From an uncultured bacterium (lineage in GTDB: Bacteria > Patescibacteriota > Gracilibacteria > Absconditabacterales > Absconditicoccaceae), in NCBI GenBank assembly GCA_937862935.1, contig CALMEO010000055.1, forward strand, positions 19,927 to 83,926: 64,000 nucleotides of DNA. Direction: 5' to 3'. How positions within the stretch are numbered: position 1 is the stretch's first letter; every line of letters starts with the position of its first letter. A program made the translations under genes and the position numbers. Under the pieces are notes generated by a model that did no database searches, was not told the origin of the DNA, and saw nothing but the letters and a program-made list of their open reading frames with translations. Positions 1 through 64,000 of the stretch are shown here, piece after piece.

Positions 1-1
1 T

Positions 2-694
2 GAACAGGCTTATGAAATATTAAGATACATTAGGAAAGGAGAGGAAGTAGGTTACAAAACTACTAGTACAGTCGAATTGCCAAAAGAATTTCAACCGCTT
101 TATACAGCTTCTTCTACTTCAATTTTTGCAAATAAAGTTAGAAAATATCTATATAACAGGGGTTTAACAGATAGGGATTTTTTAAAATACAACATAGGGT
201 ACTGTACTTCAGGAGAATACAGAGGAAGGGTCATTATACCTTCTTATGGTGAGCATAATCAATTAAATTTTTTTATTGGTAGAACTTTTGAAAATGCTTA
301 TCTTAGCTACAAAAATCCTGAAATATCTAAGGACATAATTATGTTTGAAAATCTTATAAACTGGGATAAACCGGTGATACTGGTTGAAGGAGTTTTTGAC
401 GCTATTGCAGTTAGGAGAAATGTAATACCAATTTTAGGGAAAACACTATCAAAATCGTTATTAAAGAAGTTAGTTGATGACAGGGTAAAGGATATTTACA
501 TTGCACTTGATAAAGATGCTTTTAAAAAAGCACTTGAATTTACAGAAAAGTTTATAAAAATGGGAAAAAGGGTTTACTTAGTCCAAATTCAAGATAAAGA
601 TCCAAGTGAAATGGGGTTTGTACACTTTACTCAATCTATTCAACAAGCTGAGGAAGTAACCTTAACGAAACTTCTTCAATATAAATTGTTATAG
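2..694 (+). CDS. DNA primase, TOPRIM domain; 5' end lies upstream of the window
   Basis: Frame is open from nt 2 (track ORF 77..694 begins at an internal TTG); LVEGVFDAIAV (TOPRIM Glu) and IALDKDAFKKA (DxD) motifs. Confidence 0.6.
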   Translation, partial: EQAYEILRYIRKGEEVGYKTTSTVELPKEFQPLYTASSTSIFANKVRKYLYNRGLTDRDFLKYNIGYCTSGEYRGRVIIPSYGEHNQLNFFIGRTFENAYLSYKNPEISKDIIMFENLINWDKPVILVEGVFDAIAVRRNVIPILGKTLSKSLLKKLVDDRVKDIYIALDKDAFKKALEFTEKFIKMGKRVYLVQIQDKDPSEMGFVHFTQSIQQAEEVTLTKLLQYKLL

Positions 695-695
695 A

Positions 696-1481
696 ATGAT
701 AAATAAAGGGACAAATATTTTAGCAGAACATGCAAAAAAAAGGTTATCATTTGATCCACAACTAAAACAGATAAATTTCCTTGATAGACGTGTGTATAAG
801 AGATCAGAAGGGGTTTATTACCCCTCTGTTACAACTATATTAGGTTATATGCCAAAAAATAGGTTTTTTGAAACATGGTTAAAAGATGTTGGACATAATG
901 CTGATTTAATAATGAAGAAAGCCGGTGAAGAAGGAACACAAACTCACAATGCAATTGAGGAACTGGTAATGGGTAAGGAAATTGAATGGATGGATGAATA
1001 TGGGAATGCAAAATACAGTGAAGTAGTATGGGGAATGATATTAAAATTTAAAGATTTTTGGGATCAAACCAAACCAAAGTTAATATTCTCAGAAGAGTTT
1101 ACCTTTTCAGATGAGTTTAAATATGCTGGTACTGCTGATTTGGTATTGGAAATTAACGGTGAAAATTGGTTAATCGATACAAAGACTTCGAACAGTCTTC
1201 ACAAGTCCTACGATCTGCAACTTGCAGCATATGCAAAAGCATTTAGAGAAACAAAGGGGATTAATATTGATAGAACAGGTATCTTATGGTTAAAATCATC
1301 AAAAAGAGGTCCAAGTAGAGGAGAGGGTATTCAAGGTAAAGGATGGGAATTAAAAGTAGTGGATAATGTTGACAGTAACTTTGAATTATTTAAAACAGTC
1401 TACAAAATGTATGAGATGGAAAATCCCATTACAGAACCTATCTACAATTCGTATCCTACTTCAGTATCTTTATCTCTGTAG
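696..1481 (+). CDS. PD-(D/E)XK nuclease, RecB/Cas4-like
   Basis: GTADLV...WLIDTKTS (D..D-x-K core) followed by DLQLAAY (QxxxY) motif typical of RecB-family nucleases. Confidence 0.6.
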   Translation: MINKGTNILAEHAKKRLSFDPQLKQINFLDRRVYKRSEGVYYPSVTTILGYMPKNRFFETWLKDVGHNADLIMKKAGEEGTQTHNAIEELVMGKEIEWMDEYGNAKYSEVVWGMILKFKDFWDQTKPKLIFSEEFTFSDEFKYAGTADLVLEINGENWLIDTKTSNSLHKSYDLQLAAYAKAFRETKGINIDRTGILWLKSSKRGPSRGEGIQGKGWELKVVDNVDSNFELFKTVYKMYEMENPITEPIYNSYPTSVSLSL

Positions 1482-1485
1482 ATAA

Positions 1486-1493
1486 CTATTTAT
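1486..1493 (+). promoter_or_regulatory. CTATTTAT box
   Basis: 20 nt upstream of ATG 1513. Confidence 0.5.
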
Positions 1494-1512
1494 ATTATAT
1501 AAATATAGTATC

Positions 1513-2202
1513 ATGAAGGATTTAGATAAGATTATGTTGGATAAGGTGGATAAAGTTATAAACAGTAGTTTTACATTTGAAACTTTAAAAAGTTTAATAC
1601 AAGAAGGATCTTCTGGGACACCTATTGTAGTAACATCTACATTACCATCGAAAGACCGTACAGATTTAGAACATTTGTTCTACAAAATTAAAGACAGTAT
1701 AGATCCTAAGAAGTATGTGATGGACTTTCTACAGAATAAAATTGTTATACAGTTAGCAAGAGGTTTACCTGGGTATGATGACACTCCAAATCAAAATCAA
1801 ATAATGACAGAAGAACTTAATACCTCAGAATTACTTAAACAGTTAGACGGTATTTTAATGTTTATGATTGAAAAGGGAGCAAATGTTGAACCTTTACCTA
1901 AAGTTAGATTTGTACAAGATGAAACAGAGGCCAATAGTTTCTTTGGAAAAACAGCCTACTACTCTCCCGAAGATCAAGTAATTACACTGTTTACGTTAAA
2001 CCGACATCCCAAGGATATCGGGAGGTCTTTCACACATGAAATGATTCACCACATACAAAATATAGAAGGTAGAATCGGGAAAGGAACAATTACAACCACT
2101 AATACAAATGAGGATGAATATCTTCAGGAATTGGAAGATGAAGCTTACCTTATGGGTAATAGATACTTTAGAAATTATACAGATAGTGTGAACCAAAGGT
2201 AG
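1513..2202 (+). CDS. putative minimal Zn-metallopeptidase (HExxH plus downstream Glu)
   Basis: HEMIHHIQ then ELEDEAY about 25 aa downstream; CTATTTAT box upstream. Confidence 0.45.
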   Translation: MKDLDKIMLDKVDKVINSSFTFETLKSLIQEGSSGTPIVVTSTLPSKDRTDLEHLFYKIKDSIDPKKYVMDFLQNKIVIQLARGLPGYDDTPNQNQIMTEELNTSELLKQLDGILMFMIEKGANVEPLPKVRFVQDETEANSFFGKTAYYSPEDQVITLFTLNRHPKDIGRSFTHEMIHHIQNIEGRIGKGTITTTNTNEDEYLQELEDEAYLMGNRYFRNYTDSVNQR

Positions 2203-2204
2203 AT

Positions 2205-2576
2205 ATGAAAAAGAAGGAAGTTTTAGAACTTTCAACTCAGTATTTAGATAAGGTGATAAAACATTACGGAGAAAGTAAATTTTATTCCACAACACCTTAT
2301 CTGAGTGTAGAAAACAGCAAATACAGTGATACGCAAGACTCTTATACAAAAGGAGAATTTTGTCATGTATTAAATGAAATAACAATATATTGGAAAAATA
2401 TTTTATCTGAAGAAGAGCTTTTCCGTACACTTATCCACGAATATGTACATTATCTTCAGTCACCAACGTGGATGACACGGTATTACAAGAAAGGGTACAG
2501 GTATGACACACACCCATATGAGGTACAGGCATATAGAGAAGAACAAAATTGGAAAATAATAAGTTATGCAACATAG
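2205..2576 (+). CDS. putative minimal Zn-metallopeptidase, paralogue of preceding ORF
   Basis: HEYVHYLQ then YEVQAY about 25 aa downstream; same HExxHxxQ...ExxAY pattern as ORF 1513..2202. Confidence 0.45.
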   Translation: MKKKEVLELSTQYLDKVIKHYGESKFYSTTPYLSVENSKYSDTQDSYTKGEFCHVLNEITIYWKNILSEEELFRTLIHEYVHYLQSPTWMTRYYKKGYRYDTHPYEVQAYREEQNWKIISYAT

Positions 2577-3162
2577 ATTAGTAGATTTACTTTTGGAAGA
2601 AGAAGACCTTTTACCTCAATATCAAATTTATTGTGATATGGATGGAGTACTTACAAATTTTGAAAAAAGGTTTGTTGAGATGTTACAAAAAGAGGGTCTA
2701 AAGTATTACTCAAAAGAGATTATAAAACAGGTAACTAGACCTAAACATTTTGAAGCTATAGAAGGGACAATTGAATTTTGGAAGTTCATAGATCAACATG
2801 TTGGGTTAGAATTTTGGACAGGTATGGAATGGATGCCAAATGGTAAAAGACTTTGGGAGTTTATTCAACCGTATCAACCTAAAATCCTCTCTTCTCCTTC
2901 AAGAGAAAATACTTCAAGATTAGGTAAGAGACTATGGGTTAAAAATCATATTACAGAAATTTACGATACATTCTTAGCACCTGAAGTAATCTTCAAGTAT
3001 AGTAAGGAGAAAGCTGAGTTTGCTAATCCAAAAGCAATTTTAATAGATGATAAACCTTCTAACTTAGAAGCTTGGTCAACTAAGGGAGGAATTGCATTTG
3101 AGTGCAAAGATGGAGAGATAGATTCAATTATAAATCAGTTAAAAGAGTTAGGGTATGAGTGA
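2566..3162 (+). CDS. HAD-family 5'(3')-deoxyribonucleotidase-like protein
   Basis: N-terminal YCDMDGVL (DxDxV HAD motif I), about 200 aa. Confidence 0.5.
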   Translation: MQHRLVDLLLEEEDLLPQYQIYCDMDGVLTNFEKRFVEMLQKEGLKYYSKEIIKQVTRPKHFEAIEGTIEFWKFIDQHVGLEFWTGMEWMPNGKRLWEFIQPYQPKILSSPSRENTSRLGKRLWVKNHITEIYDTFLAPEVIFKYSKEKAEFANPKAILIDDKPSNLEAWSTKGGIAFECKDGEIDSIINQLKELGYE

Positions 3163-3739
3163 TAGTTTCCTTAAAAAGGAGTTTAAATCAAGAGATGTAG
3201 AAAGGGTAAGAAACCTGATCAAGAAGGATTTCTCTGCAAAAACTACCTCAGGTACAGGTTACGAAAAGTCACACGAAATTCACAGAGAGGGTGATACGTG
3301 GGAAGAAAATGGAAGAACTTGGACAATTAAAGATGGTCTTAAACAAAATATTACAAAGTTAGATGCTGCTAAAAAAGTACTACAGGTACCTTTAAAATGT
3401 CCAAAATGTGGAGGAACCATGAATTACCACCTTCATCGGAAAATGTATAAGATTCATAAAATGTGTTTTGACTGTGTAATTGAGTATGAGGGAATGTTAA
3501 GAGTTCTTGGACTTTATGAACAGTATGAGAAATCTATGATTGTAGGAGGGGTAAAAGCTTTTATGAGGGATATTGAACAGTGGGTAATGGACGGAATCAG
3601 TAATAAAGGAAGCTATGTTACAGAACAGGGAGATATCGAAGAGTGGAAACATAATGACGAAGCCTTTAAGAAAAAAGCTACAGAAAATCTACAACAGTTT
3701 TTACTTCATATGAAAAAGTATACTGAGGAGAAAAGTTGA
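3155..3739 (+). CDS. hypothetical protein with zinc ribbon
   Basis: CPKCGG...CFDC pair of CxxC motifs. Confidence 0.6.
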   Translation: MSDSFLKKEFKSRDVERVRNLIKKDFSAKTTSGTGYEKSHEIHREGDTWEENGRTWTIKDGLKQNITKLDAAKKVLQVPLKCPKCGGTMNYHLHRKMYKIHKMCFDCVIEYEGMLRVLGLYEQYEKSMIVGGVKAFMRDIEQWVMDGISNKGSYVTEQGDIEEWKHNDEAFKKKATENLQQFLLHMKKYTEEKS

Positions 3740-3747
3740 CTATTTAT
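3740..3747 (+). promoter_or_regulatory. CTATTTAT box
   Basis: 15 nt upstream of ATG 3762. Confidence 0.45.
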
Positions 3748-3761
3748 AAAAAATCATAAAC

Positions 3762-3908
3762 ATGTCTAAGTTCAAAACCTCAACATCAACAACTACAACA
3801 CTTGGTAAATCGAAAGTCTCTAGACCGAATATACACGCAAAATGTAAAACATCAAAACTAAAGAGTTCTAAAAACTATAAAAAATTATACCGTGGACAAG
3901 GAAAATGA
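3762..3908 (+). CDS. small highly basic protein (48 aa), not in ORF track
   Basis: ATG 15 nt downstream of a CTATTTAT box; MSKFKTSTSTTTTLGKSKVSRPNIHAKCKTSKLKSSKNYKKLYRGQGK. Confidence 0.35.
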   Translation: MSKFKTSTSTTTTLGKSKVSRPNIHAKCKTSKLKSSKNYKKLYRGQGK

Positions 3909-4269
3909 TACATCAAGCTTAGTTTACATACTGAAAGAGATGTTAAATGAAACTTCTGCTACGGAAGAGGTAACTGTTAATTTCGAATATTTTAAAGATC
4001 TCAATTCAGTTGTAGCTTTTGTAGGTAAGATAAAAGTAGGAGCACTTCGTATTAAGCCGTATAAAGAAGGATTTCAAGTAGACTCTGTTACTGTTTCTCC
4101 CCCTTATAGACAGTTAGGGATAGGGAAAGAAATGTATAGAGTTGCATTTGAGACATTAGGTTCACTTTACTCTGATACATATCAAACACCTGATGCAAAA
4201 AGAATCTGGGATAGTTTTAGTCACTCAGGAGAAGCTGTTAAGGTAGGTCAAAGATATAAGATGATATAA
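3892..4269 (+). CDS. GNAT-family N-acetyltransferase (start uncertain, GTG 3892 or ATG 3940)
   Basis: RQLGIGKEMY matches the GNAT acetyl-CoA motif A (Q/RxxGxG/A). Confidence 0.5.
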   Translation: MDKENDTSSLVYILKEMLNETSATEEVTVNFEYFKDLNSVVAFVGKIKVGALRIKPYKEGFQVDSVTVSPPYRQLGIGKEMYRVAFETLGSLYSDTYQTPDAKRIWDSFSHSGEAVKVGQRYKMI

Positions 4270-4276
4270 AACTCTA

Positions 4277-4284
4277 CTATTTAT
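4277..4284 (+). promoter_or_regulatory. CTATTTAT box
   Basis: 18 nt upstream of ATG 4302. Confidence 0.5.
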
Positions 4285-4301
4285 TGTTATAGTTAAGATA
4301 C

Positions 4302-5891
4302 ATGAAATCAAAAAACATACCTACAAGTAAACTAAGTAAAGTTGAAAAAGCTTTAAAAACTCTTTTGGAGAGTCATAATAGTAAAAAACCTGAAGTTAAA
4401 AAAGCTATTAATAAACTAACTAATGTAAGAACATCATTAAAGGAAACCTCACTTACTACAGCTACAATCAATCAAAAAGATCCAAGAAAAGAAGATACTA
4501 TTCTAAATGTTGACCCTGCAGATCAATCTACACTCAATACTTTAAAAAGTATGAAGAACACTGCAGATATTACTGTAGCAGGTAGAAGGTTGGAAGAACA
4601 GGATGGAAGATCTTATACATCGGAAGAAGCGGAAGCAGTTGGAAAGGCTTTATTAAAACCTCTTATAACTGCTACAAGAGATACACAAGGTGAAATTGGT
4701 GAAGAACCTACAGTAACTGGTGAAACAAATAAATTCAGTATTCATCTTGTTTATGGGCATGATGGTGGTGAAGATATTTTTCACTTTACTTTAGAAGCAC
4801 CTACAGGAGAAGAAACAACTTCAGGTAAAGTTTACATGGATTTAAAAAGTGGGAAAGAAGAAGTAGTCTCATTTGAAGTTACAGAAGCTAACGAAGTTAA
4901 GTTTAATCCCCAAGTAAATTTAGAAGAAAGATTAAAGGATTTACTTGTAAAATATACTGCAGCAAACACAAAGGAACCAAGGGATATCGATAACTTCATT
5001 GCAGAGAGAAAACAAGCTTTAAGAGAAAGCTTTGGACAAGAAAGTATTGATGAGGTTAAAGGTAATTTTACAATTCAAGGCCTAGGTAATTTTGAATTTG
5101 TTAAGATGGAAGACGGATTCGTTACAGGATCTCAAAAAGGAACTATCAAAACTTTTAGAAAAGAAAAAGTACAACAGGATAATCCAGACTTCTTTAAACC
5201 AGCACCAAGAGCTCCTAGACCACCACGAGCACCAAAACCTCCTAAAATGTCAGAAAAGGAATATTGGAATTTACTACAAGGAGCTGTAGATGATGAAGGT
5301 ACAAATAGATATGCTCATGATATGGCAGAATCTATGATACTTGACGATAGATTAGTTCGTTACTTAAAAAGTGAATACCCTGATTTAAGAACACCAGAAG
5401 ATTTCTTAGAAAGATTACAATGGGATTTAGAAGCATGTGAACCAGAAGGAGAAAATGCATACGGATATGACGATGATGAGGATGAAATAGTACCAGAAGT
5501 AACAAAACATGTGGGAGACAAGTATGTTAATTACCCTGAGCATGGAGGTAAAAGATTAGGTACTTTTGATACTAAATCAGCAGCTCAAAAACAGTTAGCA
5601 GCTATTGAAATCAGCAAACATAAAAACGAATCGGTAGATGAAGATTTTGACATTGGTCACGAAGATAATGAGCCTCACATGTTGAAAGCTGAACTTTACA
5701 AAGTAGCTACTGCATCTGCAGAACTGTACAAAATGTTAAGTACGTACGAAGGAAAAGGTGAAGTTGATTTTCCACAATGGTGGCAAACTAAAATAATTCA
5801 AGCAGCAGAAAACATTAAATGTGCAAAAGAGTATTTAGAATTTGAAACTGTTGAACCGCAAGTAGATGCTGCAATTAATACACTAGGTTAA
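4302..5891 (+). CDS. hypothetical protein with Pro/Arg-rich linker
   Basis: 529-aa ORF, PAPRAPRPPRAPKPPK segment, CTATTTAT box upstream. Confidence 0.7.
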   Translation: MKSKNIPTSKLSKVEKALKTLLESHNSKKPEVKKAINKLTNVRTSLKETSLTTATINQKDPRKEDTILNVDPADQSTLNTLKSMKNTADITVAGRRLEEQDGRSYTSEEAEAVGKALLKPLITATRDTQGEIGEEPTVTGETNKFSIHLVYGHDGGEDIFHFTLEAPTGEETTSGKVYMDLKSGKEEVVSFEVTEANEVKFNPQVNLEERLKDLLVKYTAANTKEPRDIDNFIAERKQALRESFGQESIDEVKGNFTIQGLGNFEFVKMEDGFVTGSQKGTIKTFRKEKVQQDNPDFFKPAPRAPRPPRAPKPPKMSEKEYWNLLQGAVDDEGTNRYAHDMAESMILDDRLVRYLKSEYPDLRTPEDFLERLQWDLEACEPEGENAYGYDDDEDEIVPEVTKHVGDKYVNYPEHGGKRLGTFDTKSAAQKQLAAIEISKHKNESVDEDFDIGHEDNEPHMLKAELYKVATASAELYKMLSTYEGKGEVDFPQWWQTKIIQAAENIKCAKEYLEFETVEPQVDAAINTLG

Positions 5892-6565
5892 TGAAAAGAA
5901 CAGAAATACATCAACTTATGTTGGAAGCTTATTTGGAAGTTCTACAAGAACAGGGTCAAATACCGACAGAGGAAGTTCCAACACAAGAACCTAAACCGGC
6001 AGTTTTACCAAAGCCGGAAAAGAAACCTATCCCACAAGAAGTTAAAAGAGCTTTAGGGAAAGTTGTAGACTCTTTATTTGGTTCATCACACTTGGAGTTT
6101 ATAGAAAAAATTCAACTAGTTGTACCAAACCCTTCAGAATTCCAAGTATTTTTGAAAAATGGACAATCTTTCTACCTTAAGTGGATGGGAAAATCTCCTG
6201 ATTATGATACGAGAGTTAAGTTTGCAGATGTACCACCACCAAATAGACAAGGAGCATTTCAAGCTGAAATAGAAGGGAAAAGATATTTTCTAGGTTCATT
6301 ACCTCAATATGAACAGGCTTTAGATAGGTTAGGAGACCTGCTTAAAAATGGTCCGATATCAACAGGTCAAGAAGGAGGTGAATTTGGAGCACCAGCACCA
6401 GAAGGTGGAGTTGGAGGAGGTGGAGCTGAATTCCCCGGAGGTGAAGGAGGATCTGCTGCAACAGATTTTGGAGCACCAGCACCAGAAGGTGGAGAAACCC
6501 CAGGAGAAGAGGAATTTGAAACACCGGAAACAGGACCAGGAGAAGAAGCTCCTACATCGCTTTAA
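5891..6565 (+). CDS. hypothetical protein with Gly/Pro/Glu low-complexity C-terminus
   Basis: ATGA start-stop overlap with the previous ORF; FGAPAPEGG repeated twice. Confidence 0.65.
   Translation: MKRTEIHQLMLEAYLEVLQEQGQIPTEEVPTQEPKPAVLPKPEKKPIPQEVKRALGKVVDSLFGSSHLEFIEKIQLVVPNPSEFQVFLKNGQSFYLKWMGKSPDYDTRVKFADVPPPNRQGAFQAEIEGKRYFLGSLPQYEQALDRLGDLLKNGPISTGQEGGEFGAPAPEGGVGGGGAEFPGGEGGSAATDFGAPAPEGGETPGEEEFETPETGPGEEAPTSL
6383..6494 (+). repeat. 28-bp perfect direct repeat, 2 copies (6383..6410 and 6467..6494)
   Basis: TTTGGAGCACCAGCACCAGAAGGTGGAG, encoding FGAPAPEGG. Confidence 0.85.
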
Positions 6566-6601
6566 GAATTCAGTAATATTTATACAAAAGTAACACCTAC
6601 A

Positions 6602-7858
6602 ATGAAAGATAATTTCGATTTAAAAAAGTTCTTATTTGAGAACAAATTAACAGCAGGTTCACGTCAACTGACAGAAGAAGTTAGTGAAGATGTCTGGAAG
6701 AGACTAGATGCTGCAATTGCAGAAGATGATGGAGAAGCTATGAAAGCTATCGCATTAGAACTGTTAGGAAAAGCTGGCAACTGGGCTAAGGAAAAAGTGA
6801 AACAAGGAGCTGAATGGAGTAAACAAAAGCTTATGAAAGCACACGGTATTACCGATGATGACCTAAATGAAGCTTTTAACCCTAAATCTAAACTTGCTGA
6901 AGTAATCGCTCAAGCTTGGGCAGAGAAAGACCTAGAAAAAGCTAAACAAATTATCCGTGATCTAATTGAACCGTCTAGAGTAAAAGCTAAAGACGACATT
7001 TTAAGAAACATGGAACCAATTCAATCAAAAGCTAAATTTGATTACTACCTTGCAAATTCACTCCTAAAATTTGAAGGGTTAGGTTTAAATGAAACAACAG
7101 AAACAACAAAAATAACAGAATCAACAATGACTGAAAGAGAACAATACATAGTTAGTTTAGTTGAAAATGCTCTAGGACTTGAGGGTTACGGAGATGACAA
7201 CGTAATCAATAAACTTGAAAAAAGAAATCAAGAACCTCCAGTAGAGCAACCTACTTACTCAGAAGGAGATGAAATGGTAAAAGAAAATCCACTTCCAGAG
7301 TACAACACTATTGAAGAGTTGATGAAGGATATCGAAGAGGGGACAAACAAAACTGCTTTAGAGTATAGAATGAAAAGAACTAAAGAACTGTACGAAGCTT
7401 TAGATGAACAGTTAAAATCTTTAGAAGAAGGTGAACACGCTAAACATATTGATAAGAAACATACAAAGAAAATGCGTTCTGATTCAGCTCAATTGAGAAA
7501 ATATGAAGCTAAGTTGATTAAAGAGTACGAAAGAAAGTACGAGAAAAAAGCTACTAAAAAAGCAGCTTCTAAAAAAGAAGAAGTTCCAATGGAAGAAATT
7601 GCAGTAAACGAATCTAAAACAAACAAAATGGAAAAACAATTCGACTTAAAAAAGTTCTTAGTAGAGAATAAATTAACTTCTAACTCTAGAAGTTTAAATG
7701 AATCTGAAGAAAATTACAAAGACCAAATTCAAAGTGTTGTCAATGGATTTGTTGAAGAACTTAACTCAGTTGAGGCTTCAATGTATGACAGAGAAACGGC
7801 TTTAGCATGGTGTGATGATGCAATTGCTGAGATCTATAGTTTACAAGAAACACTTTAG
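6602..7858 (+). CDS. hypothetical protein carrying the FDLKKFLxENKLT leader motif twice
   Basis: Motif at aa 5-25 and again near aa 344; Lys/Glu-rich coiled-coil-like middle; terminator downstream. Confidence 0.7.
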   Translation: MKDNFDLKKFLFENKLTAGSRQLTEEVSEDVWKRLDAAIAEDDGEAMKAIALELLGKAGNWAKEKVKQGAEWSKQKLMKAHGITDDDLNEAFNPKSKLAEVIAQAWAEKDLEKAKQIIRDLIEPSRVKAKDDILRNMEPIQSKAKFDYYLANSLLKFEGLGLNETTETTKITESTMTEREQYIVSLVENALGLEGYGDDNVINKLEKRNQEPPVEQPTYSEGDEMVKENPLPEYNTIEELMKDIEEGTNKTALEYRMKRTKELYEALDEQLKSLEEGEHAKHIDKKHTKKMRSDSAQLRKYEAKLIKEYERKYEKKATKKAASKKEEVPMEEIAVNESKTNKMEKQFDLKKFLVENKLTSNSRSLNESEENYKDQIQSVVNGFVEELNSVEASMYDRETALAWCDDAIAEIYSLQETL

Positions 7859-7882
7859 TAACATACCTCCTATATAATGTAG

Positions 7883-7911
7883 AAGCCCATTATTAGATGG
7901 GTTTTCTTTTT
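7883..7911 (+). terminator. rho-independent terminator
   Basis: AAGCCCAT-TATTAG-ATGGGTTT stem-loop followed by TCTTTTT. Confidence 0.7.
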
Positions 7912-7916
7912 AGACT

Positions 7917-7924
7917 CTATTTAT
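7917..7924 (+). promoter_or_regulatory. CTATTTAT box
   Basis: 20 nt upstream of the terL ATG 7944, just after a terminator. Confidence 0.55.
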
Positions 7925-7925
7925 T

Positions 7926-7943
7926 AGTATATAATTATATACT
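7926..7943. repeat. 18-bp perfect palindrome abutting the terL start codon
   Basis: AGTATATAATTATATACT. Confidence 0.85.
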
Positions 7944-8774
7944 ATGAGTCAACCAGACGTAAAACAGTTGATAGCTCAAGAATATGTAAAGTGTGCTAAG
8001 GACCCGGCGTACTTTATGAGAAAATATTGCTATATTCAACATCCAACTAGAGGTAGAATTCTCTTTGGATTGTACCCTTTTCAAGAAGGGGTTCTACATT
8101 TATTTAGGGATCACAAATACATTATTACCTTAAAATCTAGACAGTTAGGGATTTCAACATTAGCAGCAGGATATGCACTATGGTTAATGTTATTTCACAA
8201 AGATAAAACAATCCTTACGTTAGCTATTACTCAAGCAACAGCTAGAAACCTTGTAACTAAAACAATTTTCATGTACGAAAATTTACCAAAATGGTTACAG
8301 TTACCTTTTCAAGAAAAAAACAAACTATCGTTAAGATTAACAAACGGATCTAAAATTACAGCTAAATCATCTAACCCAGATGCTGCACGTTCAGAAGCGG
8401 TATCACTACTTTTAATAGACGAGGCTGCTTTCATTGAAAACATTGAAGAAACTTATACAGCTGCTCAACAAACGTTAGCTACAGGGGGACAATGTATGGC
8501 ACTTTCTACACCTAACGGTATTGGTAACTGGTTTCATAAAACATGGGTGGATGCTGAATCAGGAGATAACGGTTTCATACCTGTTAAGTTACCTTGGACA
8601 GTTCACCCAGAAAGAGATCAGTCATGGAGAGATGAACAGGATAAAAAACTTGGAGTAAGAGCAGCAGCACAGGAATGTGATTGTCTCTGGGGGGATACCA
8701 TAGTTACCGTTAGGTATAACGAAACAGGGGAAATTATGGAAATGACACTTGAAGAGCTTTATAAACTTTTATAA
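7944..8774 (+). CDS. terL: terminase large subunit, N-terminal ATPase part fused to a 30-aa N-intein fragment
   Basis: KSRQLGIST (Walker A-like) and LLLIDEAAF (Walker B); ends ...AAQECD|CLWGDTIVTV...KLL*, an intein block A signature. Confidence 0.85.
   Translation: MSQPDVKQLIAQEYVKCAKDPAYFMRKYCYIQHPTRGRILFGLYPFQEGVLHLFRDHKYIITLKSRQLGISTLAAGYALWLMLFHKDKTILTLAITQATARNLVTKTIFMYENLPKWLQLPFQEKNKLSLRLTNGSKITAKSSNPDAARSEAVSLLLIDEAAFIENIEETYTAAQQTLATGGQCMALSTPNGIGNWFHKTWVDAESGDNGFIPVKLPWTVHPERDQSWRDEQDKKLGVRAAAQECDCLWGDTIVTVRYNETGEIMEMTLEELYKLL
8682..8771 (+). mobile_element. split intein N-fragment (IntN, 30 aa)
   Basis: CLWGDTIVTVRYNETGEIMEMTLEELYKLL; Cys1 plus the xxDT motif; resembles the short IntN of AceL-TerL-type atypical split inteins. 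Confidence 0.75.
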
Positions 8775-8775
8775 G

Positions 8776-8808
8776 AATGTGACTATTTATTGTAAAGACA
8801 GTCACATT
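8776..8808 (+). promoter_or_regulatory. hairpin enclosing the promoter box; 3' arm abuts the endonuclease ATG
   Basis: AATGTGACT (8776..8784) pairs with AGTCACATT (8800..8808), 9 bp; ATG at 8810. Confidence 0.5.
8783..8790 (+). promoter_or_regulatory. CTATTTAT box inside a hairpin loop
   Basis: 20 nt upstream of ATG 8810. Confidence 0.5.
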
Positions 8809-8809
8809 T

Positions 8810-9553
8810 ATGAAAAGTAATACACAAGCTTATTGGGACAGACTAAAAACTAAGTTGAAAGATTTAAACATCTTACCTTACGAGGATGTTTACAGTTTTC
8901 TAACATTGGATAATAATTACCTAAATTATTTAGGAAAAGCTAAGAATCGTACTCTTATTTCAGAAAATCTTGAAATGTATAAATCTATAATGTTTTATAC
9001 ACAACATCTAGAAGATTCTTTTAAACTGCAAAATTCTTATGCTGGTTTTTGGAATTTTTCACATAGGTTAAGGTTTATTGTAGAACATAATACTGAAATT
9101 ACTAGACTAAAATGTAAATGTGGAAAAAAATTAACTTGGACCACCTACTGTAGACATTGCCCAGATTATAAAAGAAACCAATTAGGAAAACCACATACAG
9201 AACTAACAAAAAGAAAGATGAGGTTATCTACACTAGATTACATAAAGACACTTAAAGGTCAAGTAGTACCCCGTTATAATAAAACAAGTATTACCGTTTT
9301 AGAAAACTATGCTAAGAAGCATAATTTAAGGTTAATGCATGCAGAGAATGGCGGCGAATTTTTCATTAAGGAACTTGGGTATTTTGTAGATGGGTACGAT
9401 CCTATAAACAATGTTGTTGTCGAATTTGATGAACGACATCATTTTACGTTAGACGGAAAACTAAAACAGCGAGATGTAGAAAGAGAGACGGAAATAAAAA
9501 AACTATTAAAATGCGAATTTATCAGAATAAGGTATGATCAAATACAAGAATAA
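8810..9553 (+). CDS. free-standing homing endonuclease-like gene (Zn finger plus Vsr/EDxHD-like PD-(D/E)XK core) between the intein halves
   Basis: CKCGKK...CRHCPDY and YFVDGYDPINNVVVEFDERHHF; sits between IntN and IntC. Confidence 0.6.
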   Translation: MKSNTQAYWDRLKTKLKDLNILPYEDVYSFLTLDNNYLNYLGKAKNRTLISENLEMYKSIMFYTQHLEDSFKLQNSYAGFWNFSHRLRFIVEHNTEITRLKCKCGKKLTWTTYCRHCPDYKRNQLGKPHTELTKRKMRLSTLDYIKTLKGQVVPRYNKTSITVLENYAKKHNLRLMHAENGGEFFIKELGYFVDGYDPINNVVVEFDERHHFTLDGKLKQRDVERETEIKKLLKCEFIRIRYDQIQE

Positions 9554-9857
9554 TCACACATTTCAAGTTCTAACACCCACGGGTTTTAAACCTTTTTCGG
9601 GGATTAGGCAAACTACTAAATCAAAAGTCGTAAATCTTACACTATCTGATGGCGTTACTGTAGTAGTATCACTAAAACACAAAGTTGTTGTCAATGGAAA
9701 AGAGATACTTGCTAAGGATTTAAAAGAAGGTGACCAAATTGGAAATTTTAACACTGTTGAAAAGATTGAAATATTGGAGAAACCAACATTACTATATGAC
9801 CTTGTTAATGTCGGTACAGACAATTTATATCTTACAGATTCTTTTACCTCGCATAAT
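9534..9857 (+). mobile_element. split intein C-fragment (IntC, 108 aa)
   Basis: Ends ...LLYDLVNVGTDNLYLTDSFTSHN followed by Cys+1 (intein blocks F/G). Confidence 0.75.
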
Positions 9858-10697
9858 TGTGATTTCCTATCTTCAGGGGATTCTGTTATTGAACCTGAGA
9901 TTCTTTCCTATTATGAGGAAACATTCCAAATTGATCCATTGGAAAAAAGAGGTGTTGATCACAATCTTTGGATATGGGAATATCCAGATTCACACAAATC
10001 TTACATGATAGTAGCCGACGTCTCTAGAGGAGATTCTACTGACTACTCCGCATTTCATATCTTTGATATTGAAACAGCAGCACAGATTGGAGAGTATAAA
10101 GGTAAACTTTCACCTAAAGATTTTGGTAATGTACTAGTAGCAATTGCTTCAGAATATAATGATGCACTACTGGTAGTGGAGAATGCTAACATTGGATGGG
10201 CAACCATCGAACAGATATTAGCTAGAGAATACAAAAATCTATATTACTCATCTAGGTCAGAAACAGAAACAGTTGAATCCTATATGGCTAAATACGAAAG
10301 GGATATGTTGGTACCGGGTTTTACAATGTCTCAACGTAGTAGACCATTGGTAATTGCAAAGTTGACAGAATATGTTAGAGAAAAATCTGTATTGATTAGA
10401 TCAAAGAGATTATTGTCAGAACTAAGGGTATTTGTTTGGAAGAATGGTAAAGCACAAGCACAAACAAATTATAATGACGACTTGGTAATGTCTTTTGCTA
10501 CAGGACTGTACGTAAGAGATACAGCAATAAGGTTAAGACAGCAGGGAATGGACTTAGCTAGAGCACAGTTATCTTCAATATCCTCTCTTAACCAACGAAA
10601 TCCTGTGGTGTATAATTCAACAACTTCTAACTACAATAATCCATATAAAATAGAAACCCCGTATGGACATGAAGACCTTACGTGGCTGTTAGAATAA
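9534..10697 (+). CDS. terL: C-intein fragment fused to terminase large subunit C-terminal nuclease part
   Basis: After SHN|CDFLSSGDSV come MIVADVSRGDSTDYSAF, VVENANIGW and NYNDDLVMSFA, acidic motifs like an RNase H-fold terminase nuclease. Confidence 0.85.
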   Translation: MIKYKNNHTFQVLTPTGFKPFSGIRQTTKSKVVNLTLSDGVTVVVSLKHKVVVNGKEILAKDLKEGDQIGNFNTVEKIEILEKPTLLYDLVNVGTDNLYLTDSFTSHNCDFLSSGDSVIEPEILSYYEETFQIDPLEKRGVDHNLWIWEYPDSHKSYMIVADVSRGDSTDYSAFHIFDIETAAQIGEYKGKLSPKDFGNVLVAIASEYNDALLVVENANIGWATIEQILAREYKNLYYSSRSETETVESYMAKYERDMLVPGFTMSQRSRPLVIAKLTEYVREKSVLIRSKRLLSELRVFVWKNGKAQAQTNYNDDLVMSFATGLYVRDTAIRLRQQGMDLARAQLSSISSLNQRNPVVYNSTTSNYNNPYKIETPYGHEDLTWLLE

Positions 10698-10703
10698 TGT
10701 AAA

Positions 10704-10711
10704 CTATTTAT
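10704..10711 (+). promoter_or_regulatory. CTATTTAT box
   Basis: 18 nt upstream of the portal ATG 10729. Confidence 0.5.
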
Positions 10712-10728
10712 TAAAAACAAATTTTAGA

Positions 10729-12585
10729 ATGGCAGAAAGAAATTTATTTTCCTCTTTACAAAGACTCTTTTCGACAGATATACTGGTACGTAATGTAGGG
10801 GGAACCGAATTAAAGATAGCTGATGTAAATCATATTCAAGCAACAGGTAAATATCAAACAAATTCCCTGTTAGATAGATTTTCACGACTATACGTGTACA
10901 ATAATAGAAACATCTTCAACCCAAATCTCAACTACCAAACGTTGAGAATTCAGTTATACTCTGATTATGAAGCAATGGATACAGATCCGTTAATTGCTTC
11001 TACTTTAGATGTTTTAGCAGACGAATCAACTCTACGTAATGATCAAGGAGATGTCCTTTCTATTAAATCTTCTGATGAAAATATACAAAGAGTTCTCTAT
11101 AACCTATACTATGATATATTAAATATTGAGTTCAATTTATGGTCATGGGTCAGAAACATGTGTAAATATGGAGACTTTTTTCTTAAATTGGAAATTTCCG
11201 AAGAGTTTGGAGTATACAATGTACTACCGTACACTGTTTATAACATGGTTAGACATGAAGGTAGTGATAAGAATGAACCAGCTAAAGTTTGTTTTACAAT
11301 TAATCCGGACGGTTTAGCAGCATCAACAGATCCAAATTATATTCCTACTTCAAATAAATCCACTATTAACTTAGATAATTACGAAGTAGCTCACTTCAGG
11401 TTAATTTCAGATACAAATTATTTACCTTACGGTAGATCCTATATTGAACCAGCTAGAAAAATCTACAAACAATTAACGTTAATGGAAGATGCGATGTTAA
11501 TACATCGTATCATGAGAGCTCCTGAAAAGAGAACATTCTTTATTAATGTAGGTTCTATTCCACCAAACGAAGTAGAACAGTTTATGCAAAAAACAATAAG
11601 TAGTATTAAAAAGACTCCTTATATAGATCCGCAAACTGGTCAATATAACCTACGATTCAATATGCAAAATATGATGGAAGATTTCTATCTTCCTGTTCGT
11701 GGAGGAGATACTTCAACACGTATTGAAACTACAAAAGGCTTGGATTATGATGGTACAAATGATATTACTTATTTAAGAGATAAAATGTTTGCTGCACTAA
11801 AGGTACCGAAAGCTTTTTTCGGATATGAAAAAGATTTATCAGGTAAAGCTACATTAGCAGCAGAAGATATTCAATTTGCCAGAACAGTTGAACGCATACA
11901 GAGAATCGTAGAAAGTGAACTAACTAAAATAGGGTTAGTTCACTTGTATGCACAGGGATTCACAGGAGAATCTCTTACTAACTTTGAGATTAAACTGTCA
12001 ACTCCTTCAATTATTTTTGAGCAAGAGAAGGTTGCTTTAATGAAGGAAAAGGTAGATTTAGCTAGACAGATGCAGGAAACTAAACTATTTCCCTCTGATT
12101 ATATCTACGAGAACATTTACAACTTATCTGAAGATAAATATAATGAGATGAGAAACCTTGTAAGAGAGGATGCTAAAAGAGATTTTAGGTTATCTCAAAT
12201 TGAAAATGAGGGTAATGACCCGGTTATTACAGGTCAGTCATACGGTACACCTCATGATTTGGCTTCTATGTACGGCTACAGGGAACAAGGAGAACTACCG
12301 CTAGGTTATGACGAAAAGAACCCAGAAGGAAGACCTAGAGAAAAAATGTCAATCTTAGGTACTCATGCTGATCCGGTAGGAGGTATAGATAGGTTGGGGG
12401 TACAGGGTATGAAAGGGGGACAACCTTCTGATGTAGAGAATATAAAAGAGAATAATAAAACCCATACGGTATTATTGAGAAATAAATTGAATTTTCCACC
12501 TAGAAAACAGTTAATATTCGAAAAATTAGAGGAAGTTACTTCAAATCTATTAAACGAAGATCAAATTAAAGATTTAGACGATTAA
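10729..12585 (+). CDS. portal protein
   Basis: 618 aa directly after the terminase; MLIHRIMRAPEKRTFFINVG resembles the conserved core of T4 gp20-type portals. Confidence 0.75.
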   Translation: MAERNLFSSLQRLFSTDILVRNVGGTELKIADVNHIQATGKYQTNSLLDRFSRLYVYNNRNIFNPNLNYQTLRIQLYSDYEAMDTDPLIASTLDVLADESTLRNDQGDVLSIKSSDENIQRVLYNLYYDILNIEFNLWSWVRNMCKYGDFFLKLEISEEFGVYNVLPYTVYNMVRHEGSDKNEPAKVCFTINPDGLAASTDPNYIPTSNKSTINLDNYEVAHFRLISDTNYLPYGRSYIEPARKIYKQLTLMEDAMLIHRIMRAPEKRTFFINVGSIPPNEVEQFMQKTISSIKKTPYIDPQTGQYNLRFNMQNMMEDFYLPVRGGDTSTRIETTKGLDYDGTNDITYLRDKMFAALKVPKAFFGYEKDLSGKATLAAEDIQFARTVERIQRIVESELTKIGLVHLYAQGFTGESLTNFEIKLSTPSIIFEQEKVALMKEKVDLARQMQETKLFPSDYIYENIYNLSEDKYNEMRNLVREDAKRDFRLSQIENEGNDPVITGQSYGTPHDLASMYGYREQGELPLGYDEKNPEGRPREKMSILGTHADPVGGIDRLGVQGMKGGQPSDVENIKENNKTHTVLLRNKLNFPPRKQLIFEKLEEVTSNLLNEDQIKDLDD

Positions 12586-12588
12586 AGC

Positions 12589-12596
12589 CTATTTAT
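12589..12596 (+). promoter_or_regulatory. CTATTTAT box
   Basis: 19 nt upstream of GTG 12615. Confidence 0.5.
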
Positions 12597-12614
12597 AACA
12601 AAGAATATCATATT

Positions 12615-13466
12615 GTGAAAATCAAACATAGTAAATACAAAAATACAGGGTTGATATTTGAACTACTTGTTAAGCAGATTACTGCTGATACACTTTCCAA
12701 CCAAGACTCTCCAGCTATCAAAATACTTAAAAAGTTTTATACTGGAAAATCATCACTTGTAAGGGAATATAAACTATACGATTTTATATTAAAAAATAGG
12801 GGGATTGATAGTCAGAAAGCAGAAAGAATTATTAATACAATTGTCGAATTATCTTCTAAGTTAGATACTACTTCACTTAGAAAGCAAAAATACGAACTTA
12901 TAAAAGAGGTAAAAAAGTATTATGATTTGGAAGAATTCTTTTCAATCAAGGTAGAGTCCTACAAACCTTTAGCAGCCTTATACTGTCTCCTGGAAGTTCA
13001 AAACCAACCTAACTGTATTGATCCTGAAGTACTTGTAGAAAATAAAACAACGTTACTTACCCACTTAACAGTGAAAAATAACCTTGTTGAAAGTAGAGAT
13101 GAGCTACTAGATGAATACAGTACATATGATAAAGACTTAAAACTTTTAACTTACAAAATTTTATTAGAAAAATTTAATACTAGATACAGTCACCTACTTC
13201 CGGAACAAAAAAATATATTAAAAGAGGTTATTACTTCTGCTAACTCAACAATTCGATTACGTAAAATAGTTAATGAAGAAGTCTTTAGAGTTAGAAAAGA
13301 AATTAGAGTTCTTAAGGAAACTGTCACTGATGAGGTTACTAAAATAAAGTTAGAAGAAGTGCTCAAGTTAATCAAACCTATCAAAAATACGGTAAAAGTA
13401 ACTGATGATCATTTAGTTTCGTTAATGCAGTACTACGATTTATTAAATGAGTTAAAAGCAGCATGA
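12615..13466 (+). CDS. hypothetical protein (head module)
   Basis: 283-aa ORF with GTG start 19 nt after a CTATTTAT box. Confidence 0.6.
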   Translation: MKIKHSKYKNTGLIFELLVKQITADTLSNQDSPAIKILKKFYTGKSSLVREYKLYDFILKNRGIDSQKAERIINTIVELSSKLDTTSLRKQKYELIKEVKKYYDLEEFFSIKVESYKPLAALYCLLEVQNQPNCIDPEVLVENKTTLLTHLTVKNNLVESRDELLDEYSTYDKDLKLLTYKILLEKFNTRYSHLLPEQKNILKEVITSANSTIRLRKIVNEEVFRVRKEIRVLKETVTDEVTKIKLEEVLKLIKPIKNTVKVTDDHLVSLMQYYDLLNELKAA

Positions 13467-13690
13467 AAAGATCACAAGTAAAAGAATTATTACGTGAAAT
13501 TTTAAGTGAAGATGGAGTAACCGGTAATGTAACAGCAACAGTTGGTGCATATCAAACTCCTAGAGCATTTGCTAAAAAAGGTCAAGGAAAAAATGTTGCA
13601 ACTAAAACAGCTGAACATTTAGGGATGAAAACAGTTAAAAAGGAGAAATACCCACACAATACTAAAATGTTTGATTACAAAAAATTCTAA
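13463..13690 (+). CDS. hypothetical small protein
   Basis: ATGA overlap with the previous ORF. Confidence 0.55.
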   Translation: MKRSQVKELLREILSEDGVTGNVTATVGAYQTPRAFAKKGQGKNVATKTAEHLGMKTVKKEKYPHNTKMFDYKKF

Positions 13691-13698
13691 CACACATA

Positions 13699-15273
13699 AT
13701 GAGAACATTACAAGAAAAATATAACGGAATAAACGAAGGAAGATTTTCGAAAGAACAATTTTTACGAGATGTTAGACTTCAATTACCAAACTTAATTACT
13801 CAGTATAATGGGTACGACGATGCTGTTCAGATCCTTAAAAATAGAGGAATGATTAGAGAAGGGTTAGGGGATAAACAGTACTTAGATGCTATACGTAACT
13901 CAGATGCAAATAGTGTAAACTCTGCTAAGAAGATTCTAAAGAAAAAATTTAAAGATTTAGACGATAAATATATTGAGGATTTAGCTAAAGAGTGGGCTAG
14001 GAGGGCACTAGATGAAGCTAGGTTAACTAAGAAGAATTTAGCAGATTACAGGTATAAACCAACTAACGATCTTGACAAATACCCTTATGAGCAAATCTTA
14101 AGAGGATTAAGAGTTGAATTAGAGGGTATGCAAGTCACAGGTACACCAACAGCTGAGGATTATAAAAAAGCTTTAACTAAAGTACTCAAAAACCTGCAGA
14201 AAGATGAAATCTTCTACACAAATCAAATAGCAGGAACGAACAAAAAGGTTAATAATCATGATCAAATGATCCCTATTCAAGGTAAGGAGAAAGAGATTAA
14301 GAATAATGTAGATTCCTTTAATGGGTTAAAGAAAGCACAGTTAAAAGAGGGTTTCAAAAATCTCATCAAAAAAGTATTAAGTGAAAATACAGATTCATTA
14401 CATGATTATCACAAATCAAAAGAAAGTAAAGAACCTATTTCAGAAGCTCCAGCAAGTAACAACCCTAAGGTTGAAAAACTTGTAGATGGAATCAATCACC
14501 TAATTTCTCAAGCAATTGAAGATGGAGAACCTGTAGGTGTAATCTGGCCAGGTGGAACATGGGATGAACCTTACATATATCAACCAATCCAGTATAAGAA
14601 TGGTCAACTAAAAATCACTTCGAAAAGTGTTTACGGAGGTGAACCAGAAACAGAGGTAATACGTTCTAGAGATATAGAAGTAGACGGTTTACCAATGTTA
14701 CGTACGTTAACGAGAATGTACAAAAAAGCAATCAAAAACCTTGGCTCAAATGTAAATGAGGGAAATGGACCGGTAGAGAAGACAGTTAATCTTAAAAAGT
14801 TACACAAGATTGCTATGAAAGCAGGTAATTTCGGTTCAGATGTAAAAGATGCACTGTTGAATTTATACATGGGGTATGGAGATAAAGTTCCTGTTTCAGC
14901 TATTAAAAAAGTATTAGGTAAGTACGATCTTACATTTACTGATTTAAAAGATGAACCGGCAACTTTTATTCCAAGTTCAGAATTTGCTCATTTATTTAAC
15001 TCATCAGAAGAATTAAAAGAAACCGGTAAAGACGTAACTGGAACTCCTAATGCAACAGGTGAATATGAAATTATGATGCACATGTTAGATGCAGGTATCA
15101 AAACCTACCCAGAAGCAGCAAAATTCTTTTCACTAAACTACAGTAATATGCCTGAGCAGCAAATTAAGTTCTTAACTAACCTCTACTTTGAAAGATACCA
15201 GGATGAAGAAGCTTCGGTAGATACAAACAGTCATGAAGAAGATTTAGATACACTTAACATTTCAACAAACTAA
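13699..15273 (+). CDS. hypothetical protein (head module)
   Basis: 524-aa ORF between the portal and prohead protease genes. Confidence 0.65.
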   Translation: MRTLQEKYNGINEGRFSKEQFLRDVRLQLPNLITQYNGYDDAVQILKNRGMIREGLGDKQYLDAIRNSDANSVNSAKKILKKKFKDLDDKYIEDLAKEWARRALDEARLTKKNLADYRYKPTNDLDKYPYEQILRGLRVELEGMQVTGTPTAEDYKKALTKVLKNLQKDEIFYTNQIAGTNKKVNNHDQMIPIQGKEKEIKNNVDSFNGLKKAQLKEGFKNLIKKVLSENTDSLHDYHKSKESKEPISEAPASNNPKVEKLVDGINHLISQAIEDGEPVGVIWPGGTWDEPYIYQPIQYKNGQLKITSKSVYGGEPETEVIRSRDIEVDGLPMLRTLTRMYKKAIKNLGSNVNEGNGPVEKTVNLKKLHKIAMKAGNFGSDVKDALLNLYMGYGDKVPVSAIKKVLGKYDLTFTDLKDEPATFIPSSEFAHLFNSSEELKETGKDVTGTPNATGEYEIMMHMLDAGIKTYPEAAKFFSLNYSNMPEQQIKFLTNLYFERYQDEEASVDTNSHEEDLDTLNISTN

Positions 15274-15275
15274 TC

Positions 15276-15854
15276 ATGAATAAGTTATTAATCAACGTAT
15301 CCCCTTTTAAAGGATTACTTACAGAAGCAGAAGGTAGACCTGGAGTATTTGAAGTAACAGGTATCATGCAAAGAGCTGGTGCTGAAAACCAAAATGGGAG
15401 AGTTTACAAAAGAGAAATCCTAGAAAGAGAAGTTCAAAAGTATATTGAAAACTTTGTTAAAGTGGGTAACGCATATGGAGAACTTGATCACCCTGAATCT
15501 CCAATTGTCTCCCTTAAGAACGCTTCACATATAGTAAAAGATTTGTGGTGGGAAGGAGATAATTTGATGGGTAAGGTAGAATTATTAGATACTCCAAGTG
15601 GAAATATCGTTAGAAATATTATTAGAGCTGGACATACAGTAGGTATTTCATCTCGTGGAACAGGGTCGGTAACACAAACTAACGAAGGTACATTACTTGT
15701 ACAACCTGATTTTGAATTAGTAGGTTGGGATTTCGTTTCTAATCCATCAACTCAGGGAGCATTTATGAATCCAATCTCACTAAACGAAGGTAAACAGTTT
15801 ACAGGAAAATACGATAAAATAAATTTAATCATAAACAACATCTTAAGATCATAA
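15276..15854 (+). CDS. prohead protease (T4 gp21-like)
   Basis: YGELDHPES and GISSRGTGS motifs; lies upstream of the scaffold and capsid genes. Confidence 0.6.
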   Translation: MNKLLINVSPFKGLLTEAEGRPGVFEVTGIMQRAGAENQNGRVYKREILEREVQKYIENFVKVGNAYGELDHPESPIVSLKNASHIVKDLWWEGDNLMGKVELLDTPSGNIVRNIIRAGHTVGISSRGTGSVTQTNEGTLLVQPDFELVGWDFVSNPSTQGAFMNPISLNEGKQFTGKYDKINLIINNILRS

Positions 15855-16243
15855 TGGATAATTTTAGTATACAAAAGTGGCAAGCAAAACACTTAAAACC
15901 GGCTTTACTTACTGAAAATGTACAAAATTTTGAATCAAAAATTTATTCACCAATTCTACACTGGTTAGATGAGTTAGAGGGAAGTCAAGCACCTAGTAAT
16001 GTTCTTAAAGCTATTAAAGTAGCAACAGATATTTTAGAAGGTAGAGCAGCTGCTATTCTAAATAAAAATTACCCAGGACAGGCACCTGTAAATGAATTTA
16101 CAGAACCTTCTCAAAATTTAGTACTGATGGTAAATAATTACCTTGATTCTAAAGCTATTTCAGAAGAGGAAAAATTAGAAGAACTTTTAGAATTGGTTGA
16201 CTTCTGTGAGCAAAAAATTGAAGAATTAAATACACCGTTATAA
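15854..16243 (+). CDS. hypothetical small acidic protein
   Basis: ATGG overlap; N-terminal IQKWQAKHLK motif shared with the next ORF. Confidence 0.55.
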   Translation: MDNFSIQKWQAKHLKPALLTENVQNFESKIYSPILHWLDELEGSQAPSNVLKAIKVATDILEGRAAAILNKNYPGQAPVNEFTEPSQNLVLMVNNYLDSKAISEEEKLEELLELVDFCEQKIEELNTPL

Positions 16244-16482
16244 TGAAAGATTTAAACATACATGAATGGCAGAGAAAATACCTTAAAGAAGAGGTTAATG
16301 ATGTTACAAATATGGTTGCAGAGGTAACAGCTTTAAGTGCTGAAGATATGGAAGATTTTCTATTTAGATTAGGTAAATACTTCGAATCATCTTCAGAAGA
16401 ACTAACGAACATGGATGCTAGAAATGTAGGAAAACACTTAATTGCAGCATCTCAAATAGTGAAAGCTAGAACAGGAAATTAA
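16243..16482 (+). CDS. hypothetical small protein
   Basis: N-terminal IHEWQRKYLK motif; terminator downstream. Confidence 0.55.
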   Translation: MKDLNIHEWQRKYLKEEVNDVTNMVAEVTALSAEDMEDFLFRLGKYFESSSEELTNMDARNVGKHLIAASQIVKARTGN

Positions 16483-16507
16483 AACTACATATTAGAAAAT
16501 ACATTAA

Positions 16508-16539
16508 AACCTTGCAAAAACTGCAGGGTTTTCTGTTTT
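16508..16539 (+). terminator. rho-independent terminator
   Basis: AACCTTGCA-AAAAC-TGCAGGGTT (9 bp) followed by TTCTGTTTT. Confidence 0.7.
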
Positions 16540-16655
16540 CGGTTTCCCGTACATATTTATTACTGAATATATCGTGACTCTATACGGTATCTACTACAAT
16601 GTAAAACACTATTACGTTATTATTCAATAAACGTACGACAATCACAACAATAAAA

Positions 16656-17588
16656 ATGATAAACAAAAATCTGTTTAAAGAAGCAATTGCTGAAGCTAGA
16701 ACTGTACGTCAGGTAGCTATCACAAATGCAAAAGAAGCTTTAGAAGAGTCTTTAACACCGCATTTAAAGGAAATGTTAGTTAAGAAACTTCAAGAAATGG
16801 AAGAAGCTGATAATGAAGAGGTAGTTGACGAAAACATTAACAATGTTGAAGATGAACATGAGTTAGTTAATAACGTTAACGAAACTGAAGAAGCAGAAGA
16901 AGATACTGAAGAAGAAGTAGATGATGTACCAGTAGAAAACTCTCCAGAAGAAGCACCAGCAGAAGAAGAAGAGTTAGATTTTGAAAACATGACTAGAGAT
17001 GATTTTAAAAATTTACTTTCTGATTTAATGGGAGAAATTGAAGCTGAAAAAGGGGAAGAAACACCAGGTGAAGACATTTCAGATGAAAATGCAATTGATA
17101 TTGATGAGCCATCTGAAGAGGATATTAACATTGATGAACTATTAGCTGAATTAGCAGGGGAAGAAGCAAAAGAAGAAATCAACGAAGCTGATAAGAAGGA
17201 TGAACAAGACCTGAAAAAAGTTGAAAATAAAGATCTTAAAGAAGCTTTACAAACTGTTAATGACCTTAAAAATCAACTTCAAGAGGTTAATCTTTTAAAC
17301 GCAAAATTACTTTATGTAAATAAGGTTTTTAAATCAAATAATTTAACTGAAAGTCAAAAAGTAAATGTTATTGCAGCATTTGACAAAGCTGAAACAGTTA
17401 GAGAAGTAAAATTAGTTTTCGAAACAGTGTCTAAAAATGTAGTGGTTAAGAAACCGTCTACAATTAAAGAACATGCATCATTTGCATCAAAACCTACAGG
17501 TACTACAACATTAGCTCCAAAAGAGATTGTTAATGAAGTATCAGAACAGGTTTTAAGAATGCAAAAGTTAGCGGGAATTATAAAATAA
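16656..17588 (+). CDS. scaffolding protein (acidic, coiled-coil-like)
   Basis: Extremely Glu/Asp-rich 310-aa ORF immediately upstream of the major capsid gene. Confidence 0.55.
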   Translation: MINKNLFKEAIAEARTVRQVAITNAKEALEESLTPHLKEMLVKKLQEMEEADNEEVVDENINNVEDEHELVNNVNETEEAEEDTEEEVDDVPVENSPEEAPAEEEELDFENMTRDDFKNLLSDLMGEIEAEKGEETPGEDISDENAIDIDEPSEEDINIDELLAELAGEEAKEEINEADKKDEQDLKKVENKDLKEALQTVNDLKNQLQEVNLLNAKLLYVNKVFKSNNLTESQKVNVIAAFDKAETVREVKLVFETVSKNVVVKKPSTIKEHASFASKPTGTTTLAPKEIVNEVSEQVLRMQKLAGIIK

Positions 17589-17612
17589 CAAATACAACAT
17601 TTAGTTTTTAAA

Positions 17613-19265
17613 ATGAACTTAAACCAACTATTAGAAAGCTCAAATACGTACAAAACCTTGCAAGCAGATGCTGCACGTTTATCAACAAAATGGGCTAAGT
17701 CAGGACTATTAGAGGGGATCTCTAATGAAAATGACAGAAATAACATGTCAATGATTCTTGAGAATCAGGCAAAACAAATCATAGCTGAAGCTAATCAAAC
17801 TGGTACAGGTAATATCGGTACATCAACAGGAAACGCTGAGCAATGGGCAGGGGTAGCTCTTCCATTAGTACGTAAAGTATTCGCTCAAATTTCTGCTAAA
17901 GATTTCTTATCTGTTCAACCAATGAACTTACCATCTGGTCTAGTATTTTACTTAGATTTCAAATATGGTACAAATTCTGCAGGTCAATTCTCAGCAGGTG
18001 ATAATATGTACGGTAACGTTTCTACTGCTAACTCAAAAATGACTAAAGATGCTGATCCATCAGGAGGTCTTTACGGAGCTGGTAGATATGGGTACTCTAC
18101 AAACGATTATACATCTTCTACATTAACATGGCAAGCTACTTTAGCTGCAACTAAGTTTACTACAGGTTCTGCACTTGCAGGAGCTACTTGGGATGCTGCA
18201 TTAAATTACGATACAGTTGTATCTCAATCACTAAAAGGTGGTACACTGTTACAACTTAACGTAACATCAAGTGACTTAGGAGGTGTAAACTTTGCATCTA
18301 AATCAGTTAGATCATTCGCAGTGTCAGGATCAAACATTGTTAACTTCTATCCACAGTTTACTACAGTAACTGACGCAGGTGTTGTTACATTCCTTGTTTC
18401 TGCTTCTGCTGCTAATACAGTATCTGGTGTAGTTGTTAATTATGACGTACAACCGACTGATAACTCAAGAGGTGACTTTGAGGATGGAGCTACTAAAGTA
18501 GGAGCTGCTACTACAATTTCAATACCTGAAATAAACGTTTCATTAGCTTCTGAAGCAATTGTTGCTAAAACAAGAAAATTAAAAGCTCAATGGACTCCAG
18601 AATTCGCACAAGACTTAAATGCTTACCATTCAATTGATGCTGAAGCTGAATTAACATCATTACTTTCGGAATATATTTCAATGGAGATTGATTTAGAATT
18701 ACTTGATATGTTAATACAAGACGCTAGAACAACTGATTACTGGTCAGCGTATAACAACAAAGCTTGGAACGGATCTGCATTCGTATCACAAACTGATGGA
18801 TACTATAATACACAAGGACAATGGTTCCAAACTTTAGGAACTAAAATCCAAAAAGTATCTAATAAGATTCACCAAAAAACTTTAAGAGGTGGAGCTAACT
18901 TCTTAGTATGTTCTCCTTCTGTAGCTACAATCCTTGAATCAATACCGGGATATGCTGCTGAAACAAATGGTGATAAAATGGATTTCGCAATGGGTGTTCA
19001 AAAAGTAGGATCTTTAAACTCAAGATTTAGAGTTTATAAAAATCCTTACATGACTGAAAACGTGATTTTAATGGGTTACAGAGGTTCTCAATTCCTAGAA
19101 ACAGGAGCTGTTTATTCTCCATACATTCCATTAATGATGACTCCATTAGTATATGATCCTAATACACTTACACCAAGAAAAGGTATTATGACTCGTTACG
19201 CTAAGAAAATGATCAGACCGGAATTTTATGGAAAAATCTTTGTTAGTGATCTTGCTACAGTTTAA
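17613..19265 (+). CDS. major capsid protein
   Basis: 550 aa after the protease and scaffold genes; N-terminus (LSTKWAKSGLLEG...MILENQAKQ) resembles the T4 gp23 family; strong terminator follows. Confidence 0.75.
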   Translation: MNLNQLLESSNTYKTLQADAARLSTKWAKSGLLEGISNENDRNNMSMILENQAKQIIAEANQTGTGNIGTSTGNAEQWAGVALPLVRKVFAQISAKDFLSVQPMNLPSGLVFYLDFKYGTNSAGQFSAGDNMYGNVSTANSKMTKDADPSGGLYGAGRYGYSTNDYTSSTLTWQATLAATKFTTGSALAGATWDAALNYDTVVSQSLKGGTLLQLNVTSSDLGGVNFASKSVRSFAVSGSNIVNFYPQFTTVTDAGVVTFLVSASAANTVSGVVVNYDVQPTDNSRGDFEDGATKVGAATTISIPEINVSLASEAIVAKTRKLKAQWTPEFAQDLNAYHSIDAEAELTSLLSEYISMEIDLELLDMLIQDARTTDYWSAYNNKAWNGSAFVSQTDGYYNTQGQWFQTLGTKIQKVSNKIHQKTLRGGANFLVCSPSVATILESIPGYAAETNGDKMDFAMGVQKVGSLNSRFRVYKNPYMTENVILMGYRGSQFLETGAVYSPYIPLMMTPLVYDPNTLTPRKGIMTRYAKKMIRPEFYGKIFVSDLATV

Positions 19266-19287
19266 TCCAATTAAAATTCAAAATACT

Positions 19288-19314
19288 AAAGAGGACTTCG
19301 GTCCTCTTTTTTTA
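19288..19314 (+). terminator. rho-independent terminator after the major capsid gene
   Basis: AAAGAGGAC-TTCG-GTCCTCTTT followed by a T run. Confidence 0.85.
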
Positions 19315-19381
19315 TGTTAGTATTATTTGAATTAATAGTATAACTTTCTATATTTATATCAAATAATATTATTAACATTTT

Positions 19382-20785
19382 ATGAAAAGAGACAAGGATT
19401 ATACACTTCATGAATGTCAAATTTGTAAAACGGTTGTTCCGGTTTGTGGAATTGCAAGTCACCTTTATCACAAACATGATAAATTAAAGTCAGATGATTA
19501 TGCGAGAATGTATGGTGAATTCAGAAAAAAACACCTACATTTAGCTAACAGAAAAGATTTAAGTAATGTAAACTGTTTAGAATGTTTTCAAAAGTTCCCA
19601 TCACATAAATCCCTTATTCACCATATTAACAAAGATCATAAAGATCTCGGATGGGAAAAGTACTTTATCAAGCATTTTTTTAAGGGGATACACCCTACAT
19701 GTGCTTGTGGATGTGGACAAAATGTTAAACTGCTTCGACATGGTAAAAACGAAAATGGAGAAGTTGCGTACGCTAGAACAATGCTTCAAGGACATAATAA
19801 CAATCCCCCTGGATATAGGGTAAATACTCCACAGCAAAAAGTTAAAATGAGACTTGCTGCAATTAAAAGAATGTCAGAAGGTAAAGGGACTTTCTTCAAC
19901 TCAGGTACATCAAAAGGAGAGCAGGAACTTTATAAATTTATTCAAGATAACCTTCCCGGGGTAGAAATCATATCCAATGACAAAGTTCTACTTTCCGGAC
20001 TTGAAATAGATATCTTAATACCGGATAAAAAACTTGCAATAGAGTTTAACGGAGGTCATTTTCACAGTGACCTGTTTAAAGATAGGACATACCACCTTAA
20101 AAAAACTGAGGAGGTAATATCTCACGGATACAGGATGATTCACATATGGGAATCTGATTGGTATCTACGGAGGTCAATTGTAGAGTCAAACATATTAAAT
20201 ATTCTAGGTAAGACACCTAATAAGGTATATGCAAGAAATACTGTAGTGAAGGAAATTACTAATTCTGAAGCAACAAGATTTTGTATAGATAATCACCTTC
20301 AAGGGAGTTCTATCTCAAAATACAGGATTGGACTATTCCATAAAGGTGTCTTAGTAAGTGTTATGACATTTTCGAAACTCAGAGAAAGTGTAAGAATGAA
20401 ACACAAAGAAGGTTCCTACGAATTGGTAAGGTTTTGCAACAAGAAGGATTATACGGTAATTGGGGGTGCATCAAAACTATTTAGTTATTTTGTTCATAAG
20501 TACTCTCCTATGTATGTTATTAGTTATGCTAATAGAGATTGGAGTCTAGGTAACCTCTACTATAAACTAGGTATGGAGTTTAAGGGATTTACTCCCCCAG
20601 GATACTGGTATGTAAAATCTAAACACAAGTTTTCTAGAGTAATGTTTCAAAAACACAAACTAATCTCTAAAGGAAAAGACCCTAATAAGTCAGAGTATCA
20701 AATTATGATAGAAGATGGGTATGTAAGAGTCTGGGATTGTGGTAACTACAGGTTTTTATGGGAAAGAAGTAAATTAAGTGTTTAA
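19382..20785 (+). CDS. free-standing homing endonuclease-like protein (C2H2 Zn fingers plus Vsr/DUF559-like nuclease core)
   Basis: CQICK...HLYHKH and CLECF...HHINKDH; LEIDILIPDKKLAIEFNGGHFHSD; inserted between the capsid and phoH genes. Confidence 0.55.
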   Translation: MKRDKDYTLHECQICKTVVPVCGIASHLYHKHDKLKSDDYARMYGEFRKKHLHLANRKDLSNVNCLECFQKFPSHKSLIHHINKDHKDLGWEKYFIKHFFKGIHPTCACGCGQNVKLLRHGKNENGEVAYARTMLQGHNNNPPGYRVNTPQQKVKMRLAAIKRMSEGKGTFFNSGTSKGEQELYKFIQDNLPGVEIISNDKVLLSGLEIDILIPDKKLAIEFNGGHFHSDLFKDRTYHLKKTEEVISHGYRMIHIWESDWYLRRSIVESNILNILGKTPNKVYARNTVVKEITNSEATRFCIDNHLQGSSISKYRIGLFHKGVLVSVMTFSKLRESVRMKHKEGSYELVRFCNKKDYTVIGGASKLFSYFVHKYSPMYVISYANRDWSLGNLYYKLGMEFKGFTPPGYWYVKSKHKFSRVMFQKHKLISKGKDPNKSEYQIMIEDGYVRVWDCGNYRFLWERSKLSV

Positions 20786-20837
20786 TCATATCCGGATAAT
20801 TGCTATATTTATAGTAAACGTTAACGTTATACTACAT

Positions 20838-21524
20838 ATGGGATCTAATCACCACACTGATGAGGTTTTTACACAAAAACGAAAACCTAAGAATCCAATT
20901 AAGTTCAACCTACAACTTAATGAAGAACAAAAACAAGCAAAAGCACTTATTATTGAAAACCCGGTAGTTGTTCTTAAGGGAATGGCAGGTTCAGGTAAAA
21001 CACTTGTAGCAGTTCAAGCAGCATTAGATATGTTGTTTCGCAGAGAGGTTGAAAAAATCATTATTACAAGACCAACAGTTGCAAAAGAAGATTTAGGATT
21101 CTTACCTGGGGATTTAAAGGAAAAAATGGATCCATGGTTAGCACCAATTTATCACAATCTTTATATGTTATACGGTAAGGATAAAGTAGATAAAGAATTA
21201 GAGTATGGTAATATTGAGATTGTACCTTTTGCATTTATGAGAGGTAGAACATTTGTTAATTCATTTGTCATTGTAGATGAAGCTCAAAACGTTACTCATG
21301 ATCAAATGGAAACCGTTCTAGGAAGATTAGGTAAAGGTTCAAAAATGTTAATTTGTGGTGATTTAGCACAAATAGATTTAAAGGTAAAGAAAGAAACAGG
21401 ATTTTCCTTCCTTACCAGAATTGAAGAACAGGTAAAAGGGTTTAAAGTATTTGCTTTACAAGCTAATCATAGACATGAAATTGTTACTCCAATCCTTAAG
21501 GTATACCAAGATTTCCGAGATTAA
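20838..21524 (+). CDS. phoH: PhoH-like ATPase
   Basis: GMAGSGKTLVAV (Walker A) and FVIVDEAQN (Walker B); ATG 20838 preferred over the track start 20778. Confidence 0.85.
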   Translation: MGSNHHTDEVFTQKRKPKNPIKFNLQLNEEQKQAKALIIENPVVVLKGMAGSGKTLVAVQAALDMLFRREVEKIIITRPTVAKEDLGFLPGDLKEKMDPWLAPIYHNLYMLYGKDKVDKELEYGNIEIVPFAFMRGRTFVNSFVIVDEAQNVTHDQMETVLGRLGKGSKMLICGDLAQIDLKVKKETGFSFLTRIEEQVKGFKVFALQANHRHEIVTPILKVYQDFRD

Positions 21525-21647
21525 ACATATATTTACATTTACAAAATAGGAACTTAGGGTAGACACATGGAGATTAATTCAAATTAAATAAATCTCATAG
21601 TAAAGTGTAACCAGTGTTAGTTAAGTTAAATATTTACAAAAAGTTTG

Positions 21648-21655
21648 CTATTTAT
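21648..21655 (+). promoter_or_regulatory. CTATTTAT box
   Basis: 16 nt upstream of ATG 21671. Confidence 0.5.
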
Positions 21656-21670
21656 TAATAAATCTCTATA

Positions 21671-22837
21671 ATGGCAAATATTCCAATTTGGAACGGTAGT
21701 TCTCATTTTCAACCTGGGCAAACTCCATTCGGGTTCTATGATACAGACAGTGAGTTTACTTCTTCAGCTGATAAAGTAGCTTCTTTTTGTGCAATCCGGT
21801 TAGGGTACCCGTTGATGGATGTCGAATTACAGTCAGGATCTTTTTATGCCTGTTTTGAAGAAGCAGTTACAACCTATGGAAATGAAGTTTATCAAGCACA
21901 GGCAGTCCAAAATTACCTCTCAATAGAAGGTAGTGATACTGGAACACCTTTAAACAATTCTGTAATTTCTTCTAATCTTAATTCAACTATTCGAATTTCT
22001 CAAAATTATGCAACTGAAGCTGGTATTGGGGGAAATGTAACATTACATAAAGGAATGCTACACATTTCAGCTAGTGTACAAAATTATGACCTAAAACAAT
22101 GGGCTCTAGAACAAGGTATTTCAGGAAGTATTGAAATTAGAAAAGTGTTTTATGAAGCACCCCCAGCTATATTAAGGTATTTTGACCCTTATGCAGGAAC
22201 AGGGACAGGAATTCAATCTCTAATGGATGCTTTTGATTTCGGTTCATATTCCCCAGGTGTTAATTTTTTGTTGATGCCAGCATCTTACGATGTCTTAAAA
22301 GTTCAAGCGATTGAATTTAATGATCAAATTAGAAAATCAGCATATAGTTTTGAACTACATAACAATGTATTAAGATTGTTACCGGTTCCAACAAGAGAAG
22401 GTGTTTTATGGTTCGAATATTACAAAATATCTGAAAAAGGAAATGTAGATGACTCCTCAAATACAGCAGGAGGAGCATCTGGAGCATCTGGACCTGTAAC
22501 TAACATTTCAAATGTTCCGTTTGAAAACCCTACTTATTCGCAGATTAATTCGATAGGTAGACAGTGGATTTATAGATACACACTAGCTTTAGCAAAAGAG
22601 CTGTTAGCTTATGTTAGAGGGAAATACACCACAGTTCCTATTCCGGGTTCAGAAGCTACACTTAATCAGCAAGATTTACTATCCGATGCTAGGGCAGAAA
22701 AGGAGGCCTTACTTCAAAACTTAAGGGATATACTGGAAGGTACATCAAAAACAGCTCAACTAGAACGAAAATCTAAAGAGTTGGAATTTTTATCTGATGT
22801 ATTAGGGGAAGTACCAATGGTAATTTACGTAGGATAA
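21671..22837 (+). CDS. hypothetical virion structural protein
   Basis: 388-aa ORF in the structural module with a CTATTTAT box 16 nt upstream. Confidence 0.6.
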   Translation: MANIPIWNGSSHFQPGQTPFGFYDTDSEFTSSADKVASFCAIRLGYPLMDVELQSGSFYACFEEAVTTYGNEVYQAQAVQNYLSIEGSDTGTPLNNSVISSNLNSTIRISQNYATEAGIGGNVTLHKGMLHISASVQNYDLKQWALEQGISGSIEIRKVFYEAPPAILRYFDPYAGTGTGIQSLMDAFDFGSYSPGVNFLLMPASYDVLKVQAIEFNDQIRKSAYSFELHNNVLRLLPVPTREGVLWFEYYKISEKGNVDDSSNTAGGASGASGPVTNISNVPFENPTYSQINSIGRQWIYRYTLALAKELLAYVRGKYTTVPIPGSEATLNQQDLLSDARAEKEALLQNLRDILEGTSKTAQLERKSKELEFLSDVLGEVPMVIYVG

Positions 22838-23145
22838 TGAAATTAATAGAACTTATAAATGAAGTTACATTCACACTCTATCAAGGTATGATGAGAGTGG
22901 TACACACCGAAGATACAACTGCTTCTAAAGTAGCTGATTTCGTGAGGGCAATGCCAGGTGTAACAAGGGTAACAGCTATAGATTCCAACGAAGAAACAAA
23001 CACAGTCATTCTTAAGGTAAAAGTTCTCACTGCAAAACCTGCTAAAGGTGTATTTGAAAAGTTACAAAAAGATACTTTTAGATTGGTACCTAGTATAAAA
23101 AAAGTTGAAATTTCACATAAATCAATTCAACCAGTTAGTAGATAA
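22837..23145 (+). CDS. hypothetical protein
   Basis: ATGA overlap within the structural operon. Confidence 0.55.
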   Translation: MKLIELINEVTFTLYQGMMRVVHTEDTTASKVADFVRAMPGVTRVTAIDSNEETNTVILKVKVLTAKPAKGVFEKLQKDTFRLVPSIKKVEISHKSIQPVSR

Positions 23146-23633
23146 TGTTGTTTGGAAGCCAAAGAGATTTTAACCTTATTACAGGTATTAATAGGGAATT
23201 ACTATCCAACGTGGTTGAACAGGAAATTTTGTATTACAAACTTTCCTTAGAACAGACCAGTGCTAACATCTATGGGGAGTCTACCCAAAAAGTTTTTTGG
23301 GAACCAGTTAAACTAAACTGTTTGATTGATAGGGGAGACCAACAGACAATTTCCGATGATTTTGGACCAGATTCAATACGTGATACGAAATTCAGATTTT
23401 TAAAACAAGATTTATTTGATACGCAGACATTTCCACAGGTAGGAGATATTATTGTATGGGATGAAGATTATTACGAAGTTGACAATACAACTGAAAATCA
23501 ACTGTTCTTAGGTAAAGATCCTGACTATACATTAACATCTTATGGTCCCAATTATGGAGGTTCATTATCGATAATATGTATTTGTCACCTAACTAGAGCA
23601 GAAAAGGTTGGTGTAATTAAACAGAGAATATAA
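23145..23633 (+). CDS. hypothetical protein
   Basis: Start-stop overlap within the structural operon. Confidence 0.55.
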   Translation: MLFGSQRDFNLITGINRELLSNVVEQEILYYKLSLEQTSANIYGESTQKVFWEPVKLNCLIDRGDQQTISDDFGPDSIRDTKFRFLKQDLFDTQTFPQVGDIIVWDEDYYEVDNTTENQLFLGKDPDYTLTSYGPNYGGSLSIICICHLTRAEKVGVIKQRI

Positions 23634-23635
23634 CA

Positions 23636-24865
23636 GTGGCTATAAATAAAAAACCTGTACCGAAATCACAAGTAGAGTTGTCTCAAGAGACAGTTAATCC
23701 GTACCTTAGTCAAGGTAAAGGACCTATTCCTTCTAATTTACGTAGAGAGAATCAAAGAAGTGTCAAAGGTGATAATGTTAAACAGTTCAAAGTAGGTTTA
23801 CAGGATATCGATGAAGCTATCGTATACTACTTTAATAATGTAATTAAACCTTCTGTTATCCAAAATAGTCTGAGAGTCAATGTACCAGTTATTTACGGTT
23901 CAGCAGAAAAATGGGCAGCAGTACAAAAAGATGGATATTATAGAGATAATAATGGTAAAATTCAACTACCATTAATTATGTTTAAAAGAGATACTGTAGA
24001 AAAAAATAGAACACTAGGTAATAAATTAGATGCAAATAATCCACTCCATTTTGGAGTATTTGAAAAGAAGTATTCACCTAAAAATTTTTATGATAGGTTT
24101 AGTGCTTTATCAAATAGAATACCTGTTAAAGAGTATTACGGTGTAATAATGCCGGATTATGTTAATCTAACCTACACTTGTATCGTTTTTACTGAATATG
24201 TAGAACAGATGAATTCAATTGTTGAATCTATTAATTATGCTTCAGATTCCTATTGGGGAGATCCTGAGAGATTTAAGTTTAGAGCAGCTATTGACTCTTA
24301 TACAACAACTACTGAACATGTTCAAGGTGAAACTCGCTCAGTTAAAACAACATTTCAGATTAAATTAGCAGGATATGTTGTACCAGATACAATTAATACA
24401 GCTGTAGCAAACCCTAATAAATTTTACTCAAAAGCTGCAGTAACATTTAGAATGGAAACAGCAGGGTCAACTGAGATCTTAAATGCAAAAGCATCTACGT
24501 CAGCTGCAAAAGCATCTACAAGGTTCTTCGACGTCCCTATGGTTTCTAATTTACCGGGTAATGGAAGTAACAATTTAGGTATGACAGAGGAGCAAATTAC
24601 ATATGTAGGGTTACAGTCTACAGCATTAGCTGATAGTACAGTTAGAGACACTGCTACATATTTTAATAGATCAATTGCAGTTCCTCCTACAGGGTTTTCT
24701 GCTCCAACAGAGGGAGAGTTTCAAGTATATATTAACGGTATATTAATCCCAGTAGAAAATAGGTCAACAAACCAGAATGGAGTAAATATTGAAATTACAT
24801 TTAAGGATCTAAGATTTAATTTAGAACCATCAGATCAAATAGTTTTAATAGGTAAATTTAATTAG
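23636..24865 (+). CDS. hypothetical virion structural protein
   Basis: 409-aa ORF with GTG start. Confidence 0.6.
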   Translation: MAINKKPVPKSQVELSQETVNPYLSQGKGPIPSNLRRENQRSVKGDNVKQFKVGLQDIDEAIVYYFNNVIKPSVIQNSLRVNVPVIYGSAEKWAAVQKDGYYRDNNGKIQLPLIMFKRDTVEKNRTLGNKLDANNPLHFGVFEKKYSPKNFYDRFSALSNRIPVKEYYGVIMPDYVNLTYTCIVFTEYVEQMNSIVESINYASDSYWGDPERFKFRAAIDSYTTTTEHVQGETRSVKTTFQIKLAGYVVPDTINTAVANPNKFYSKAAVTFRMETAGSTEILNAKASTSAAKASTRFFDVPMVSNLPGNGSNNLGMTEEQITYVGLQSTALADSTVRDTATYFNRSIAVPPTGFSAPTEGEFQVYINGILIPVENRSTNQNGVNIEITFKDLRFNLEPSDQIVLIGKFN

Positions 24866-24876
24866 AATTTGAACGA

Positions 24877-25992
24877 ATGTCAAACTTAATACAAGGAAAG
24901 CAGATTAATGTAGAATTAACAGGATCCTTCTCAGGAAGTTTCACCGGTATTTTACAGGGAACTTCGTCTTGGTCTGAGAATACTGTTAGTAGTTCCTTTG
25001 CAACTACTGCATCATATTTGTTAACCAGCCCTGTTTTTACAGGATCCTTTACTCCCACTTCTTCTTTTAATTATTTTACATCTTCTTATAACACAGGGAG
25101 TTTCAGAGGAGACTTAATAGGAACTTCATCTTGGTCTGGGAATTCTGTAAGTAGTTCCTTTGCAACTACTGCATCATATTTGTCAGGAAATTTCACACTT
25201 GATAGGGTTTCGAACATTTCAGCATCTTCTGCTCAAAATTACAATATACTTATTTTCAGTACATCATCCCTGCTTTGGGAAAGTAAAAATCCCTTTAGTG
25301 AGTTTGCAGCAAACCCTATAAAGTATGGTGAACATGTAAATGTTCCAACCTTCGGTTCTCTATCCCATAACAATGTAGAAGGAGTTACGATGGTATTTAA
25401 CGGTCCTGTTGCTAGAACATGGGCTGATACAAATGTTGTGACAAGAACACAAAGAATGGGGCTTGCGGGTGGTACTACTGGTACTGTAGGTGGTCAATTT
25501 AGACAAATTACTCAATATATGAGTAGAAATGGTGGTTTCTCAATAACATCTGGTTTTAATATGGCTGAAAACGCAAATGATACAGCTATTAGATTTTTTA
25601 TGGGTATTAGAAATAGTATCGGTACTTGGTCGAATGTAGAACCAGATACTTTGATTAATTTAATTGGTGTATGTCGATTATCAACGTCTGATAATCTACA
25701 GCTTTTACATAATGATGGTACAGGTACTGCAACCACAATTGATTTAGGTTCAAATTTCCCAGCAAACACAGTATCAACAGATAAATACGTATTTTTTATT
25801 GAAACTGTTCCAACTGGTGTTTATTTCAAAATTGAAAGAGTTGGAACTGATTTTATTTATGAAAAAATAATAACTACAAATTTACCAGCATCAGATTTAG
25901 GGATGGTCCTTGGTGGTTATATTGTAGATACTTCTGGTGCCAATACACCAACAGGTTTTGACTGGCACGGAAGTTACGTAAAAGTAGGTTAA
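24877..25992 (+). CDS. putative tail fibre / receptor-binding protein with internal repeats
   Basis: Ser/Thr-rich N-terminus with the duplicated GTSSWS.N.VSSSFATTASYL unit; Gly-rich C-terminal domain. Confidence 0.4.
   Translation: MSNLIQGKQINVELTGSFSGSFTGILQGTSSWSENTVSSSFATTASYLLTSPVFTGSFTPTSSFNYFTSSYNTGSFRGDLIGTSSWSGNSVSSSFATTASYLSGNFTLDRVSNISASSAQNYNILIFSTSSLLWESKNPFSEFAANPIKYGEHVNVPTFGSLSHNNVEGVTMVFNGPVARTWADTNVVTRTQRMGLAGGTTGTVGGQFRQITQYMSRNGGFSITSGFNMAENANDTAIRFFMGIRNSIGTWSNVEPDTLINLIGVCRLSTSDNLQLLHNDGTGTATTIDLGSNFPANTVSTDKYVFFIETVPTGVYFKIERVGTDFIYEKIITTNLPASDLGMVLGGYIVDTSGANTPTGFDWHGSYVKVG
24958..25183 (+). repeat. 64-bp imperfect direct repeat, 2 copies (24958..25021 and 25120..25183) in the fibre-like gene
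   Basis: GGAACTTC(G/A)TCTTGGTCTG.GAAT.CTGT.AGTAGTTCCTTTGCAACTACTGCATCATATTTGT. Confidence 0.85.
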
Positions 25993-25993
25993 A

Positions 25994-26001
25994 CTATTTA
26001 T
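25994..26001 (+). promoter_or_regulatory. CTATTTAT box
   Basis: 19 nt upstream of ATG 26020. Confidence 0.5.
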
Positions 26002-26019
26002 TATTGAATAATCAGTGGG

Positions 26020-26481
26020 ATGAAATACTATACATCTAAATACGGTAACATTATTAAAGTTGATTTAGGAAATATTACTCTTGTTTCTATGGAAGAATCT
26101 TCTGAAGAATACAAACAATTCCTTGAGTTTCTTAACAGTGGAGGAACTGTTAACTCAAGTAATTTTTCTACTATGGAAGAAGATACCTTGTTTAACATAG
26201 AAAAAGAGACACAGACCTATTTAAAGAGAATCAACGATGGAGCTATTGCAATATCAAAGTTTTCTGCTGAAATACGAGTAGCTAAACTTTCTGGGGTAAT
26301 TTCAGAAGAAGGACAAAAAGTTGTTGATAAAGTATTAAAACCTGTTAGAGATGAAATACTTGCAGGCCAATGGATTTCAGCAAAAGATGAACTCCTAACA
26401 ATAGGAAGCAGTATTATAGGTCAAAAACTATATGAAAGAATATTAACAGAAATACAAACATATATTATAGATAATTACTAA
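26020..26481 (+). CDS. hypothetical protein
   Basis: CTATTTAT box 19 nt upstream. Confidence 0.55.
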   Translation: MKYYTSKYGNIIKVDLGNITLVSMEESSEEYKQFLEFLNSGGTVNSSNFSTMEEDTLFNIEKETQTYLKRINDGAIAISKFSAEIRVAKLSGVISEEGQKVVDKVLKPVRDEILAGQWISAKDELLTIGSSIIGQKLYERILTEIQTYIIDNY

Positions 26482-26798
26482 TGATTTTATTTTTTATTGC
26501 ATATATTTTACTTCTACCCCTTACACTTTTTAATTATTTTGTAGTAAGAAACAAAGGTTACTTTAAAAGTACAGCTACAAATATTGATATGTTTGGAAAT
26601 AGGGAATTTAGGGCTACTTGGAATAGGTTTTTAATTACCGAAGATGGGTATAAATTTGGAGATTCAAGAGAAACCATTTCATCAGTTTTAGGAAAAAATA
26701 AAATAGCTGGAACATTAACAAAAACAGGTAAGATTTTATGTTGGATATTAGATTCAATAGACCATAACCACTGTATTAAATCAATAAAAAATTTATGA
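26481..26798 (+). CDS. hypothetical membrane protein
   Basis: N-terminal hydrophobic helix MILFFIAYILLLPLTLF. Confidence 0.5.
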   Translation: MILFFIAYILLLPLTLFNYFVVRNKGYFKSTATNIDMFGNREFRATWNRFLITEDGYKFGDSRETISSVLGKNKIAGTLTKTGKILCWILDSIDHNHCIKSIKNL

Positions 26799-27184
26799 AA
26801 AATATTAATATTACATGTCCGATTTGTCCAATAATAAAAGATAGGGTTGTAAAGTACTATCTGAATATTGGTAAAATTTTTACACCTGACTTCATAAAGC
26901 AAAATTACCATAAACACCTTGTATATTCCCTAGTATTGACATTTTTTACTATATGGTTCTTATTTAAGTTTGCCCATTTGGGAGACACAGGGATACTCTT
27001 TCCTATTTTTATAGGAGGATTTGGAGCTTATTGGGTAAATTTTGCAAGAGAATTTTATTTTAGTAAATTCCGTGATGCACCTTGGGATGGTACAGATCTT
27101 GATATGGGAAGTTACGGAGGAATTATTGGTGCAATTTTATTTTCTACGATAAATTGGATTAATGGTTTGTTACATATATTCTAA
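26795..27184 (+). CDS. hypothetical multi-pass membrane protein
   Basis: Several hydrophobic segments (LVYSLVLTFFTIWFLF, ILFPIFIGGFGAYWV, GGIIGAILFSTI). Confidence 0.5.
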   Translation: MKNINITCPICPIIKDRVVKYYLNIGKIFTPDFIKQNYHKHLVYSLVLTFFTIWFLFKFAHLGDTGILFPIFIGGFGAYWVNFAREFYFSKFRDAPWDGTDLDMGSYGGIIGAILFSTINWINGLLHIF

Positions 27185-27321
27185 TAATGTTACATTAACT
27201 TAGAGTCTAGGTAGGTCCTAAAGAAATTTAGCACGGTAGTTCATAGAGTTAAAAAAAGTAGATACGTTAAGTAAATACAAACTGTTTATAGTAAAACAAT
27301 ACTAATGATATTTAATAATTT

Positions 27322-27345
27322 GAAGGAGGGTTTCGACTCTCCTTC
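27322..27345 (+). terminator. UUCG-tetraloop hairpin (possible terminator or processing site)
   Basis: GAAGGAGGGT-TTCG-ACTCTCCTTC; no clean T run, followed by a CTATTTAT box. Confidence 0.4.
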
Positions 27346-27346
27346 C

Positions 27347-27354
27347 CTATTTAT
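27347..27354 (+). promoter_or_regulatory. CTATTTAT box
   Basis: Directly after a UUCG-tetraloop hairpin; 79 nt upstream of the sheath ATG 27433. Confidence 0.45.
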
Positions 27355-27432
27355 TATTAGAATTGATTCTTTAAATTTTAAAAAGAGTTCATAATCTACA
27401 ACTAAATTCAACAATTAAATTAATCTAAAAAT

Positions 27433-29193
27433 ATGGCAGAATCAATTATTTCTCCAGGGGTGTTTCAAAGAGAGAATGACATTTCATTTGTACAACCTGC
27501 ACCAAGAGTAGCTGGAGCAGCATTTATTGGACCAACAGTAAAAGGGCCGATTGAGATTCCTACTATTGTTACTTCTTATAATAATTACTTAAGAATTTTT
27601 GGAGATACATTCATTTCAGCTTCTACTAGTTATGAATATCTAACTTCGTTAGCAGTTAAGAATTATTTTTCACAAGGAGGGCAGACAGCTTTAATCACAA
27701 GAGTAGCTAATACAGCTACAAACTATACTACAGCTACCAACACTTGGATTTCAGCATCAGTCGTAACAGGTAGTCAACCTTTTACGTTAACAACCTTAGG
27801 TAGAGGTGCTATGTACAATAACGCTACTTCTTCTAATCACCCTCTTTTAGGAGGTAATACTTATCAGAATTCAGATGGATCTTTAGTTTCTGGGTCAGCT
27901 GACAATTTAAGATGGGAACTTTCAAACATTAACCCTACTCTAGGTACATTTACTGTTAGTATTAGACAGGGAGACGATAATACCAATAACAAAACAATCC
28001 TTGAAACGTTTAACAATGTTTCTTTAGATCCAAATTCAGATAACTACATTGCAAGTGTAATTGGGGATCAAGTACAGGCTTTTGCAACAGATGACACAAG
28101 TTATTACCTGAATACTACAGGATCTTATCCAAATAGATCTAATTATATTAGAGTTAGTTCAGTTAATACTAGAACAATTAACTATCTTGCAAATGATGGT
28201 ATTACTGTCAATGTTGATTCAAACGGGGTAAGCTACTCAGGTTCTTTACCTATAGCTCAATCAGGGTCTTTCTATAATGCAACAGGTATGATTGCAAATG
28301 GAGCTAATTACTTCGGTAACATCAATGTTACAAATACACAGGGCTTGGTTGGTTCGGATTATACAAATGCAATCAGATTGTTATCAAACAAAGATGATTA
28401 TCAATTTAATGTAATTGCTGCACCAGGACTAACATATGCTAATACCCCGACACAACTTGATTCAATCGTTTCTTTAGCAGAAACTAGAGGAGACTGTATT
28501 GCAGTTGTTGATCTGGTTAATTACAATTCAGCTTTATCAGGAGTAACAGCCAAAGCAACTTCTCTTAATACTTCATATGGTGCAAGTTACTGGCCATGGG
28601 TGCAAATGAGATCTGCAACAGGTAGAAATGAATGGTGCCCAGCGTCAGTTGTTATTCCGGGAGTGTATGCATTTACAGATGCTGCAGCAGCACCGTGGTT
28701 TGCTCCAGCAGGGTTAGTAAGAGGAGGGATTCCAGGAGTAATTCAAACTGAGAGAAAGTTATCTAAAACAGATAGAGATACTTTGTATGCAGGAAAAGTT
28801 AATCCAATTGCTACATTCCCAGGAACAGGTATTTCAATTACAGGTCAAAAAACACTTCAATCAAAAGCATCAGCCTTGAATAGGGTAAATGTGAGAAGAT
28901 TATTAATTGAACTTAAGAAGTTTATTGGAGACCAAGCACGTACACTTATATTTGAACAGAATACAATTACAACTAGAAATAAATTTTTAGCTACAGTTAA
29001 CCCATATTTAGAATCAGTAGTACAAAGACAGGGTCTTTATGCTGGAAGAGTTATAATGAATGATACAAACAATACAGCAGATGTTGTTGATAGAAATCAG
29101 TTAGTAGGTCAAATCTACATCCAACCAGCTAAAACAATTGAATTTGTAGTATTAGATTTCGTAATTGAACCTACAGGTGTTACATTTGGATAA
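27433..29193 (+). CDS. contractile tail sheath protein
   Basis: N-terminal ISPGVFQRENDIS motif typical of sheath proteins; 586 aa, followed by a tube-sized ORF. Confidence 0.75.
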   Translation: MAESIISPGVFQRENDISFVQPAPRVAGAAFIGPTVKGPIEIPTIVTSYNNYLRIFGDTFISASTSYEYLTSLAVKNYFSQGGQTALITRVANTATNYTTATNTWISASVVTGSQPFTLTTLGRGAMYNNATSSNHPLLGGNTYQNSDGSLVSGSADNLRWELSNINPTLGTFTVSIRQGDDNTNNKTILETFNNVSLDPNSDNYIASVIGDQVQAFATDDTSYYLNTTGSYPNRSNYIRVSSVNTRTINYLANDGITVNVDSNGVSYSGSLPIAQSGSFYNATGMIANGANYFGNINVTNTQGLVGSDYTNAIRLLSNKDDYQFNVIAAPGLTYANTPTQLDSIVSLAETRGDCIAVVDLVNYNSALSGVTAKATSLNTSYGASYWPWVQMRSATGRNEWCPASVVIPGVYAFTDAAAAPWFAPAGLVRGGIPGVIQTERKLSKTDRDTLYAGKVNPIATFPGTGISITGQKTLQSKASALNRVNVRRLLIELKKFIGDQARTLIFEQNTITTRNKFLATVNPYLESVVQRQGLYAGRVIMNDTNNTADVVDRNQLVGQIYIQPAKTIEFVVLDFVIEPTGVTFG

Positions 29194-29237
29194 TATTTGG
29201 GAAAGTAGATATTTATAATTAAACATAAAATAACACA

Positions 29238-29726
29238 ATGGCAGTATTAGATCCGAATGAGATAATGTTTAGAGCTTTTGAACCAATGGTTCAACATAGA
29301 TTTGTAATGTACATGGATAACATTCCAGCATTTATGGTTAAGAATGTTAAAGCACCTGGGTTTACGGATGCAGTGATAAAGCTTGATCATATTAACACAT
29401 ATAGAAAAATTAGAGGGAAAAGAGAATGGAAGGATATCACAATGGTACTTTATTCTCCGATTACACCTTCCGGGGCACAGGCAGTAATGGAATGGGCACG
29501 TTTGGCCTATGAATCGGTTACAGGTAGAGCTGGTTACTCAGATTTCTATAAGAAAGATTTAACATTAAATGTTATAGGTCCGGTTGGAGACATTGTCGGT
29601 GAGTGGATTATCAAAGGGGCTTTTATTTCAGATGCAGAGTTTGGTCAATTTGACTGGACATCTGTAGATGGAATTGTTGAGATACCACTTACAGTATCAA
29701 TGGATTATTGTATATTGAATTGGTAA
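29238..29726 (+). CDS. tail tube protein
   Basis: 162-aa ORF directly after the sheath gene; strong terminator downstream. Confidence 0.6.
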   Translation: MAVLDPNEIMFRAFEPMVQHRFVMYMDNIPAFMVKNVKAPGFTDAVIKLDHINTYRKIRGKREWKDITMVLYSPITPSGAQAVMEWARLAYESVTGRAGYSDFYKKDLTLNVIGPVGDIVGEWIIKGAFISDAEFGQFDWTSVDGIVEIPLTVSMDYCILNW

Positions 29727-29748
29727 AATATTTATAAAAAACACTAAG

Positions 29749-29772
29749 AAGCCTGATTTTCAGGCTTTTTTT
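29749..29772 (+). terminator. rho-independent terminator after the tail tube gene
   Basis: AAGCCTGA-TTT-TCAGGCTT followed by TTTTT. Confidence 0.85.
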
Positions 29773-29831
29773 ATGGAAAAGTTTTTACAATATATTTATA
29801 TATACAATAAGTTACTAACCAAATAAAATCT

Positions 29832-30575
29832 ATGGAAAACAAATTCAATCTACCTACTGAAATGGTAGAACTTCCTTCAAAAGGTCTCCCTTATCCAATC
29901 ACATCTCCTTTATCAGAAGGTAAAATCGAGATGAAATACATGACTGCAAAGGAAGAAGATATTCTAACGAATTCAAACTATATTAAACAGGGCGTGGTAA
30001 TTGATAAATTACTACAGTCTTTAATTGTTACACCTATTGATTATAACGAATTATTAGTTGGGGATAAAGAAGCTATAATGATAGCAGCTAGAATTCTGTC
30101 ATACGGTAAAGATTACGAAGTTCAACATGAAGGAAAACCTGTCACAGTAGACTTAACGACACTCCAAAATAAGGAAATAGATGAAACAATTTTTACAAAA
30201 GGTAAAAATGAATTTTCATTTACGTTACCTCATACTAAGAATGTTGTTACGTTTAAACTTCTCACACATGCTGATGATAAAGCAATTGATCAAGAAGTAA
30301 AAGGGTTATTGAAAATCAACAAAGACAACATTACCGAAGTTACTACACGTTTTAAAAGAATGATTACTTCAGTAAACGGTATGAGAGAGGTAAAAGACAT
30401 CAGAGAGTTTGTTGATAAGTATCTACTTGCAATTGATGCAAGAGCATTACGTGAAGAGTATTCTAGAATTAGTCCAAGTATGGACCTAACGTTCAAGTAT
30501 ACTAACGAAAACGACGAAGAGGAGGACGTCGACTTACCAATCGGGATTACCTTTTTTTGGCCTGACGCTAAGTGA
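29832..30575 (+). CDS. putative tail assembly chaperone (short form)
   Basis: Lies between the tube and tape-measure genes; ends 15 nt after a T7 slippery run. Confidence 0.45.
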   Translation: MENKFNLPTEMVELPSKGLPYPITSPLSEGKIEMKYMTAKEEDILTNSNYIKQGVVIDKLLQSLIVTPIDYNELLVGDKEAIMIAARILSYGKDYEVQHEGKPVTVDLTTLQNKEIDETIFTKGKNEFSFTLPHTKNVVTFKLLTHADDKAIDQEVKGLLKINKDNITEVTTRFKRMITSVNGMREVKDIREFVDKYLLAIDARALREEYSRISPSMDLTFKYTNENDEEEDVDLPIGITFFWPDAK

Positions 30576-30810
30576 TAGATTTTTACTTTTTAAAACACTT
30601 CACGAAATATGTTTCCACAGTCAAGGAGGGTATAGTTGGGAAACCGTATACAATATGCCAATTTGGTTACGAAAGTTAACTTTTAATTTATTGAAAGAAC
30701 ACTACGAAGAAAAACAACCAACAACTCATCAACAGGATTTTGAAGAACCTAAAACAGTTCAACGACCTGACTTTAGACCCACATATACAACGAAAGCTCC
30801 TAAGAAGTAG
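29832..30810 (+). CDS. putative +1 frameshift-extended tail assembly chaperone (long form)
   Basis: The +1 frame is open from the T7 run (30552..30558) to TAG 30808..30810, filling the whole gap up to the tape-measure promoter box. Confidence 0.35.
30552..30558 (+). other. T7 slippery run (candidate +1 frameshift site)
   Basis: ACC TTT TTT TGG, 15 nt before the zero-frame stop. Confidence 0.35.
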
Positions 30811-30819
30811 GGGCTTTCA

Positions 30820-30827
30820 CTATTTAT
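30820..30827 (+). promoter_or_regulatory. CTATTTAT box
   Basis: 23 nt upstream of the tape-measure ATG 30850. Confidence 0.5.
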
Positions 30828-30849
30828 TTACATAACTAAGTTTTAACTT

Positions 30850-33264
30850 ATGGCAGATAATTTACAGGGATTTAATGATGAATTAGCAAATAATGCAGTA
30901 AATGCAGCACAAAGAATTGGCGAAATTCAAGATGCAGTAAGATCTTTACGAAGAGTCCTACAAGGTGAAACTGTGAGCACTACAAAAGAGTTTACTGACC
31001 TTACCGCATCAGCTAATAAGTTCAAATCTCTTCAAGAAAAAGCAGCTAAATCCGGTAAAGAACTTAATAAGCTATATCAGGAACAAAGTAAGATTCACGA
31101 TACAATTACAAGATTGTCTGCAAAGATTCAAATAGCTAACGAAAAAGCTTTTGCAGCTTCAGGTAAACAAAGAAAAAATTTAGAAAAACAAGCTGAAGCT
31201 CTTATGCATATGCGAGATGAAGCTAAACAGATTTCTAACTACTATGAACAATTAGTACAGTCGACTACTAAGCTTGATAAATCATCTGCGTACTTTACAC
31301 AGTTGAGTAAGGTTGTTGATAAAATACCTATCTTAAATAAGTTTCAAAAACCGTTTGAAAAAGCAGCAGAAGCAGCTAGAAAAACAGCAATCGAAGCTAA
31401 AAGAGCTCAACAAATTTCTGCAACTGTTGAAAAAAGAGTTGACAAAAACGGTAAAGAATATTACGTAGATCTTGTAAAAGGTGGACGAACAAGTAAGACT
31501 AACTTCCTACAAGATAAAGCTAAAGTTGATGAAGCTGCTGTTGCATCTAAAAAGAGCCCATTTACAGCCGGTATGAAAGCTATTGGTAGTGAAATGGGTG
31601 AAGGAATGTCAGGATTAGTGAAAGGAGGTGGTTGGATTGCTTTACTTGTTGGAGCTATTAAGTTCATCGTAGAATTAATGTTACAAGCAGATAAAACTGT
31701 AGTTGATATTGCAAGAAACTTAAGTATCAGTAAAGACAGTGCAAGGGGAATTCAAGAACAGTTTGCAGATCTAAGTGCAAAAACTAATGAAACCTACGTT
31801 AATGTAACCAATCTTGTAGCAGCACAAAGTGCTCTTACAGATCAACTACAAATAGCTGGTAGAGCGACTAATGAAACTCTAAAAGCTCAAACATTCTTAA
31901 CAGAAAGAATGAAAATGCAAGCTAGTGATGCTGCTGTCATAACAGCTAGATCTGAAGCTTTTGGGGAAAATTCTGAACAAACCTTAAAAACCATTATCAA
32001 TACTAATAAATCTTTAACCCCTAATAGGCTTCTACTTTCTCAAATAGTAAAAATCTCAGGTCAAATTGCAGCTTCTTTTCAATATAGTAATGTAGCAATC
32101 GCTAAAGGGATTGAAGTGGTTAATAAATACGGATTAACTTTAGATAAAGCTAAAAATATATCAGAAAGCTTACTAAATTTTGAATCTTCTATAGGTGATG
32201 AATTGGAAGCAGAATTGTTGACAGGAAAAGAATTTAATCTTGAAAAAGCTAGAGCATTGGCAGTAACAGGGGATATGGCAAGTGCAACAGAAGAGGTAAT
32301 GAAACAAATGGAGAGTTTAACTGCTGAACAGAGAAAATCTCCTATAATTATGAAAACTTTTTCAAATTTATTAGGAATATCTGCAGATGAAATTGCCGAT
32401 GCTTATCAACTTGAACATAATAGAACTCGACAAAATCAAGAACTTTTAAAAATAATGCAAGAACAGGGACTAACTGAAGCTGAAAATTACAGAGCTAAGA
32501 TGGGACTTGAACAAGCAACCTTTGATCAAGCTAAAAAAACAGTTACATTAGAGGAGCAATACAAAGAAGCTGTTACAAAAGTTAAAGATCAATTTGTTTC
32601 CCTGGTTAGTGGAGGTTACTTAGATAAACTTTCAAATGCAATTAAGGAATTTGCTACTTGGATTGCAAAATACACAGGGGATAATGAAAAAACAGCTAAT
32701 GAACAAGCAAAAGCTGCACAAACTACGTTAGAAAAAGGTTTAAATGAAAAACAAAAAGCTGCACAAACTACGTTAGGAAAAGGTTTAAATGAAAAACAAA
32801 AAGCTGCACAAACTACGTTAGGAAAAGGTTTAAATGAAAAACAAAAAGCTACATTAGAAAAGTTAAGAGTTCAAGCTGGAGGAGAGACTTCTGGGTGGTT
32901 CAAAAATGATACAGATAGGGAGATAGAGAGTGAAACATGGGCATTAGTAGATAAATTGGGAATCGATTATGAGGATGCTCGAGACATGATCGAAGCAGAA
33001 GCTGCTACAAAACTTCAAGAAATAAAAGAAGGAAAGAGAACCATTAATGCTAAAACAGGTAAAACAGAAACAAAGGTAAAAGATTTTATCATTAAACCAT
33101 TAAATGAAGACACCATTACCATGGCAGGTGGTACCAAATTAGGAGGTAACGTAGAAGCTTTACTAAAAGAACTCATTTTAGAAGTTAAAGCAGGTAGAAA
33201 TATTTACTTAGGCACTCAGAAAGTTAATGAGGCCCTTGGTCTCTCTTTAAATGCCTTAGGATAA
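30850..33264 (+). CDS. tail tape measure protein
   Basis: 804 aa, Ala/Lys/Glu-rich and helical-looking, hydrophobic GGWIALLVGAIKFIV segment, internal 15-aa tandem repeats; lies after the tube and chaperone genes. Confidence 0.7.
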   Translation: MADNLQGFNDELANNAVNAAQRIGEIQDAVRSLRRVLQGETVSTTKEFTDLTASANKFKSLQEKAAKSGKELNKLYQEQSKIHDTITRLSAKIQIANEKAFAASGKQRKNLEKQAEALMHMRDEAKQISNYYEQLVQSTTKLDKSSAYFTQLSKVVDKIPILNKFQKPFEKAAEAARKTAIEAKRAQQISATVEKRVDKNGKEYYVDLVKGGRTSKTNFLQDKAKVDEAAVASKKSPFTAGMKAIGSEMGEGMSGLVKGGGWIALLVGAIKFIVELMLQADKTVVDIARNLSISKDSARGIQEQFADLSAKTNETYVNVTNLVAAQSALTDQLQIAGRATNETLKAQTFLTERMKMQASDAAVITARSEAFGENSEQTLKTIINTNKSLTPNRLLLSQIVKISGQIAASFQYSNVAIAKGIEVVNKYGLTLDKAKNISESLLNFESSIGDELEAELLTGKEFNLEKARALAVTGDMASATEEVMKQMESLTAEQRKSPIIMKTFSNLLGISADEIADAYQLEHNRTRQNQELLKIMQEQGLTEAENYRAKMGLEQATFDQAKKTVTLEEQYKEAVTKVKDQFVSLVSGGYLDKLSNAIKEFATWIAKYTGDNEKTANEQAKAAQTTLEKGLNEKQKAAQTTLGKGLNEKQKAAQTTLGKGLNEKQKATLEKLRVQAGGETSGWFKNDTDREIESETWALVDKLGIDYEDARDMIEAEAATKLQEIKEGKRTINAKTGKTETKVKDFIIKPLNEDTITMAGGTKLGGNVEALLKELILEVKAGRNIYLGTQKVNEALGLSLNALG
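32713..32850 (+). repeat. 45-bp tandem repeat, 3 copies, inside the tape-measure gene
   Basis: GCTGCACAAACTACGTTAG(A/G)AAAAGGTTTAAATGAAAAACAAAAA encodes AAQTTLxKGLNEKQK; in frame. Confidence 0.9.
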
Positions 33265-33304
33265 ACATTAACATGATATTTATTATAAACTAAAATAAAA
33301 CACA

Positions 33305-33547
33305 ATGGGATTAATTGATTTATTACCAACATCACCTTTAGGTTTAGCAGGAACAACTCCAGCACTTATTCCAAGTGCTAACCCTAACTCAACATTACAT
33401 TATGAGTATTCTATTAACGGGGTACCTACACAAGGTATACCTGTTCCAGCTCCTTCAGTGCTTGATTTAGATGGTCAAATTCCTACTATTTCGTCAGCAC
33501 CGGGTTCAACACAACAGTTACCGTATTTGTTACACTTACCAGGGTAA
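33305..33547 (+). CDS. hypothetical small Pro-rich protein
   Basis: 80-aa ORF after the tape-measure gene. Confidence 0.5.
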   Translation: MGLIDLLPTSPLGLAGTTPALIPSANPNSTLHYEYSINGVPTQGIPVPAPSVLDLDGQIPTISSAPGSTQQLPYLLHLPG

Positions 33548-33557
33548 TTAACATTAA

Positions 33558-35153
33558 ATGGCAAACGGATTAATAAATCTCCAAACAGACCTAAAAAGTC
33601 TTCGTTATGGAAACGATAAACCTTACGTTACTAAGAACATTGGTGAAGCACCAGGAAGTCAAGTAGGTAGAGAGGTTCAACATCGTATTGACGATACTTC
33701 CCGTATTGCCCAAATGCTTGTTGATAAACCTGGAATTAAGTACTTGTTACATGAAGCTGAATTACAGCAAGTAAATGTTGCAGATAAAATCAAAAAAGCA
33801 AAGAAAAACGGAAAAACAACAGCAGGTGCTATTCTTCAACAATTAACAAACACGTTAACTAATACTGCACAAATAGCAGCTTCTACGTTAGCTCAAGTAC
33901 CTGTAAATGGAACTGGTACTCATTTTATAAGAGGTTTTAATACCGATACGTATTTACTTCCTGAAGGAGGTAACACTAGATCTACTTTTGCTCAATTTTT
34001 TGGAGCCGGAGGTGTAGAAGGTGCACAGTACGCTATTGAAGGAGCTCCTGTACCAGCTTTTAGTACCTTAGATAACCCGGTTATTGTTCAAACTACAATG
34101 TCACCTACTGATGGAAGTTCCCTTATACAGGGTAAACCAAATACAGGGTATTATGCAAATGGCACTAGACAGTTAAATGCAAATCCGTCTAAAATTTATT
34201 CCGAGGGTAAACCATATGAGGAAGTTGTCGGTAAGAAATTACTTACTTTCGAAACAGAAACGAATGGAACCACTGTTACTAGTATAAAACAAATTAAAAA
34301 GGAATCTGGAATTAACTTAGGTGATCAAGGAGCAAGGAATGATTACGGAAAATATACTAACAAATATTGGACAGTTAGTGATTCTGGGGATGAAATAGAT
34401 AAAATTAACTACTTACCACCTGTCACTGAAAAGGTGATTGGAGAAGTGGAAGGTAGAGATCTTATAAAATTCAGATTTCACGTACTAACTCCTGGTGATA
34501 CAAAAATTTTATACTTTAGAGCATTCCTAAATTCATTTGATGATAACTTTTCTGGGATTTGGAATCCTGTGAAGTATCTAGGTCGAGCAGAAGAATTACA
34601 AGTGTACGGTGGGTTTCAAAGAAAAATTTCACTATCTTTCAAGATAGCAGCTGCTACTAGGTCTGAGATGAGACCTCTGTATCAGAAGATGATGTATTTA
34701 GCTTCTGCAACAGCACCTACATATACAGTTGACAAACAGTTTATGCAAGGTACAATAATCAAAGTAACAGTTGGAGACTACATTTATGAGCTACCAGGAG
34801 TATTAAACAGTCTTACATACAACTGGCAAACCGATTACCCATGGGAAATAGCAATGGCTGAACCTGAAAATGAAAATAGTGATCAAGCTATGCAAGAGTT
34901 ACCAATGGTAATGGATTGTAGATTGGATTTTACACCAATTCACTCTTTTACACCAGAAACTGGATTAAGAAAGTACTTTACAGCAGGTACAAAAGGTAAA
35001 CTAAATGACTACACCAAGTTAAACGTACCTAATGTAACCGGTAAACAAAGTTCATTTTCAGGTCAAGAAACAAACGTAAGAAACGGTATTAAAAGTGGGC
35101 CAGAAGCAAGTCCTTTATACAATCCACAATCGACTAATACTGTATATGTATAA
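33558..35153 (+). CDS. hypothetical tail/baseplate protein
   Basis: 531-aa ORF downstream of the tape-measure gene. Confidence 0.6.
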   Translation: MANGLINLQTDLKSLRYGNDKPYVTKNIGEAPGSQVGREVQHRIDDTSRIAQMLVDKPGIKYLLHEAELQQVNVADKIKKAKKNGKTTAGAILQQLTNTLTNTAQIAASTLAQVPVNGTGTHFIRGFNTDTYLLPEGGNTRSTFAQFFGAGGVEGAQYAIEGAPVPAFSTLDNPVIVQTTMSPTDGSSLIQGKPNTGYYANGTRQLNANPSKIYSEGKPYEEVVGKKLLTFETETNGTTVTSIKQIKKESGINLGDQGARNDYGKYTNKYWTVSDSGDEIDKINYLPPVTEKVIGEVEGRDLIKFRFHVLTPGDTKILYFRAFLNSFDDNFSGIWNPVKYLGRAEELQVYGGFQRKISLSFKIAAATRSEMRPLYQKMMYLASATAPTYTVDKQFMQGTIIKVTVGDYIYELPGVLNSLTYNWQTDYPWEIAMAEPENENSDQAMQELPMVMDCRLDFTPIHSFTPETGLRKYFTAGTKGKLNDYTKLNVPNVTGKQSSFSGQETNVRNGIKSGPEASPLYNPQSTNTVYV

Positions 35154-35155
35154 AG

Positions 35156-35452
35156 ATGAAGAGATATGAACATATTCCTAATTTAAAATCAGATTTAGGT
35201 AAAGAATACAAAGCTACAGTATTTTATCCTGAAATTCCCTTATCTGATAGTGATTTTTACGTAATTACTACAAGTGGGGACAGGTACGATACATTAGCTC
35301 ACCAGTTCTACGGTGATTACACTTTATGGTGGGTAATTGCAGCAGCAAACAGTTTACAAACAGCATCACTAGTTGCTCCACCAGGTGTTCAATTAAGAAT
35401 CCCCGGAGATGTAAGTACAGTGGTTGATAATTTCAAAAAACAAAACAGATAA
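35156..35452 (+). CDS. LysM-domain tail protein (P2 gpX-like)
   Basis: YVITTSGDRYDTLAHQFYGDYTLWWVIAAAN...LRIP fits a LysM fold; 98 aa. Confidence 0.55.
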   Translation: MKRYEHIPNLKSDLGKEYKATVFYPEIPLSDSDFYVITTSGDRYDTLAHQFYGDYTLWWVIAAANSLQTASLVAPPGVQLRIPGDVSTVVDNFKKQNR

Positions 35453-38052
35453 TGGTAGTTGATAAGGTTATAGGAGGTCCTCTAAATAAGGAGGTTATTG
35501 CACAACTTAACCAAAGAGTTAAAGTATATTCTAAAGAGTCAAGAACAGAAAAAGACATTGAATATATGAACTCTAGAACGGGATGGGTAAAATTAACTTC
35601 AGGAGTTAATGTAGGAAAGTCAGATGCTCTAGCTAGAAAGTATATTTTGATTGGAGGGGTAAAAGGTAGAGAAGGAGAAAACACTTACAGCTTGTTTACA
35701 CAAGGTCTTGGATATAGACCAATGCCAGGTATTTCTGATGTTCAAATATCCTCTGTAAACCGTTTTGGATTATTAAAAGAAACAACAATCCGTTATAACT
35801 GTTGGGATGTCTCACAACTTGAAGAACTGGAGCGTTTATTTATGAGACCCGGTTTTACAGTTTTATTAGAGTGGGGACACAGTATACAGTTAAAGAGTGA
35901 TGGGAGTTACGATACGACACCTCAAACTGTTAATAGTTTTTTTGAAAAAGAAGTTAACAAACAGTTAATTTACACTGAGATAGAAAACCTTAAAAAAAGT
36001 AGTAATCAAAATTATGATGCTATTTTGGGATTTGTAAAGAACTTTTCATGGAGTTATAGAACAGATGGAGGGTACGATTGTACAACCTCTATCATATCTA
36101 TAGGGGAATTAGTAGAATCTATGCAAATTGCACTAGATATTCCTTCTGTTTTACCTGATTACAGGTCGGTAGATAGATCCAAGAAAGTGGAACCGACATT
36201 TATTCAAGCTGTCTTAACCTGTCTTAGGGAGTTTAAAAATGCTCAAGCAATTGAATCAGAACTTAAAGGATTTTTAGGTAAATATAAGAAGATAAACGGT
36301 GAAGATTTTCCCGAAGAAAAAGTTAGACTTACCACTATAGTTACAGATGATAAAAAGACTGTAAGTAACCCTAATGGATTTGGATTTACATACATACCGT
36401 TAAAAACATTCTGTGGAATTGTTAATGTAGCTTTACTAAAAGACAGTGAACATACTAATATAGTTCACCTTAATACAAAGATTAGACCATTAGAATCTAT
36501 TGATCCTACATCAAAAATACCTACTTGTAGATTTAGGACATTTAAAGAACATACATCTGCAGACCCTAACATCTGCATTATCGGTACTATGGCAAGTACA
36601 TCTTTTCCATATAGTCAACTTGCTGTAGATCATATGAAATCGACCAGAATAGGTTCAAGTGATGAAATATTAAATATATATGTTAATGTTGATATGTTAT
36701 ATCAGATAGTTGATACACTTGTACGAGAACCTAACGCAGAACATAGAACACTTTATAACCTGTTTAAACCTCTTTTCTCTCAAATGAATTATGCAATGGG
36801 TGAAATAAACGAATTTGATTTTCACTACGATGACACAACTTCAACATTTTACATAGTTGACAGAAAAGTACAGGTTACACCTTCTGATTTATCGGAAATT
36901 TCAATAACAGGGTTAGGGTCGACGGTAACAGGTTTTAACTTTACTACAAAACTTTCACCAGCCGTATCTACAATGGTAGCTATTTCTGCTCAAGCTGGAG
37001 GTGCTGATTGTGGACTTGAAGCTGAATCTTTACTAAGGTGGAATGAAGGTCTAACTAGTCGAGTGATTACAACTCGTAACATTTCTGGGGAAAAGAAAAA
37101 AGAAGTTGAAACACCTGAAGAGAAAAAAATCCGTTTAGAAAAAGATCAAAAAGAAAGACGGTTAACTATTGAAGATGCATTAAATGGATTTTACAATCCT
37201 GGACCAAAGGTACCTCACAGGTATGATATTGCAGAGTTTAATACTGTTAAAGCAGAATACAAACACTATGCAACTACTTATGTTACTGAGGTGGAAAGTG
37301 AGGATAACAAACTTGCAGGACCTGCTGGAATAGTCCCATTTGAAGTAAATATTGAAATGGATGGTATTTCGGGTATTAAAATTGGTCAAGCTTTTACTAT
37401 TAAAAGTAAAATAATGCCTACTCAATATGACGGTGTAATTGGTTTTATTGTTACCGGTATCGATAACAGAATCAATAATAACAGGTGGACTACTAATTTA
37501 AAAGCTCAAACTATTATCATATCAGGAGCTAAAAACAAATCAAAACCTTTAGTAAATAACGGAATATCAACAAAGGAGAAAAGGGGTTTACCTTCTGTAT
37601 CATATGGAAATAAAATCAAAACCGAATATATTCCAACTCGAGATAAAGTATTAGCATCAAGACCGAAAGGATTAAAACTACTTGTAACAGTCCATGCACA
37701 AAAGGAAGGGTTTTATGAAGGAACGGTAGCTTACGATTTAAACAATCCTGGTAATTTTAAAAAACAAGTAGGAGATATCCCAATAGCAGGTAGAGGTGAA
37801 AAAGGTCGAAGTGTATTTGTTAAATTTGCTACACTTGCAGACGGTATAAAAACTCAAGCAGCTCAGGTGGATTTGATACTAAAAGGAGGTTCAAAAATAT
37901 ATGTAAAAGACCCTACATTAAAACAGTACATATACCACTATACTGAAACTGACCGTGAGTCATACATTGATCTTATAATTGCATCTTTCAAAAAGGAAAA
38001 TATGACAATTACTGAAGATATGAAATTGTCGGAAATAGTAAATAAAAATTAA
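35452..38052 (+). CDS. large tail/baseplate protein
   Basis: 866-aa ORF with ATGG overlap to the LysM gene. Confidence 0.6.
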   Translation: MVVDKVIGGPLNKEVIAQLNQRVKVYSKESRTEKDIEYMNSRTGWVKLTSGVNVGKSDALARKYILIGGVKGREGENTYSLFTQGLGYRPMPGISDVQISSVNRFGLLKETTIRYNCWDVSQLEELERLFMRPGFTVLLEWGHSIQLKSDGSYDTTPQTVNSFFEKEVNKQLIYTEIENLKKSSNQNYDAILGFVKNFSWSYRTDGGYDCTTSIISIGELVESMQIALDIPSVLPDYRSVDRSKKVEPTFIQAVLTCLREFKNAQAIESELKGFLGKYKKINGEDFPEEKVRLTTIVTDDKKTVSNPNGFGFTYIPLKTFCGIVNVALLKDSEHTNIVHLNTKIRPLESIDPTSKIPTCRFRTFKEHTSADPNICIIGTMASTSFPYSQLAVDHMKSTRIGSSDEILNIYVNVDMLYQIVDTLVREPNAEHRTLYNLFKPLFSQMNYAMGEINEFDFHYDDTTSTFYIVDRKVQVTPSDLSEISITGLGSTVTGFNFTTKLSPAVSTMVAISAQAGGADCGLEAESLLRWNEGLTSRVITTRNISGEKKKEVETPEEKKIRLEKDQKERRLTIEDALNGFYNPGPKVPHRYDIAEFNTVKAEYKHYATTYVTEVESEDNKLAGPAGIVPFEVNIEMDGISGIKIGQAFTIKSKIMPTQYDGVIGFIVTGIDNRINNNRWTTNLKAQTIIISGAKNKSKPLVNNGISTKEKRGLPSVSYGNKIKTEYIPTRDKVLASRPKGLKLLVTVHAQKEGFYEGTVAYDLNNPGNFKKQVGDIPIAGRGEKGRSVFVKFATLADGIKTQAAQVDLILKGGSKIYVKDPTLKQYIYHYTETDRESYIDLIIASFKKENMTITEDMKLSEIVNKN

Positions 38053-38053
38053 T

Positions 38054-38785
38054 ATGAACAACCTACAACCTGAACCATCAGTTAACTTTAACGACAAGAT
38101 TTACATTCCTAAGTCAATAGTAAAAAAGCCAAAGATAACTAATGGTGGTGAATTTGTAATAGCTAGCACCCAACAGTTCTATTCTGGATCTTATATAGAA
38201 ACTCTACAAAAGCAGTACTTTGTAGGTAAAACTGCTTCAGAAACCGGGATTGAACTTCAAAAAATTAAGAAAGGGGTGAACAGTTTAAAGATAACACCGA
38301 GTGGAGTTTTTAAAAATACCGGGTTACTATCAAAGATTCTACAGACAGTCTTTATAAAACAGTTGACTTCTTCTGATTTGTATAACGGAAAGACTGTTAG
38401 ATTTTTTATTAAAGATGTTTCTACAGGTAGGATTGTTGAAACAGATGAAGATACATTAAATCAAGTAAAAGCTGAAGTACCGAATATTATAACGGGGAAA
38501 GTCGAGTGGACAATTCAGGGTCCAGGTGAAGATGTAACGATTAATAACTATAAGTACGAGGGAGCTATTTCAAGAAATAGAAAAGCAATTCAAACACTTG
38601 AGAAAACTATCCCAGGTATTTCATCCTTTGTAACAGATTACTCTTTTCTCGTTACAGGTAATACTATTCAAGAAATTACAAGGAAAAAAGAAGATAATTT
38701 ATTATCTTCAGAAGTAGTTATCGTAAAAGATTCTAATATTGAATTACAAAATTTAAGAAAAGCTAATTTTGATAAAAAGAATTAA
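38054..38785 (+). CDS. hypothetical tail/baseplate protein
   Basis: 243-aa ORF. Confidence 0.55.
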   Translation: MNNLQPEPSVNFNDKIYIPKSIVKKPKITNGGEFVIASTQQFYSGSYIETLQKQYFVGKTASETGIELQKIKKGVNSLKITPSGVFKNTGLLSKILQTVFIKQLTSSDLYNGKTVRFFIKDVSTGRIVETDEDTLNQVKAEVPNIITGKVEWTIQGPGEDVTINNYKYEGAISRNRKAIQTLEKTIPGISSFVTDYSFLVTGNTIQEITRKKEDNLLSSEVVIVKDSNIELQNLRKANFDKKN

Positions 38786-38786
38786 A

Positions 38787-39029
38787 ATGGTAAAACCGGA
38801 ACAAATAGGGAGAGGTACAAGGTTGAGATTCAAAAATGATGTAAATGTTTATTACGTTAGAAACGTAAGTAACATGGACGGAATATGGTACGTGTTTGTT
38901 ACTAAAGGAGATGACACCTCAAGAACGTACAGGAAATTAATTAAAAACATTATCCAAATAAACGGGAAAACAACACTTAATGAGGGAATTTCTCTTATTT
39001 CAGCAATATTGGGTAAAAGTAAACTTTAG
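38787..39029 (+). CDS. hypothetical small protein
   Basis: ATG 38787 right after the previous stop, preferred over the track TTG 38769. Confidence 0.5.
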   Translation: MVKPEQIGRGTRLRFKNDVNVYYVRNVSNMDGIWYVFVTKGDDTSRTYRKLIKNIIQINGKTTLNEGISLISAILGKSKL

Positions 39030-39063
39030 TTGTTTTTTAAAATTAGTTTTATTATTTTCTTAT

Positions 39064-39077
39064 TATATAATTATATA
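39064..39077. repeat. 14-bp palindrome TATATAATTATATA in the AT-rich module boundary
   Basis: Same core as the palindrome at 7928..7941. Confidence 0.8.
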
Positions 39078-39135
39078 GATATAAATATAATTATTACTAT
39101 TGTTATTAGTAGTATAATAATTAACAAAGGTTATA

Positions 39136-40461
39136 GTGTTTTATATTGTCGAGACTGATTCTCAAATTGAAGGGTTAAAAAATTTTAGTGATAAGGGAGC
39201 ATATGTGGAAATTATTACCACAAATGATAATTACCACCCTATCTTAACAGATATTGTAGCAGTTTATTTACGACCTTTAGGAACAAACGAAGGGTACATT
39301 ATTCCAATTAACCATGATGAAGGTCTTAACATTAGTAAACATCAAATCTCCCCTATTTTAAATTCTTTCTTAATACTTTATACATTTGATAGAAAAGAAT
39401 TGTTATACCACTTTAATTTAACGAATTCTATAGACGTTTCACTACTATATTCAATGACGAAATTTGATAAGTTGGAACTTCCAAAAACAAACCAAACAAT
39501 TAGGTGGTTTTACAGTAGGTTAGAAGATTTCAAAGACATTAACTGTCTAATACCTCTTTCAAAACTGTATCAAAAATGTGAAGAAAATTTTAAATATTTG
39601 GAACCTTACTTTTCTTTACCTCTTCCAAATGGATTTAACTTTTACAATCAGACTGCTACAAATATATTTTTCCTTACTGAACAATCAGGGTTAAGAGTTA
39701 CGTATCAAGCATTTACTAAACTTTTTAAACCTCAGGAACCTAGGTTTAGTATTAAGGATAACATAGTATATACTTCATATAACTTAAATAATGTTACTTC
39801 AAGACCGACTAATGCATTTAATTCTATAAATTTTGCAGCAATCCCAAAAGCACCAGAATACAGGAAAGCAGTAATACCTCAGAATGATGTTTTTGTTGAA
39901 TTTGATTTTGACGGATATCATCTAAGGTTACTCTGTGATCAAATAGGGTATGAACTGACAGAGGAATCGGCTCATATACAGTTAGCAAAACTATACTTCG
40001 GTAAAGATGAGATAGTAGAAGAAGATTATATGAAAGCTAAACAAATTAATTTTCATGCTATCTATGGTAAAATTCCACCAGAATATGCATTTCTCCCGAT
40101 ATTTGAAAAAATACAAATATATATTAATACTTTATGGCAACAGTTTAGAGAGAAGGGATATGTAGAGGATCCTATCTCAGGAAAAAGGTTTACAAGTGAG
40201 TTGAAAGAAATGCATCCTCAAAAATTGATGAACTATATGATGCAAAGTTTAGAAACTTCAAGAAACATTCTTATACTGAAAGATGTATTAAGGTTTTTAA
40301 GTTCGAAAAGAAGTAAAGTAGTACTATACGTGTATGATGCAATGATTATAGATTTTGATAAAAAAGATGGACAAGAAACCTTAGTAGAGTTAGAAAGGTT
40401 ACTAAGTCAAAAAGGTAAATTTCCAGTCAAGTTTAAATACAGTAATAACCTATCTTTTTAA
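39136..40461 (+). CDS. compact family-A DNA polymerase
   Basis: EFDFDGYHLRLL (motif A-like), KAKQINFHAIYG (motif B) and LYVYDAMIID (motif C-like); GTG start. Confidence 0.65.
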   Translation: MFYIVETDSQIEGLKNFSDKGAYVEIITTNDNYHPILTDIVAVYLRPLGTNEGYIIPINHDEGLNISKHQISPILNSFLILYTFDRKELLYHFNLTNSIDVSLLYSMTKFDKLELPKTNQTIRWFYSRLEDFKDINCLIPLSKLYQKCEENFKYLEPYFSLPLPNGFNFYNQTATNIFFLTEQSGLRVTYQAFTKLFKPQEPRFSIKDNIVYTSYNLNNVTSRPTNAFNSINFAAIPKAPEYRKAVIPQNDVFVEFDFDGYHLRLLCDQIGYELTEESAHIQLAKLYFGKDEIVEEDYMKAKQINFHAIYGKIPPEYAFLPIFEKIQIYINTLWQQFREKGYVEDPISGKRFTSELKEMHPQKLMNYMMQSLETSRNILILKDVLRFLSSKRSKVVLYVYDAMIIDFDKKDGQETLVELERLLSQKGKFPVKFKYSNNLSF

Positions 40462-40481
40462 GAGTACATACATATTTATTA

Positions 40482-40937
40482 ATGATACAAAGAATTAAAA
40501 GCCAGAATTTCTTCAAGTACGATCTTGAAGACATGTTTAACACAGTGGATATGAATAATAAACTTTTCTGTACATTTTCAACAGGAGAATCTTTAGAGGA
40601 AGTCTTAAATAAAATACAAACCAGTTATAATATTATCTATAACAAAATTTTTATACTTTATGCAAAAAGTCAAGATGAGTACATATGTACATACAATGTA
40701 GATTTAGGAAATGTCTCAAATCTTGTAAATAATACAATTCTTGTACATAGAAAAAAAGAATCAAACACACTTTATACAATTAATTCACTTAACAGGTTAA
40801 TTGAATCTTTAAATGGAGGAACCTTAGATAATAGATATAAAATAAACTGGGCTGATTACCAAAACTGTATATTACTTACAAAGGGACCTGAACTAAAAAG
40901 GGTAAATACAAAACTTTATCGAATAGTTGAACTATAA
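40482..40937 (+). CDS. hypothetical protein
   Basis: 151-aa ORF. Confidence 0.55.
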   Translation: MIQRIKSQNFFKYDLEDMFNTVDMNNKLFCTFSTGESLEEVLNKIQTSYNIIYNKIFILYAKSQDEYICTYNVDLGNVSNLVNNTILVHRKKESNTLYTINSLNRLIESLNGGTLDNRYKINWADYQNCILLTKGPELKRVNTKLYRIVEL

Positions 40938-40949
40938 TTACACACATAA

Positions 40950-41786
40950 ATGGAAAATTTTAATTTAAGAAAATTTTTAATAGAAAATAAGTTGACATCC
41001 AACAGTAGAAGGTTGTCAGAAGAGACATCAGACGACATCTACTACGACGATAAAGAACAAGGGAAACTGTCTGACTTCGGTAAGAAAACGGTTATGTCAG
41101 TTTACAAGAGTTTTAACTATGGAGATGAATCTGCAACAGTTAAAGGTTCTTCAAGTAAACCTCTAATACCTGTTATGAAAAGGTATACTTTTCAATCAAT
41201 ACAACCTTATCTTACAGGAACAAAACTTTTACCTAAAACAACTTCACATGAATGGTATACAGGTTTTGAACAGATAAAATCACACGGATATACTATCATT
41301 TCGTTAGAATTAGATCTTGAAACACCTGAAAAGGGAGGAGACGCAGAACACAACAAATATAAAGCACTCACAGTAGTCCAGAATTTACAAAAGGCTTTTG
41401 GATATTTAGCTGAAAAGTTTGAAGTTTCAGTACATTCTTTTAGAACACGTATTCTTATTTACCTTTCTAGGAAATGGGAAGAGGAATCACATGGGAAACT
41501 AAGTTTAAATGGTCAAGTTAAGGATATCTTGATTAACAACGGAGCAGTACCTTATTTAACCGGTCCAATAACTGTTGTAAAAACAAAAACCGGTTACACA
41601 CTAGAGGCTGCCCTGTTCAAGAAATTAGATGAAGTAGAACTGGAAAAACTAAAAAGAAATTTAGAAAATACTTTTAAACCTTTTTTGAAGAAATTTCCAA
41701 CTCCTGTACGTAGTTACCAAAATATACCGGGATATACAGATTATAAACTGTATTTTACACCGGAAATTAGAACTAAATTTTCATAA
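40950..41786 (+). CDS. hypothetical protein with the FNLRKFLIENKLT leader motif
   Basis: N-terminus MENFNLRKFLIENKLTSNSRRLSEE matches the motif in ORF 6602..7858. Confidence 0.6.
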   Translation: MENFNLRKFLIENKLTSNSRRLSEETSDDIYYDDKEQGKLSDFGKKTVMSVYKSFNYGDESATVKGSSSKPLIPVMKRYTFQSIQPYLTGTKLLPKTTSHEWYTGFEQIKSHGYTIISLELDLETPEKGGDAEHNKYKALTVVQNLQKAFGYLAEKFEVSVHSFRTRILIYLSRKWEEESHGKLSLNGQVKDILINNGAVPYLTGPITVVKTKTGYTLEAALFKKLDEVELEKLKRNLENTFKPFLKKFPTPVRSYQNIPGYTDYKLYFTPEIRTKFS

Positions 41787-41812
41787 ACAGGTGAGTTTTC
41801 AGGTATTTTCGA

Positions 41813-41820
41813 CTATTTAT
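41813..41820 (+). promoter_or_regulatory. CTATTTAT box
   Basis: 250 nt upstream of the SSB ATG 42070, implying a long leader. Confidence 0.4.
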
Positions 41821-42007
41821 ATAAAAGATAAAAGTTATTAAAACATTGTAAAACATACAGGAGAATATAGGAGAACGCTACTGCAAAGTAGCTATCTCTA
41901 TCTTATGTAGTCACGGATTGTGTAAACCATTAAATTGTAAAAAATGAAGTAAACAGGAAAAACCACAGTTGTAGAACATAAACAAAAGTTTTATATTAAA
42001 GAAGTAT

Positions 42008-42056
42008 AGCAAGTACAAAAGCAAGAAAAAGTTAAGCAAGTAAATTAAGCAAGTTA
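42008..42056 (+). repeat. AGCAAG / TTAAGCAAGT iterated motif (4 copies) in the SSB leader
   Basis: AGCAAGT 42008, AGCAAGA 42020, TTAAGCAAGTAAA 42032, TTAAGCAAGTTAAA 42045. Confidence 0.7.
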
Positions 42057-42069
42057 AACAGAGTAAATT

Positions 42070-42897
42070 ATGAATTTAGAAGCAATTAAAGCAAAGCTAA
42101 ATGCTTTGAACAACAACGGTCAAGAAAGAGAAAAAATCGATTACGATAAAATCTTTTGGAAACCAACAAACGGTAAACATAACGTAAGAATCGTACCTTC
42201 AGTTTACAGTCCAGACTTTCCTTTTAAGGAATTAAAATTTCACTACAACATTGGTAAATTCCCAATGATTGCTTTATCCAACTTTGGTAAACAAGACCCA
42301 ATTGAAGAATTTGTTAAAGAGTTAAGAAAAACTTCAGACAAAGAAAATTGGTCATTATCCGGAAAATTATCACCTAAAACCAGAGTATTTGCTCCAGTTA
42401 TTGTAAGAGGTGAAGAAGATAAAGGAGTTCGTTTATGGTCATTTGGGACTAACATTTACAAAGCATTACTTGCTTTAGCAGAAGATGAAGATATTGGAGA
42501 TTATACAGACGTAATGAATGGTTATGATATGGTTGTTGAACAAACACCGGGGAATCCATACCCAACCACAACAGTAAGAATTAAACCTAAGACCTCGCCA
42601 TTGTCAACTGATACTACAAAAGTAGAACTATGGTTAAAAGAACAACCAAACCCACTCGAATCTTTTACACAGTTTGATTTTGACTACATTAAAAACCAAC
42701 TTCACGGATATCTAAACCCAGGTGAAGAAGTTAATCAAGCACCGGCTGAAGCATCAGAACCGAGTACATTTGTACATGAGGCACCAGTAATACCCGGTAC
42801 AGGAATTATGGAAGAACAATCAACATTTACTTTAGAAGCTGCTACAGAAGGTAAGAAAACAAATGCTAGTAAATTTAATGATTTATTCAATGAATAG
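42070..42897 (+). CDS. single-stranded DNA-binding protein (T4 gp32-like)
   Basis: KIFWKPTNGKHNVRIVP N-terminal pattern and acidic C-terminal tail FNDLFNE; replication-module context. Confidence 0.6.
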   Translation: MNLEAIKAKLNALNNNGQEREKIDYDKIFWKPTNGKHNVRIVPSVYSPDFPFKELKFHYNIGKFPMIALSNFGKQDPIEEFVKELRKTSDKENWSLSGKLSPKTRVFAPVIVRGEEDKGVRLWSFGTNIYKALLALAEDEDIGDYTDVMNGYDMVVEQTPGNPYPTTTVRIKPKTSPLSTDTTKVELWLKEQPNPLESFTQFDFDYIKNQLHGYLNPGEEVNQAPAEASEPSTFVHEAPVIPGTGIMEEQSTFTLEAATEGKKTNASKFNDLFNE

Positions 42898-42899
42898 TC

Positions 42900-43979
42900 A
42901 TGGCGGTAAGTAGAAAAATATTAACAGAATCTGCTGGAGAAATAGTCAAAAGCGGATTCAGTTTAGATAAATTCAAGAAAAACAAAGGTTTTAGTTCCCA
43001 GTCGGTAAAATTTAAAAGTCAAGATTGGATACCTGTTTCAAAAGCTTTCCAAGAAGTAGTTTCATTACCCGGAATACCAACAGGACATATTACCTTACTT
43101 AGGGGACATTCGGATACAGGTAAAACCACAATGTTATTAGAAGCAGCTGTATCTGCCCAGAGAAAAGGGATTTTACCAGTGTTCATCATTACAGAGATGA
43201 AATGGTCATGGCCTCATGCTAAAACCATGGGATTAGAGTTTACAGAAGTTGTAGATAAATCAACAGGTGAGATCGTAGATTATGAAGGATTTTTTCTATA
43301 CGCTGATAGAGGAAGTCTAAATACAATTGAAGACGTAGCATCGTACATTTTAGATTTAATTGACGAACAGAAAAAAGGTAATTTACCTTACGATTTATGT
43401 TTCTTTTGGGATTCAATCGGATCAGTCCCTTGTGACCTATCAGTTAGATCAAATAAGAATAACAATGAATGGAATGCAGGTGCAATGTCAACCCAGTTTG
43501 GGAATAATCTCAATCAAAAAATTCTGTTATCAAGAAAGGAAGGAAGTAAATATACAAACACATTAGTTGCAATTAACAAAGTGTGGACTATGAAACCTGA
43601 ACACCCAATGGGACAACCTAAATTACAGAATAAAGGAGGAATGGCAATGTGGTTTGATGCATCTCTTATCATTACTTTCGGTAACATTACTAACCCGGGT
43701 ACTTCAAAAGTAAAAGCTGTTTCAAAAGGGAAAGAGTATGAATTTGCTAAGGTTACAAAAGTACAGGTAGAGAAGAATCACATTACAGGTATTCAAACTA
43801 GGGGTGCAATTGTGATGACTCAACACGGATTTATTGAAAATGATAAAAAATCTATTGACATGTACAAAGAAACCTACAAAGAAACATGGACAGGTATATT
43901 AGGTTCAACAGATTTTGAAGTATCAATTGAACCGGAAGTAGGGGAAGATATTAGAGATATAGGATTAAATGACGACTGA
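42900..43979 (+). CDS. RecA/UvsX-like recombination ATPase
   Basis: LPGIPTGHITLLRGHSDTGKTTMLLE matches the RecA-family Walker A context. Confidence 0.6.
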   Translation: MAVSRKILTESAGEIVKSGFSLDKFKKNKGFSSQSVKFKSQDWIPVSKAFQEVVSLPGIPTGHITLLRGHSDTGKTTMLLEAAVSAQRKGILPVFIITEMKWSWPHAKTMGLEFTEVVDKSTGEIVDYEGFFLYADRGSLNTIEDVASYILDLIDEQKKGNLPYDLCFFWDSIGSVPCDLSVRSNKNNNEWNAGAMSTQFGNNLNQKILLSRKEGSKYTNTLVAINKVWTMKPEHPMGQPKLQNKGGMAMWFDASLIITFGNITNPGTSKVKAVSKGKEYEFAKVTKVQVEKNHITGIQTRGAIVMTQHGFIENDKKSIDMYKETYKETWTGILGSTDFEVSIEPEVGEDIRDIGLNDD

Positions 43980-44994
43980 TATTTTAAACATACTAGGTAA
44001 ATTAGAAAAGAAACCACAAAGAAAACTTAATGACCATGTACTAATTGTAGATTCCATGAATATGTTTATTCGGAATTTTGTAATGTTACAGTCAATAAAT
44101 CCTCAAGGCCACCACACAGGTGGTCTTGTTGGCTTCCTAAGGTCTTTAGGGTACCTAACCAGGACTTTTGACCCGACTAGGGTTATTTGTGTGTTTGATG
44201 GTCAGGGGTCTTCCATGAATAGGAAGAATATTAACCCTGAATATAAAGCTCAAAGGGTAAATAAGAGAATTAGTAACTGGGATATGTTCGATAACAAGGA
44301 AGATGAATTTGCATCAATGACAATGCAAATGCATAGGTTAGTTGAATATTTACAGTGTTTACCTATTACACTAATGTCGATAGATAAAGTTGAAGCAGAT
44401 GATGTAATTTCATTTTTAGCTCAAGGGTTCGGCTCAAAAGGACATAGAGTAACCATTGTTTCTTCAGACAAAGATTTCCTACAGGTGGTTGACGATCATG
44501 TAGAAGTCTATTCTCCTATAAAGAAAAAACTTTACAAAAAGAGAGATGTATTCGAAGAGTTGGGAATGATACCAGAAAATTACCTTATTTTAAAAGCTTT
44601 ACTCGGTGACAATTCGGATAACCTAACCGGAGTTAAAGGTTTGGGAATTAAAACAGTACTTAAGGAATTCCCAGGGATTGTTTCAGACCCTAATTTTAGT
44701 TTAGGTTCGGTATTTAATATTTGTGAAGAGAACTTAAAAACAAAGAAAATTTTTGCAAACATTTTATACGAATGGAATAAGGTAGAAACCAATTACGAAT
44801 TAATGAATCTCCTAGAACCTCGCTTGTCAGATCAAGAAATTTTGTATATATTGGAGAAGATAAAACAGCCGATAACTTCACTACAAGTTCAACCGTTTTT
44901 ACGAATGTTAGAGATTGATAAAATCGAAGCATTAAATAAAAATGTTGAAGGATGGTTGGAAGTGTTTAGACCGTTATCAACATATCAAAAATAA
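43969..44994 (+). CDS. 5'-3' exonuclease / flap endonuclease (T4 RNase H-like)
   Basis: LIVDSMN, VFDG, VSSDKDFLQV and LLGDNSDNLTGVKGLGIKT (H3TH) motifs. Confidence 0.85.
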   Translation: MTTDILNILGKLEKKPQRKLNDHVLIVDSMNMFIRNFVMLQSINPQGHHTGGLVGFLRSLGYLTRTFDPTRVICVFDGQGSSMNRKNINPEYKAQRVNKRISNWDMFDNKEDEFASMTMQMHRLVEYLQCLPITLMSIDKVEADDVISFLAQGFGSKGHRVTIVSSDKDFLQVVDDHVEVYSPIKKKLYKKRDVFEELGMIPENYLILKALLGDNSDNLTGVKGLGIKTVLKEFPGIVSDPNFSLGSVFNICEENLKTKKIFANILYEWNKVETNYELMNLLEPRLSDQEILYILEKIKQPITSLQVQPFLRMLEIDKIEALNKNVEGWLEVFRPLSTYQK

Positions 44995-45014
44995 GTTTTA
45001 ATTAAATCAGTTAT

Positions 45015-46370
45015 ATGACATCACTATCAAAGTTATCTGCTTACGGAAAAGGATTTCAATTAAAAGTTCTAGGAGCATTGTTAACAAATAAAAAGTTTTT
45101 ACTTAACACTAGGGATTTACTACGAATTGAATATTTCGATTCTGATGCACATAAGTGGATTGTGGATACAATAGTTAGGTATTTTGATAAATACCATACT
45201 ACAATTTCTATGGACATTTTAAAAGTAGAAATGCAAAAGGTAGAAAATGATATTTTACAAGTTGCAATTAAATCAGAGTTAAGAAACTGTTACGAAGCAA
45301 CCCAGGAAGACTTAGAGTATGTTCAAGAAGAGTTTACTACATTCTCTAAAAATCAAGAACTTAAGACAGCCTTACTTAATTCAGCAGATTTGTTAAATCA
45401 AGGTGATTTTGACGGTATCAGAAACATGATCGAAAAAGCTATGAAAGCTGGTATGGATAAGAATATGGGTCATGAATACAACAAGGATATTGAAAGTCGA
45501 TATAGACAAGACTATAGGCCAACTATTCCAACACCTTGGCCATTAATTAACGAAAGTGTACAAGGAGGATGGGGACCTGGAGATTTAGTAATTGTGTTTG
45601 GAAATCCTGGAGGAGGAAAGTCATGGACTATGGTTGCTGCTGCTGGTCATGCTGTACAAATGGGATATAATGTAAACTATTACACTTTAGAGTTAGGTGA
45701 GGATTATGTTGGTAAACGTTTTGATTGTTATTTTACTGGATATAGTATTCAAGATGTTAATAGCCACAGAAGTGAAGTTGAAAATGTTGTAAGTAAATTA
45801 AAAGGTAAGTTAATTGTCAAGGAGTATCCACCTAAAGGAGCCTCAATTAATACTATTAAATCTCATATCCAAAAATGTATTGACATGGGTCACAAACCCG
45901 ACATGATTATTATTGACTACATTGACTATCTCAAAGCTCCTTCAAGACATAAATACTCAGAACGTAAAGATGAAATTGATGATGTATTTATTGCAGCAAA
46001 AGGTTTAGCTAAAGAGTTACAAATTTCAATCCTTACACCTTCTCAGGTAAATAGAGCAGGAGCAAAAGATGATGTGATCGAAGGAGATAAAGCTGCTGGT
46101 TCTTACGATAAGATGATGGTTGCAGATATTTGTTTATCATTATCAAGAAAAAAAGAAGATAAGGTATTGGGTACAGGTAGATTTCACTTTATGAAAAACA
46201 GGTACGGTATGGACGGTATGACATATGATGCAAAAGTTAATACAAATAATGGACATATCGAAATACTTGGTGGAACAATACTTGAAGAATCTTCAGATAA
46301 AAATCGAGGAGGATATAAGGAAGTAGCTCAGAGGTTTTTTGCATTAGAACATTCACAATCCGGTAGTTAA
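45015..46370 (+). CDS. DnaB-like replicative helicase
   Basis: GNPGGGKSWTMV (Walker A), MIIIDYIDYL (Walker B) and LTPSQVNRAG. Confidence 0.8.
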   Translation: MTSLSKLSAYGKGFQLKVLGALLTNKKFLLNTRDLLRIEYFDSDAHKWIVDTIVRYFDKYHTTISMDILKVEMQKVENDILQVAIKSELRNCYEATQEDLEYVQEEFTTFSKNQELKTALLNSADLLNQGDFDGIRNMIEKAMKAGMDKNMGHEYNKDIESRYRQDYRPTIPTPWPLINESVQGGWGPGDLVIVFGNPGGGKSWTMVAAAGHAVQMGYNVNYYTLELGEDYVGKRFDCYFTGYSIQDVNSHRSEVENVVSKLKGKLIVKEYPPKGASINTIKSHIQKCIDMGHKPDMIIIDYIDYLKAPSRHKYSERKDEIDDVFIAAKGLAKELQISILTPSQVNRAGAKDDVIEGDKAAGSYDKMMVADICLSLSRKKEDKVLGTGRFHFMKNRYGMDGMTYDAKVNTNNGHIEILGGTILEESSDKNRGGYKEVAQRFFALEHSQSGS

Positions 46371-46372
46371 CC

Positions 46373-46380
46373 CTATTTAT
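46373..46380 (+). promoter_or_regulatory. CTATTTAT box
   Basis: 34 nt upstream of the nrdB ATG 46414. Confidence 0.5.
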
Positions 46381-46413
46381 TTTTACATTGTCAAATCATA
46401 AAAAATAAGTTAC

Positions 46414-47397
46414 ATGAGTATTAAAGATGAACGAATAGTTTATAAACCCTTTGAGTACCCAGTTGCATATGACTACTGGTTAAAAGCACATCAAGCTCAC
46501 TGGTTACACACAGAAGTTCCAATGTCACAAGACGTATCAGATTGGAATTCAAATTTAAAAGATCACGAAAAAAACCTTATCGGAGGAATCTTAAAAGGAT
46601 TTGCACAAACAGAAACAGTTGTTAATGATTATTGGACATCACTTGTTACAAAGTGGTTTAGGAAACCGGAAATTATTATGATGGCTACTACTTTTGGAGC
46701 ATTTGAAACAATTCATGCTGAAGCTTATTCACTTCTGAATGAACAGTTAGGGTTGAATAATTTTGCAGAATTTTTAGAAGACGAATCAACAGCAGCTAAA
46801 ATTCAAGCTTTAATGGATGTTCGTGATGGAAATTCAGGAGAAACAAATTGGCACGAAGTGGCTAGATCGTTAGCTATCTTTTCAGCATTTACCGAAGGAG
46901 TAAATCTATTTTCTTCCTTTGCAGTACTACTTTCTTTTAAAATGAGAAACAAACTTAAAGGAGTAGGTCAAATCGTAGAATGGTCAGTAAGAGATGAATC
47001 ACTTCACTCCGATGCTGGTTGTTGGTTATTTAAACAGTTATTACAAGAACATCCAGAACTTAGAACAGAAAAACTTATCAAAGATATTGAAGAAGCTGCT
47101 AAAATGGCACTTCAATTGGAGTTTGATTTTATTGATAAAGTTTTTGAAATGGGAGATTTAGAAAATCTTACCAAGGATGAATTAAAGAATTTTATCAAAC
47201 ACAGGGTTAATACTAAGATGGGTGACCTAGGTTTAAAACCTATTATTCCTTCAGATCAAATTGATAAAGGAGCTTTGAAACAGATGTTATGGTTTGATAG
47301 TTTGACAGGAGGTAAGATGCATTCAGATTTCTTCGCAGTCAGAGTTACTTCGTACAGTAAAGGGCATATGGATTGGGATACAAATAACGTTTTCTAA
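46414..47397 (+). CDS. nrdB: ribonucleotide reductase class I beta subunit
   Basis: Diiron ligand motifs (ETIHAEAYS, VRDESLHS); C-terminal DWDTNNVF tail. Confidence 0.85.
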   Translation: MSIKDERIVYKPFEYPVAYDYWLKAHQAHWLHTEVPMSQDVSDWNSNLKDHEKNLIGGILKGFAQTETVVNDYWTSLVTKWFRKPEIIMMATTFGAFETIHAEAYSLLNEQLGLNNFAEFLEDESTAAKIQALMDVRDGNSGETNWHEVARSLAIFSAFTEGVNLFSSFAVLLSFKMRNKLKGVGQIVEWSVRDESLHSDAGCWLFKQLLQEHPELRTEKLIKDIEEAAKMALQLEFDFIDKVFEMGDLENLTKDELKNFIKHRVNTKMGDLGLKPIIPSDQIDKGALKQMLWFDSLTGGKMHSDFFAVRVTSYSKGHMDWDTNNVF

Positions 47398-47422
47398 TGT
47401 TGCTCGAATAGTAAAAAAATCT

Positions 47423-47451
47423 TTTTCTTGCCTATTTATTATAAAGAAGTA
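47423..47451 (+). promoter_or_regulatory. AU-rich hairpin enclosing the promoter box upstream of the HNH gene
   Basis: TTTTCTT (47423..47429) pairs with AAGAAGA (47445..47451), 7 bp including one G.U; ATG at 47454. Confidence 0.35.
47432..47439 (+). promoter_or_regulatory. CTATTTAT box inside a hairpin loop
   Basis: 15 nt upstream of the HNH ATG 47454. Confidence 0.5.
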
Positions 47452-47453
47452 TT

Positions 47454-48260
47454 ATGATAAACTGGCAAGAAATTTATAAAAAATTCCTACAGGAAAGAGA
47501 AACTACTAAATTAGTAGAAGTTACACATCGACATCACATTGTTCCAAGATACGAACAAGGAGGTAATGAGGAGGATAATTTGGTGAGACTATCCGTAAGA
47601 GATCATGCTACAGCACATTGGATACGGTATAAATGGCTTGGGAAGCTACAAGATAAAGTCGCATGGCTGATGCTATCAGGTAAGACAGTAGAAGGAGAAA
47701 GGCTTAGAGTACAGCTTGCATTTGAGAAGTATACTATTGAGGATAGAAGGTATATCATGAAAACTAGAAATCCAATGTGTATTTCTAAAAACATGGAAAA
47801 ATCCTTAGAAACTAAAAGACAGAGGTACGGGGGAAAATATCATTCTGAACGAGGGCTTGAAAATATGAGAACACTTAACAATACAGGAGGACAACACACA
47901 CCGGAAGCTATTGAGAAACGTAAACAATCACTAAAGCAAACCTTAGAAGGGTTAGGGAAAGAAGGAAGAAGGGAAAAATATGCAAGAGTAGGTGAATCAA
48001 ATGGTAATTTTGGAACAAAGAGACCAGGAGAGTTGGCAGGTAATTACGGTAAATCAAAAGGAACTTATACAATTACACACCCAGACAAAAGCCAAGAAGT
48101 GTTTGATAATCTAAAAGAAGCACTAAGAATTTACGATGAAGGAACTTTAAAAAGGAATAGAAACACAGAAACTCCAGTAAAAGGAGGAAAATTAAAAGGA
48201 TGTTTAATTATGTACGAAGAAAATACAAATTACGGAAACAACAAAAACCAAATTAAATGA
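47454..48260 (+). CDS. HNH homing endonuclease between nrdB and nrdA
   Basis: HRHHIVPRYEQGGNEEDNLVRLSVRDHATAHW; repeated GxxNxxxG modules. Confidence 0.8.
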   Translation: MINWQEIYKKFLQERETTKLVEVTHRHHIVPRYEQGGNEEDNLVRLSVRDHATAHWIRYKWLGKLQDKVAWLMLSGKTVEGERLRVQLAFEKYTIEDRRYIMKTRNPMCISKNMEKSLETKRQRYGGKYHSERGLENMRTLNNTGGQHTPEAIEKRKQSLKQTLEGLGKEGRREKYARVGESNGNFGTKRPGELAGNYGKSKGTYTITHPDKSQEVFDNLKEALRIYDEGTLKRNRNTETPVKGGKLKGCLIMYEENTNYGNNKNQIK

Positions 48261-49966
48261 ATATAGATTACAGTAAATGGGAGCCAGAGAAGGACTACCC
48301 ATCTTGGATGAATGAGGTTTCTTTGTCAACTATTTCAAAAGGGTATTTACTACCTGATGAAACGCCAAAGAAAGCTTATAAAAGAGTTGCTGATGCAGTA
48401 GCTAAAAGGTTAGATCGTCCAGATCTAGCTAACAAATTTTTTAAGTACATGTGGAAAGGATGGTTAAATTTAGCATCACCAGTTCTTTCAAATACAGGTA
48501 CAGATAGAGGTTTACCTATTTCATGCTTTGGAATAGATACACCAGATTCAATCAGAGGGATTGGATTAACAAACGCAGAGTTAATGAGATTAACTTCTCT
48601 AGGAGGTGGAGTAGGAATTGGATTAAACAGAGTTAGAGGAAGAGGTTCTAAAATCGGAAATGGAGAAACAGGACACTCTGAAGGTGTTATTCCATGGGCT
48701 AAGATTTACGATTCAACTATCATTGCTACAAATCAAGGAGCAGTTAGAAGAGGAGCAGCTTCAGTAAATCTTGATATCAATCACCTTGACATTAAAGAGT
48801 TTTTACGTATCAGAAGACCTCAAGGAGATCCAAACAGACAATGTTTAAACTTACACCAGTGTATTGCTGTTGATGATAAGTTTATGCAAAGATTAGAACA
48901 CAGAGATCCTGAAGCAATGGAACTATGGGTTGAAATTCTTAAGTCGAGAGTTGAAACAGGAGAACCTTACTTGATGTTTAAAGACAACGTTAATAATGCA
49001 AATCCACCTGCATATGTCAAAAATAACTTAGACGTTACAATGACAAATATCTGTTCAGAGATTGCATTACACACTGATGAAGAACATTCATTTGTATGTT
49101 GTTTATCTTCAGTAAACATTACAAAATACGAAGAGTGGAAAGATTCAGATTTAATTGAAACGGCTATTTACTTTTTAGATGGAGTATTAGAGGAGTTTTT
49201 AGTTAAAACCAATGGAAAAGATTCACTAATTAGAGCACACCGTTCTGCTAAGAAAGGAAGAGCATTAGGATTAGGTGTTTTAGGGTGGCATTCATTCCTA
49301 CAACAAAAAGGAATTCCATTCGTATCAATTGCTGCTACATCTTGGACAAACAAGATTTTCTCTCAGATAAAAGCACAAGCTGAAGCAGCTTCCAGAAAAT
49401 TAGCAGAAGAGTACGGTGAACCAGTTTGGTGTAAAGGAACAGGTATGAGAAATACACACCTTATTGCTATTGCACCTACAGTTTCGAACTCTACAATATC
49501 AGGAGGAGTTTCAGCAGGTATTGAACCGATACCAGCTAATGTGTATACGTTTAATTCTTCTAAAGGAACTTTCATTAGAAAGAATCCGGTATTAGAAAAA
49601 TATCTAGAAGATAAAGGACACAATACAGATGAAGTTTGGAAACAAATTTTACAAGATAAGGGTTCTATTGCAAATTTACCAGAAGATATAATGCCAGTAG
49701 AAGATAAGGAAGTTTTCTTAACATTTGCAGAAATCAACCAATTGGGATTAGTAGAACAAGCTTCAGTAAGACAGAAGTATATAGATCAAGCTCAATCACT
49801 AAATTTAGCATTCGACCCAGGTGATAGTCCTAAGTTTATTAACTTAGTTCATCAAACAGCTTGGAAATTAGGATTGAAAACACTTTATTACTTAAGAACC
49901 GATAGTGTCATTTCAGGGGATTTAGGGAGTAGAACTTCTGAAAATTGTTTGAGTTGTGATGGATAG
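48257..49966 (+). CDS. nrdA: ribonucleotide reductase class I alpha subunit (no ATP cone)
   Basis: LPISCFG, TNICSEIAL (active-site N-x-C-x-E), PTVSNS and C-terminal CLSCDG. Confidence 0.85.
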   Translation: MNIDYSKWEPEKDYPSWMNEVSLSTISKGYLLPDETPKKAYKRVADAVAKRLDRPDLANKFFKYMWKGWLNLASPVLSNTGTDRGLPISCFGIDTPDSIRGIGLTNAELMRLTSLGGGVGIGLNRVRGRGSKIGNGETGHSEGVIPWAKIYDSTIIATNQGAVRRGAASVNLDINHLDIKEFLRIRRPQGDPNRQCLNLHQCIAVDDKFMQRLEHRDPEAMELWVEILKSRVETGEPYLMFKDNVNNANPPAYVKNNLDVTMTNICSEIALHTDEEHSFVCCLSSVNITKYEEWKDSDLIETAIYFLDGVLEEFLVKTNGKDSLIRAHRSAKKGRALGLGVLGWHSFLQQKGIPFVSIAATSWTNKIFSQIKAQAEAASRKLAEEYGEPVWCKGTGMRNTHLIAIAPTVSNSTISGGVSAGIEPIPANVYTFNSSKGTFIRKNPVLEKYLEDKGHNTDEVWKQILQDKGSIANLPEDIMPVEDKEVFLTFAEINQLGLVEQASVRQKYIDQAQSLNLAFDPGDSPKFINLVHQTAWKLGLKTLYYLRTDSVISGDLGSRTSENCLSCDG

Positions 49967-49973
49967 TTAACCA

Positions 49974-50006
49974 ATTTCACCGCCTATTTATAATAAACGG
50001 TGAAAT
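49974..50006 (+). promoter_or_regulatory. hairpin enclosing the promoter box; 3' arm abuts the GIY-YIG ATG
   Basis: ATTTCACCG pairs with CGGTGAAAT, 9 bp; ATG at 50007. Confidence 0.5.
49984..49991 (+). promoter_or_regulatory. CTATTTAT box inside a hairpin loop
   Basis: 16 nt upstream of the GIY-YIG ATG 50007. Confidence 0.5.
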
Positions 50007-50696
50007 ATGGTAGTATATAAAATTACATGTGAGAAAGATGGTAGGTCGTATATTGGAGCTACAATTAACTCACATCATAGGAGATTAGAACATTTTAACC
50101 ATCTTAGAAAAAATAGACATCATAATATTTTTTTACAAAGAGCTTTTAATAAGTACGGAGAGGAGTCTTTTACTTATGAAATTTTAGAAAGGTTTAAAGA
50201 TCTGGAAAAAATGTGGAATAGAGAGGAGGAACTTGTAAATACGTTACCTAACCTGTATAATATGATGCCCGGAGGTATTAGAGGACCTCGAATGTACGGT
50301 AAAGATAATCCGAAATTTGGAAAACCAATTTCAGAGCAACAGAGAAGATTACAGAGTGAAGCTATGTCAGGGGAAAATCATCCTCAATTTGGAAAATCAT
50401 ACTATAATAACGGAGAACAACAGGTGGTACTTTCAAAACAAGAAGTAGAAAAGTACTTAAAACAAGGGTGGAAGAAAGGTAGGTTAGATACAAGAGGTCA
50501 AAATAATCCAATGCATACCCATAATATTGATTTTTCAGGAATCAATAATCCAAATGTAAAACATTATAAAGACTTTGAAAAAATTGAAGACTTAAGAAGT
50601 AAAAAGAAAACTTGGAATGAAATAGCCAAGGAGTTGGGTAAAAAAAGTCCTGAAGCTTTGCGAAAATCATATACAAACTTTAAAAAATTAAAATAG
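50007..50696 (+). CDS. GIY-YIG homing endonuclease
   Basis: VVYKITCEKDGRSYIG...RRLEH; four NUMOD3-like G.xNP.xGK repeats. Confidence 0.85.
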   Translation: MVVYKITCEKDGRSYIGATINSHHRRLEHFNHLRKNRHHNIFLQRAFNKYGEESFTYEILERFKDLEKMWNREEELVNTLPNLYNMMPGGIRGPRMYGKDNPKFGKPISEQQRRLQSEAMSGENHPQFGKSYYNNGEQQVVLSKQEVEKYLKQGWKKGRLDTRGQNNPMHTHNIDFSGINNPNVKHYKDFEKIEDLRSKKKTWNEIAKELGKKSPEALRKSYTNFKKLK

Positions 50697-51131
50697 ATGG
50701 GAGCAGTTATAACAATAAGTTTACTTATAATTGCTATATTGATATACATTATAAATGATCTTAAGGGAGAACTAAAGGATTTAAGTGATACTTTACTTGA
50801 ACAAGAAGATCAACACAAAGAAGATATAAAGAAAGCAAGACAAGATTCTAAATTTAGATCTTCTGCAGTAAATTGGGGCAAAGCAATTGAACACTTTGTC
50901 CCGTTTACGTCTAAATTTCCTATCCCACCTGAAGATGTTTCCTTTTTAGGAATGCCTGTAGATTTTGTAGGTTTTACAGAAACTGATGACCCTAAAAAAT
51001 GTAGTGTACACTTTATTGAAGTAAAAAGTGGAGGTTCTAATATTACGAAAAAACAGTACAATATTAGGGAAGCTATCAAAAATAACAGAGTACATTGGCA
51101 TACGATTAGGGTTGATGCAAATAACCTATAA
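50697..51131 (+). CDS. membrane-anchored PD-(D/E)XK nuclease-like protein (Holliday-junction-resolvase-related)
   Basis: N-terminal TM helix VITISLLIIAILIYII, then PVDFVGF...HFIEVKSGGS (D...E-x-K). Confidence 0.4.
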   Translation: MGAVITISLLIIAILIYIINDLKGELKDLSDTLLEQEDQHKEDIKKARQDSKFRSSAVNWGKAIEHFVPFTSKFPIPPEDVSFLGMPVDFVGFTETDDPKKCSVHFIEVKSGGSNITKKQYNIREAIKNNRVHWHTIRVDANNL

Positions 51132-51184
51132 AAAATTTTGTAAAATGAAAAAATTTTAATATCTTTATCAAAAATATAGAAACT

Positions 51185-51340
51185 ATGTCAAAAACATCTG
51201 CAAAAAGTAAATACGAGCAGTTAATGGAATGGATTCCAACTCTAGGAAGAGTAAAAGAGGAAAAAGCTAAGGAAACAACAAAGTTCAGCAAAGCTGATCA
51301 TTACAAACGTCAAGGAGCATATGGCAAAGCAAGTTATTAA
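51185..51340 (+). CDS. small hypothetical protein (51 aa), not in ORF track
   Basis: ATG-initiated ORF filling the gap; overlaps the thioredoxin start by 20 nt. Confidence 0.35.
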   Translation: MSKTSAKSKYEQLMEWIPTLGRVKEEKAKETTKFSKADHYKRQGAYGKASY

Positions 51341-51584
51341 GTTTTATGCTGATTGGTGCGGTCCTTGTAGAATGTATACACCAACCTTCGATAGAGTTAA
51401 GGAGGAACTTCAGAGTGATGAAATTTCATTCAAAGAAGTGAATGTTGAAAATGACCCTGAAAACTTAGCAGCAGAATACAAAGTTAGGGGAATTCCACTT
51501 ACAGTTGTTGTTGATAACGGTGAAGTAAGAACAGAATCAGGAAGGTTATCTGAAGAAATGTTAAAAAAATTGATTAACGGATAA
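51321..51584 (+). CDS. trx: thioredoxin
   Basis: WCGPC active site; 87 aa; next to the RNR genes. Confidence 0.85.
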   Translation: MAKQVIKFYADWCGPCRMYTPTFDRVKEELQSDEISFKEVNVENDPENLAAEYKVRGIPLTVVVDNGEVRTESGRLSEEMLKKLING

Positions 51585-51588
51585 AAAC

Positions 51589-51777
51589 ATGATAGAGGTT
51601 TTAAGACATACGTTTGGATTGTGTGGTGAAGGACATCCGCATTTACTAACCTTAACACCTTTGTTAGTTGGAATAGTGAGGTACTATCACTATATTTCAC
51701 ACAAAATAAAAACACTATGCAAGAAGATTTGGTATCGTTGTACGACTATTTGGGGTATGCAGCAGGAGGATCTTTAG
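51589..51777 (+). CDS. hypothetical small protein (uncertain)
   Basis: 62-aa ORF overlapping the next ORF by 61 nt. Confidence 0.25.
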   Translation: MIEVLRHTFGLCGEGHPHLLTLTPLLVGIVRYYHYISHKIKTLCKKIWYRCTTIWGMQQEDL

Positions 51778-51917
51778 GAAAAGAAGTAGCAGAAGCTGCT
51801 ATAAAAGCTAAAGAGACTATCGGAAAAAGAGAAGTAAATAATAAAAAATACACAGGTAGTGTAATGTTGTATCGTAGAGCTTTTTTAAAAGAGTTTTTTG
51901 ATGCAAAAAGAAAATAA
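51717..51917 (+). CDS. hypothetical small protein
   Basis: 66-aa ORF. Confidence 0.35.
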   Translation: MQEDLVSLYDYLGYAAGGSLGKEVAEAAIKAKETIGKREVNNKKYTGSVMLYRRAFLKEFFDAKRK

Positions 51918-51965
51918 CGTTTGCCTATACGTTTAAAAATACCTGGCTTATGTAAATCTTAAGTT

Positions 51966-52883
51966 ATGTTAGAATTTAACAAACCTAAATGCCACGTAAT
52001 TGTTAGTCTCAGTGGCGGGATGGACTCAAGTACATTGTTACTTAGATGTCTAAAAGAGTACGATAGTGTAACAGCTATCTCATTTGACTATGGTCAAAAA
52101 CATAGAGTAGAGCTAGAGAAAGCTCAATCATTGGTAGATTACTTAAATTCCACTTTAACCAAAGTAGAAGGACTATCTCAAGAACATCAAGATTTTTTTG
52201 AAGAAAATGGTATAGATGTCGATTCTCTTATAAAAAGTAAAAAACAGGAATACGGACCTATTAAATACCATCAAATTAGGTTAGATGGATTGGTAAACCT
52301 ACTTGATTCAACTTTAGTAACAGGAGGTAAGGATGTACCTGAAGGTCACTATGCTGAAGATAATCAAAAAGCAACTGTTGTACCTAACAGAAATAAGATT
52401 TTTTCATCTATTACTCAAGCGGTAGCTTTATCAATTGCAAATAGAACAGGAGAGACTTGTGATATTGCTTTAGGAATCCATAACGGAGATCACGAAATCT
52501 ATCCGGACTGTAGACAAGAATTTAGAGATGCAGATGATGCTGCCTTTAGAATCGGAAACTGGGATGCTGATAGAGTAGGATTCTTTACTCCGTATTTAGA
52601 AGGAGACAAATTTACTATCTTACAAGATGGAGAAGTATTGTGTACAGAGCTGGGATTAGACTTCAATGAAGTTTATAAAAGAACTAACACTTCTTATAAA
52701 CCATATCCTTCGGGAAATAGTGACTATAAGTCAGCTTCGAGTGTAGAAAGGGTTCTAGCTTTTATTAAATTAGGAGTAGCAGATCCGGTACAATATGAAG
52801 ACGAAACAGGACCAGTAGGGTGGGAAGTAGCAAAAGCTCATGCTATACAGATTGAAGAAGATTTCTTAAAAGAAAATAAATAG
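51966..52883 (+). CDS. queC: QueC-like PP-loop ATPase (7-cyano-7-deazaguanine synthase family), atypical
   Basis: VSLSGGMDSS (SGGxDS), FDYGQKHRVE, VVPNRN and IYPDCRQEF; the C-terminal Zn-Cys cluster is absent. Confidence 0.7.
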   Translation: MLEFNKPKCHVIVSLSGGMDSSTLLLRCLKEYDSVTAISFDYGQKHRVELEKAQSLVDYLNSTLTKVEGLSQEHQDFFEENGIDVDSLIKSKKQEYGPIKYHQIRLDGLVNLLDSTLVTGGKDVPEGHYAEDNQKATVVPNRNKIFSSITQAVALSIANRTGETCDIALGIHNGDHEIYPDCRQEFRDADDAAFRIGNWDADRVGFFTPYLEGDKFTILQDGEVLCTELGLDFNEVYKRTNTSYKPYPSGNSDYKSASSVERVLAFIKLGVADPVQYEDETGPVGWEVAKAHAIQIEEDFLKENK

Positions 52884-52901
52884 AGTAGTACCTAATGGAA
52901 T

Positions 52902-52936
52902 GGTAGTTCCGAACTATTTATAATAAAGGAACTGCC
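52902..52936 (+). promoter_or_regulatory. hairpin enclosing the promoter box; 3' arm abuts the GIY-YIG ATG
   Basis: GGTAGTTCC pairs with GGAACTGCC, 9 bp including one G.U; ATG at 52937. Confidence 0.5.
52914..52921 (+). promoter_or_regulatory. CTATTTAT box inside a hairpin loop
   Basis: 16 nt upstream of the GIY-YIG ATG 52937. Confidence 0.5.
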
Positions 52937-53623
52937 ATGCATTACGTATATATTACTACAAATCTTATTAACAAGAAATACTATATAGGAAAACATAAAG
53001 GAGAAGTTGATGATAGGTATCTTGGATCAGGAGTAGTTTTAAAGCAAGCTATAGAAAAATACGGAAAAGATAATTTTGAAAAAGAAATCTTAGTAATTTG
53101 TTCAACAGAGGAAGAAGCTAATCACTGGGAGAGAATCACTATACAGGAACATCTATCAGATCCAAACTGCTACAATATCGCCCCAGGAGGAGAGGGAGGT
53201 TATACAATTAAGCATTTTTCTGAAGAAGAAAAACAGAAAGTAAGGCAGAAAGCATCAAAAAGTTATAAACAGTACATAATATCTCACCCAGAGGAAGTAA
53301 AATCTCGGCAGGAGAGACAAAAAGTAACGTTACTTTCCAATATAGAAAATCATAGAAAAGCTGTTAAAGAAGGTCTACTGACGAGATCGGAAGAAGACAA
53401 GAAAGCACAGCATGAAAAGATAACACAGAAAAAATTAGATAACGGATACTACAGTGAATATCAGTTAATAGATCCGGAAGGAAATACGGTAATGCAAAGT
53501 ATTGGAGCAGAAAATATTGCAAAAAAATACGGAGCAACACCTAATGGGATACGATTAGCTGCTAAACACAGACAGCCTATTTCAAGAGGAGTATTAAAAG
53601 GGTATAAAGTAGTAAAAATTTAA
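52937..53623 (+). CDS. GIY-YIG homing endonuclease
   Basis: HYVYITTNLINKKYYIGKH...YLGSG. Confidence 0.85.
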   Translation: MHYVYITTNLINKKYYIGKHKGEVDDRYLGSGVVLKQAIEKYGKDNFEKEILVICSTEEEANHWERITIQEHLSDPNCYNIAPGGEGGYTIKHFSEEEKQKVRQKASKSYKQYIISHPEEVKSRQERQKVTLLSNIENHRKAVKEGLLTRSEEDKKAQHEKITQKKLDNGYYSEYQLIDPEGNTVMQSIGAENIAKKYGATPNGIRLAAKHRQPISRGVLKGYKVVKI

Positions 53624-53627
53624 AATC

Positions 53628-54035
53628 ATGAACGATAAGACAACAAATTATCTAGGGTACAGTCAAACCTTGGGTAACTTAGGGTTAACTTCAGGTAACA
53701 CAACCTTTACAACAAACAGTAACGGGATATCGGGTACATACGACCTAGACAATAACTGGTCAGTTCCACTAAACGTATGGAGTAACGGAACCAACTTAAC
53801 ATCAATTTCAACAATAGTAAATCCAAATAATATGAACGTAAGACAAGTTAAAGTAGCTGTGTTTACAGTAGAGAGAAATGAGGATAACAAAGTAACTTCT
53901 ACAAAGTTTATCAAAGAGCTTTGGGTAGAAGTTAAAAATGGATCTTCAGTAGAATTAGCAGTAGCTAAAGAATTGGATAAAGATTTTGACCCAAGTACTA
54001 CGGTAATTAAAGAAATCTTTTCAGTTATGTTCTAA
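53628..54035 (+). CDS. hypothetical Asn/Thr-rich protein
   Basis: 135-aa ORF. Confidence 0.5.
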   Translation: MNDKTTNYLGYSQTLGNLGLTSGNTTFTTNSNGISGTYDLDNNWSVPLNVWSNGTNLTSISTIVNPNNMNVRQVKVAVFTVERNEDNKVTSTKFIKELWVEVKNGSSVELAVAKELDKDFDPSTTVIKEIFSVMF

Positions 54036-54036
54036 C

Positions 54037-54297
54037 ATGAAACAATTTATAAAGAAACCAATTACGGTTGAAGCTACCCAATTAATAGATAACAACTTTA
54101 GAAGTTTAGACGATGTTCCACTTAGTATAGCTGGAAAATGAAAGGTAGGTAATGATGAGTATGGGTTTTATGTTGCTATACCTACATCAGAAGGTGATGT
54201 AAAAGCAAGAAACAACGACTGGATTATTAAATTACCAAGCGGAGAATTTTATACATGTAAACCTGATATTTTTAAAAAAAATTATCAAGAAGTTTGA
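54037..54297 (+). CDS. small phage protein interrupted by an in-frame TGA (pseudogene or readthrough)
   Basis: MKQFIKKPITVEA...SIAGK-TGA-KVGNDEYGFYV...GEFYTCKPDIFKKNYQEV; TGA at 54139..54141; no in-frame start in the second half. Confidence 0.4.
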
Positions 54298-54444
54298 GAA
54301 GAATAAAATAACCTGTACCCTCGAAATACTCATTAAGATAGTAGGTTAGCTCGAAATAAAAGGGTAATAGAATAAGAGCAAAATAGACTGTCAAGGTAGG
54401 ACGTCAGTTATAGAGAGGTGAGCCATACCTATTCCTCTCAAAAT

Positions 54445-54557
54445 AGTCAGGTGGCGGAAAGGTAAACGCTCACAGGTTGGTATTGTAAAAGAGGAATTGA
54501 CCTCCATCTCCATGTTTTAATGGTTATACCTTACAGGTTCAAATCCTGTCCTGACTA
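54445..54557 (+). tRNA. oversized tRNA-like gene (113 nt), anticodon unresolved
   Basis: Acceptor AGTCAGG/CCTGACT, D arm GCG-GAAAGGTAAA-CGC, T arm ACAGG-TTCAAAT-CCTGT, CAAA trailer; the middle holds a branched GGTAT...ATACC domain with two 6-nt-loop hairpins. Confidence 0.4.
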
Positions 54558-54561
54558 CAAA

Positions 54562-54647
54562 GATCATTTAGTGTAAGTAGCAATTCATGCTCATAGGTAA
54601 CACGGTGTCGTGAACACCAGATGAGAGTTCGAGTCCCTCAATGATCT
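54562..54647 (+). tRNA. aberrant tRNA-like gene (86 nt), anticodon unresolved
   Basis: Acceptor GATCATT/AATGATC, T arm GAGAG-TTCGAGT-CCCTC, CAAAAT trailer; GTGT...ACAC helix encloses a 25-nt loop; GGTGT-CGTGA-ACACC hairpin has a 5-nt loop. Confidence 0.35.
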
Positions 54648-54667
54648 CAAAATAAAATAAAGACTAG

Positions 54668-54696
54668 TTGGTAGTCTGAAAAATTATTCATATATT
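54668..54696 (+). promoter_or_regulatory. sigma70-like TTGGTA-N17-TATATT element (copy A)
   Basis: Exact 17-nt spacing; downstream of the aberrant tRNA pair. Confidence 0.4.
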
Positions 54697-54735
54697 AAAG
54701 TATGATTAAAAGATACATGAAATGGGTAACAGAGC

Positions 54736-54743
54736 CTATTTAT
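54736..54743 (+). promoter_or_regulatory. CTATTTAT box
   Basis: 18 nt upstream of ATG 54761. Confidence 0.45.
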
Positions 54744-54760
54744 ATATAGAACAATAAAAA

Positions 54761-54913
54761 ATGAAAGCAATTCAAAACATACAACAGTTTAAAAGCACAG
54801 CGCATAGAGCCATTCAAGTGGTATCGGATTCGTTATGTGGCGATTTTAGCTGGGATGTAATTCTTGAATCTTCATATAATAACGAACCTAAACTAGGAGG
54901 TACCGAGGTATGA
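54761..54913 (+). CDS. small hypothetical protein (50 aa), not in ORF track
   Basis: CTATTTAT box 18 nt upstream and a rho-independent terminator 30 nt downstream. Confidence 0.45.
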   Translation: MKAIQNIQQFKSTAHRAIQVVSDSLCGDFSWDVILESSYNNEPKLGGTEV

Positions 54914-54943
54914 TATAAGTTCTAAAACATAGACTTATTAAGT

Positions 54944-54976
54944 ACCCGGATCAGAAAAAAGATTCGGGTTTTTTAT
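54944..54976 (+). terminator. rho-independent terminator after the small ORF 54761..54913
   Basis: ACCCGGATC-AGAAAAAA-GATTCGGGT followed by TTTTTT. Confidence 0.75.
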
Positions 54977-54985
54977 TGAAAAAAA

Positions 54986-55057
54986 AGTTGGTAGATTGAA
55001 ATATTATCACTATATTTAAAGTATAGAAATAAGGTCATTGACATATTGGATAAAATT
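54986..55057 (+). repeat. about 72-bp dispersed repeat, copy 1 (promoter-like)
   Basis: About 90 percent identical by eye to 61360..61432; contains TTGGTA-N17-TATATT and TTGACA. Confidence 0.8.
54988..55016 (+). promoter_or_regulatory. sigma70-like TTGGTA-N17-TATATT element (copy B)
   Basis: Follows a terminator; 44 nt upstream of tRNA-Ser; part of a 72-bp repeat. Confidence 0.45.
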
Positions 55058-55059
55058 AA

Positions 55060-55147
55060 GGAGAGTGAAGCAGCGCCATGGAGGTGCGACTAGTCTTGAA
55101 AACTAGGTCCCGTCTTTTCGGGTGGGGTTCGAGTCCTCCGCTCTCCG
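55060..55147 (+). tRNA. tRNA-Ser(UGA)
   Basis: Acceptor GGAGAGT/GCTCTCC, anticodon stem CTAGT/ACTAG, loop CT-TGA-AA, long variable arm CCCG..CGGG, T loop TTCGAGT. Confidence 0.85.
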
Positions 55148-55153
55148 CAATAT

Positions 55154-55225
55154 TGGGTTATAGTGTAATGGTTAGCACAAAACACTTTGGCTGTTTTAGT
55201 CTAGGTTCGAATCCTAGTAAGCCAA
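55154..55225 (+). tRNA. tRNA-Gln(UUG)
   Basis: Acceptor TGGGTTA/TAAGCCA (U1-A72, one G.G mismatch), stem AAACA/TGTTT, loop CT-TTG-GC, T arm CTAGG-TTCGAAT-CCTAG. Confidence 0.8.
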
Positions 55226-55240
55226 CCGAGTGCTGTTTTT

Positions 55241-55273
55241 GTATTTCCTTCCTATTTATTAGAAAGGAAGTAC
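55241..55273 (+). promoter_or_regulatory. hairpin enclosing the promoter box upstream of the GIY-YIG gene
   Basis: GTATTTCCTT pairs with AAGGAAGTAC, 10 bp including one G.U; ATG at 55277. Confidence 0.5.
55252..55259 (+). promoter_or_regulatory. CTATTTAT box inside a hairpin loop
   Basis: 18 nt upstream of the GIY-YIG ATG 55277. Confidence 0.5.
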
Positions 55274-55276
55274 ATC

Positions 55277-55957
55277 ATGGCAAAAAGAGTATACGGTACA
55301 AGAAAAAAATATCATTTTATTTATAAAACTACAAATTTACTAAGTGGAAGATACTATATAGGAATGCATTCAACAGATGACCTGAATGACGGATATTTAG
55401 GATCGGGTACATTATTAAGAAGATCTATAAAAAAGCACGGTAAAGAAAACTTTAAAATAGAGATCTTAGAATTTTTAGATTCAAGGGAAGCTTTAGTAGC
55501 AAGAGAAAAAGAGATCATATCTCTTCAAGAAATTGCTAAGAAAGAATGTATGAATTTAAAAGTAGGAGGAGAAGGAGGATTCTCCAGCGAAGAGCATAAA
55601 CAAAAATTCCTACAAGGACGAGAGTGGGGAAAGCTTTTAGGAGCTAAAACAGGAGGAGATCTTAGACGAGGAGTAGGTTTAGAAAGCACACACAGAGCTC
55701 TGATTAGTTTAAAAATGAAAGAACACTATACAACAAATATAGGACACTTCAGCAATAAAACACATTCAGAACAGACTAAGAAAAAAATGTCAAATGCTAA
55801 AAAAGGAAAAGGATTAGCACAGACTAATTCACAATACGGAACTTGTTGGATCACCGATGAGTATTCCAATAAAAAAATAATAAAAGGAGAAACAATCCCA
55901 GAAGGATGGAGATTAGGAAGAAAAATAAAAAAGCAATCCCTCTGCCACGGGTATTAG
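55277..55957 (+). CDS. GIY-YIG homing endonuclease
   Basis: YHFIYKTTNLLSGRYYIGMH...GYLGSG; C-terminal WITDE...PEGWRLGRKIK; last 10 nt overlap tRNA-Pro. Confidence 0.85.
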   Translation: MAKRVYGTRKKYHFIYKTTNLLSGRYYIGMHSTDDLNDGYLGSGTLLRRSIKKHGKENFKIEILEFLDSREALVAREKEIISLQEIAKKECMNLKVGGEGGFSSEEHKQKFLQGREWGKLLGAKTGGDLRRGVGLESTHRALISLKMKEHYTTNIGHFSNKTHSEQTKKKMSNAKKGKGLAQTNSQYGTCWITDEYSNKKIIKGETIPEGWRLGRKIKKQSLCHGY

Positions 55958-56023
55958 AGGAGTCCGGTCTATCTCGCTGCATTTGGGATGCAGAGCACGC
56001 AGGTTCGAATCCTGCATACCCGA
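55948..56023 (+). tRNA. tRNA-Pro(UGG)
   Basis: Acceptor CGGGTAT/ATACCCG, stem CTGCA/TGCAG, loop TT-TGG-GA, T arm GCAGG-TTCGAAT-CCTGC. Confidence 0.85.
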
Positions 56024-56081
56024 CGAGTGAGACTGTTACTAATTCATAGAACTATAGAGTGTTTGCATAGAATTAGATTAT

Positions 56082-56153
56082 TCCCTCGTAGCAAATCGGT
56101 ATAGGCAATAGACTTTTAATCTATGGGATCAGGTTCAACTCCTGACGGGGGAA
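56082..56153 (+). tRNA. tRNA-Lys(UUU)
   Basis: Acceptor TCCCTCG/CGGGGGA, stem ATAGA/TCTAT, loop CT-TTT-AA, T arm TCAGG-TTCAACT-CCTGA. Confidence 0.8.
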
Positions 56154-56243
56154 CAAAAATCAACTAGTCACTGTAAAACCAGTGGGCGTCAGTAAGTATT
56201 CTGAGCGACGTTTAAATCCTGAAAGCAATTGTTGATTTTATTT

Positions 56244-56314
56244 GCCTCGATGATGTAATGGTAGCGTCGTTGTTTTACATGCAACAGGTGGAAGTTCGAT
56301 TCTTTCTCGAGGTA
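56244..56314 (+). tRNA. tRNA-Val(UAC)
   Basis: Acceptor GCCTCGA/TCGAGGT, stem GTTGT/GCAAC, loop TT-TAC-AT, T arm GGAAG-TTCGATT-CTTTC. Confidence 0.85.
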
Positions 56315-56360
56315 CTGTAGACTTTTTGAAAAGTTAGCCTATTCATTATAAACAGTAGAT
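56315..56360 (+). repeat. conserved GIY-YIG 5' flank, copy 1 (after tRNA-Val)
   Basis: CTGTAGACTTTTTGAAAAGTTAGCCTATTCATT... Confidence 0.9.
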
Positions 56361-57005
56361 ATGGCTAACATCAAAGAGAATAAAAAATACCACTACACTT
56401 ATAAGACAACAAATCTTATAAATGGTAGATATTATCTGGGAATGCACTCAACTAACCGTTTAGATGACGGTTACTTAGGAAGTGGTAAAAGACTTTATTA
56501 TGAATTAAATAAATACGGTAGAGACAATTTTAAGTTTGAACTACTAGAGCAATTTAATTCAAGAGAGGAATTAGTTCAAGCTGAAATTAATCTAATAACA
56601 GAACAAGATTTAAAAAATATAAACTGTTTAAACCTGAGTAAAGGAGGTAGTGGTGGTATTCATAACGAGGATCATTACAAGGCTTTTGTAAAAGGACCTA
56701 AGAATACAAGTGGGTGGATCTTGAACATGAAAAACCTAAAAGCAAACCCAGAATGGGTGAAATGGCATAGGGAATTAGTTATAAAAGGTCTTAGAGAGTA
56801 TTACAAAGTTTCAGAAGGACCTTTTAAAGGTAAGCAACATAAACCTGAGACTATTGAAAAAATGAAAGCGTCTCACAAAGGAGCAGGGAAAGGAACTAAT
56901 AATTCTCAATATGGTACTTGTTGGATTACAAACGAAACAGAAAATAAAAAAAATATACAAAGGAGATCTAATCCCAGAAGGTTGGAGATTGGGACGAAAA
57001 ATTAA
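56361..57005 (+). CDS. GIY-YIG homing endonuclease, C-terminus frameshifted in an A8 run
   Basis: MANIKENKKYHYTYKTTNLINGRYYLGMH; the paralogue-like ending IPEGWRLGRKIK is encoded in the +1 frame after 56946..56953. Confidence 0.75.
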   Translation: MANIKENKKYHYTYKTTNLINGRYYLGMHSTNRLDDGYLGSGKRLYYELNKYGRDNFKFELLEQFNSREELVQAEINLITEQDLKNINCLNLSKGGSGGIHNEDHYKAFVKGPKNTSGWILNMKNLKANPEWVKWHRELVIKGLREYYKVSEGPFKGKQHKPETIEKMKASHKGAGKGTNNSQYGTCWITNETENKKNIQRRSNPRRLEIGTKN

Positions 57006-57012
57006 ATAAACT

Positions 57013-57091
57013 GGGGTTATTGAGCAGGTGGTGAGCTCAGCGGTCTGTAAAATCGTGATTATTCTTGTAGGTTCGATTCCTACTAGCCCCA
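57013..57091 (+). tRNA. tRNA-Tyr(GUA)
   Basis: Acceptor GGGGTTA/TAGCCCC, D arm GAGC..GCTC, stem GCGGT/ATCGT, loop CT-GTA-AA, 10-nt variable region, T arm GTAGG-TTCGATT-CCTAC. Confidence 0.8.
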
Positions 57092-57158
57092 CAGTCAAAT
57101 TTTCTAACGTATGAAAAAACATTCAGTCTTCTAAGTACTAATCGTAACTTAGAAAAAG

Positions 57159-57434
57159 ATGTCAAGAAGTCGAAAAAAACCTTACTGTAAGGATAAGGGA
57201 ATGTCAACACAGGAATATTGGAAAGTTATCCGACATGAGTGGAAACAAACACTAAAACAAAATTATTGGAAAGATAGTTTGTACTTTAGAAACCCTGAGG
57301 AGATAATTAATGATTGGACAAGATGTGATTACATTTGGTTCATTAAAGAAAGTAGACCTTACTGGGGTGATGAAGAACCGATGCACTGGTTTGGATACAC
57401 TAAAGAAGATGTTAAAAAATACTCTAGAAAATAG
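57159..57434 (+). CDS. hypothetical Trp/Lys-rich small protein
   Basis: 91-aa ORF between tRNA-Tyr and tRNA-Phe. Confidence 0.5.
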   Translation: MSRSRKKPYCKDKGMSTQEYWKVIRHEWKQTLKQNYWKDSLYFRNPEEIINDWTRCDYIWFIKESRPYWGDEEPMHWFGYTKEDVKKYSRK

Positions 57435-57441
57435 GGTACTC

Positions 57442-57514
57442 GGAGCAGTGGCAGATCAGGTGATTGCGCTAGTCTGAAAAACTAGAGGAACGAGATCGTT
57501 ACTCGTCTGCTCCA
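57442..57514 (+). tRNA. tRNA-Phe(GAA)
   Basis: Acceptor GGAGCAG/CTGCTCC, stem CTAGT/ACTAG, loop CT-GAA-AA, T arm ACGAG-ATCGTTA-CTCGT (unusual A54/T58). Confidence 0.75.
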
Positions 57515-57626
57515 CAAAGTAGTTCTTGTCCCTTGTAAGGTGTGAAAGAATATATAAACGGTTTTTGCAGGTTCAAATCCTGGGTCTTGCAACTTTTTGC
57601 AAGTAGAACCGTGAGAATTACGAATT

Positions 57627-57698
57627 GGATTGTTAGCTCAGAGGCAGAGCGGTTGTTTGTTAGGCAACGGGTCGGGATTTCGAAATTCCCACAATCCT
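57627..57698 (+). tRNA. tRNA-Asn(GUU)
   Basis: Acceptor GGATTGT/ACAATCC, D arm GCTC-AGAGGCA-GAGC, stem GTTGT/GCAAC, loop TT-GTT-AG. Confidence 0.85.
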
Positions 57699-57704
57699 CA
57701 AAAT

Positions 57705-57776
57705 TGCTCTATCGTATAAAGGTTATTACGGATGACTGTTAATCATTTTATCTAGGTTCAAGTCCTAGTGGAGCAG
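57705..57776 (+). tRNA. tRNA-Asn(GUU), second copy with a divergent body
   Basis: Acceptor TGCTCTA/TGGAGCA, stem GATGA/TCATT, loop CT-GTT-AA, T arm CTAGG-TTCAAGT-CCTAG. Confidence 0.65.
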
Positions 57777-57897
57777 CAAGGGGTGTTAGTATCTCCTGAC
57801 GGGTTTAGATGTGTAACTTTCCCTCCAACAACTAACATTATAATTGGATTAATAAGGAACAACTCTTCGTAAGGTTATCAGATTAAACGTTACAACT

Positions 57898-57969
57898 GCT
57901 CCTATAGTAGAATGGTTAGCACACATCTCTGATAAGGATGAAATGGAGGTTCAATTCCTTCTAGGAGTA
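57898..57969 (+). tRNA. tRNA-Ile(GAU)
   Basis: Acceptor GCTCCTA/TAGGAGT, stem CATCT/GGATG, loop CT-GAT-AA, T arm GGAGG-TTCAATT-CCTTC. Confidence 0.8.
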
Positions 57970-57976
57970 CAGAAAT

Positions 57977-58063
57977 GGAGAATAGTCTAATATTGGTTTG
58001 TAGTGGCATCCTGCTAAGATGTTCCTGGTAAAACAGGTGAGAGTTCGATTCTCTTGTTCTCCG
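57977..58063 (+). tRNA. tRNA-Ser(GCU)
   Basis: Acceptor GGAGAAT/GTTCTCC, stem GCATC/GATGT, loop CT-GCT-AA, variable arm CCTG-GTAAAA-CAGG, T loop TTCGATT. Confidence 0.85.
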
Positions 58064-58192
58064 CAAAAACCTGTTCCCCGTCCTCACAAAGCATCTAAGG
58101 AATGCAGGAGTAGAATAGTACGTTCGGGGCCTTGTGGTAGGACACTTTAAAATCTAAAGTACAAAGATAAGTTAACAGGTTCTTATCAAATT

Positions 58193-58261
58193 GCCGAAGG
58201 ATCAGGTGATCGAGAATGGCTCATATCCGTTTTCAGGGTGGATCGTTACCACTCTTCGGTA
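58193..58261 (+). tRNA. tRNA-Met(CAU) (or Ile2/lysidine type), compact 69 nt
   Basis: Acceptor GCCGAAG/CTTCGGT, stem AATGG/CCGTT, loop CT-CAT-AT, T arm GGTGG-ATCGTTA-CCACT, short D arm. Confidence 0.65.
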
Positions 58262-58363
58262 CAAAAAATATCTAGGTAACAACCTGAGTTAAAGAAAGAA
58301 CTGGTTCACTCCTTCGTAATATTGTAACCCGCGGCTACAAAAAAGAAGAGGTATTTTTTACAC

Positions 58364-58437
58364 GGTGTATGTAGCTAAATGGTAAAGCGCTTGATTGTGG
58401 TTCAAGTCATTTGCGGGTTCAAGTCCCGTCGTACACC
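58364..58437 (+). tRNA. tRNA-His(GUG) with encoded G-1
   Basis: G-1 opposite C73, acceptor GTGTATG/CGTACAC, stem CTTGA/TCAAG, loop TT-GTG-GT, T arm GCGGG-TTCAAGT-CCCGT. Confidence 0.85.
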
Positions 58438-58571
58438 CAACAAATTAAGAAAAAGCTAATGGAGCTGTAAGTTAATAAGCAACCGGGATGGTGGATTTAA
58501 TCCTGGTGCGAAAAGTAAAACCAGAGGGATAAGTCCAATAAAAACCTCAAAAACTTACCTTAATTTTAAAT

Positions 58572-58644
58572 GCCTCTGTGGTGGAATGGAAGACACAACG
58601 AGTTTAAGCCTCGTACGCTGCAGGTTCGACTCCTGTCAGAGGTA
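58572..58644 (+). tRNA. tRNA-Leu(UAA) with a short (5-nt) variable loop
   Basis: Acceptor GCCTCTG/CAGAGGT, Leu-type D arm GTG-GAATGGAAGA-CAC, stem ACGAG/CTCGT, loop TT-TAA-GC, variable ACGCT, A73. Confidence 0.75.
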
Positions 58645-58896
58645 CAAAAAATTAAAGTGACGGAATTAGACGTTAAGAGAGATGAAGTGTTTATAACATC
58701 AGGTTGCGACTGGTGTATGTAAAACCAAGTTAAACTACCGTTAACTAAGTTTCTAGTACGAAGATTGATCCTCGTCGCAGAAGAAGTAGTATTAGAGATG
58801 TACCACAGGGGTTATAGACAATTATAACTGTTGGGTTTAGGTCGAAATGTTTAACATGTAGGTACCCAGTCCTACCTTTAATTTTTATTAACTATT

Positions 58897-59193
58897 ATGA
58901 AAGAGTTACCAGATACATTTAAGGAGTATATCATATATCAGTTAGAATATGGTAAAATCAAGATGTGTAGTGCATTTACTAGTCTGTTTTTTCATAAAGG
59001 ATATACAGGATTTAGGTACAGAGAGGTCTACAGTTTAGTGCAAGATGAAATTAGGAGATTTCGTACTGAAGAAGGTGTAAAAAGGAAGGAACAAGAACGT
59101 CTGTTAGAGGAAAAGAAACGGATGGCTAATCAACAGAGAAGTCTAAGTATGAAACGTTATTGGGAGCATAAGAAAAATTTCAAACAGGTTTAA
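58897..59193 (+). CDS. hypothetical small basic protein
   Basis: 98-aa ORF within the tRNA island. Confidence 0.5.
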   Translation: MKELPDTFKEYIIYQLEYGKIKMCSAFTSLFFHKGYTGFRYREVYSLVQDEIRRFRTEEGVKRKEQERLLEEKKRMANQQRSLSMKRYWEHKKNFKQV

Positions 59194-59269
59194 ACACTAA
59201 AGAAGTAAATTATTTAAACTCAAGGAATCGGGCATATGAAAAAGTGACTTCTAACTTAATGTTAAAAAT

Positions 59270-59341
59270 GGTCCTATAGTTTAATTGGAAAAATTTAAGA
59301 ATACGAATCTTAGGTTAGGGGTTCGAATCCTCTTAGGACTT
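59270..59341 (+). tRNA. tRNA-Arg(ACG)
   Basis: Acceptor GGTCCTA/TAGGACT, stem TAAGA/TCTTA, loop AT-ACG-AA, T arm AGGGG-TTCGAAT-CCTCT. Confidence 0.8.
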
Positions 59342-59352
59342 CAAAAAAGATT

Positions 59353-59423
59353 GCCCTATTAGTTTAACGGAAGAACATATCTCTTCTAAAGATAGAGTCT
59401 TGGTTCGAGTCCAAGATGGGGTT
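59353..59423 (+). tRNA. tRNA-Arg(UCU)
   Basis: Acceptor GCCCTAT/ATGGGGT, stem TATCT/AGATA, loop CT-TCT-AA, T arm CTTGG-TTCGAGT-CCAAG. Confidence 0.8.
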
Positions 59424-59427
59424 CAAT

Positions 59428-59487
59428 ATATATGTAAAAACATATAAAAAAGTTAATATTAGGTAATTTATATGTTTTTACATATAT
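59428..59487. repeat. perfect 21-bp inverted repeat with an 18-nt spacer
   Basis: ATATATGTAAAAACATATAAA (59428..59448) versus TTTATATGTTTTTACATATAT (59467..59487). Confidence 0.9.
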
Positions 59488-59503
59488 CTAAAAATTTACT
59501 AAT

Positions 59504-59574
59504 ACGTCAGTGGTGTAATGGTAACATACCGGTCTCCAAAACCGACGATAAGAGTTCGAATCTCTTTTGACGTG
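59504..59574 (+). tRNA. tRNA-Trp(CCA)
   Basis: Acceptor ACGTCAG/TTGACGT, anticodon arm CCGGT-CTCCAAA-ACCGA (as in bacterial tRNA-Trp), T arm AAGAG-TTCGAAT-CTCTT. Confidence 0.8.
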
Positions 59575-59618
59575 CTGTAGACTTTTTGAAAAGTTAGCCT
59601 ATTTATTGAAAAATAAGT
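59575..59618 (+). repeat. conserved GIY-YIG 5' flank, copy 2 (after tRNA-Trp)
   Basis: CTGTAGACTTTTTGAAAAGTTAGCCTATTTATT... Confidence 0.9.
59599..59606 (+). promoter_or_regulatory. CTATTTAT box
   Basis: 13 nt upstream of the GIY-YIG ATG 59619. Confidence 0.5.
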
Positions 59619-60269
59619 ATGGCTAACATCAAAGAGAATAAAAAATATCATTTTACATATAAGACAACAAATCTTATAAACAAAAGGTATTACTTAGGGA
59701 TGCATTCAACTAACCGTTTAGATGACGGATATATAGGAAGCGGTAAAAGACTTTATTACGAATTAAACAAATACGGTAAAGAGAATTTTAAATTTGAAAT
59801 ACTAAAACAGTTTAATTCAAGGGAGCAGTTAGTTGAAGCTGAAACAAGCTTAATAAGTGAAGAAGTTTTGAAAGATCCAAACTGTCTTAACATGGTAGTA
59901 GGAGGTTCAGGAGGAAATGTAGGTAAAGGAGGAGAGCACTTAGGAGGAGATTGCTGGGCAGCTGCTAATAAATATTGGAAAACAGAAGAAGGATTCAAAA
60001 AGAAATCAGAGACTGCAAAAAAAGTAGCTAAGAGAAGAATACAAGAGGGTACTTGGAATGTCTTTCAAAAAGGAAACCAGGTATGGAAAGGAAGAAAGCA
60101 TACACCTGAGACTATTGAAAAAATGAAAGAGACAAAAAAAGGTCATGGGAAAGGTATAAATAATTCACAATTTGGAAAATGTTGGATAACTAACGAAGTT
60201 GAAAGTAAGAAAATTCACAAAGGAGAACTAATTCCAGAAGGATGGAGATTAGGCCGAAAGATAAAATAA
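59619..60269 (+). CDS. GIY-YIG homing endonuclease
   Basis: MANIKENKKYHFTYKTTNLINKRYYLGMH...GYIGSG; ends PEGWRLGRKIK. Confidence 0.85.
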   Translation: MANIKENKKYHFTYKTTNLINKRYYLGMHSTNRLDDGYIGSGKRLYYELNKYGKENFKFEILKQFNSREQLVEAETSLISEEVLKDPNCLNMVVGGSGGNVGKGGEHLGGDCWAAANKYWKTEEGFKKKSETAKKVAKRRIQEGTWNVFQKGNQVWKGRKHTPETIEKMKETKKGHGKGINNSQFGKCWITNEVESKKIHKGELIPEGWRLGRKIK

Positions 60270-60329
60270 CTTTGGCATGAAAAAAGAATTTGATGCTCAC
60301 TAGGTTTATTAACCTAAAAGTGAGCAAAA

Positions 60330-60515
60330 ATGCGAATTAAACATTATACTAACAGAGAGTATAAAAAACAAAAACGTAGAGAGTATCCGGAATGGGATAA
60401 ATGGTTTGAGGATAACTGGAGTAAAAAGTCTAAAATATGGGCTTTCAAGTACAGAGAATACAGAACATGGAAACATAGCCGAAAAACTCAATACAAAACT
60501 AAATTGTTTCATTAA
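60330..60515 (+). CDS. hypothetical small basic protein
   Basis: 61-aa Lys/Arg/Trp-rich ORF. Confidence 0.4.
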   Translation: MRIKHYTNREYKKQKRREYPEWDKWFEDNWSKKSKIWAFKYREYRTWKHSRKTQYKTKLFH

Positions 60516-60526
60516 AAAAGGAAATC

Positions 60527-61033
60527 ATGAGTAAGTACAGAAAAACACTCGTAGTGGATTCAAGCTTTATTGCAAGAAGCATTATACCTGCTGAAAGAGC
60601 ATTCGTGATTTCATATAAAGGTAATGCTGAAGTAATTGCTGATCACCCAGAATCGTTTGGGTTAGTAAATCCTGAATTAGACATTAAAAAACCTTCAATC
60701 ATCAGGGTTTTTAAGTTTGTAAAGCAAAACATTCTAAAAGTACCTCTTACAAGAGAGAATATCTACAGAAGAGATAATTATGAATGTGTTTACTGTGGAA
60801 GTGATAATGTCAAAACATTAACATTGGACCACGTAATACCTCAATCAAAAGGAGGAAAAGACAGTTGGGATAATCTAGTTACAGCTTGTAAAAGATGCAA
60901 TGGTGAAAAGTCAGACTTAACATTAGAGGAATATGGAAAAGAAATTCCAACTCCATACCGTCCACATTACTTAATGTTAATGAAACAGATGCATGACATC
61001 CCAGAAGAATGGAAACATTTTTTATTATTTTAG
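60527..61033 (+). CDS. HNH endonuclease
   Basis: CVYCGS...LDHVIPQSKGGKDSWDNLVTACKRCNGEKSD. Confidence 0.85.
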   Translation: MSKYRKTLVVDSSFIARSIIPAERAFVISYKGNAEVIADHPESFGLVNPELDIKKPSIIRVFKFVKQNILKVPLTRENIYRRDNYECVYCGSDNVKTLTLDHVIPQSKGGKDSWDNLVTACKRCNGEKSDLTLEEYGKEIPTPYRPHYLMLMKQMHDIPEEWKHFLLF

Positions 61034-61036
61034 GAT

Positions 61037-61195
61037 ATGGAATTTTACAAAATAGGTAACACAAAACTTGAATTAGGATTTCGTAAGCTGTTACAAATGT
61101 CAGACAGAAAAGCTAGAATAGAAGGAATTGAAAAACTAACAAAAACCAAAATTATTATTGAAAATAATAATGTATTTATAATATGGTTAAAATAA
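61037..61195 (+). CDS. small hypothetical protein (52 aa), not in ORF track
   Basis: ATG 4 nt after the HNH gene stop. Confidence 0.35.
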   Translation: MEFYKIGNTKLELGFRKLLQMSDRKARIEGIEKLTKTKIIIENNNVFIIWLK

Positions 61196-61270
61196 AACAC
61201 CTGCTACGTAGTCACTACAGGACAATACGTACAGACAGGGAAGAAAAGATCAGCCCAGGTGTTTTAAATT

Positions 61271-61340
61271 GGCTTGTCTGGTCTTGGAGGCCGGTTGGAT
61301 TGCAAACCCAATAGAGACAGTTCGATTCTGTCACAAGCCT
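61271..61340 (+). tRNA. tRNA-Cys(GCA)
   Basis: Acceptor GGCTTGT/ACAAGCC, loop TT-GCA-AA, T arm GACAG-TTCGATT-CTGTC, U73 discriminator. Confidence 0.8.
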
Positions 61341-61359
61341 CAAAAAGAGTTTTAAAAAT

Positions 61360-61432
61360 AGTTGGTAGATTAAAATATTATCACTATATTAAAAGTATAA
61401 TAATAAGGTCATTGACATATTGGATAAAATTT
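61360..61432 (+). repeat. about 72-bp dispersed repeat, copy 2
   Basis: See 54986..55057. Confidence 0.8.
61362..61390 (+). promoter_or_regulatory. sigma70-like TTGGTA-N17-TATATT element (copy C)
   Basis: Part of the 72-bp repeat, upstream of the Leu-Thr-Gly-Glu tRNA run. Confidence 0.45.
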
Positions 61433-61654
61433 AAGACATTAAATTAACATAGTCGTCACTAGCAGGCGTATTAATCTTTCCGTTATAGACTAAGCGGTCG
61501 TAATGTAGTGTTACATCTCAATAAAACGAGATTGGATCCGATTTAGAAACAAGTACATGTTTCCTTATCTGATTTGGAGTAACTCCTTAGGATGCTTTTT
61601 TAAAGATTGAATATTTTAGGTAATCCAATTCCTATTGACTATGTTAATTAAAAT

Positions 61655-61728
61655 TGCTCCGGTGGTGGAATTGGTAGACACGCTTGACTTAGGATCAAGA
61701 TATTGAGGGTTCGAATCCCTCCTGGAGT
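61655..61728 (+). tRNA. tRNA-Leu(UAG) with a short (5-nt) variable loop
   Basis: Acceptor GCTCCGG/CTGGAGT, canonical Leu D arm GTG-GAATTGGTAGA-CAC, stem CTTGA/TCAAG, loop CT-TAG-GA, variable ATATT, A73. Confidence 0.75.
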
Positions 61729-61800
61729 ACAAAATTAGAGTTAGCTTATAGTAAAGCACCTGAAAAGGATAACGGATACGAAAACCGGCTCTAATTAATT

Positions 61801-61872
61801 TGCCGCTAAAGCATAAAAGGTGATGCACTTGTTTTGTACACAAGACAACGGAGTTCGATTCTTCGTAGCGGC
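61801..61872 (+). tRNA. tRNA-Thr(UGU)
   Basis: Acceptor GCCGCTA/TAGCGGC, D arm GCAT..ATGC, stem CTTGT/ACAAG, loop TT-TGT-AC. Confidence 0.85.
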
Positions 61873-61879
61873 TCAAAAA

Positions 61880-61951
61880 TGCGAATGTCGTATAATGGAT
61901 ATTATTTTTGACTTCCAATCAAAAGATGGCAGTTCGATTCTGCTCATTCGC
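61880..61951 (+). tRNA. tRNA-Gly(UCC)
   Basis: Acceptor GCGAATG/CATTCGC, stem TTTGA/TCAAA, loop CT-TCC-AA, T arm GGCAG-TTCGATT-CTGCT. Confidence 0.85.
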
Positions 61952-62079
61952 TCAAAATTTACCTCAGAGAGGATAAGTTGTGAGGCTACCGTACCTTGGC
62001 ACTTACAACCGTAATGGGGACTTGCAAGGTCTTTAATCCCAAGAGTAAAAGGACGTGAGGGATTGGGTAAATTTTTAAC

Positions 62080-62151
62080 TGCTACCGTCGTCTAACGGCT
62101 AGGACATAACACTTTCACTGTTAAAAAGAGGGTTCGATTCCCTTCGGTAGT
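62080..62151 (+). tRNA. tRNA-Glu(UUC)
   Basis: Acceptor GCTACCG/CGGTAGT, D arm GTCT..GGAC, stem TAACA/TGTTA, loop CT-TTC-AC. Confidence 0.85.
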
Positions 62152-62218
62152 ACAATGTACTTTTTTCATAATTGATTTATTTAATGTAAATTGATATTTA
62201 TTTTTAAATAAATCAATT

Positions 62219-63769
62219 ATGAAGAAGTTAATTACATTAATTTTGTTAATACTTACAACATTAACATACAGTCAAAATAACCTGGTGGTTGATTATTCAC
62301 CAAGTTCTGAAGTAATTGCAAACCCTGAGAGAGGTTTTCACAAATTTACAGAAACCACTTCTACAAGTTACAGTTTTCTTAATCAAACTAGTTTAAATGG
62401 GTACAGAACAGGTGTTGATAAAATTACCATGGTCTATAGAGGGTTTTACCTAGAGAGTTTCATGAATTCATCAATAAGTCAAGCATACTTAAGTAATATG
62501 CAAACAGACTTTAGTACTTTGAGAAATGCTGGGGTAAAAGCAACTATTAGGTTTGGGTATTACACAAGTTCACAAACAGGACCATACCAACCGTCTAAAG
62601 CACAGATAATATCACATATACAACAGTTAGCTCCAATTATAAACTCCAATAAAGATGTTATACTTTCTATTCAAATAGGGTTTATTGGTAGATGGGGCGA
62701 GTATTATTATACAAATTCAACAGAGTTTGGAAATGGAGACTATACAGCATATACATCACTACAATGGCAAAATAGGAAAGAAGTTTTAGATGCATGTTTT
62801 AGTAATTTTGACAGTTCTATTTTTATACAGTTAAGATACCCTTATGCTAAAACAAAAATGTATGGAAACGTTTACATTCCAAGACTGGGGTATTTTAATG
62901 ATGCTTTTTTAAATGTATATGGTGATGAAGGGTTTTTTCCTATTTGTCAAACATGTACTCCAAGTCAGTCTCAAATAAATGAGGTGATTCTGCAGACGGA
63001 AAACAATCCAATGACGGGTGAAACAAACTCAGTAAATTCCCTGACAAATGGAACAAATGCAATAACACAAATGGATTTGTTTAATTGGAGTATAATAAAT
63101 AGAGATTATTATCCGCAAGCGATACAACAGTGGCAGACTGATGGAAGTTTTAGTACTATAATTAATAGGCTTGGTTATAGGTTTAAATTAAATAAAGGAA
63201 TCTATTACCTAAATAATAATGTTTTAGATGTAAATATTTCAACTTCTAATGAAGGTTTTTCAAAAATACTTAAAGAAAAGAATGTTAACATTATTTTAAA
63301 GAGTAGTTTAAATACCTATTACTTTCCATTAGAATATAATGTTAAGAATTGGGGAAATAACATCATAGAAAGTATAAATATTTCCGGGATAATAGATGGA
63401 GTGTATAATGTATATTTAGAGATAGTTGACAAAGATTTACCCAACAATGTTAACTATAAAGTACATTTAGCTAACTCTAACATATGGGATTCAGTTAATG
63501 GATACAATGATTTGAAGTTTACCATAAACAAATCCGGTTCAGGTAGTTTAGGAAATGTGTTAAATTCAATTCCCACTTTAAATGTATATCCAAATCCAAC
63601 TACAGGTATTGTGTATTTACCTTATAAGCTAAGTTATAAGGTGTATAACAGTAATAACAAACTTATAAAAAGTGGTACAGGTACACAGGTTAATATTTCA
63701 AATAAACCGAATGGTATTTACTTTTTAAAGATAGAAGGATTTCAAACAATAAAGATAATCAAACAGTAA
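62219..63769 (+). CDS. secreted DUF4874/DUF4832-like putative glycoside hydrolase with T9SS C-terminal sorting domain
   Basis: Signal peptide MKKLITLILLILTTLTYSQ; NPERGF and GFIGRWGEYYY motifs; C-terminus LNVYPNPTTGIVYL...NGIYFLKIEGFQTIKIIKQ. Confidence 0.65.
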   Translation: MKKLITLILLILTTLTYSQNNLVVDYSPSSEVIANPERGFHKFTETTSTSYSFLNQTSLNGYRTGVDKITMVYRGFYLESFMNSSISQAYLSNMQTDFSTLRNAGVKATIRFGYYTSSQTGPYQPSKAQIISHIQQLAPIINSNKDVILSIQIGFIGRWGEYYYTNSTEFGNGDYTAYTSLQWQNRKEVLDACFSNFDSSIFIQLRYPYAKTKMYGNVYIPRLGYFNDAFLNVYGDEGFFPICQTCTPSQSQINEVILQTENNPMTGETNSVNSLTNGTNAITQMDLFNWSIINRDYYPQAIQQWQTDGSFSTIINRLGYRFKLNKGIYYLNNNVLDVNISTSNEGFSKILKEKNVNIILKSSLNTYYFPLEYNVKNWGNNIIESINISGIIDGVYNVYLEIVDKDLPNNVNYKVHLANSNIWDSVNGYNDLKFTINKSGSGSLGNVLNSIPTLNVYPNPTTGIVYLPYKLSYKVYNSNNKLIKSGTGTQVNISNKPNGIYFLKIEGFQTIKIIKQ

Positions 63770-63837
63770 TTAAACCATATACCGGTTTTAATAATACATT
63801 GAAAGCATGTAGAATTGAAGTCGAGGTACTGTAAAAT

Positions 63838-63910
63838 GGGTCGGTAGCATAAATGGCAAATGCGCTTGATTTGCAATCAGGAAGATTGGGTTCGAATCCC
63901 ACCGTATCCA
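63838..63910 (+). tRNA. tRNA-Ala(UGC) with an imperfect acceptor stem
   Basis: G1-C72, G2-C71, G3.U70 and U4-A69 are present; the inner acceptor pairs need a bulged T; D arm GCAT..ATGC; loop TT-TGC-AA. Confidence 0.65.
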
Positions 63911-63955
63911 CTGTAGACTTTTTGAAAAGTTAGCCTATTTATTTAAAAAATAGAT
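63911..63955 (+). repeat. conserved GIY-YIG 5' flank, copy 3 (after tRNA-Ala)
   Basis: CTGTAGACTTTTTGAAAAGTTAGCCTATTTATT... Confidence 0.9.
63935..63942 (+). promoter_or_regulatory. CTATTTAT box
   Basis: 14 nt upstream of the GIY-YIG ATG 63956. Confidence 0.5.
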
Positions 63956-64000
63956 ATGGCTAATTTCAAAGAGAATAAAAAGTACCACTACACGTATAAG
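63956..64000 (+). CDS. GIY-YIG homing endonuclease, 5' fragment (runs off the window)
   Basis: MANFKENKKYHYTYK, same N-terminus and same 45-bp upstream block as 56361 and 59619. Confidence 0.75.
   Translation, partial: MANFKENKKYHYTYK

Follow-up and report, generated by a model that had tools for sequence, protein, structure and literature searches.

Short-arm leucine tRNAs in described systems

The identity set described for bacterial LeuRS consists of A73, A14, A15-U48 and G18G19 (PMC9976931). The Escherichia coli enzyme requires A73 and tertiary elements, not the variable arm, and an arm-less minimal tRNALeu is still charged (PMC9976931); in the account given there, the minimalist E. coli tRNALeu of Larkin et al. 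2002, made without the variable and anticodon arms, is both charged and edited by LeuRS. Such constructs need A73 and the D/T tertiary contacts, which is exactly the set kept in the phage genes described here, although they are laboratory molecules whose decoding is untried while the phage genes are natural. Animal mitochondrial tRNA-Leu, in which A73 and A14 are identity elements (PMC9976931), resembles the phage genes in its short variable loop. However, mitochondrial tRNAs are generally reduced and have a dedicated mitochondrial LeuRS, whereas the phage tRNAs have a full canonical elbow (G18G19 and T-loop) and presumably must rely on the bacterial LeuRS of the host.

The type I tRNALeu(CAA) of Streptomyces coelicolor also has a short variable loop and coexists, as would the window genes, with a bacterial LeuRS. 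It is charged by its own LeuRS (Fan et al. 2019, PMC6614811) and not by that of E. coli (PMC6614811), and with the Streptomyces enzyme, replacing a long loop by a short one brings kcat/Km down to 14% (PMC6614811). Losing the arm can thus carry a cost, and not every LeuRS accepts such a tRNA. The Streptomyces gene is chromosomal and the one short isoacceptor of five, whereas in the phage array neither of the two Leu genes has a long arm; leucylation of the Streptomyces tRNA was measured, while the window genes are likened to it by architecture and not by sequence.

Proteins acting on variable arms have been described as well. PtuAB (retron-Eco7 and Septu) cleaves the tRNA-Tyr variable loop, and the tRNA-Tyr of phage T5 is resistant (PMC13096335), while MenT3 relies on the arm of tRNA-Ser (PMC11541572). 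For AbiEii, a preference for class II tRNAs is probable. T5 tRNA-Tyr is a phage class II tRNA that defeats the nuclease through a variable region unlike that of its host, which makes it the model for an evasion reading of short-arm Leu genes. However, in T5 the Tyr arm is altered and the effect is experimental, while in our case the Leu arm is deleted and evasion is hypothetical.

A phage tRNA array with two short tRNA-Leu genes

The 64,000-nt stretch of DNA analyzed here (the window) belongs to a T4-like phage of a Bacteroidota host. Its tRNA array has every tRNA and tRNA-like element on the + strand, with the two tRNA-like elements at its head and genes for GIY-YIG and HNH homing endonucleases scattered through it. 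The features considered are the following.

54445-63910, + strand, tRNA array holding the Leu genes: 21 tRNAs called by ARAGORN, the probable Ser(UGA) and two tRNA-like elements
55061-55145, + strand, probable tRNA-Ser(UGA): Rfam tRNA-Sec match, variable stem-loop CCCGUCUUUUCGGGU retained
57013-57091, + strand, tRNA-Tyr(GUA): ARAGORN, Rfam 50.3 bits, variable region 10 nt
57977-58064, + strand, tRNA-Ser(GCU): ARAGORN, full variable stem-loop (15 nt by ARAGORN parse)
58572-58644, + strand, tRNA-Leu(UAA): 73 nt to A73; ARAGORN, Rfam tRNA, MFE fold, orthologue L367
61656-61729, + strand, tRNA-Leu(UAG): 74 nt to A73; ARAGORN, Rfam tRNA, MFE fold, masked-core match

The lack of the class II long arm in both Leu genes was confirmed as a real feature. 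Each cloverleaf has an acceptor stem of 7 bp, a D stem of 3 bp (GTG/CAC), anticodon and T stems of 5 bp and A73, with all invariant tRNA positions present, and the 5 nt that the sequence-only reading had placed between the anticodon and T stems (ACGCT in the UAA gene, ATATT in the UAG gene) are seen in cloverleaves and MFE folds alike. ARAGORN delimits the genes at 58572-58645 and 61656-61730, and the Rfam tRNA model RF00005 (gathering score 29) matches positions 58572-58644 with 55.8 bits and 61656-61729 with 64.6 bits, both over model 1-71. The two genes exceed the curated threshold across the full model, with scores among the top ones in the array. The location and 73-nt length first given for the UAA gene agree with both programs; for the UAG gene the 74-nt length was right and the placement (61655..61728) one base off. 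A long-arm alternative fold was excluded, as 73 and 74 nt leave no space for it and the MFE structure of each gene reproduces the cloverleaf, its variable loop of 5 nt included.

In other respects both genes look like class II tRNA-Leu, with a Leu anticodon (NAG or YAA), A73, U48 as the final T of the variable loop (the partner of A15), and a D arm with a 3-bp stem and a 10-11-nt loop containing A14, A15 and G18G19. Their 5 nt fall short of the class II arm, a stem-loop of ~12 nt or more, and the Leu anticodon, 4-5-nt variable loop and otherwise complete cloverleaf are those of a type I tRNA-Leu. The elements read by bacterial LeuRS (A73, A14, A15-U48, G18G19 and the class II D arm) are retained despite the loss of the arm, as had been proposed. 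The D arm is GTG-GAATGGAAGA-CAC in tRNA-Leu(UAA) and GTG-GAATTGGTAGA-CAC in tRNA-Leu(UAG), the two loops having initially been assigned the other way round. This arm had been taken as characteristic of leucine; it is present, yet it is weaker evidence than assumed, since in viral contigs a Leu-type D loop with short spacing belongs mostly to tRNA-His and tRNA-Gln (46 His and 13 Gln among 121 matches to the short-spacing pattern with D loop GGAATTGGTAGAC). Both genes have G1-U72.

The neighboring class II tRNAs behave differently. The variable region of tRNA-Tyr, GAUUAUUCUU, which can be read as a 2-bp stem with a tetraloop, has the 10 nt originally reported and measures 10-11 nt in related phages versus mostly 12-14 nt in other viral arrays. 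The full arm reported for both tRNA-Ser genes also held. The gene at 55061-55145 was not called by ARAGORN and scores 36.3 bits against the Rfam tRNA-Sec model, under its gathering score of 47; its anticodon loop, CUUGAAA, suggests Ser(UGA).

Descent from class II tRNA-Leu

We compared the tRNA cores, with variable region and anticodon masked, among 2,692 tRNAs, and the nearest neighbors of both Leu genes were almost all Leu. Median identity was 0.73 to bacterial Leu versus 0.56 to non-Leu for tRNA-Leu(UAG), and 0.66 versus 0.54 for tRNA-Leu(UAA). The core of the UAG gene reached its maximum, 82%, with class II tRNA-Leu from two sources, a Flavobacteriales MAG (L255) and Plebeiibacterium (L272), while none of the remaining window tRNAs exceeds 63-67% identity with the two Leu genes. 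An orthologue of tRNA-Leu(UAA) with a 97% identical core is found in a related phage (L367, 14100-14173).

Related phages were defined through QueC (65-80% amino-acid identity), and the variable regions of their 11 Leu genes measure 4, 4, 5, 5, 5, 5, 5, 7, 11, 11 and 11 nt, none of the 11 reaching 12 nt. The tRNA-Leu(UAG) genes of two of these phages, one with 11 nt (L368) and one with 5 nt (L367), have the acceptor stem in common. The window genes, which lack the arm, differ in this region from Leu genes of Flavobacteriales, Flavobacteriaceae and Crocinitomicaceae (L252, L255, L266 and L291; 10-15 nt by ARAGORN parse), taken here as stand-ins for the host. The Leu-like masked core, together with the graded arm lengths in relatives, argues for a stepwise deletion of the arm rather than an anticodon switch.

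Functional constraint

We aligned 80 different short-arm Leu genes drawn from many viral contigs; 98.1% of the cloverleaf cells were paired, with double changes in 19 of 20 pairs. Compensatory cells numbered 610 versus 162 +/- 11 after shuffling, and the observed values were reached in 0 of 500 shuffles. Among 97 unique viral short Leu genes, A73 was kept in 93, U48 in 92 and the D-loop GG in 96, with a D loop of 10-11 nt in 90 and a D stem of 3 bp in 78; identity elements are thus retained at rates that match bacterial class II Leu (A73 in 115/120, U48 in 120/120). The strong compensatory covariation and the conserved LeuRS determinants indicate that short Leu genes are functional. As these 80 genes covary as a cloverleaf and the orthologues in related phages are short as well, the short arm of the window genes is not a chance feature.

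Occurrence in viral arrays and bacterial genomes

Loss of the Leu arm is not confined to this window. In a sample of viral contigs chosen by a tandem T-loop pattern, regardless of Leu, a variable loop of 4-7 nt was found in 38/106 Leu, 0/79 Ser and 1/41 Tyr genes; leaving out the tRNAs inside the matched pair, the same arrays gave 26/79, 0/49 and 1/25. Leu lengths in viral arrays have a bimodal distribution that peaks at 5 nt and 12-15 nt, few genes lying between, and a long arm is retained in 56 of the 106 genes and also in T5. None of 126 Leu genes from bacterial genomes, picked by one D-loop/T-loop pattern, had a variable region of 9 nt or less (range, 10-17 nt). The tandem T-loop pattern applied to unfiltered metagenome contigs gave 17 short genes among 57 Leu genes, which ties the trait to dense tRNA arrays, phage or cellular. 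Fifteen viral arrays contain short Leu genes next to longer ones, and in these no anticodon was common to both kinds; the short genes therefore do not duplicate the longer ones.

Cultured phages

Short Leu genes are also present in cultured phages, namely Felix O1-like (Felixounavirus heid, on E. coli K-12) and Bxz1-like phages (Bixzunavirus ET08/Bxz1 type), Certrevirus CR3 (on Cronobacter), Sixamavirus Sixama, Pogseptimavirus PG07, Aeromonas phage Akh-2 (compared by length only) and Lightbulbvirus phi4:1 (on Cellulophaga baltica). Their hosts include E. coli, Salmonella, Cronobacter, Vibrio, Aeromonas, Mycobacterium and Gordonia. As in the window, the variable region is ~4-7 nt, the D arm is of class II type, A73 is present, and Ser and Tyr remain long beside the short Leu; several of the genes are 75-81% identical to the UAG gene over the full length. 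These phages are spread over different families and over different phyla of hosts. The nearest cultured relative, phi4:1, has one Leu with a 6-nt loop and another with a mini-arm of 10-11 nt.

The sequence-only reading had held short-arm tRNA-Leu to be otherwise mitochondrial, which is wrong in view of the S. coelicolor gene, the cultured phages and roughly one-third of the Leu genes in viral arrays. We found no comment on short-arm Leu in the phage papers of the literature searched, where the genes are annotated without remark, and arm loss in phage tRNA clusters is common though apparently undescribed.

Origin of the short arm

We consider it quite probable that the two genes encode working phage leucine tRNAs of class II descent, in which the arm was lost stepwise because LeuRS tolerates it and the remainder stayed under selection. 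The ancestor would be an ordinary bacterial-type class II tRNA-Leu, whose arm of 4-5 bp would have passed through an 11-nt mini-hairpin and a 7-nt stage to the canonical class I loop of 4-5 nt, the rest of the tRNA being kept under selection as the arm eroded. The loss would be tolerated because recognition by bacterial LeuRS depends on A73 and the elbow of D and T loops (A14, A15-U48, G18G19) rather than on the arm; Ser keeps its arm because SerRS needs it, and Tyr is merely trimmed because TyrRS touches it. The pattern of arm loss across the three tRNAs follows synthetase requirements. Judging from these elements, we infer that both tRNAs are expressed and charged with leucine by the host LeuRS, in which case the UAA gene would read UUR and the UAG gene CUN, covering all six Leu codons.

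It is extremely improbable that the genes are decaying pseudogenes that still resemble tRNAs. Phage arrays do hold pseudo-tRNAs and tRNA-like elements, including the two in this one, but perfect cloverleaves with every invariant position, the covariation across 80 genes and some of the best Rfam scores of the array speak against decay here. An origin from class I tRNAs of a different isotype, through a switch to Leu anticodons, is very improbable too: the abundance of viral His and Gln genes with the same D loop and short spacing would suit it, whereas the masked-core neighbors are Leu, bacterial class II Leu at 82% among them, close relatives have orthologues with 11-nt mini-arms (one pair with a common acceptor stem), A73 and U48 are retained, and the other tRNAs of the window are distant. 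Nor do we find it at all likely that identity has changed, with another synthetase or no charging leading to recoded or stalled UUR/CUN codons or to a non-decoding role. E. coli LeuRS refuses the Streptomyces type I tRNALeu, the Leu-type D arm in viral tRNA-His and tRNA-Gln tells that this body is not bound to one identity, and the UAA gene has an atypical anticodon loop. Against this, A73, A14, A15-U48 and G18G19 are conserved at the class II Leu rate, the core has its nearest neighbors among Leu tRNAs, short Leu genes in mixed arrays have anticodons of their own, and the genes of the phage use UUR and CUN as ordinary and abundant Leu codons (TTA 50%, TTG 9% and CTN 41% of the 1,370 Leu codons in the window).

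The working-tRNA explanation is compatible with more than one driver of the loss. Selection may have removed the arm because it gives a hold to proteins that attack class II tRNAs or mark them, whether these proteins belong to host anti-phage defense or to a shut-off of host tRNA by the phage itself, so that the armless phage tRNA-Leu would work on while host tRNA-Leu is disabled; we regard this as possible but less likely than not. Arm-reading effectors exist, phages of three or more host phyla show the loss while conserving the rest of the tRNA, lengths are bimodal and Tyr is trimmed too in this clade. However, the effectors known from the literature searched act on Tyr and Ser, none being found for the bacterial tRNA-Leu arm; more than half of the viral-array Leu genes keep a long arm; bimodality follows from structural constraint alone; and Ser, with the same expected exposure, is never shortened, for which its dependence on SerRS suffices without any defense. 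Relaxed constraint fits equally well, the computed data agreeing with selection and tolerated decay alike. The broader claim of a recurrent adaptation in phage arrays appears rather unlikely to us. It would make class I-type tRNA-Leu, in about one-third of array Leu genes and in phages of Bacteroidota, Pseudomonadota and Actinomycetota, invisible to arm-recognizing proteins such as AbiE/MenT-type nucleotidyltransferases, PtuAB-type nucleases or the phage's own host-tRNA shut-off, Leu being the sole class II tRNA able to shed its arm because bacterial LeuRS ignores it. We lean towards relaxed constraint with a deletion or compaction bias in phage tRNA genes, to which escape from arm-reading proteins may have added some gain. 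The original proposal as a whole, that shortening keeps LeuRS recognition while removing a target for nucleases or modification enzymes, is partly supported.

Implications

Phage tRNA arrays are a large exception that concerns Leu only, in which the arm goes where the synthetase ignores it. They offer a natural experiment on the role of the tRNA-Leu arm and a testable link to newly found anti-phage systems acting on variable arms, as short-arm Leu is present in phages growing on E. coli K-12, Salmonella, M. smegmatis and Cellulophaga. For annotation, phage tRNA-Leu genes of 73-75 nt to A73 (76-78 nt with encoded CCA) should not be taken for errors or pseudogenes.

The anticodon loop sets the two window genes apart. 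G37 had been listed as kept in both, together with A73; A73 stands, while G37 is the bacterial norm for the UAG gene only (anticodon loop CUUAGGA). The loop of tRNA-Leu(UAA) is UUUAAGC, with G37 and C38, and deviates from the CUUAAAA found in 15/15 bacterial genes, so modification and decoding of this tRNA may differ from the bacterial ones.

Two tRNA-Leu genes without the class II arm

Both tRNA-Leu genes belong to a + strand tRNA array that extends from about 54.4 to 63.9 kb and comprises 21 genes called by ARAGORN and extra matches found only with Rfam. The Leu, Ser, and Tyr genes of the array are as follows.

55061-55145 (+), tRNA-Ser(UGA), stem-loop arm kept; Rfam tRNA-Sec model at 36.3 bits, under its gathering score of 47
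57013-57091 (+), tRNA-Tyr, variable region of 10 nt
57977-58064 (+), tRNA-Ser(GCU), stem-loop arm kept
58572-58644 (+), tRNA-Leu(UAA), Rfam tRNA model end to end, 55.8 bits; called by ARAGORN
61656-61729 (+), tRNA-Leu(UAG), Rfam tRNA model end to end, 64.6 bits; called by ARAGORN

The tRNA-Ser(UGA) gene was not called by ARAGORN and was assigned from its anticodon loop, CUUGAAA. The short arm of both tRNA-Leu genes, first noticed in a sequence-only reading, was borne out by the full-length Rfam matches, the ARAGORN cloverleaf, and the minimum-free-energy fold; the 10-nt variable region of tRNA-Tyr and the arms of both tRNA-Ser genes also stood. That reading had placed the UAA gene correctly and the UAG gene one base off, and had swapped the order of the two D loops. 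In the ARAGORN cloverleaf, both Leu genes have a 7-bp acceptor stem with G1-U72, a D arm with a 3-bp stem (GTG/CAC) and a loop of 10 nt or 11 nt, anticodon and T stems of 5 bp, A73, and a variable loop of 5 nt (ACGCT and ATATT). The minimum-free-energy fold of each gene is this same 5-nt-loop cloverleaf instead of the alternative long-arm fold that the sequence-only reading had allowed for, which is impossible since the genes are only 73 and 74 nt long. The window genes differ from class II tRNA-Leu in one defining feature, the long arm, which they lack, and they fit the structural definition of the type I tRNA-Leu of animal mitochondria and S. coelicolor. In the long ORFs of the window, TTA makes up half of the leucine codons and CTN 41%, so the two anticodons, UAA and UAG, cover the needs of the phage.

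G37, also proposed as a leucine mark, is typical for the UAG gene and not for the UAA gene. The anticodon loop of the latter (58603-58609) is UUUAAGC, with U32, G37, and C38, a loop seen in only 8 of 113 viral Leu(UAA) genes, while all 15 sampled bacterial genes have CUUAAAA. With UUUAAGC, the A36-A37-A38 motif on which i6A37 modification relies is lost. Among Leu(UAG) genes, A37 (CUUAGAA) occurs in 38/125 viral genes and G37 in 22/22 bacterial ones.

Occurrence in phages and bacteria

Short-arm tRNA-Leu had been considered otherwise mitochondrial, a rarity that does not hold, given the type I tRNA-Leu of S. coelicolor and the full-length matches (75-81%) that blastn of the UAG gene gave to annotated tRNA-Leu genes of 74-75 nt in unrelated phages. 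A search seeded with the gene of phage CR3 returned 179 phage records. Ser genes, and Tyr genes where present, stay long in the arrays of the six cultured phages tabulated below. T5, whose tRNA-Leu(UAG) keeps a long arm and has an annotated length of 85 nt, was rejected as a precedent.

Table. Short Leu genes in cultured phages (phage; host; number)
Certrevirus CR3; Cronobacter; 2
Pogseptimavirus PG07; Vibrio; 2
Sixama; Gordonia; 3 (annotated lengths)
Akh-2; Aeromonas; 1 (annotated length)
Felixounavirus heid; E. coli K-12; 3
Bixzunavirus ET08 (Bxz1 type); M. smegmatis; 3

Frequencies were taken from a sample without selection on Leu, namely viral contigs with two T loops in tandem, in which a variable region of ≤7 nt was counted as short. 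This sampling was adopted because the short/long ratio of D-loop-pattern scans was uninformative: the viral and bacterial scans gave at least 120 matches each, the viral ones being mostly host-like long-arm Leu, and the single short match among the viral matches listed (locus L008) was a tRNA-Gln.

Table. Short genes in the tandem T-loop viral sample (isotype; all; matched tRNA pair excluded)
Leu; 38/106; 26/79
Ser; 0/79; 0/49
Tyr; 1/41 (one more of 8 nt); 1/25

Strict Leu-type criteria, namely A73, a 3-bp D stem, and a D loop of ≥10 nt, retain 29 of the 38 short Leu genes. Leu variable lengths in this sample have a bimodal distribution, peaking at 5 nt and again at 12-15 nt, with a shoulder at 10-11 nt. 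Arrays with both short and longer Leu genes number 15, and in none of them does the same anticodon occur in both kinds. None of 126 bacterial Leu genes had a variable region of ≤9 nt (120 loci among the matches listed, in species-representative genomes, chosen by one D-loop/T-loop pattern), and short Leu in viruses versus bacteria gives a Fisher's exact p of ~1e-15. The tandem T-loop pattern applied to unfiltered metagenome contigs gave 17 short genes among 57 Leu, mostly in dense and possibly viral arrays, for which reason these contigs were rejected as a cellular baseline. The safest statement is that dense phage-type tRNA arrays commonly carry short-arm Leu and that none of the sampled, ordinary bacterial Leu genes is of this kind.

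Conservation of the short genes

The 97 unique short-arm sequences from all fetched loci (variable region of ≤7 nt) keep A73 in 93 cases, U48 in 92, GG in the D loop in 96, a D loop of 10-11 nt in 90, and a 3-bp D stem in 78; the sampled bacterial class II Leu genes have A73 and U48 at the same rates (115/120 and 120/120). The identity set of E. coli LeuRS consists of A73, A14, A15-U48, and G18G19, and the arm is not needed (PMC9976931). When 80 short Leu genes were aligned on the cloverleaf, 98.1% of cells in its stems were paired, double changes appeared in 19 of 20 pairs, and compensatory cells numbered 610 versus 162 ± 11 after shuffling, with none of 500 shuffles as high. Control structures slid by 1-3 columns were only 35-46% paired, and this poor pairing together with the strong covariation rules out that the short genes are pseudogenes.

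G1-U72, present in both window genes, is the commonest top pair of short-arm Leu (52/93, alignment A1); it occurs in 62/188 viral long-arm and 26/115 sampled bacterial Leu genes. Position 9 is A in about one-third of short Leu genes and almost never in long ones.

Origin of the armless form

A short Leu gene could derive from a class II Leu gene by loss of the arm or from a class I tRNA by an anticodon switch. With the variable region and anticodon masked, the nearest neighbors of both window genes among 2,692 tRNAs were nearly all Leu tRNAs, long and short armed. In this comparison, the UAG gene shares 82% identity with the class II Leu of a Flavobacteriales MAG (L255) and with that of Plebeiibacterium (L272). 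Median masked identity to bacterial Leu is 0.73 for UAG and 0.66 for UAA, against 0.56 and 0.54 to non-Leu tRNAs, and the remaining window tRNAs reach at most 0.63-0.67 to the two Leu genes. In phages with a related QueC (65-80% amino acid identity), the variable regions of 11 Leu genes measure 4, 4, 5, 5, 5, 5, 5, 7, 11, 11, and 11 nt, and a full-length arm is absent from all 11. The 11-nt regions are mini-hairpins, e.g., GGCGUAAGCUU and CGCUUAUGCGU, which we read as 2-3 bp closing a tetraloop, and the acceptor stem is the same in the tRNA-Leu(UAG) genes of two comparison loci, L368 (11 nt) and L367 (5 nt). In Cellulophaga phage phi4:1, the variable region measures 6 nt in one Leu gene and 10-11 nt in another. 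This 11/7/6/5/4-nt series and the shared acceptor stem argue for a class II Leu gene that lost its arm in steps, and the graded lengths in relatives disfavor the anticodon switch.

The D arm, previously called characteristic of leucine, was rejected as proof of identity: a scan of viral contigs for GGAATTGGTAGAC followed by a T loop 26-30 nt on gave 121 short-spacing matches, in which the loop was found mostly in tRNA-His (46) and tRNA-Gln (13), with only 27 Leu. Viral tRNA-His(GUG) in loci L019, L095, and L110 and tRNA-Gln in L011, L031, and L037 have this D arm with its 3-bp stem. One tRNA body could be reused for several identities in phages.

Charging and possible causes of arm loss

Across phages, Leu is often armless, Tyr is sometimes trimmed, and Ser never is. 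TyrRS contacts the arm of tRNA-Tyr. Bacterial LeuRS reads A73 and the elbow, the main identity element for SerRS is the arm, and bacterial tRNA-Tyr is likewise class II with a long arm (PMC9976931). The pattern of arm loss is in line with what each synthetase tolerates. On the best-supported reading, the window genes are working leucine decoders, for which we infer charging by the host LeuRS, and their arm, presumably dispensable, was then deleted. Counter-evidence on charging comes from Streptomyces, whose type I tRNALeu is not charged by E. coli LeuRS, and with the Streptomyces enzyme, efficiency fell to 14% after a swap from a long to a short loop (PMC6614811). A Pfam scan of 30 of the larger window ORFs, the remainder of the phage genome falling outside the window, found no LeuRS, other synthetase, or tRNA repair enzyme gene.

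Two drivers could account for the loss: decay that was tolerated while phage genes were biased toward deletion and compaction, or selection for escape from proteins that read the arm. [quoted passage not shown] None of the three is known to act on the tRNA-Leu arm. The computed data fit decay and escape alike, and nothing computed separates them.

In a 2023 review, animal mitochondria are still given as the only setting in which the Leu arm is missing (PMC9976931). The identical short-arm architecture can already be found, unremarked, in many deposited phage records. We found no description of short-arm Leu tRNAs in phages, or of a phage-wide pattern, in the full-text literature, where subscription journals are thinly covered, and targeted reading of the Felix O1 genome paper, the Sf14 paper, a viral tRNA survey, and a paper on anticodon-loop evasion turned up no mention either. 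The interest lies in the general phage-wide pattern rather than in the window itself.

tRNA-like elements

Two further elements precede the canonical genes.

54445-54557 (+), tRNA-like element, Rfam tRNA 38.5 bits; two small hairpins replace the anticodon and variable arms
54562-54647 (+), second tRNA-like element of 86 nt, Rfam tRNA 30.8 bits; not called by ARAGORN

The acceptor stem, D arm, and T arm of the first are Leu-type, and A73 is present; this element was rejected as a hidden third, long-arm Leu gene because it has no anticodon arm. Copies of its family occur in comparison loci L367 (11857-11968), L369 (12402-12503), L039 (1052-1124 and 1702-1814), L098 (5904-5976), L075 (11845-11957), L009 (1376-1480, -), and L232 (2050-2138 and 2686-2776, -). 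They span 73-113 nt and share a nearly fixed shell (acceptor stem AGTCAGG/CCTGACT followed by discriminator A, Leu-type D arm, and T arm ACAGG-TTCRAAT-CCTGT) around a middle that is wholly different among copies and has no anticodon arm. The features that LeuRS reads are precisely those retained in the window copy, so it could conceivably be an RNA that is charged but does not decode, or a decoy. The second element has good acceptor and T arms and a 23-nt insertion in the D region.

Phage genome and host

The window codes for a T4-type portal, a Gp23 capsid protein, a tail sheath, a family A polymerase, DnaB, ribonucleotide reductase, QueC, several GIY-YIG and HNH homing endonucleases, and one protein with a type IX secretion sorting domain, and we read it as part of the genome of a large, T4-like myovirus that infects Bacteroidota. 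The host is indicated by that sorting domain, C-terminal on a 516-aa protein inside the tRNA array (62219-63769, +) that also has DUF4874 and DUF4832 and is apparently cargo, a secreted protein of host-like character. The sole near DNA match among cultured phages is the tRNA-Pro of Cellulophaga phages phi4:1 and phi17:2. The QueC homologue (51966-52883, +) lies just upstream of the array, has 286 related viral stretches, and suggests 7-deazaguanine chemistry in the phage.

The array contains or adjoins at least five GIY-YIG genes and one HNH gene.

50007-50696, GIY-YIG (SegE-like, NUMOD3)
52937-53623, GIY-YIG (SegE-like, NUMOD3)
55277-55957, GIY-YIG (SegE-like, NUMOD3)
56361-57005, GIY-YIG, SegE_GIY-YIG below the Pfam cut-off (19.9 vs 25 bits)
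59619-60269, GIY-YIG, SegE_GIY-YIG below the Pfam cut-off (21.2 vs 25 bits)
60527-61033, HNH homing endonuclease
about 63957, start of a further GIY-YIG gene

A conserved junction of ~60 nt joins each of three homing endonuclease genes to a preceding tRNA (repeats D3 and D7, at 56293, 59553, and 63889), with a fourth, weaker copy at 62131, an arrangement that recalls SegB in the tRNA region of T4/T6. A sigma-70 promoter scan around the window tRNA genes gave no enrichment over shuffles, as expected for a Bacteroidota host, for which this consensus is uninformative. A 90-nt direct repeat (54980-55069 and 61354-61443, 89% identical) lies upstream of two tRNA sub-clusters, its second copy ~210 nt before tRNA-Leu(UAG), and may be a phage promoter or processing element.

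Follow-up and report, generated by a model that had tools for sequence, protein, structure and literature searches.

The window analysed here, a stretch of 64,000 nucleotides of phage DNA, carries a gene for a 516-aa protein in which a predicted glycoside hydrolase is placed between two export labels, a predicted Sec signal peptide at the N-terminus and a T9SS type-A sorting domain (CTD) at the C-terminus. We propose that the product is exported and hydrolyzes polysaccharide of the host surface or matrix, which would assist phage release or destroy receptors, and we assign a probability of roughly 45% to this reading. The features of the gene, of its product, and of the neighborhood are collected in Table 1.

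The coding frame begins at the first ATG past the upstream stop codon. The observation behind the original prediction, which had described a signal peptide, a DUF4874/DUF4832-like hydrolase, and a sorting domain at this position, is confirmed: the motif MKKLITLILLILTTLTYSQ claimed for the N-terminus occupies residues 1-19, NPERGF and GFIGRWGEYYY, claimed for the core, are found at residues 35-40 and 154-164, respectively, and the C-terminus, ...LNVYPNPTTGIVYLPYK...NGIYFLKIEGFQTIKIIKQ, agrees with the earlier quotation. The interpretation given to the gene product is likewise supported by the results below, from which its secretion and enzymatic activity are predicted. An identical protein (P0001) is carried by three to four metagenomic contigs of the same phage, while the PHROGs collection gave no family match to the window protein at E ≤ 1.

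Table 1. Positions in the window of the cargo gene, the parts of its product, and the neighboring features.
Feature	Coordinates	Strand	Description and basis
Tail-fibre-like module	24877..27115	+	371-aa protein, 153-aa protein, and ~100-aa ORF; tblastn identity 56%, 50%, and 53%
Tail sheath gene	27433-29193		after the tail-fibre-like module
Direct repeat, copy 1 (~0.7 kb)	59575..60269	+	39-nt leader and 216-aa GIY-YIG homing-endonuclease gene (59619-60269)
tRNA-Glu(TTC)	62081..62153	+	65 nt upstream of the start codon
Cargo gene (CDS)	62219..63769	+	signal peptide, DUF4874/DUF4832 TIM-barrel GH-like core, linker, T9SS type-A CTD; ORF and HMM matches
Predicted Sec/SPI signal peptide	62219..62275	+	residues 1-19, MKKLITLILLILTTLTYS, followed by Q; sequence inspection and homolog conservation
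(β/α)8 barrel	62276..63178	+	residues ~20-320 (DUF4874 and first half of DUF4832); AF2, Foldseek, conservation
β-Sandwich	63179..63538	+	residues 321-440 (second half of DUF4832); AF2, identity comparison
Disordered Gly/Ser-rich linker	63539..63583	+	residues 441-455, SGSGSLGNVLNSIPT; pLDDT <50 for 441-451
T9SS type-A C-terminal sorting domain	63584..63766	+	residues 456-516; PF18962 and TIGR04183 above cut-offs
tRNA-Ala(TGC)	63838..63909	+	68 nt downstream of the stop codon
Direct repeat, copy 2	63911..64000	+	leader 97% identical; paralogous GIY-YIG gene from 63956, running off the window

The HMM searches that had been proposed as a check of the enzymatic core returned both domains with a wide margin. 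DUF4874 (PF16173) matches residues 35-209 with an E-value of 9.9e-40 (136 bits, cut-off 30), and DUF4832 (PF16116) matches residues 222-419 with an E-value of 3.4e-32 (112 bits, cut-off 29); the order is correct, and the matches cover positions 1-158 of 159 and 1-216 of 216 of the two profiles. The AlphaFold models of the protein have pLDDT values of 89-94, and a model of residues 21-440 only reaches a pLDDT of 94.5 and a pTM of 0.92. In the Foldseek searches, TIM-barrel enzymes of the families GH14, GH30, GH5, and GH26 match at E-values of 1e-8 to 1e-6, and the majority of the best PDB fold neighbors are glycoside hydrolases. The likeness is at the level of the fold only, with TM scores of 0.35-0.53 and ~10% identity, and flavin TIM barrels of the OYE type score alike. 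A repetition of the fold search with the second, domain-only model raised the confidence in the fold but singled out no specific GH family. Single-sequence and profile searches of the PDB gave matches confined to the CTD and none for the catalytic part. To our knowledge, the DUF4874/DUF4832 family lacks a solved structure and has seen hardly any biochemical work.

Six acidic residues, namely Asp97, Asp146, Glu161, Asp228, Asp236, and Glu268, are invariant in 120 homologs, including the whole phage branch described below. The candidate catalytic pair consists of Glu161, which the models place in the loop after β4, and Glu268, with which strand β7 ends. The mature part of the protein (residues ~20-440) is thus predicted to be a TIM-barrel glycoside hydrolase with a β-sandwich, where the hydrolase label is based on the fold, the invariant acidic residues, the Pfam family, and the one characterized DUF4832 enzyme, SIR_1591 of Streptococcus intermedius (PMC12345266). 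The β-sandwich is the most variable of the folded parts, with 46-47% identity where the barrel has 76-78%; the equivalent domain of SIR_1591 is carbohydrate-binding-like (PMC12345266).

The first of the export labels has the pattern expected by eye for the n-, h-, and c-regions of a signal peptide, i.e., MKK, 12 hydrophobic residues, and then TYS followed by Q. The predicted cleavage leaves Gln20 at the +1 position, in line with the Q-rule for Bacteroidetes signal peptides (PMC5837995), and in the AF2 model this region forms a detached helix of low confidence (residues 2-20). An SPI-type N-terminus ending in S/A-Q is kept by nearly all of the 46 listed homologs, phage and bacterial. A few homolog gene calls begin late, and in one of these cases (L016) an in-frame upstream start gives back the signal peptide.

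The second label is formed by the last residues of the protein. The Por_Secre_tail profile (PF18962) matches residues 456-509 with 29.7 bits (curated cut-off 27), and TIGR04183 matches residues 456-516 with 25.5 bits (cut-off 23), both margins being small. The solved T9SS CTDs 7pzj, 8glk, 8glj, 5jvk, and RgpB also match the window CTD (E-values of 7e-8 to 3e-6 with the family profile), the 8glj and 8glk chains carrying the names Por-secretion CTD and endonuclease I. The domain forms the very end of the protein and contains the motifs YPNPT, NGIYFLKI, and KIIKQ, the features looked for being a PxP near the start, a GxY in the penultimate strand, and a basic K-x-x-K end. In the AF2 model it follows the disordered linker, which is the expected place for the T9SS sortase to cut off the CTD, as an all-β block (residues 464-515) with pLDDT values of 89-94, in agreement with the compact Ig-like β-sandwich of such CTDs. 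The CTD is 74-80% identical to those of homologs in other phages, with ω values of 0.11-0.22. One phage homolog (P0017, on L014) has no recognizable CTD, which indicates that T9SS export is not obligatory in the family. Searches of the GenBank phages by tblastn with the 74-aa window CTD and with the CTD of a cohesin protein of the Flavobacterium phage immuto gave no match outside immuto, these domains being too short and too divergent for the approach.

The earlier claim that the DNA belongs to a phage is borne out by its relation to the Flavobacterium myophage vB_FspM_immuto, with which the window shares 80-81% nucleotide identity in the genes for the major capsid protein and for replication. 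A bacterial island was considered instead and is ruled out by the identity of capsid, sheath, and replication module to immuto. The host is taken to be a relative of Flavobacterium because of this 80% identity; the host phylum foreseen in the original prediction fits, since the closest cultured relative infects Flavobacterium, a genus that possesses a T9SS.

The two tRNA genes said to flank the cargo gene are both present. The tRNA island does not end with the cargo gene, as had been thought, but encloses it: L006, another contig from this phage, continues past the window edge with six further tRNAs. Two copies of a direct repeat bracket a 4.3-kb segment containing the cargo gene, and an HNH gene adjoins this segment. 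The repeat families (D1, D2, and D4) were found in L006 and transferred to the window by an offset of +52218; on L006 the GIY-YIG gene of the second copy is whole (216 aa, 11738-12388). The GIY-YIG/SegE matches of the repeat genes are weak and below the cut-off. The GC3 of the cargo gene, 0.230, equals the phage mean (0.230). Around the gene, a sigma-70 promoter scan gave only near-background matches, with a tool that does not cover Bacteroidota promoters, a scan for intrinsic terminators gave none, and the 65-nt leader, checked by eye, contains no convincing TAnnTTTG element.

In the window, the cargo gene stands alone between the two tRNAs, with no lysis or tail gene as neighbor and 35 kb away from the tail module. 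Each of the three genes of the tail-fibre-like module has a homolog (56%, 50%, and 53% identity by tblastn) in the trio that immediately precedes the cargo gene in a crAss-like contig (L002), and two of them also have one at this place in a T4-like contig (L004).

Sequence comparisons place the gene in what appears to be a phage-only branch common to at least three unrelated phage groups. In a neighbor-joining tree the window protein clusters with P0001-P0018; identities within this branch are 42-100%, while those to bacterial homologs are ≤41%. All nine of the inspected contexts are phage, eight of them in the branch and one (P0019 on L015) in a neighboring branch of short proteins, and they comprise immuto-like, Crassvirales (crAss-like), Gp23/T4-like, and other phages. 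The gene is absent from immuto and, by tblastn with the full protein, from 50,697 GenBank phage records, so that it has no cultured phage context, and a search of 185,579 species genomes found no close relative. A recent capture from the host is ruled out by the best bacterial identity of 41%, the empty search of the species genomes, and the GC3 at the phage mean. Among the contexts, the L015 homolog adjoins a sulfotransferase and an APS kinase, and another homolog is found near a GT4-like gene.

The original idea of a cargo gene is borne out by the absence from immuto and the phage-like GC3, and it can be extended, as the gene travels between unrelated phages as a gene-sized cassette. Recombination tracts of the size of the gene link unrelated phages. 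In the crAss-like L002 and the T4-like L004, the tail-fibre tip is 93% identical and the cargo gene ~90% identical at the DNA level, whereas the genes between them are just 43-50% identical. This shared pair of tail-fibre tip and cargo gene points to a link with host specificity. A further homolog (L009) has a swapped CTD, with an identity breakpoint and recombination at the border of linker and CTD. Between the window protein and its L002 and L004 homologs, the CTD is conserved to the same degree as the barrel (74-80% and 76-78% identity, respectively).

Each of the domains, the CTD among them, shows purifying selection. The quantitative evidence comes from the L002/L004 pair, in which ω is 0.09 for the barrel, 0.08 for the sandwich, and 0.22 for the CTD at a dS of 0.35; it is the only useful pair, because the dS values of 1.3-2.8 for the window gene indicate synonymous saturation. 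Together with the conservation of the CTD and of the SPI-type N-termini, these values show that the export labels are under selection within phages.

The positions in the other phages link the gene to lysis genes. In four contig-pair contexts (L002/L003, L012/L013, L020/L021, and L022/L023) genes for tail fibres or their assembly precede it and a holin or endolysin comes right after it, and in L012, L020, and L022 it has a 4-nt stop/start overlap with the gene that follows.

The mechanism that we propose starts with the production of the enzyme in an infected cell of the Flavobacteriia, followed by a two-step export. First, residues 1-19 would be taken off by the Sec system together with signal peptidase I, so that Gln20 is exposed; the host T9SS would then recognize the CTD (residues 456-516), carry the folded protein over the outer membrane, and cut the CTD away within the Gly/Ser linker. 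Outside the cell, the enzyme would cut the host's own surface or matrix polysaccharide, be it capsule, EPS, or a glycan receptor. Such cutting would keep progeny virions from getting stuck on, and lost to, the envelope and debris that the dying cell leaves, with the possible side effect that phages arriving later are blocked. A counterpoint to this proposal is that late expression with the holin may leave little time for secretion before lysis. A more far-reaching version, which we put forward as a speculation, is that the whole branch constitutes a new accessory of lysis and egress in Bacteroidota phages: a glycanase that is sent through the T9SS before the holin is triggered and that removes capsule, matrix, or receptors from the cell surface, with a specificity matched to the tail-fibre tip, and traded as a cassette by crAss-like, T4-like, and immuto-like phages of the same hosts.

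It is also conceivable, though unlikely, that the exported enzyme degrades environmental (e.g., algal) polysaccharide, the products of which the infected cell would import for phage production. The polysaccharide-degrading enzymes of Flavobacteriia usually leave the cell through the T9SS, which favors such a nutrient-acquisition role, as does the fact that the window gene accompanies translation-boosting cargo, the tRNAs, and not lysis genes. A DUF4874-DUF4832-dockerin protein has been detected in the cellulosome proteome of Ruminococcus (PMC7480376), and for the T9SS cargo of phages Bellas et al. (PMC7468147) suggested "additional enzymatic capabilities"; both of these fit as well. However, the placement between tail fibre and holin or endolysin in the four contig-pair contexts better suits a late release function, the co-transfer with the tail-fibre tip points to host-surface specificity, and no polysaccharide-utilization loci are present around the phage or bacterial copies inspected. 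Exclusion of superinfecting phages, either by stripping or trimming of a glycan receptor or by cargo traffic that fills the T9SS and leaves fewer receptor adhesins on display, so that competitors cannot adsorb, is in our estimate quite unlikely as the main function. In the literature, phage-resistance mutations of Flavobacterium are tied to gliding-motility/T9SS genes (e.g., 10.1101/2020.10.02.323337, PMC9804748), from which T9SS-dependent surface structures plausibly matter for phage adsorption; Bellas et al. raised superinfection exclusion for variable T9SS cargo (PMC7468147), the gene is linked to tail-fibre tips, and the sulfotransferase/APS kinase and GT4-like neighbors would fit glycan remodeling. 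Functions of this kind are typically early, yet most homologs are in late tail/lysis operons, and the conserved catalytic-type residues speak against a purely jamming role. Exclusion also overlaps with the release function preferred here, as receptor destruction serves both, and the two are hard to split by sequence alone.

The gene could also be a selfish or neutral passenger, a cassette spreading by recombination or with homing endonucleases at little fitness gain for the phage. The gene-sized tracts across unrelated phages, the location of the 4.3-kb segment between paralogous GIY-YIG genes with the HNH gene adjoining, and the lack of the gene in the sister phage immuto would agree with this, but the purifying selection on every domain (ω 0.08-0.22), the retention of all catalytic-type residues in a branch diverged to 42% identity, the GC3 fully adjusted to the phage, and the repeated placement in late operons with overlapping stop and start codons make it highly improbable. 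Tail spikes are a common form of phage depolymerases, and the product could be a virion-associated depolymerase or tail protein, whose hydrophobic N-terminus and Ig-like domain at the other end would then be structural and not export signals. The gene directly follows tail-fibre or fibre-assembly genes in L002, L004, L012, and L020, and a 731-aa DUF4832 protein is found on an "Ackermannviridae sp." contig. Against this, the barrel begins ~15-20 residues past a canonical SPI-type peptide (at about residue 21-39), which leaves no room for an N-terminal virion-anchor domain; the C-terminal domain is above the cut-offs of T9SS-specific HMMs and has the CTD motifs; no PHROG structural family matches; and the window gene is 35 kb from the tail module. 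Virion assembly, moreover, is cytoplasmic, while the protein is predicted to be addressed outward. We consider a virion role highly improbable.

The exported hydrolase preferred here can be compared with several known systems. Phage depolymerases and receptor-masking proteins (e.g., T5 Llp) clear or disable the host surface for progeny escape, or exclude other phages. The purpose proposed for the window protein is the same, but the known proteins are virion parts, released by lysis, or lipoproteins, and we know of no soluble or tail-borne depolymerase or receptor-masking protein that uses the T9SS. Another probable T9SS cargo, as judged from its sequence, is encoded by the sister phage immuto: immuto136C_15, a "cohesin domain-containing protein", has a signal peptide ending in ...YSQ and a Por_Secre_tail match of 34.6 bits. 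It differs in that its passenger is a cohesin-like binding module rather than an enzyme and in its locus, which is in a segment absent from the window phage; its GenBank record has no T9SS cargo label.

Among bacteria, Flavobacterium, Aquimarina, and Cytophagaceae encode DUF4874/DUF4832 T9SS proteins (P0054 and P0110, for example) with the same three-part architecture and invariant residues; they go by the name "T9SS type A sorting domain-containing protein" or "DUF4832 domain-containing protein". They are only 37-41% identical to the window protein, are longer (540-570 aa vs 488-522 aa in the phage branch), and form separate neighbor-joining groups. Their genes are stand-alone chromosomal ones, those of P0054 and P0110 lying among housekeeping neighbors that give no clue to the substrate.

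SIR_1591, a glycoside hydrolase of the pel operon that dissolves Pel-dependent aggregates, is the only characterized DUF4832 enzyme, and it shares with the window protein the Pfam family, the TIM barrel with β-sandwich, and β-amylase-like fold neighbors (PMC12345266). It acts extracellularly on a matrix exopolysaccharide in S. intermedius, as is proposed for the window protein. It differs in its Gram-positive source and in having an N-terminal transmembrane helix as anchor instead of a signal peptide and CTD (PMC12345266), and the Pel substrate cannot be carried over.

Phage T9SS cargo has been noted bioinformatically in gut crAss-like phages by de Jonge et al. in 2019 (PMC6949934) and in a "Cryophage" by Bellas et al. 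in 2020 (PMC7468147). As in the window, these are variable, "flexible" phage genes bearing a type-A T9SS sorting domain, in the Cryophage fused to glycoside-hydrolase-type domains, and the authors proposed a hijack of host secretion. The Cryophage cargo consists of an endoglucanase, a GH39, and a PA14 protein, in contrast to the DUF4874/DUF4832 pair here. Further differences are the phage-only branch in at least three unrelated phage groups, the recurrent site just before a holin or endolysin, and the documented CTD swap, none of which is in those two reports.

The window gene adds a further predicted catalytic family to the already known phage T9SS cargo. For the study of uncultured phage contigs, the combination of T9SS CTD and Q-rule signal peptide is a practical marker of the host phylum, and the recurrent holin-adjacent position offers a concrete experimental handle. 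The branch also supplies compact and well-modeled candidate enzymes of 488-522 aa, which could become reagents for the degradation of EPS or biofilms. If the proposal is true, Bacteroidota phages place enzymes of their own outside the host before lysis by means of the host's secretion system, which would matter for how phages get out of capsules and biofilm matrix and compete with one another at the cell surface, and for the turnover of polysaccharides by Bacteroidota of aquatic and gut habitats.

The cargo gene is an intact phage gene under selection, whose product joins a predicted Sec signal to a glycoside-hydrolase-like core and a type-A C-terminal sorting domain (CTD) of type IX secretion (T9SS). 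The ORF, on the + strand, starts at the first ATG following an in-frame stop and encodes 516 aa, which contain every motif quoted in the original prediction. The hydrolase and sorting domains assigned there hold up as well, the DUF4874, DUF4832, Por_Secre_tail and TIGR04183 models all scoring above their curated cut-offs. The margins of the CTD over the PF18962 and TIGR04183 cut-offs are narrow, but the call is supported by independent matches: the window protein as a single sequence matches the 7pzj lipase CTD, and a profile built from 46 family sequences matches 7pzj, the 8glk/8glj CTD chains and 5jvk, and more weakly the gingipain RgpB CTDs. The N-terminus, MKK-LITLILLILTTL-TYS↓Q, is by inspection a textbook SPI signal pattern, whose predicted cleavage exposes Gln at +1, as in the Bacteroidetes 'Q-rule' (PMC5837995). 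S/A-Q ends the signal peptide in most of 46 homologs examined, and on contig L016, where the gene call starts late, an in-frame start upstream brings the signal peptide back.

The AlphaFold2 model of the full-length protein (pLDDT 89.3) consists of five parts, and residues 21-440 modelled alone reach a pLDDT of 94.5 and a pTM of 0.92. A Foldseek search of the PDB returns mainly TIM-barrel glycoside hydrolases (E 1e-8 to 1e-6), among them GH14 β-amylase, GH30 XynC, GH26 mannanase, GH157 and the GH5 endoglucanases, arabinoxylanases and endoglycoceramidases, and no close solved structure. The predicted fold class is thus clear but no GH family can be assigned, because the TM-scores are 0.35-0.53 at ~10% identity and flavin-dependent TIM barrels reach comparable scores. 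D97, D146, E161, D228, D236 and E268 are invariant in 120 homologs. E161, after β4, and E268, at the end of β7, are positioned as in clan GH-A-type enzymes, and we infer them to be the candidate catalytic pair.

Coordinates of the features discussed (window positions unless another contig or residues are named)
Feature	Position	Remarks
Protein homologous to L002/L004 fibre region	24877-25992	371 aa; 56% identical
Homologs of L002/L004 fibre module	24877-27115	
Tail sheath gene	27433-29193	
QueC gene	51966-52883	7-cyano-7-deazaguanine synthase; also in immuto
Homing-endonuclease-type genes	52937-53623, 55277-55957, 59619-60269, 60527-61033, 63956->64000	GIY-YIG, NUMOD3-like, HNH
tRNA island	54445-63909	continues in L006 up to 14463
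tRNA-like (Rfam)	54445-54557	113 nt, possibly intron-bearing
tRNA-like (Rfam)	54562-54647	
tRNA-like (Rfam)	55061-55145	best match tRNA-Sec, score under its gathering threshold
Leaders of direct repeat	59575-59613, 63911-63949	spacing 4336 nt
tRNA-Glu	62081-62153	upstream of cargo gene
Cargo gene	62219-63769	+ strand
tRNA-Ala	63838-63909	downstream of cargo gene
N-terminal helix, detached	residues 2-20	AlphaFold2 model
(β/α)8 barrel	residues about 21-320	AlphaFold2 model
PF16173 DUF4874	residues 35-209	E 9.9e-40
PF16116 DUF4832	residues 222-419	E 3.4e-32
β-sandwich	residues 321-440	AlphaFold2 model
Gly/Ser linker, disordered	residues 441-451	AlphaFold2 model
CTD, all-β	after linker	AlphaFold2 model
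PF18962 Por_Secre_tail	residues 456-509	29.7 bits; cut-off 27
TIGR04183	residues 456-516	25.5 bits; cut-off 23
GT4-like glycosyltransferase, weak	L006 13213-14232	339 aa
TROVE (Ro60-like) protein	L006 15420-16961	513 aa
N6_Mtase/Eco57I-type methyltransferase	L006 18527-20575	682 aa
immuto136C_15	L001 12691-13422	annotated merely 'cohesin domain-containing protein'
Shared tail-fibre C-terminal region	L002 7653-9206, L004 6905-9244	225 aa
P0017	L014 5537-7003	
Homolog and neighbouring genes	L015 6701-9497	homolog 42% identical

Judged by its sequence, the window is phage DNA. Every large ORF lies on the + strand, and 42.1-52.7 kb is ~80% identical in nucleotides to Flavobacterium phage vB_FspM_immuto (L001, MW353177.1), a 160-kb Immutovirus member with Flavobacterium sp. 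LMO8 as host, with which this stretch has genes for SSB, recombinase, exonuclease, DnaB, ribonucleotide reductase and QueC in common; identity is 81% across the major capsid gene region. The sister phage holds a full 7-deazaguanine/DpdA DNA-modification set, and the DNA of the window phage is probably modified as in immuto.

The cargo gene stands alone between two tRNAs, tRNA-Glu and tRNA-Ala, as the original prediction had it; its placement at the end of the tRNA island proved wrong, because six further tRNAs follow past the window end on L006, a contig of the window phage itself, so that the gene lies inside. ARAGORN finds 21 tRNAs in the window, to which Rfam adds 3 tRNA-like matches, and L006 carries 27 in total; immuto has only 4 at the equivalent place. 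Homing-endonuclease-type genes are scattered through this very large island. The cargo gene is within a 4.3-kb segment between direct repeats, each composed of a 39-nt leader (97% identical) and one of two paralogous 216-aa GIY-YIG homing-endonuclease genes; besides the cargo gene, the repeats enclose an HNH gene, five tRNAs and tRNA-Ala. Downstream of the island, past the window end, L006 carries the GT4-like, TROVE and methyltransferase genes; the crAss-like L002 has a 60%-identical homolog of the first, 0.9 kb downstream of the cargo gene.

In the protein database, the identical protein (P0001) is found on contigs of the window phage, and homologs form a graded series of 83, 73, 67, 66, 60 and then 49-42% identity, next to which come named bacterial proteins of Flavobacterium, Aquimarina and Cytophagaceae (37-41%). 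Neighbour-joining of the catalytic region, calculated without support values, clusters P0001-P0018 (488-522 aa) and places the bacterial proteins of 540-570 aa apart, in groups of their own. All inspected contexts of the branch of short proteins are phage: immuto-like myophages (window, L006-L008), Crassvirales (L002/L003, Crass_capsid E 2e-173), a 101.6-kb crAss-like phage (L012/L013), a phage with Gp23-type (T4-like) capsid and PhoH (L004), phage-like contigs with a holin nearby (L009-L011), short phage contigs (L020-L023) and contigs rich in small co-directional ORFs and phage replication genes (L014, L015, L016), of which L015 belongs to the neighbouring P0019 branch. Three bacterial homologs, P0054, P0110 and L019, lie on bacterial genome contigs, the first two among housekeeping genes and the last on a 99-kb Cytophagaceae MAG contig. 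When one genome per species (185,579 species) was scanned for peptide patterns, no relative above 38% turned up, and GenBank phage records encode no homolog. Recent capture from a host was also considered and rejected, because the cargo gene, at a GC3 of 0.230, does not differ from the average of the remaining window ORFs (0.230).

Compared with the L002/L004 homologs, the window protein is 76-78% identical in the barrel, 46-47% in the β-sandwich, 33% in the linker and 74-80% in the CTD. For L002 vs L004, the sole pair unsaturated at synonymous sites (dS 0.35), dN/dS is 0.09 in the barrel, 0.08 in the sandwich and 0.22 in the CTD. The DNA of these two, one crAss-like and the other T4-like, is 85-100% identical within the gene body only, from right after the signal-peptide codons to the stop codon, the flanks being unrelated. 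On L009, similarity reaches only to the border of linker and CTD, ~230 nt ahead of the stop codon, beyond which the CTD is a different one (38% identity). The cargo gene therefore moves as a cassette between unrelated phages, with the CTD exchangeable as a module. In the homolog P0017 the signal peptide and full catalytic core are present, and a T9SS CTD cannot be recognised; this variant may stay in the periplasm or be released in some other way.

Linkage of the homologs to tail-fibre and lysis genes is frequent. A holin (Phage_holin_4_1) and an M15 endolysin come after the homolog in L002/L003, two small ORFs and then a GH19 endolysin in L012/L013, and in L020/L021 and L022/L023 a holin (phrog_785), the homolog's stop and the holin's start overlapping by 4 nt. 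Upstream, L002, L004, L012 and L020 carry tail-fibre-like and tail-fibre-assembly-like genes. Besides the cargo-gene homolog, L002 and L004 share a tail-fibre C-terminus (93% identical), the two small genes in between being only 43-50% identical, which suggests that receptor-binding tips are exchanged across phage families infecting the same hosts. The window has homologs of this fibre module, followed there by the tail sheath gene instead. On the phage-like contig L015, the homolog comes directly after sulfotransferase and APS kinase genes, with a weak CTP-transferase-like gene shortly downstream, past a 101-aa ORF; this neighbourhood may be a glycan-modification cluster.

The cargo protein would be exported by Sec first and T9SS second, its CTD would be cut off in the linker, and the enzyme would then hydrolyse a host surface or matrix polysaccharide, helping release or destroying receptors. 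The rival readings are an auxiliary enzyme for nutrient acquisition, a superinfection-exclusion factor or a selfish passenger. A virion depolymerase is the weakest of the alternatives, because the barrel begins the mature protein directly after a predicted cleavable signal, the search for structural families gave no match and the C-terminal domain is T9SS-specific.

The literature on the DUF4874/DUF4832 family is thin. SIR_1591, a TIM-barrel + DUF4832 protein of the Streptococcus intermedius pel operon, has been purified and dissolves Pel-dependent aggregates as efficiently as the PelA hydrolase domain; its model resembles β-amylases, as does that of the cargo protein with its GH14 neighbour (PMC12345266). 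A DUF4874-DUF4832-dockerin protein was detected in a cellulosome proteome (PMC7480376). Both are in extracellular carbohydrate-active contexts.

Phage-encoded T9SS-CTD proteins have been reported twice, both times by sequence alone: in gut crAss-like phages, where they adjoin BACON-repeat ORFs (PMC6949934), and in 'Cryophage', whose three variable genes (endoglucanase, GH39 and PA14 protein) led its authors to propose hijacking of host secretion (PMC7468147). Q-rule signal peptides have been described in Porphyromonas gingivalis phages (PMC10367356). In the cultured sister phage, immuto136C_15, with a signal peptide ending in YSQ, a cohesin domain and a Por_Secre_tail match of 34.6 bits, is predicted to be an unannotated T9SS cargo; it adjoins a C-type lectin gene in a several-kb segment missing from the window phage. 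In view of these reports and the cohesin protein, the principle of phage T9SS cargo is already known. The following appear to be new: that DUF4874/DUF4832 enzymes serve as phage cargo, that they have a phage-only branch across several phage groups, that their genes habitually head the lysis cassette, and that their CTD is exchanged as a module.
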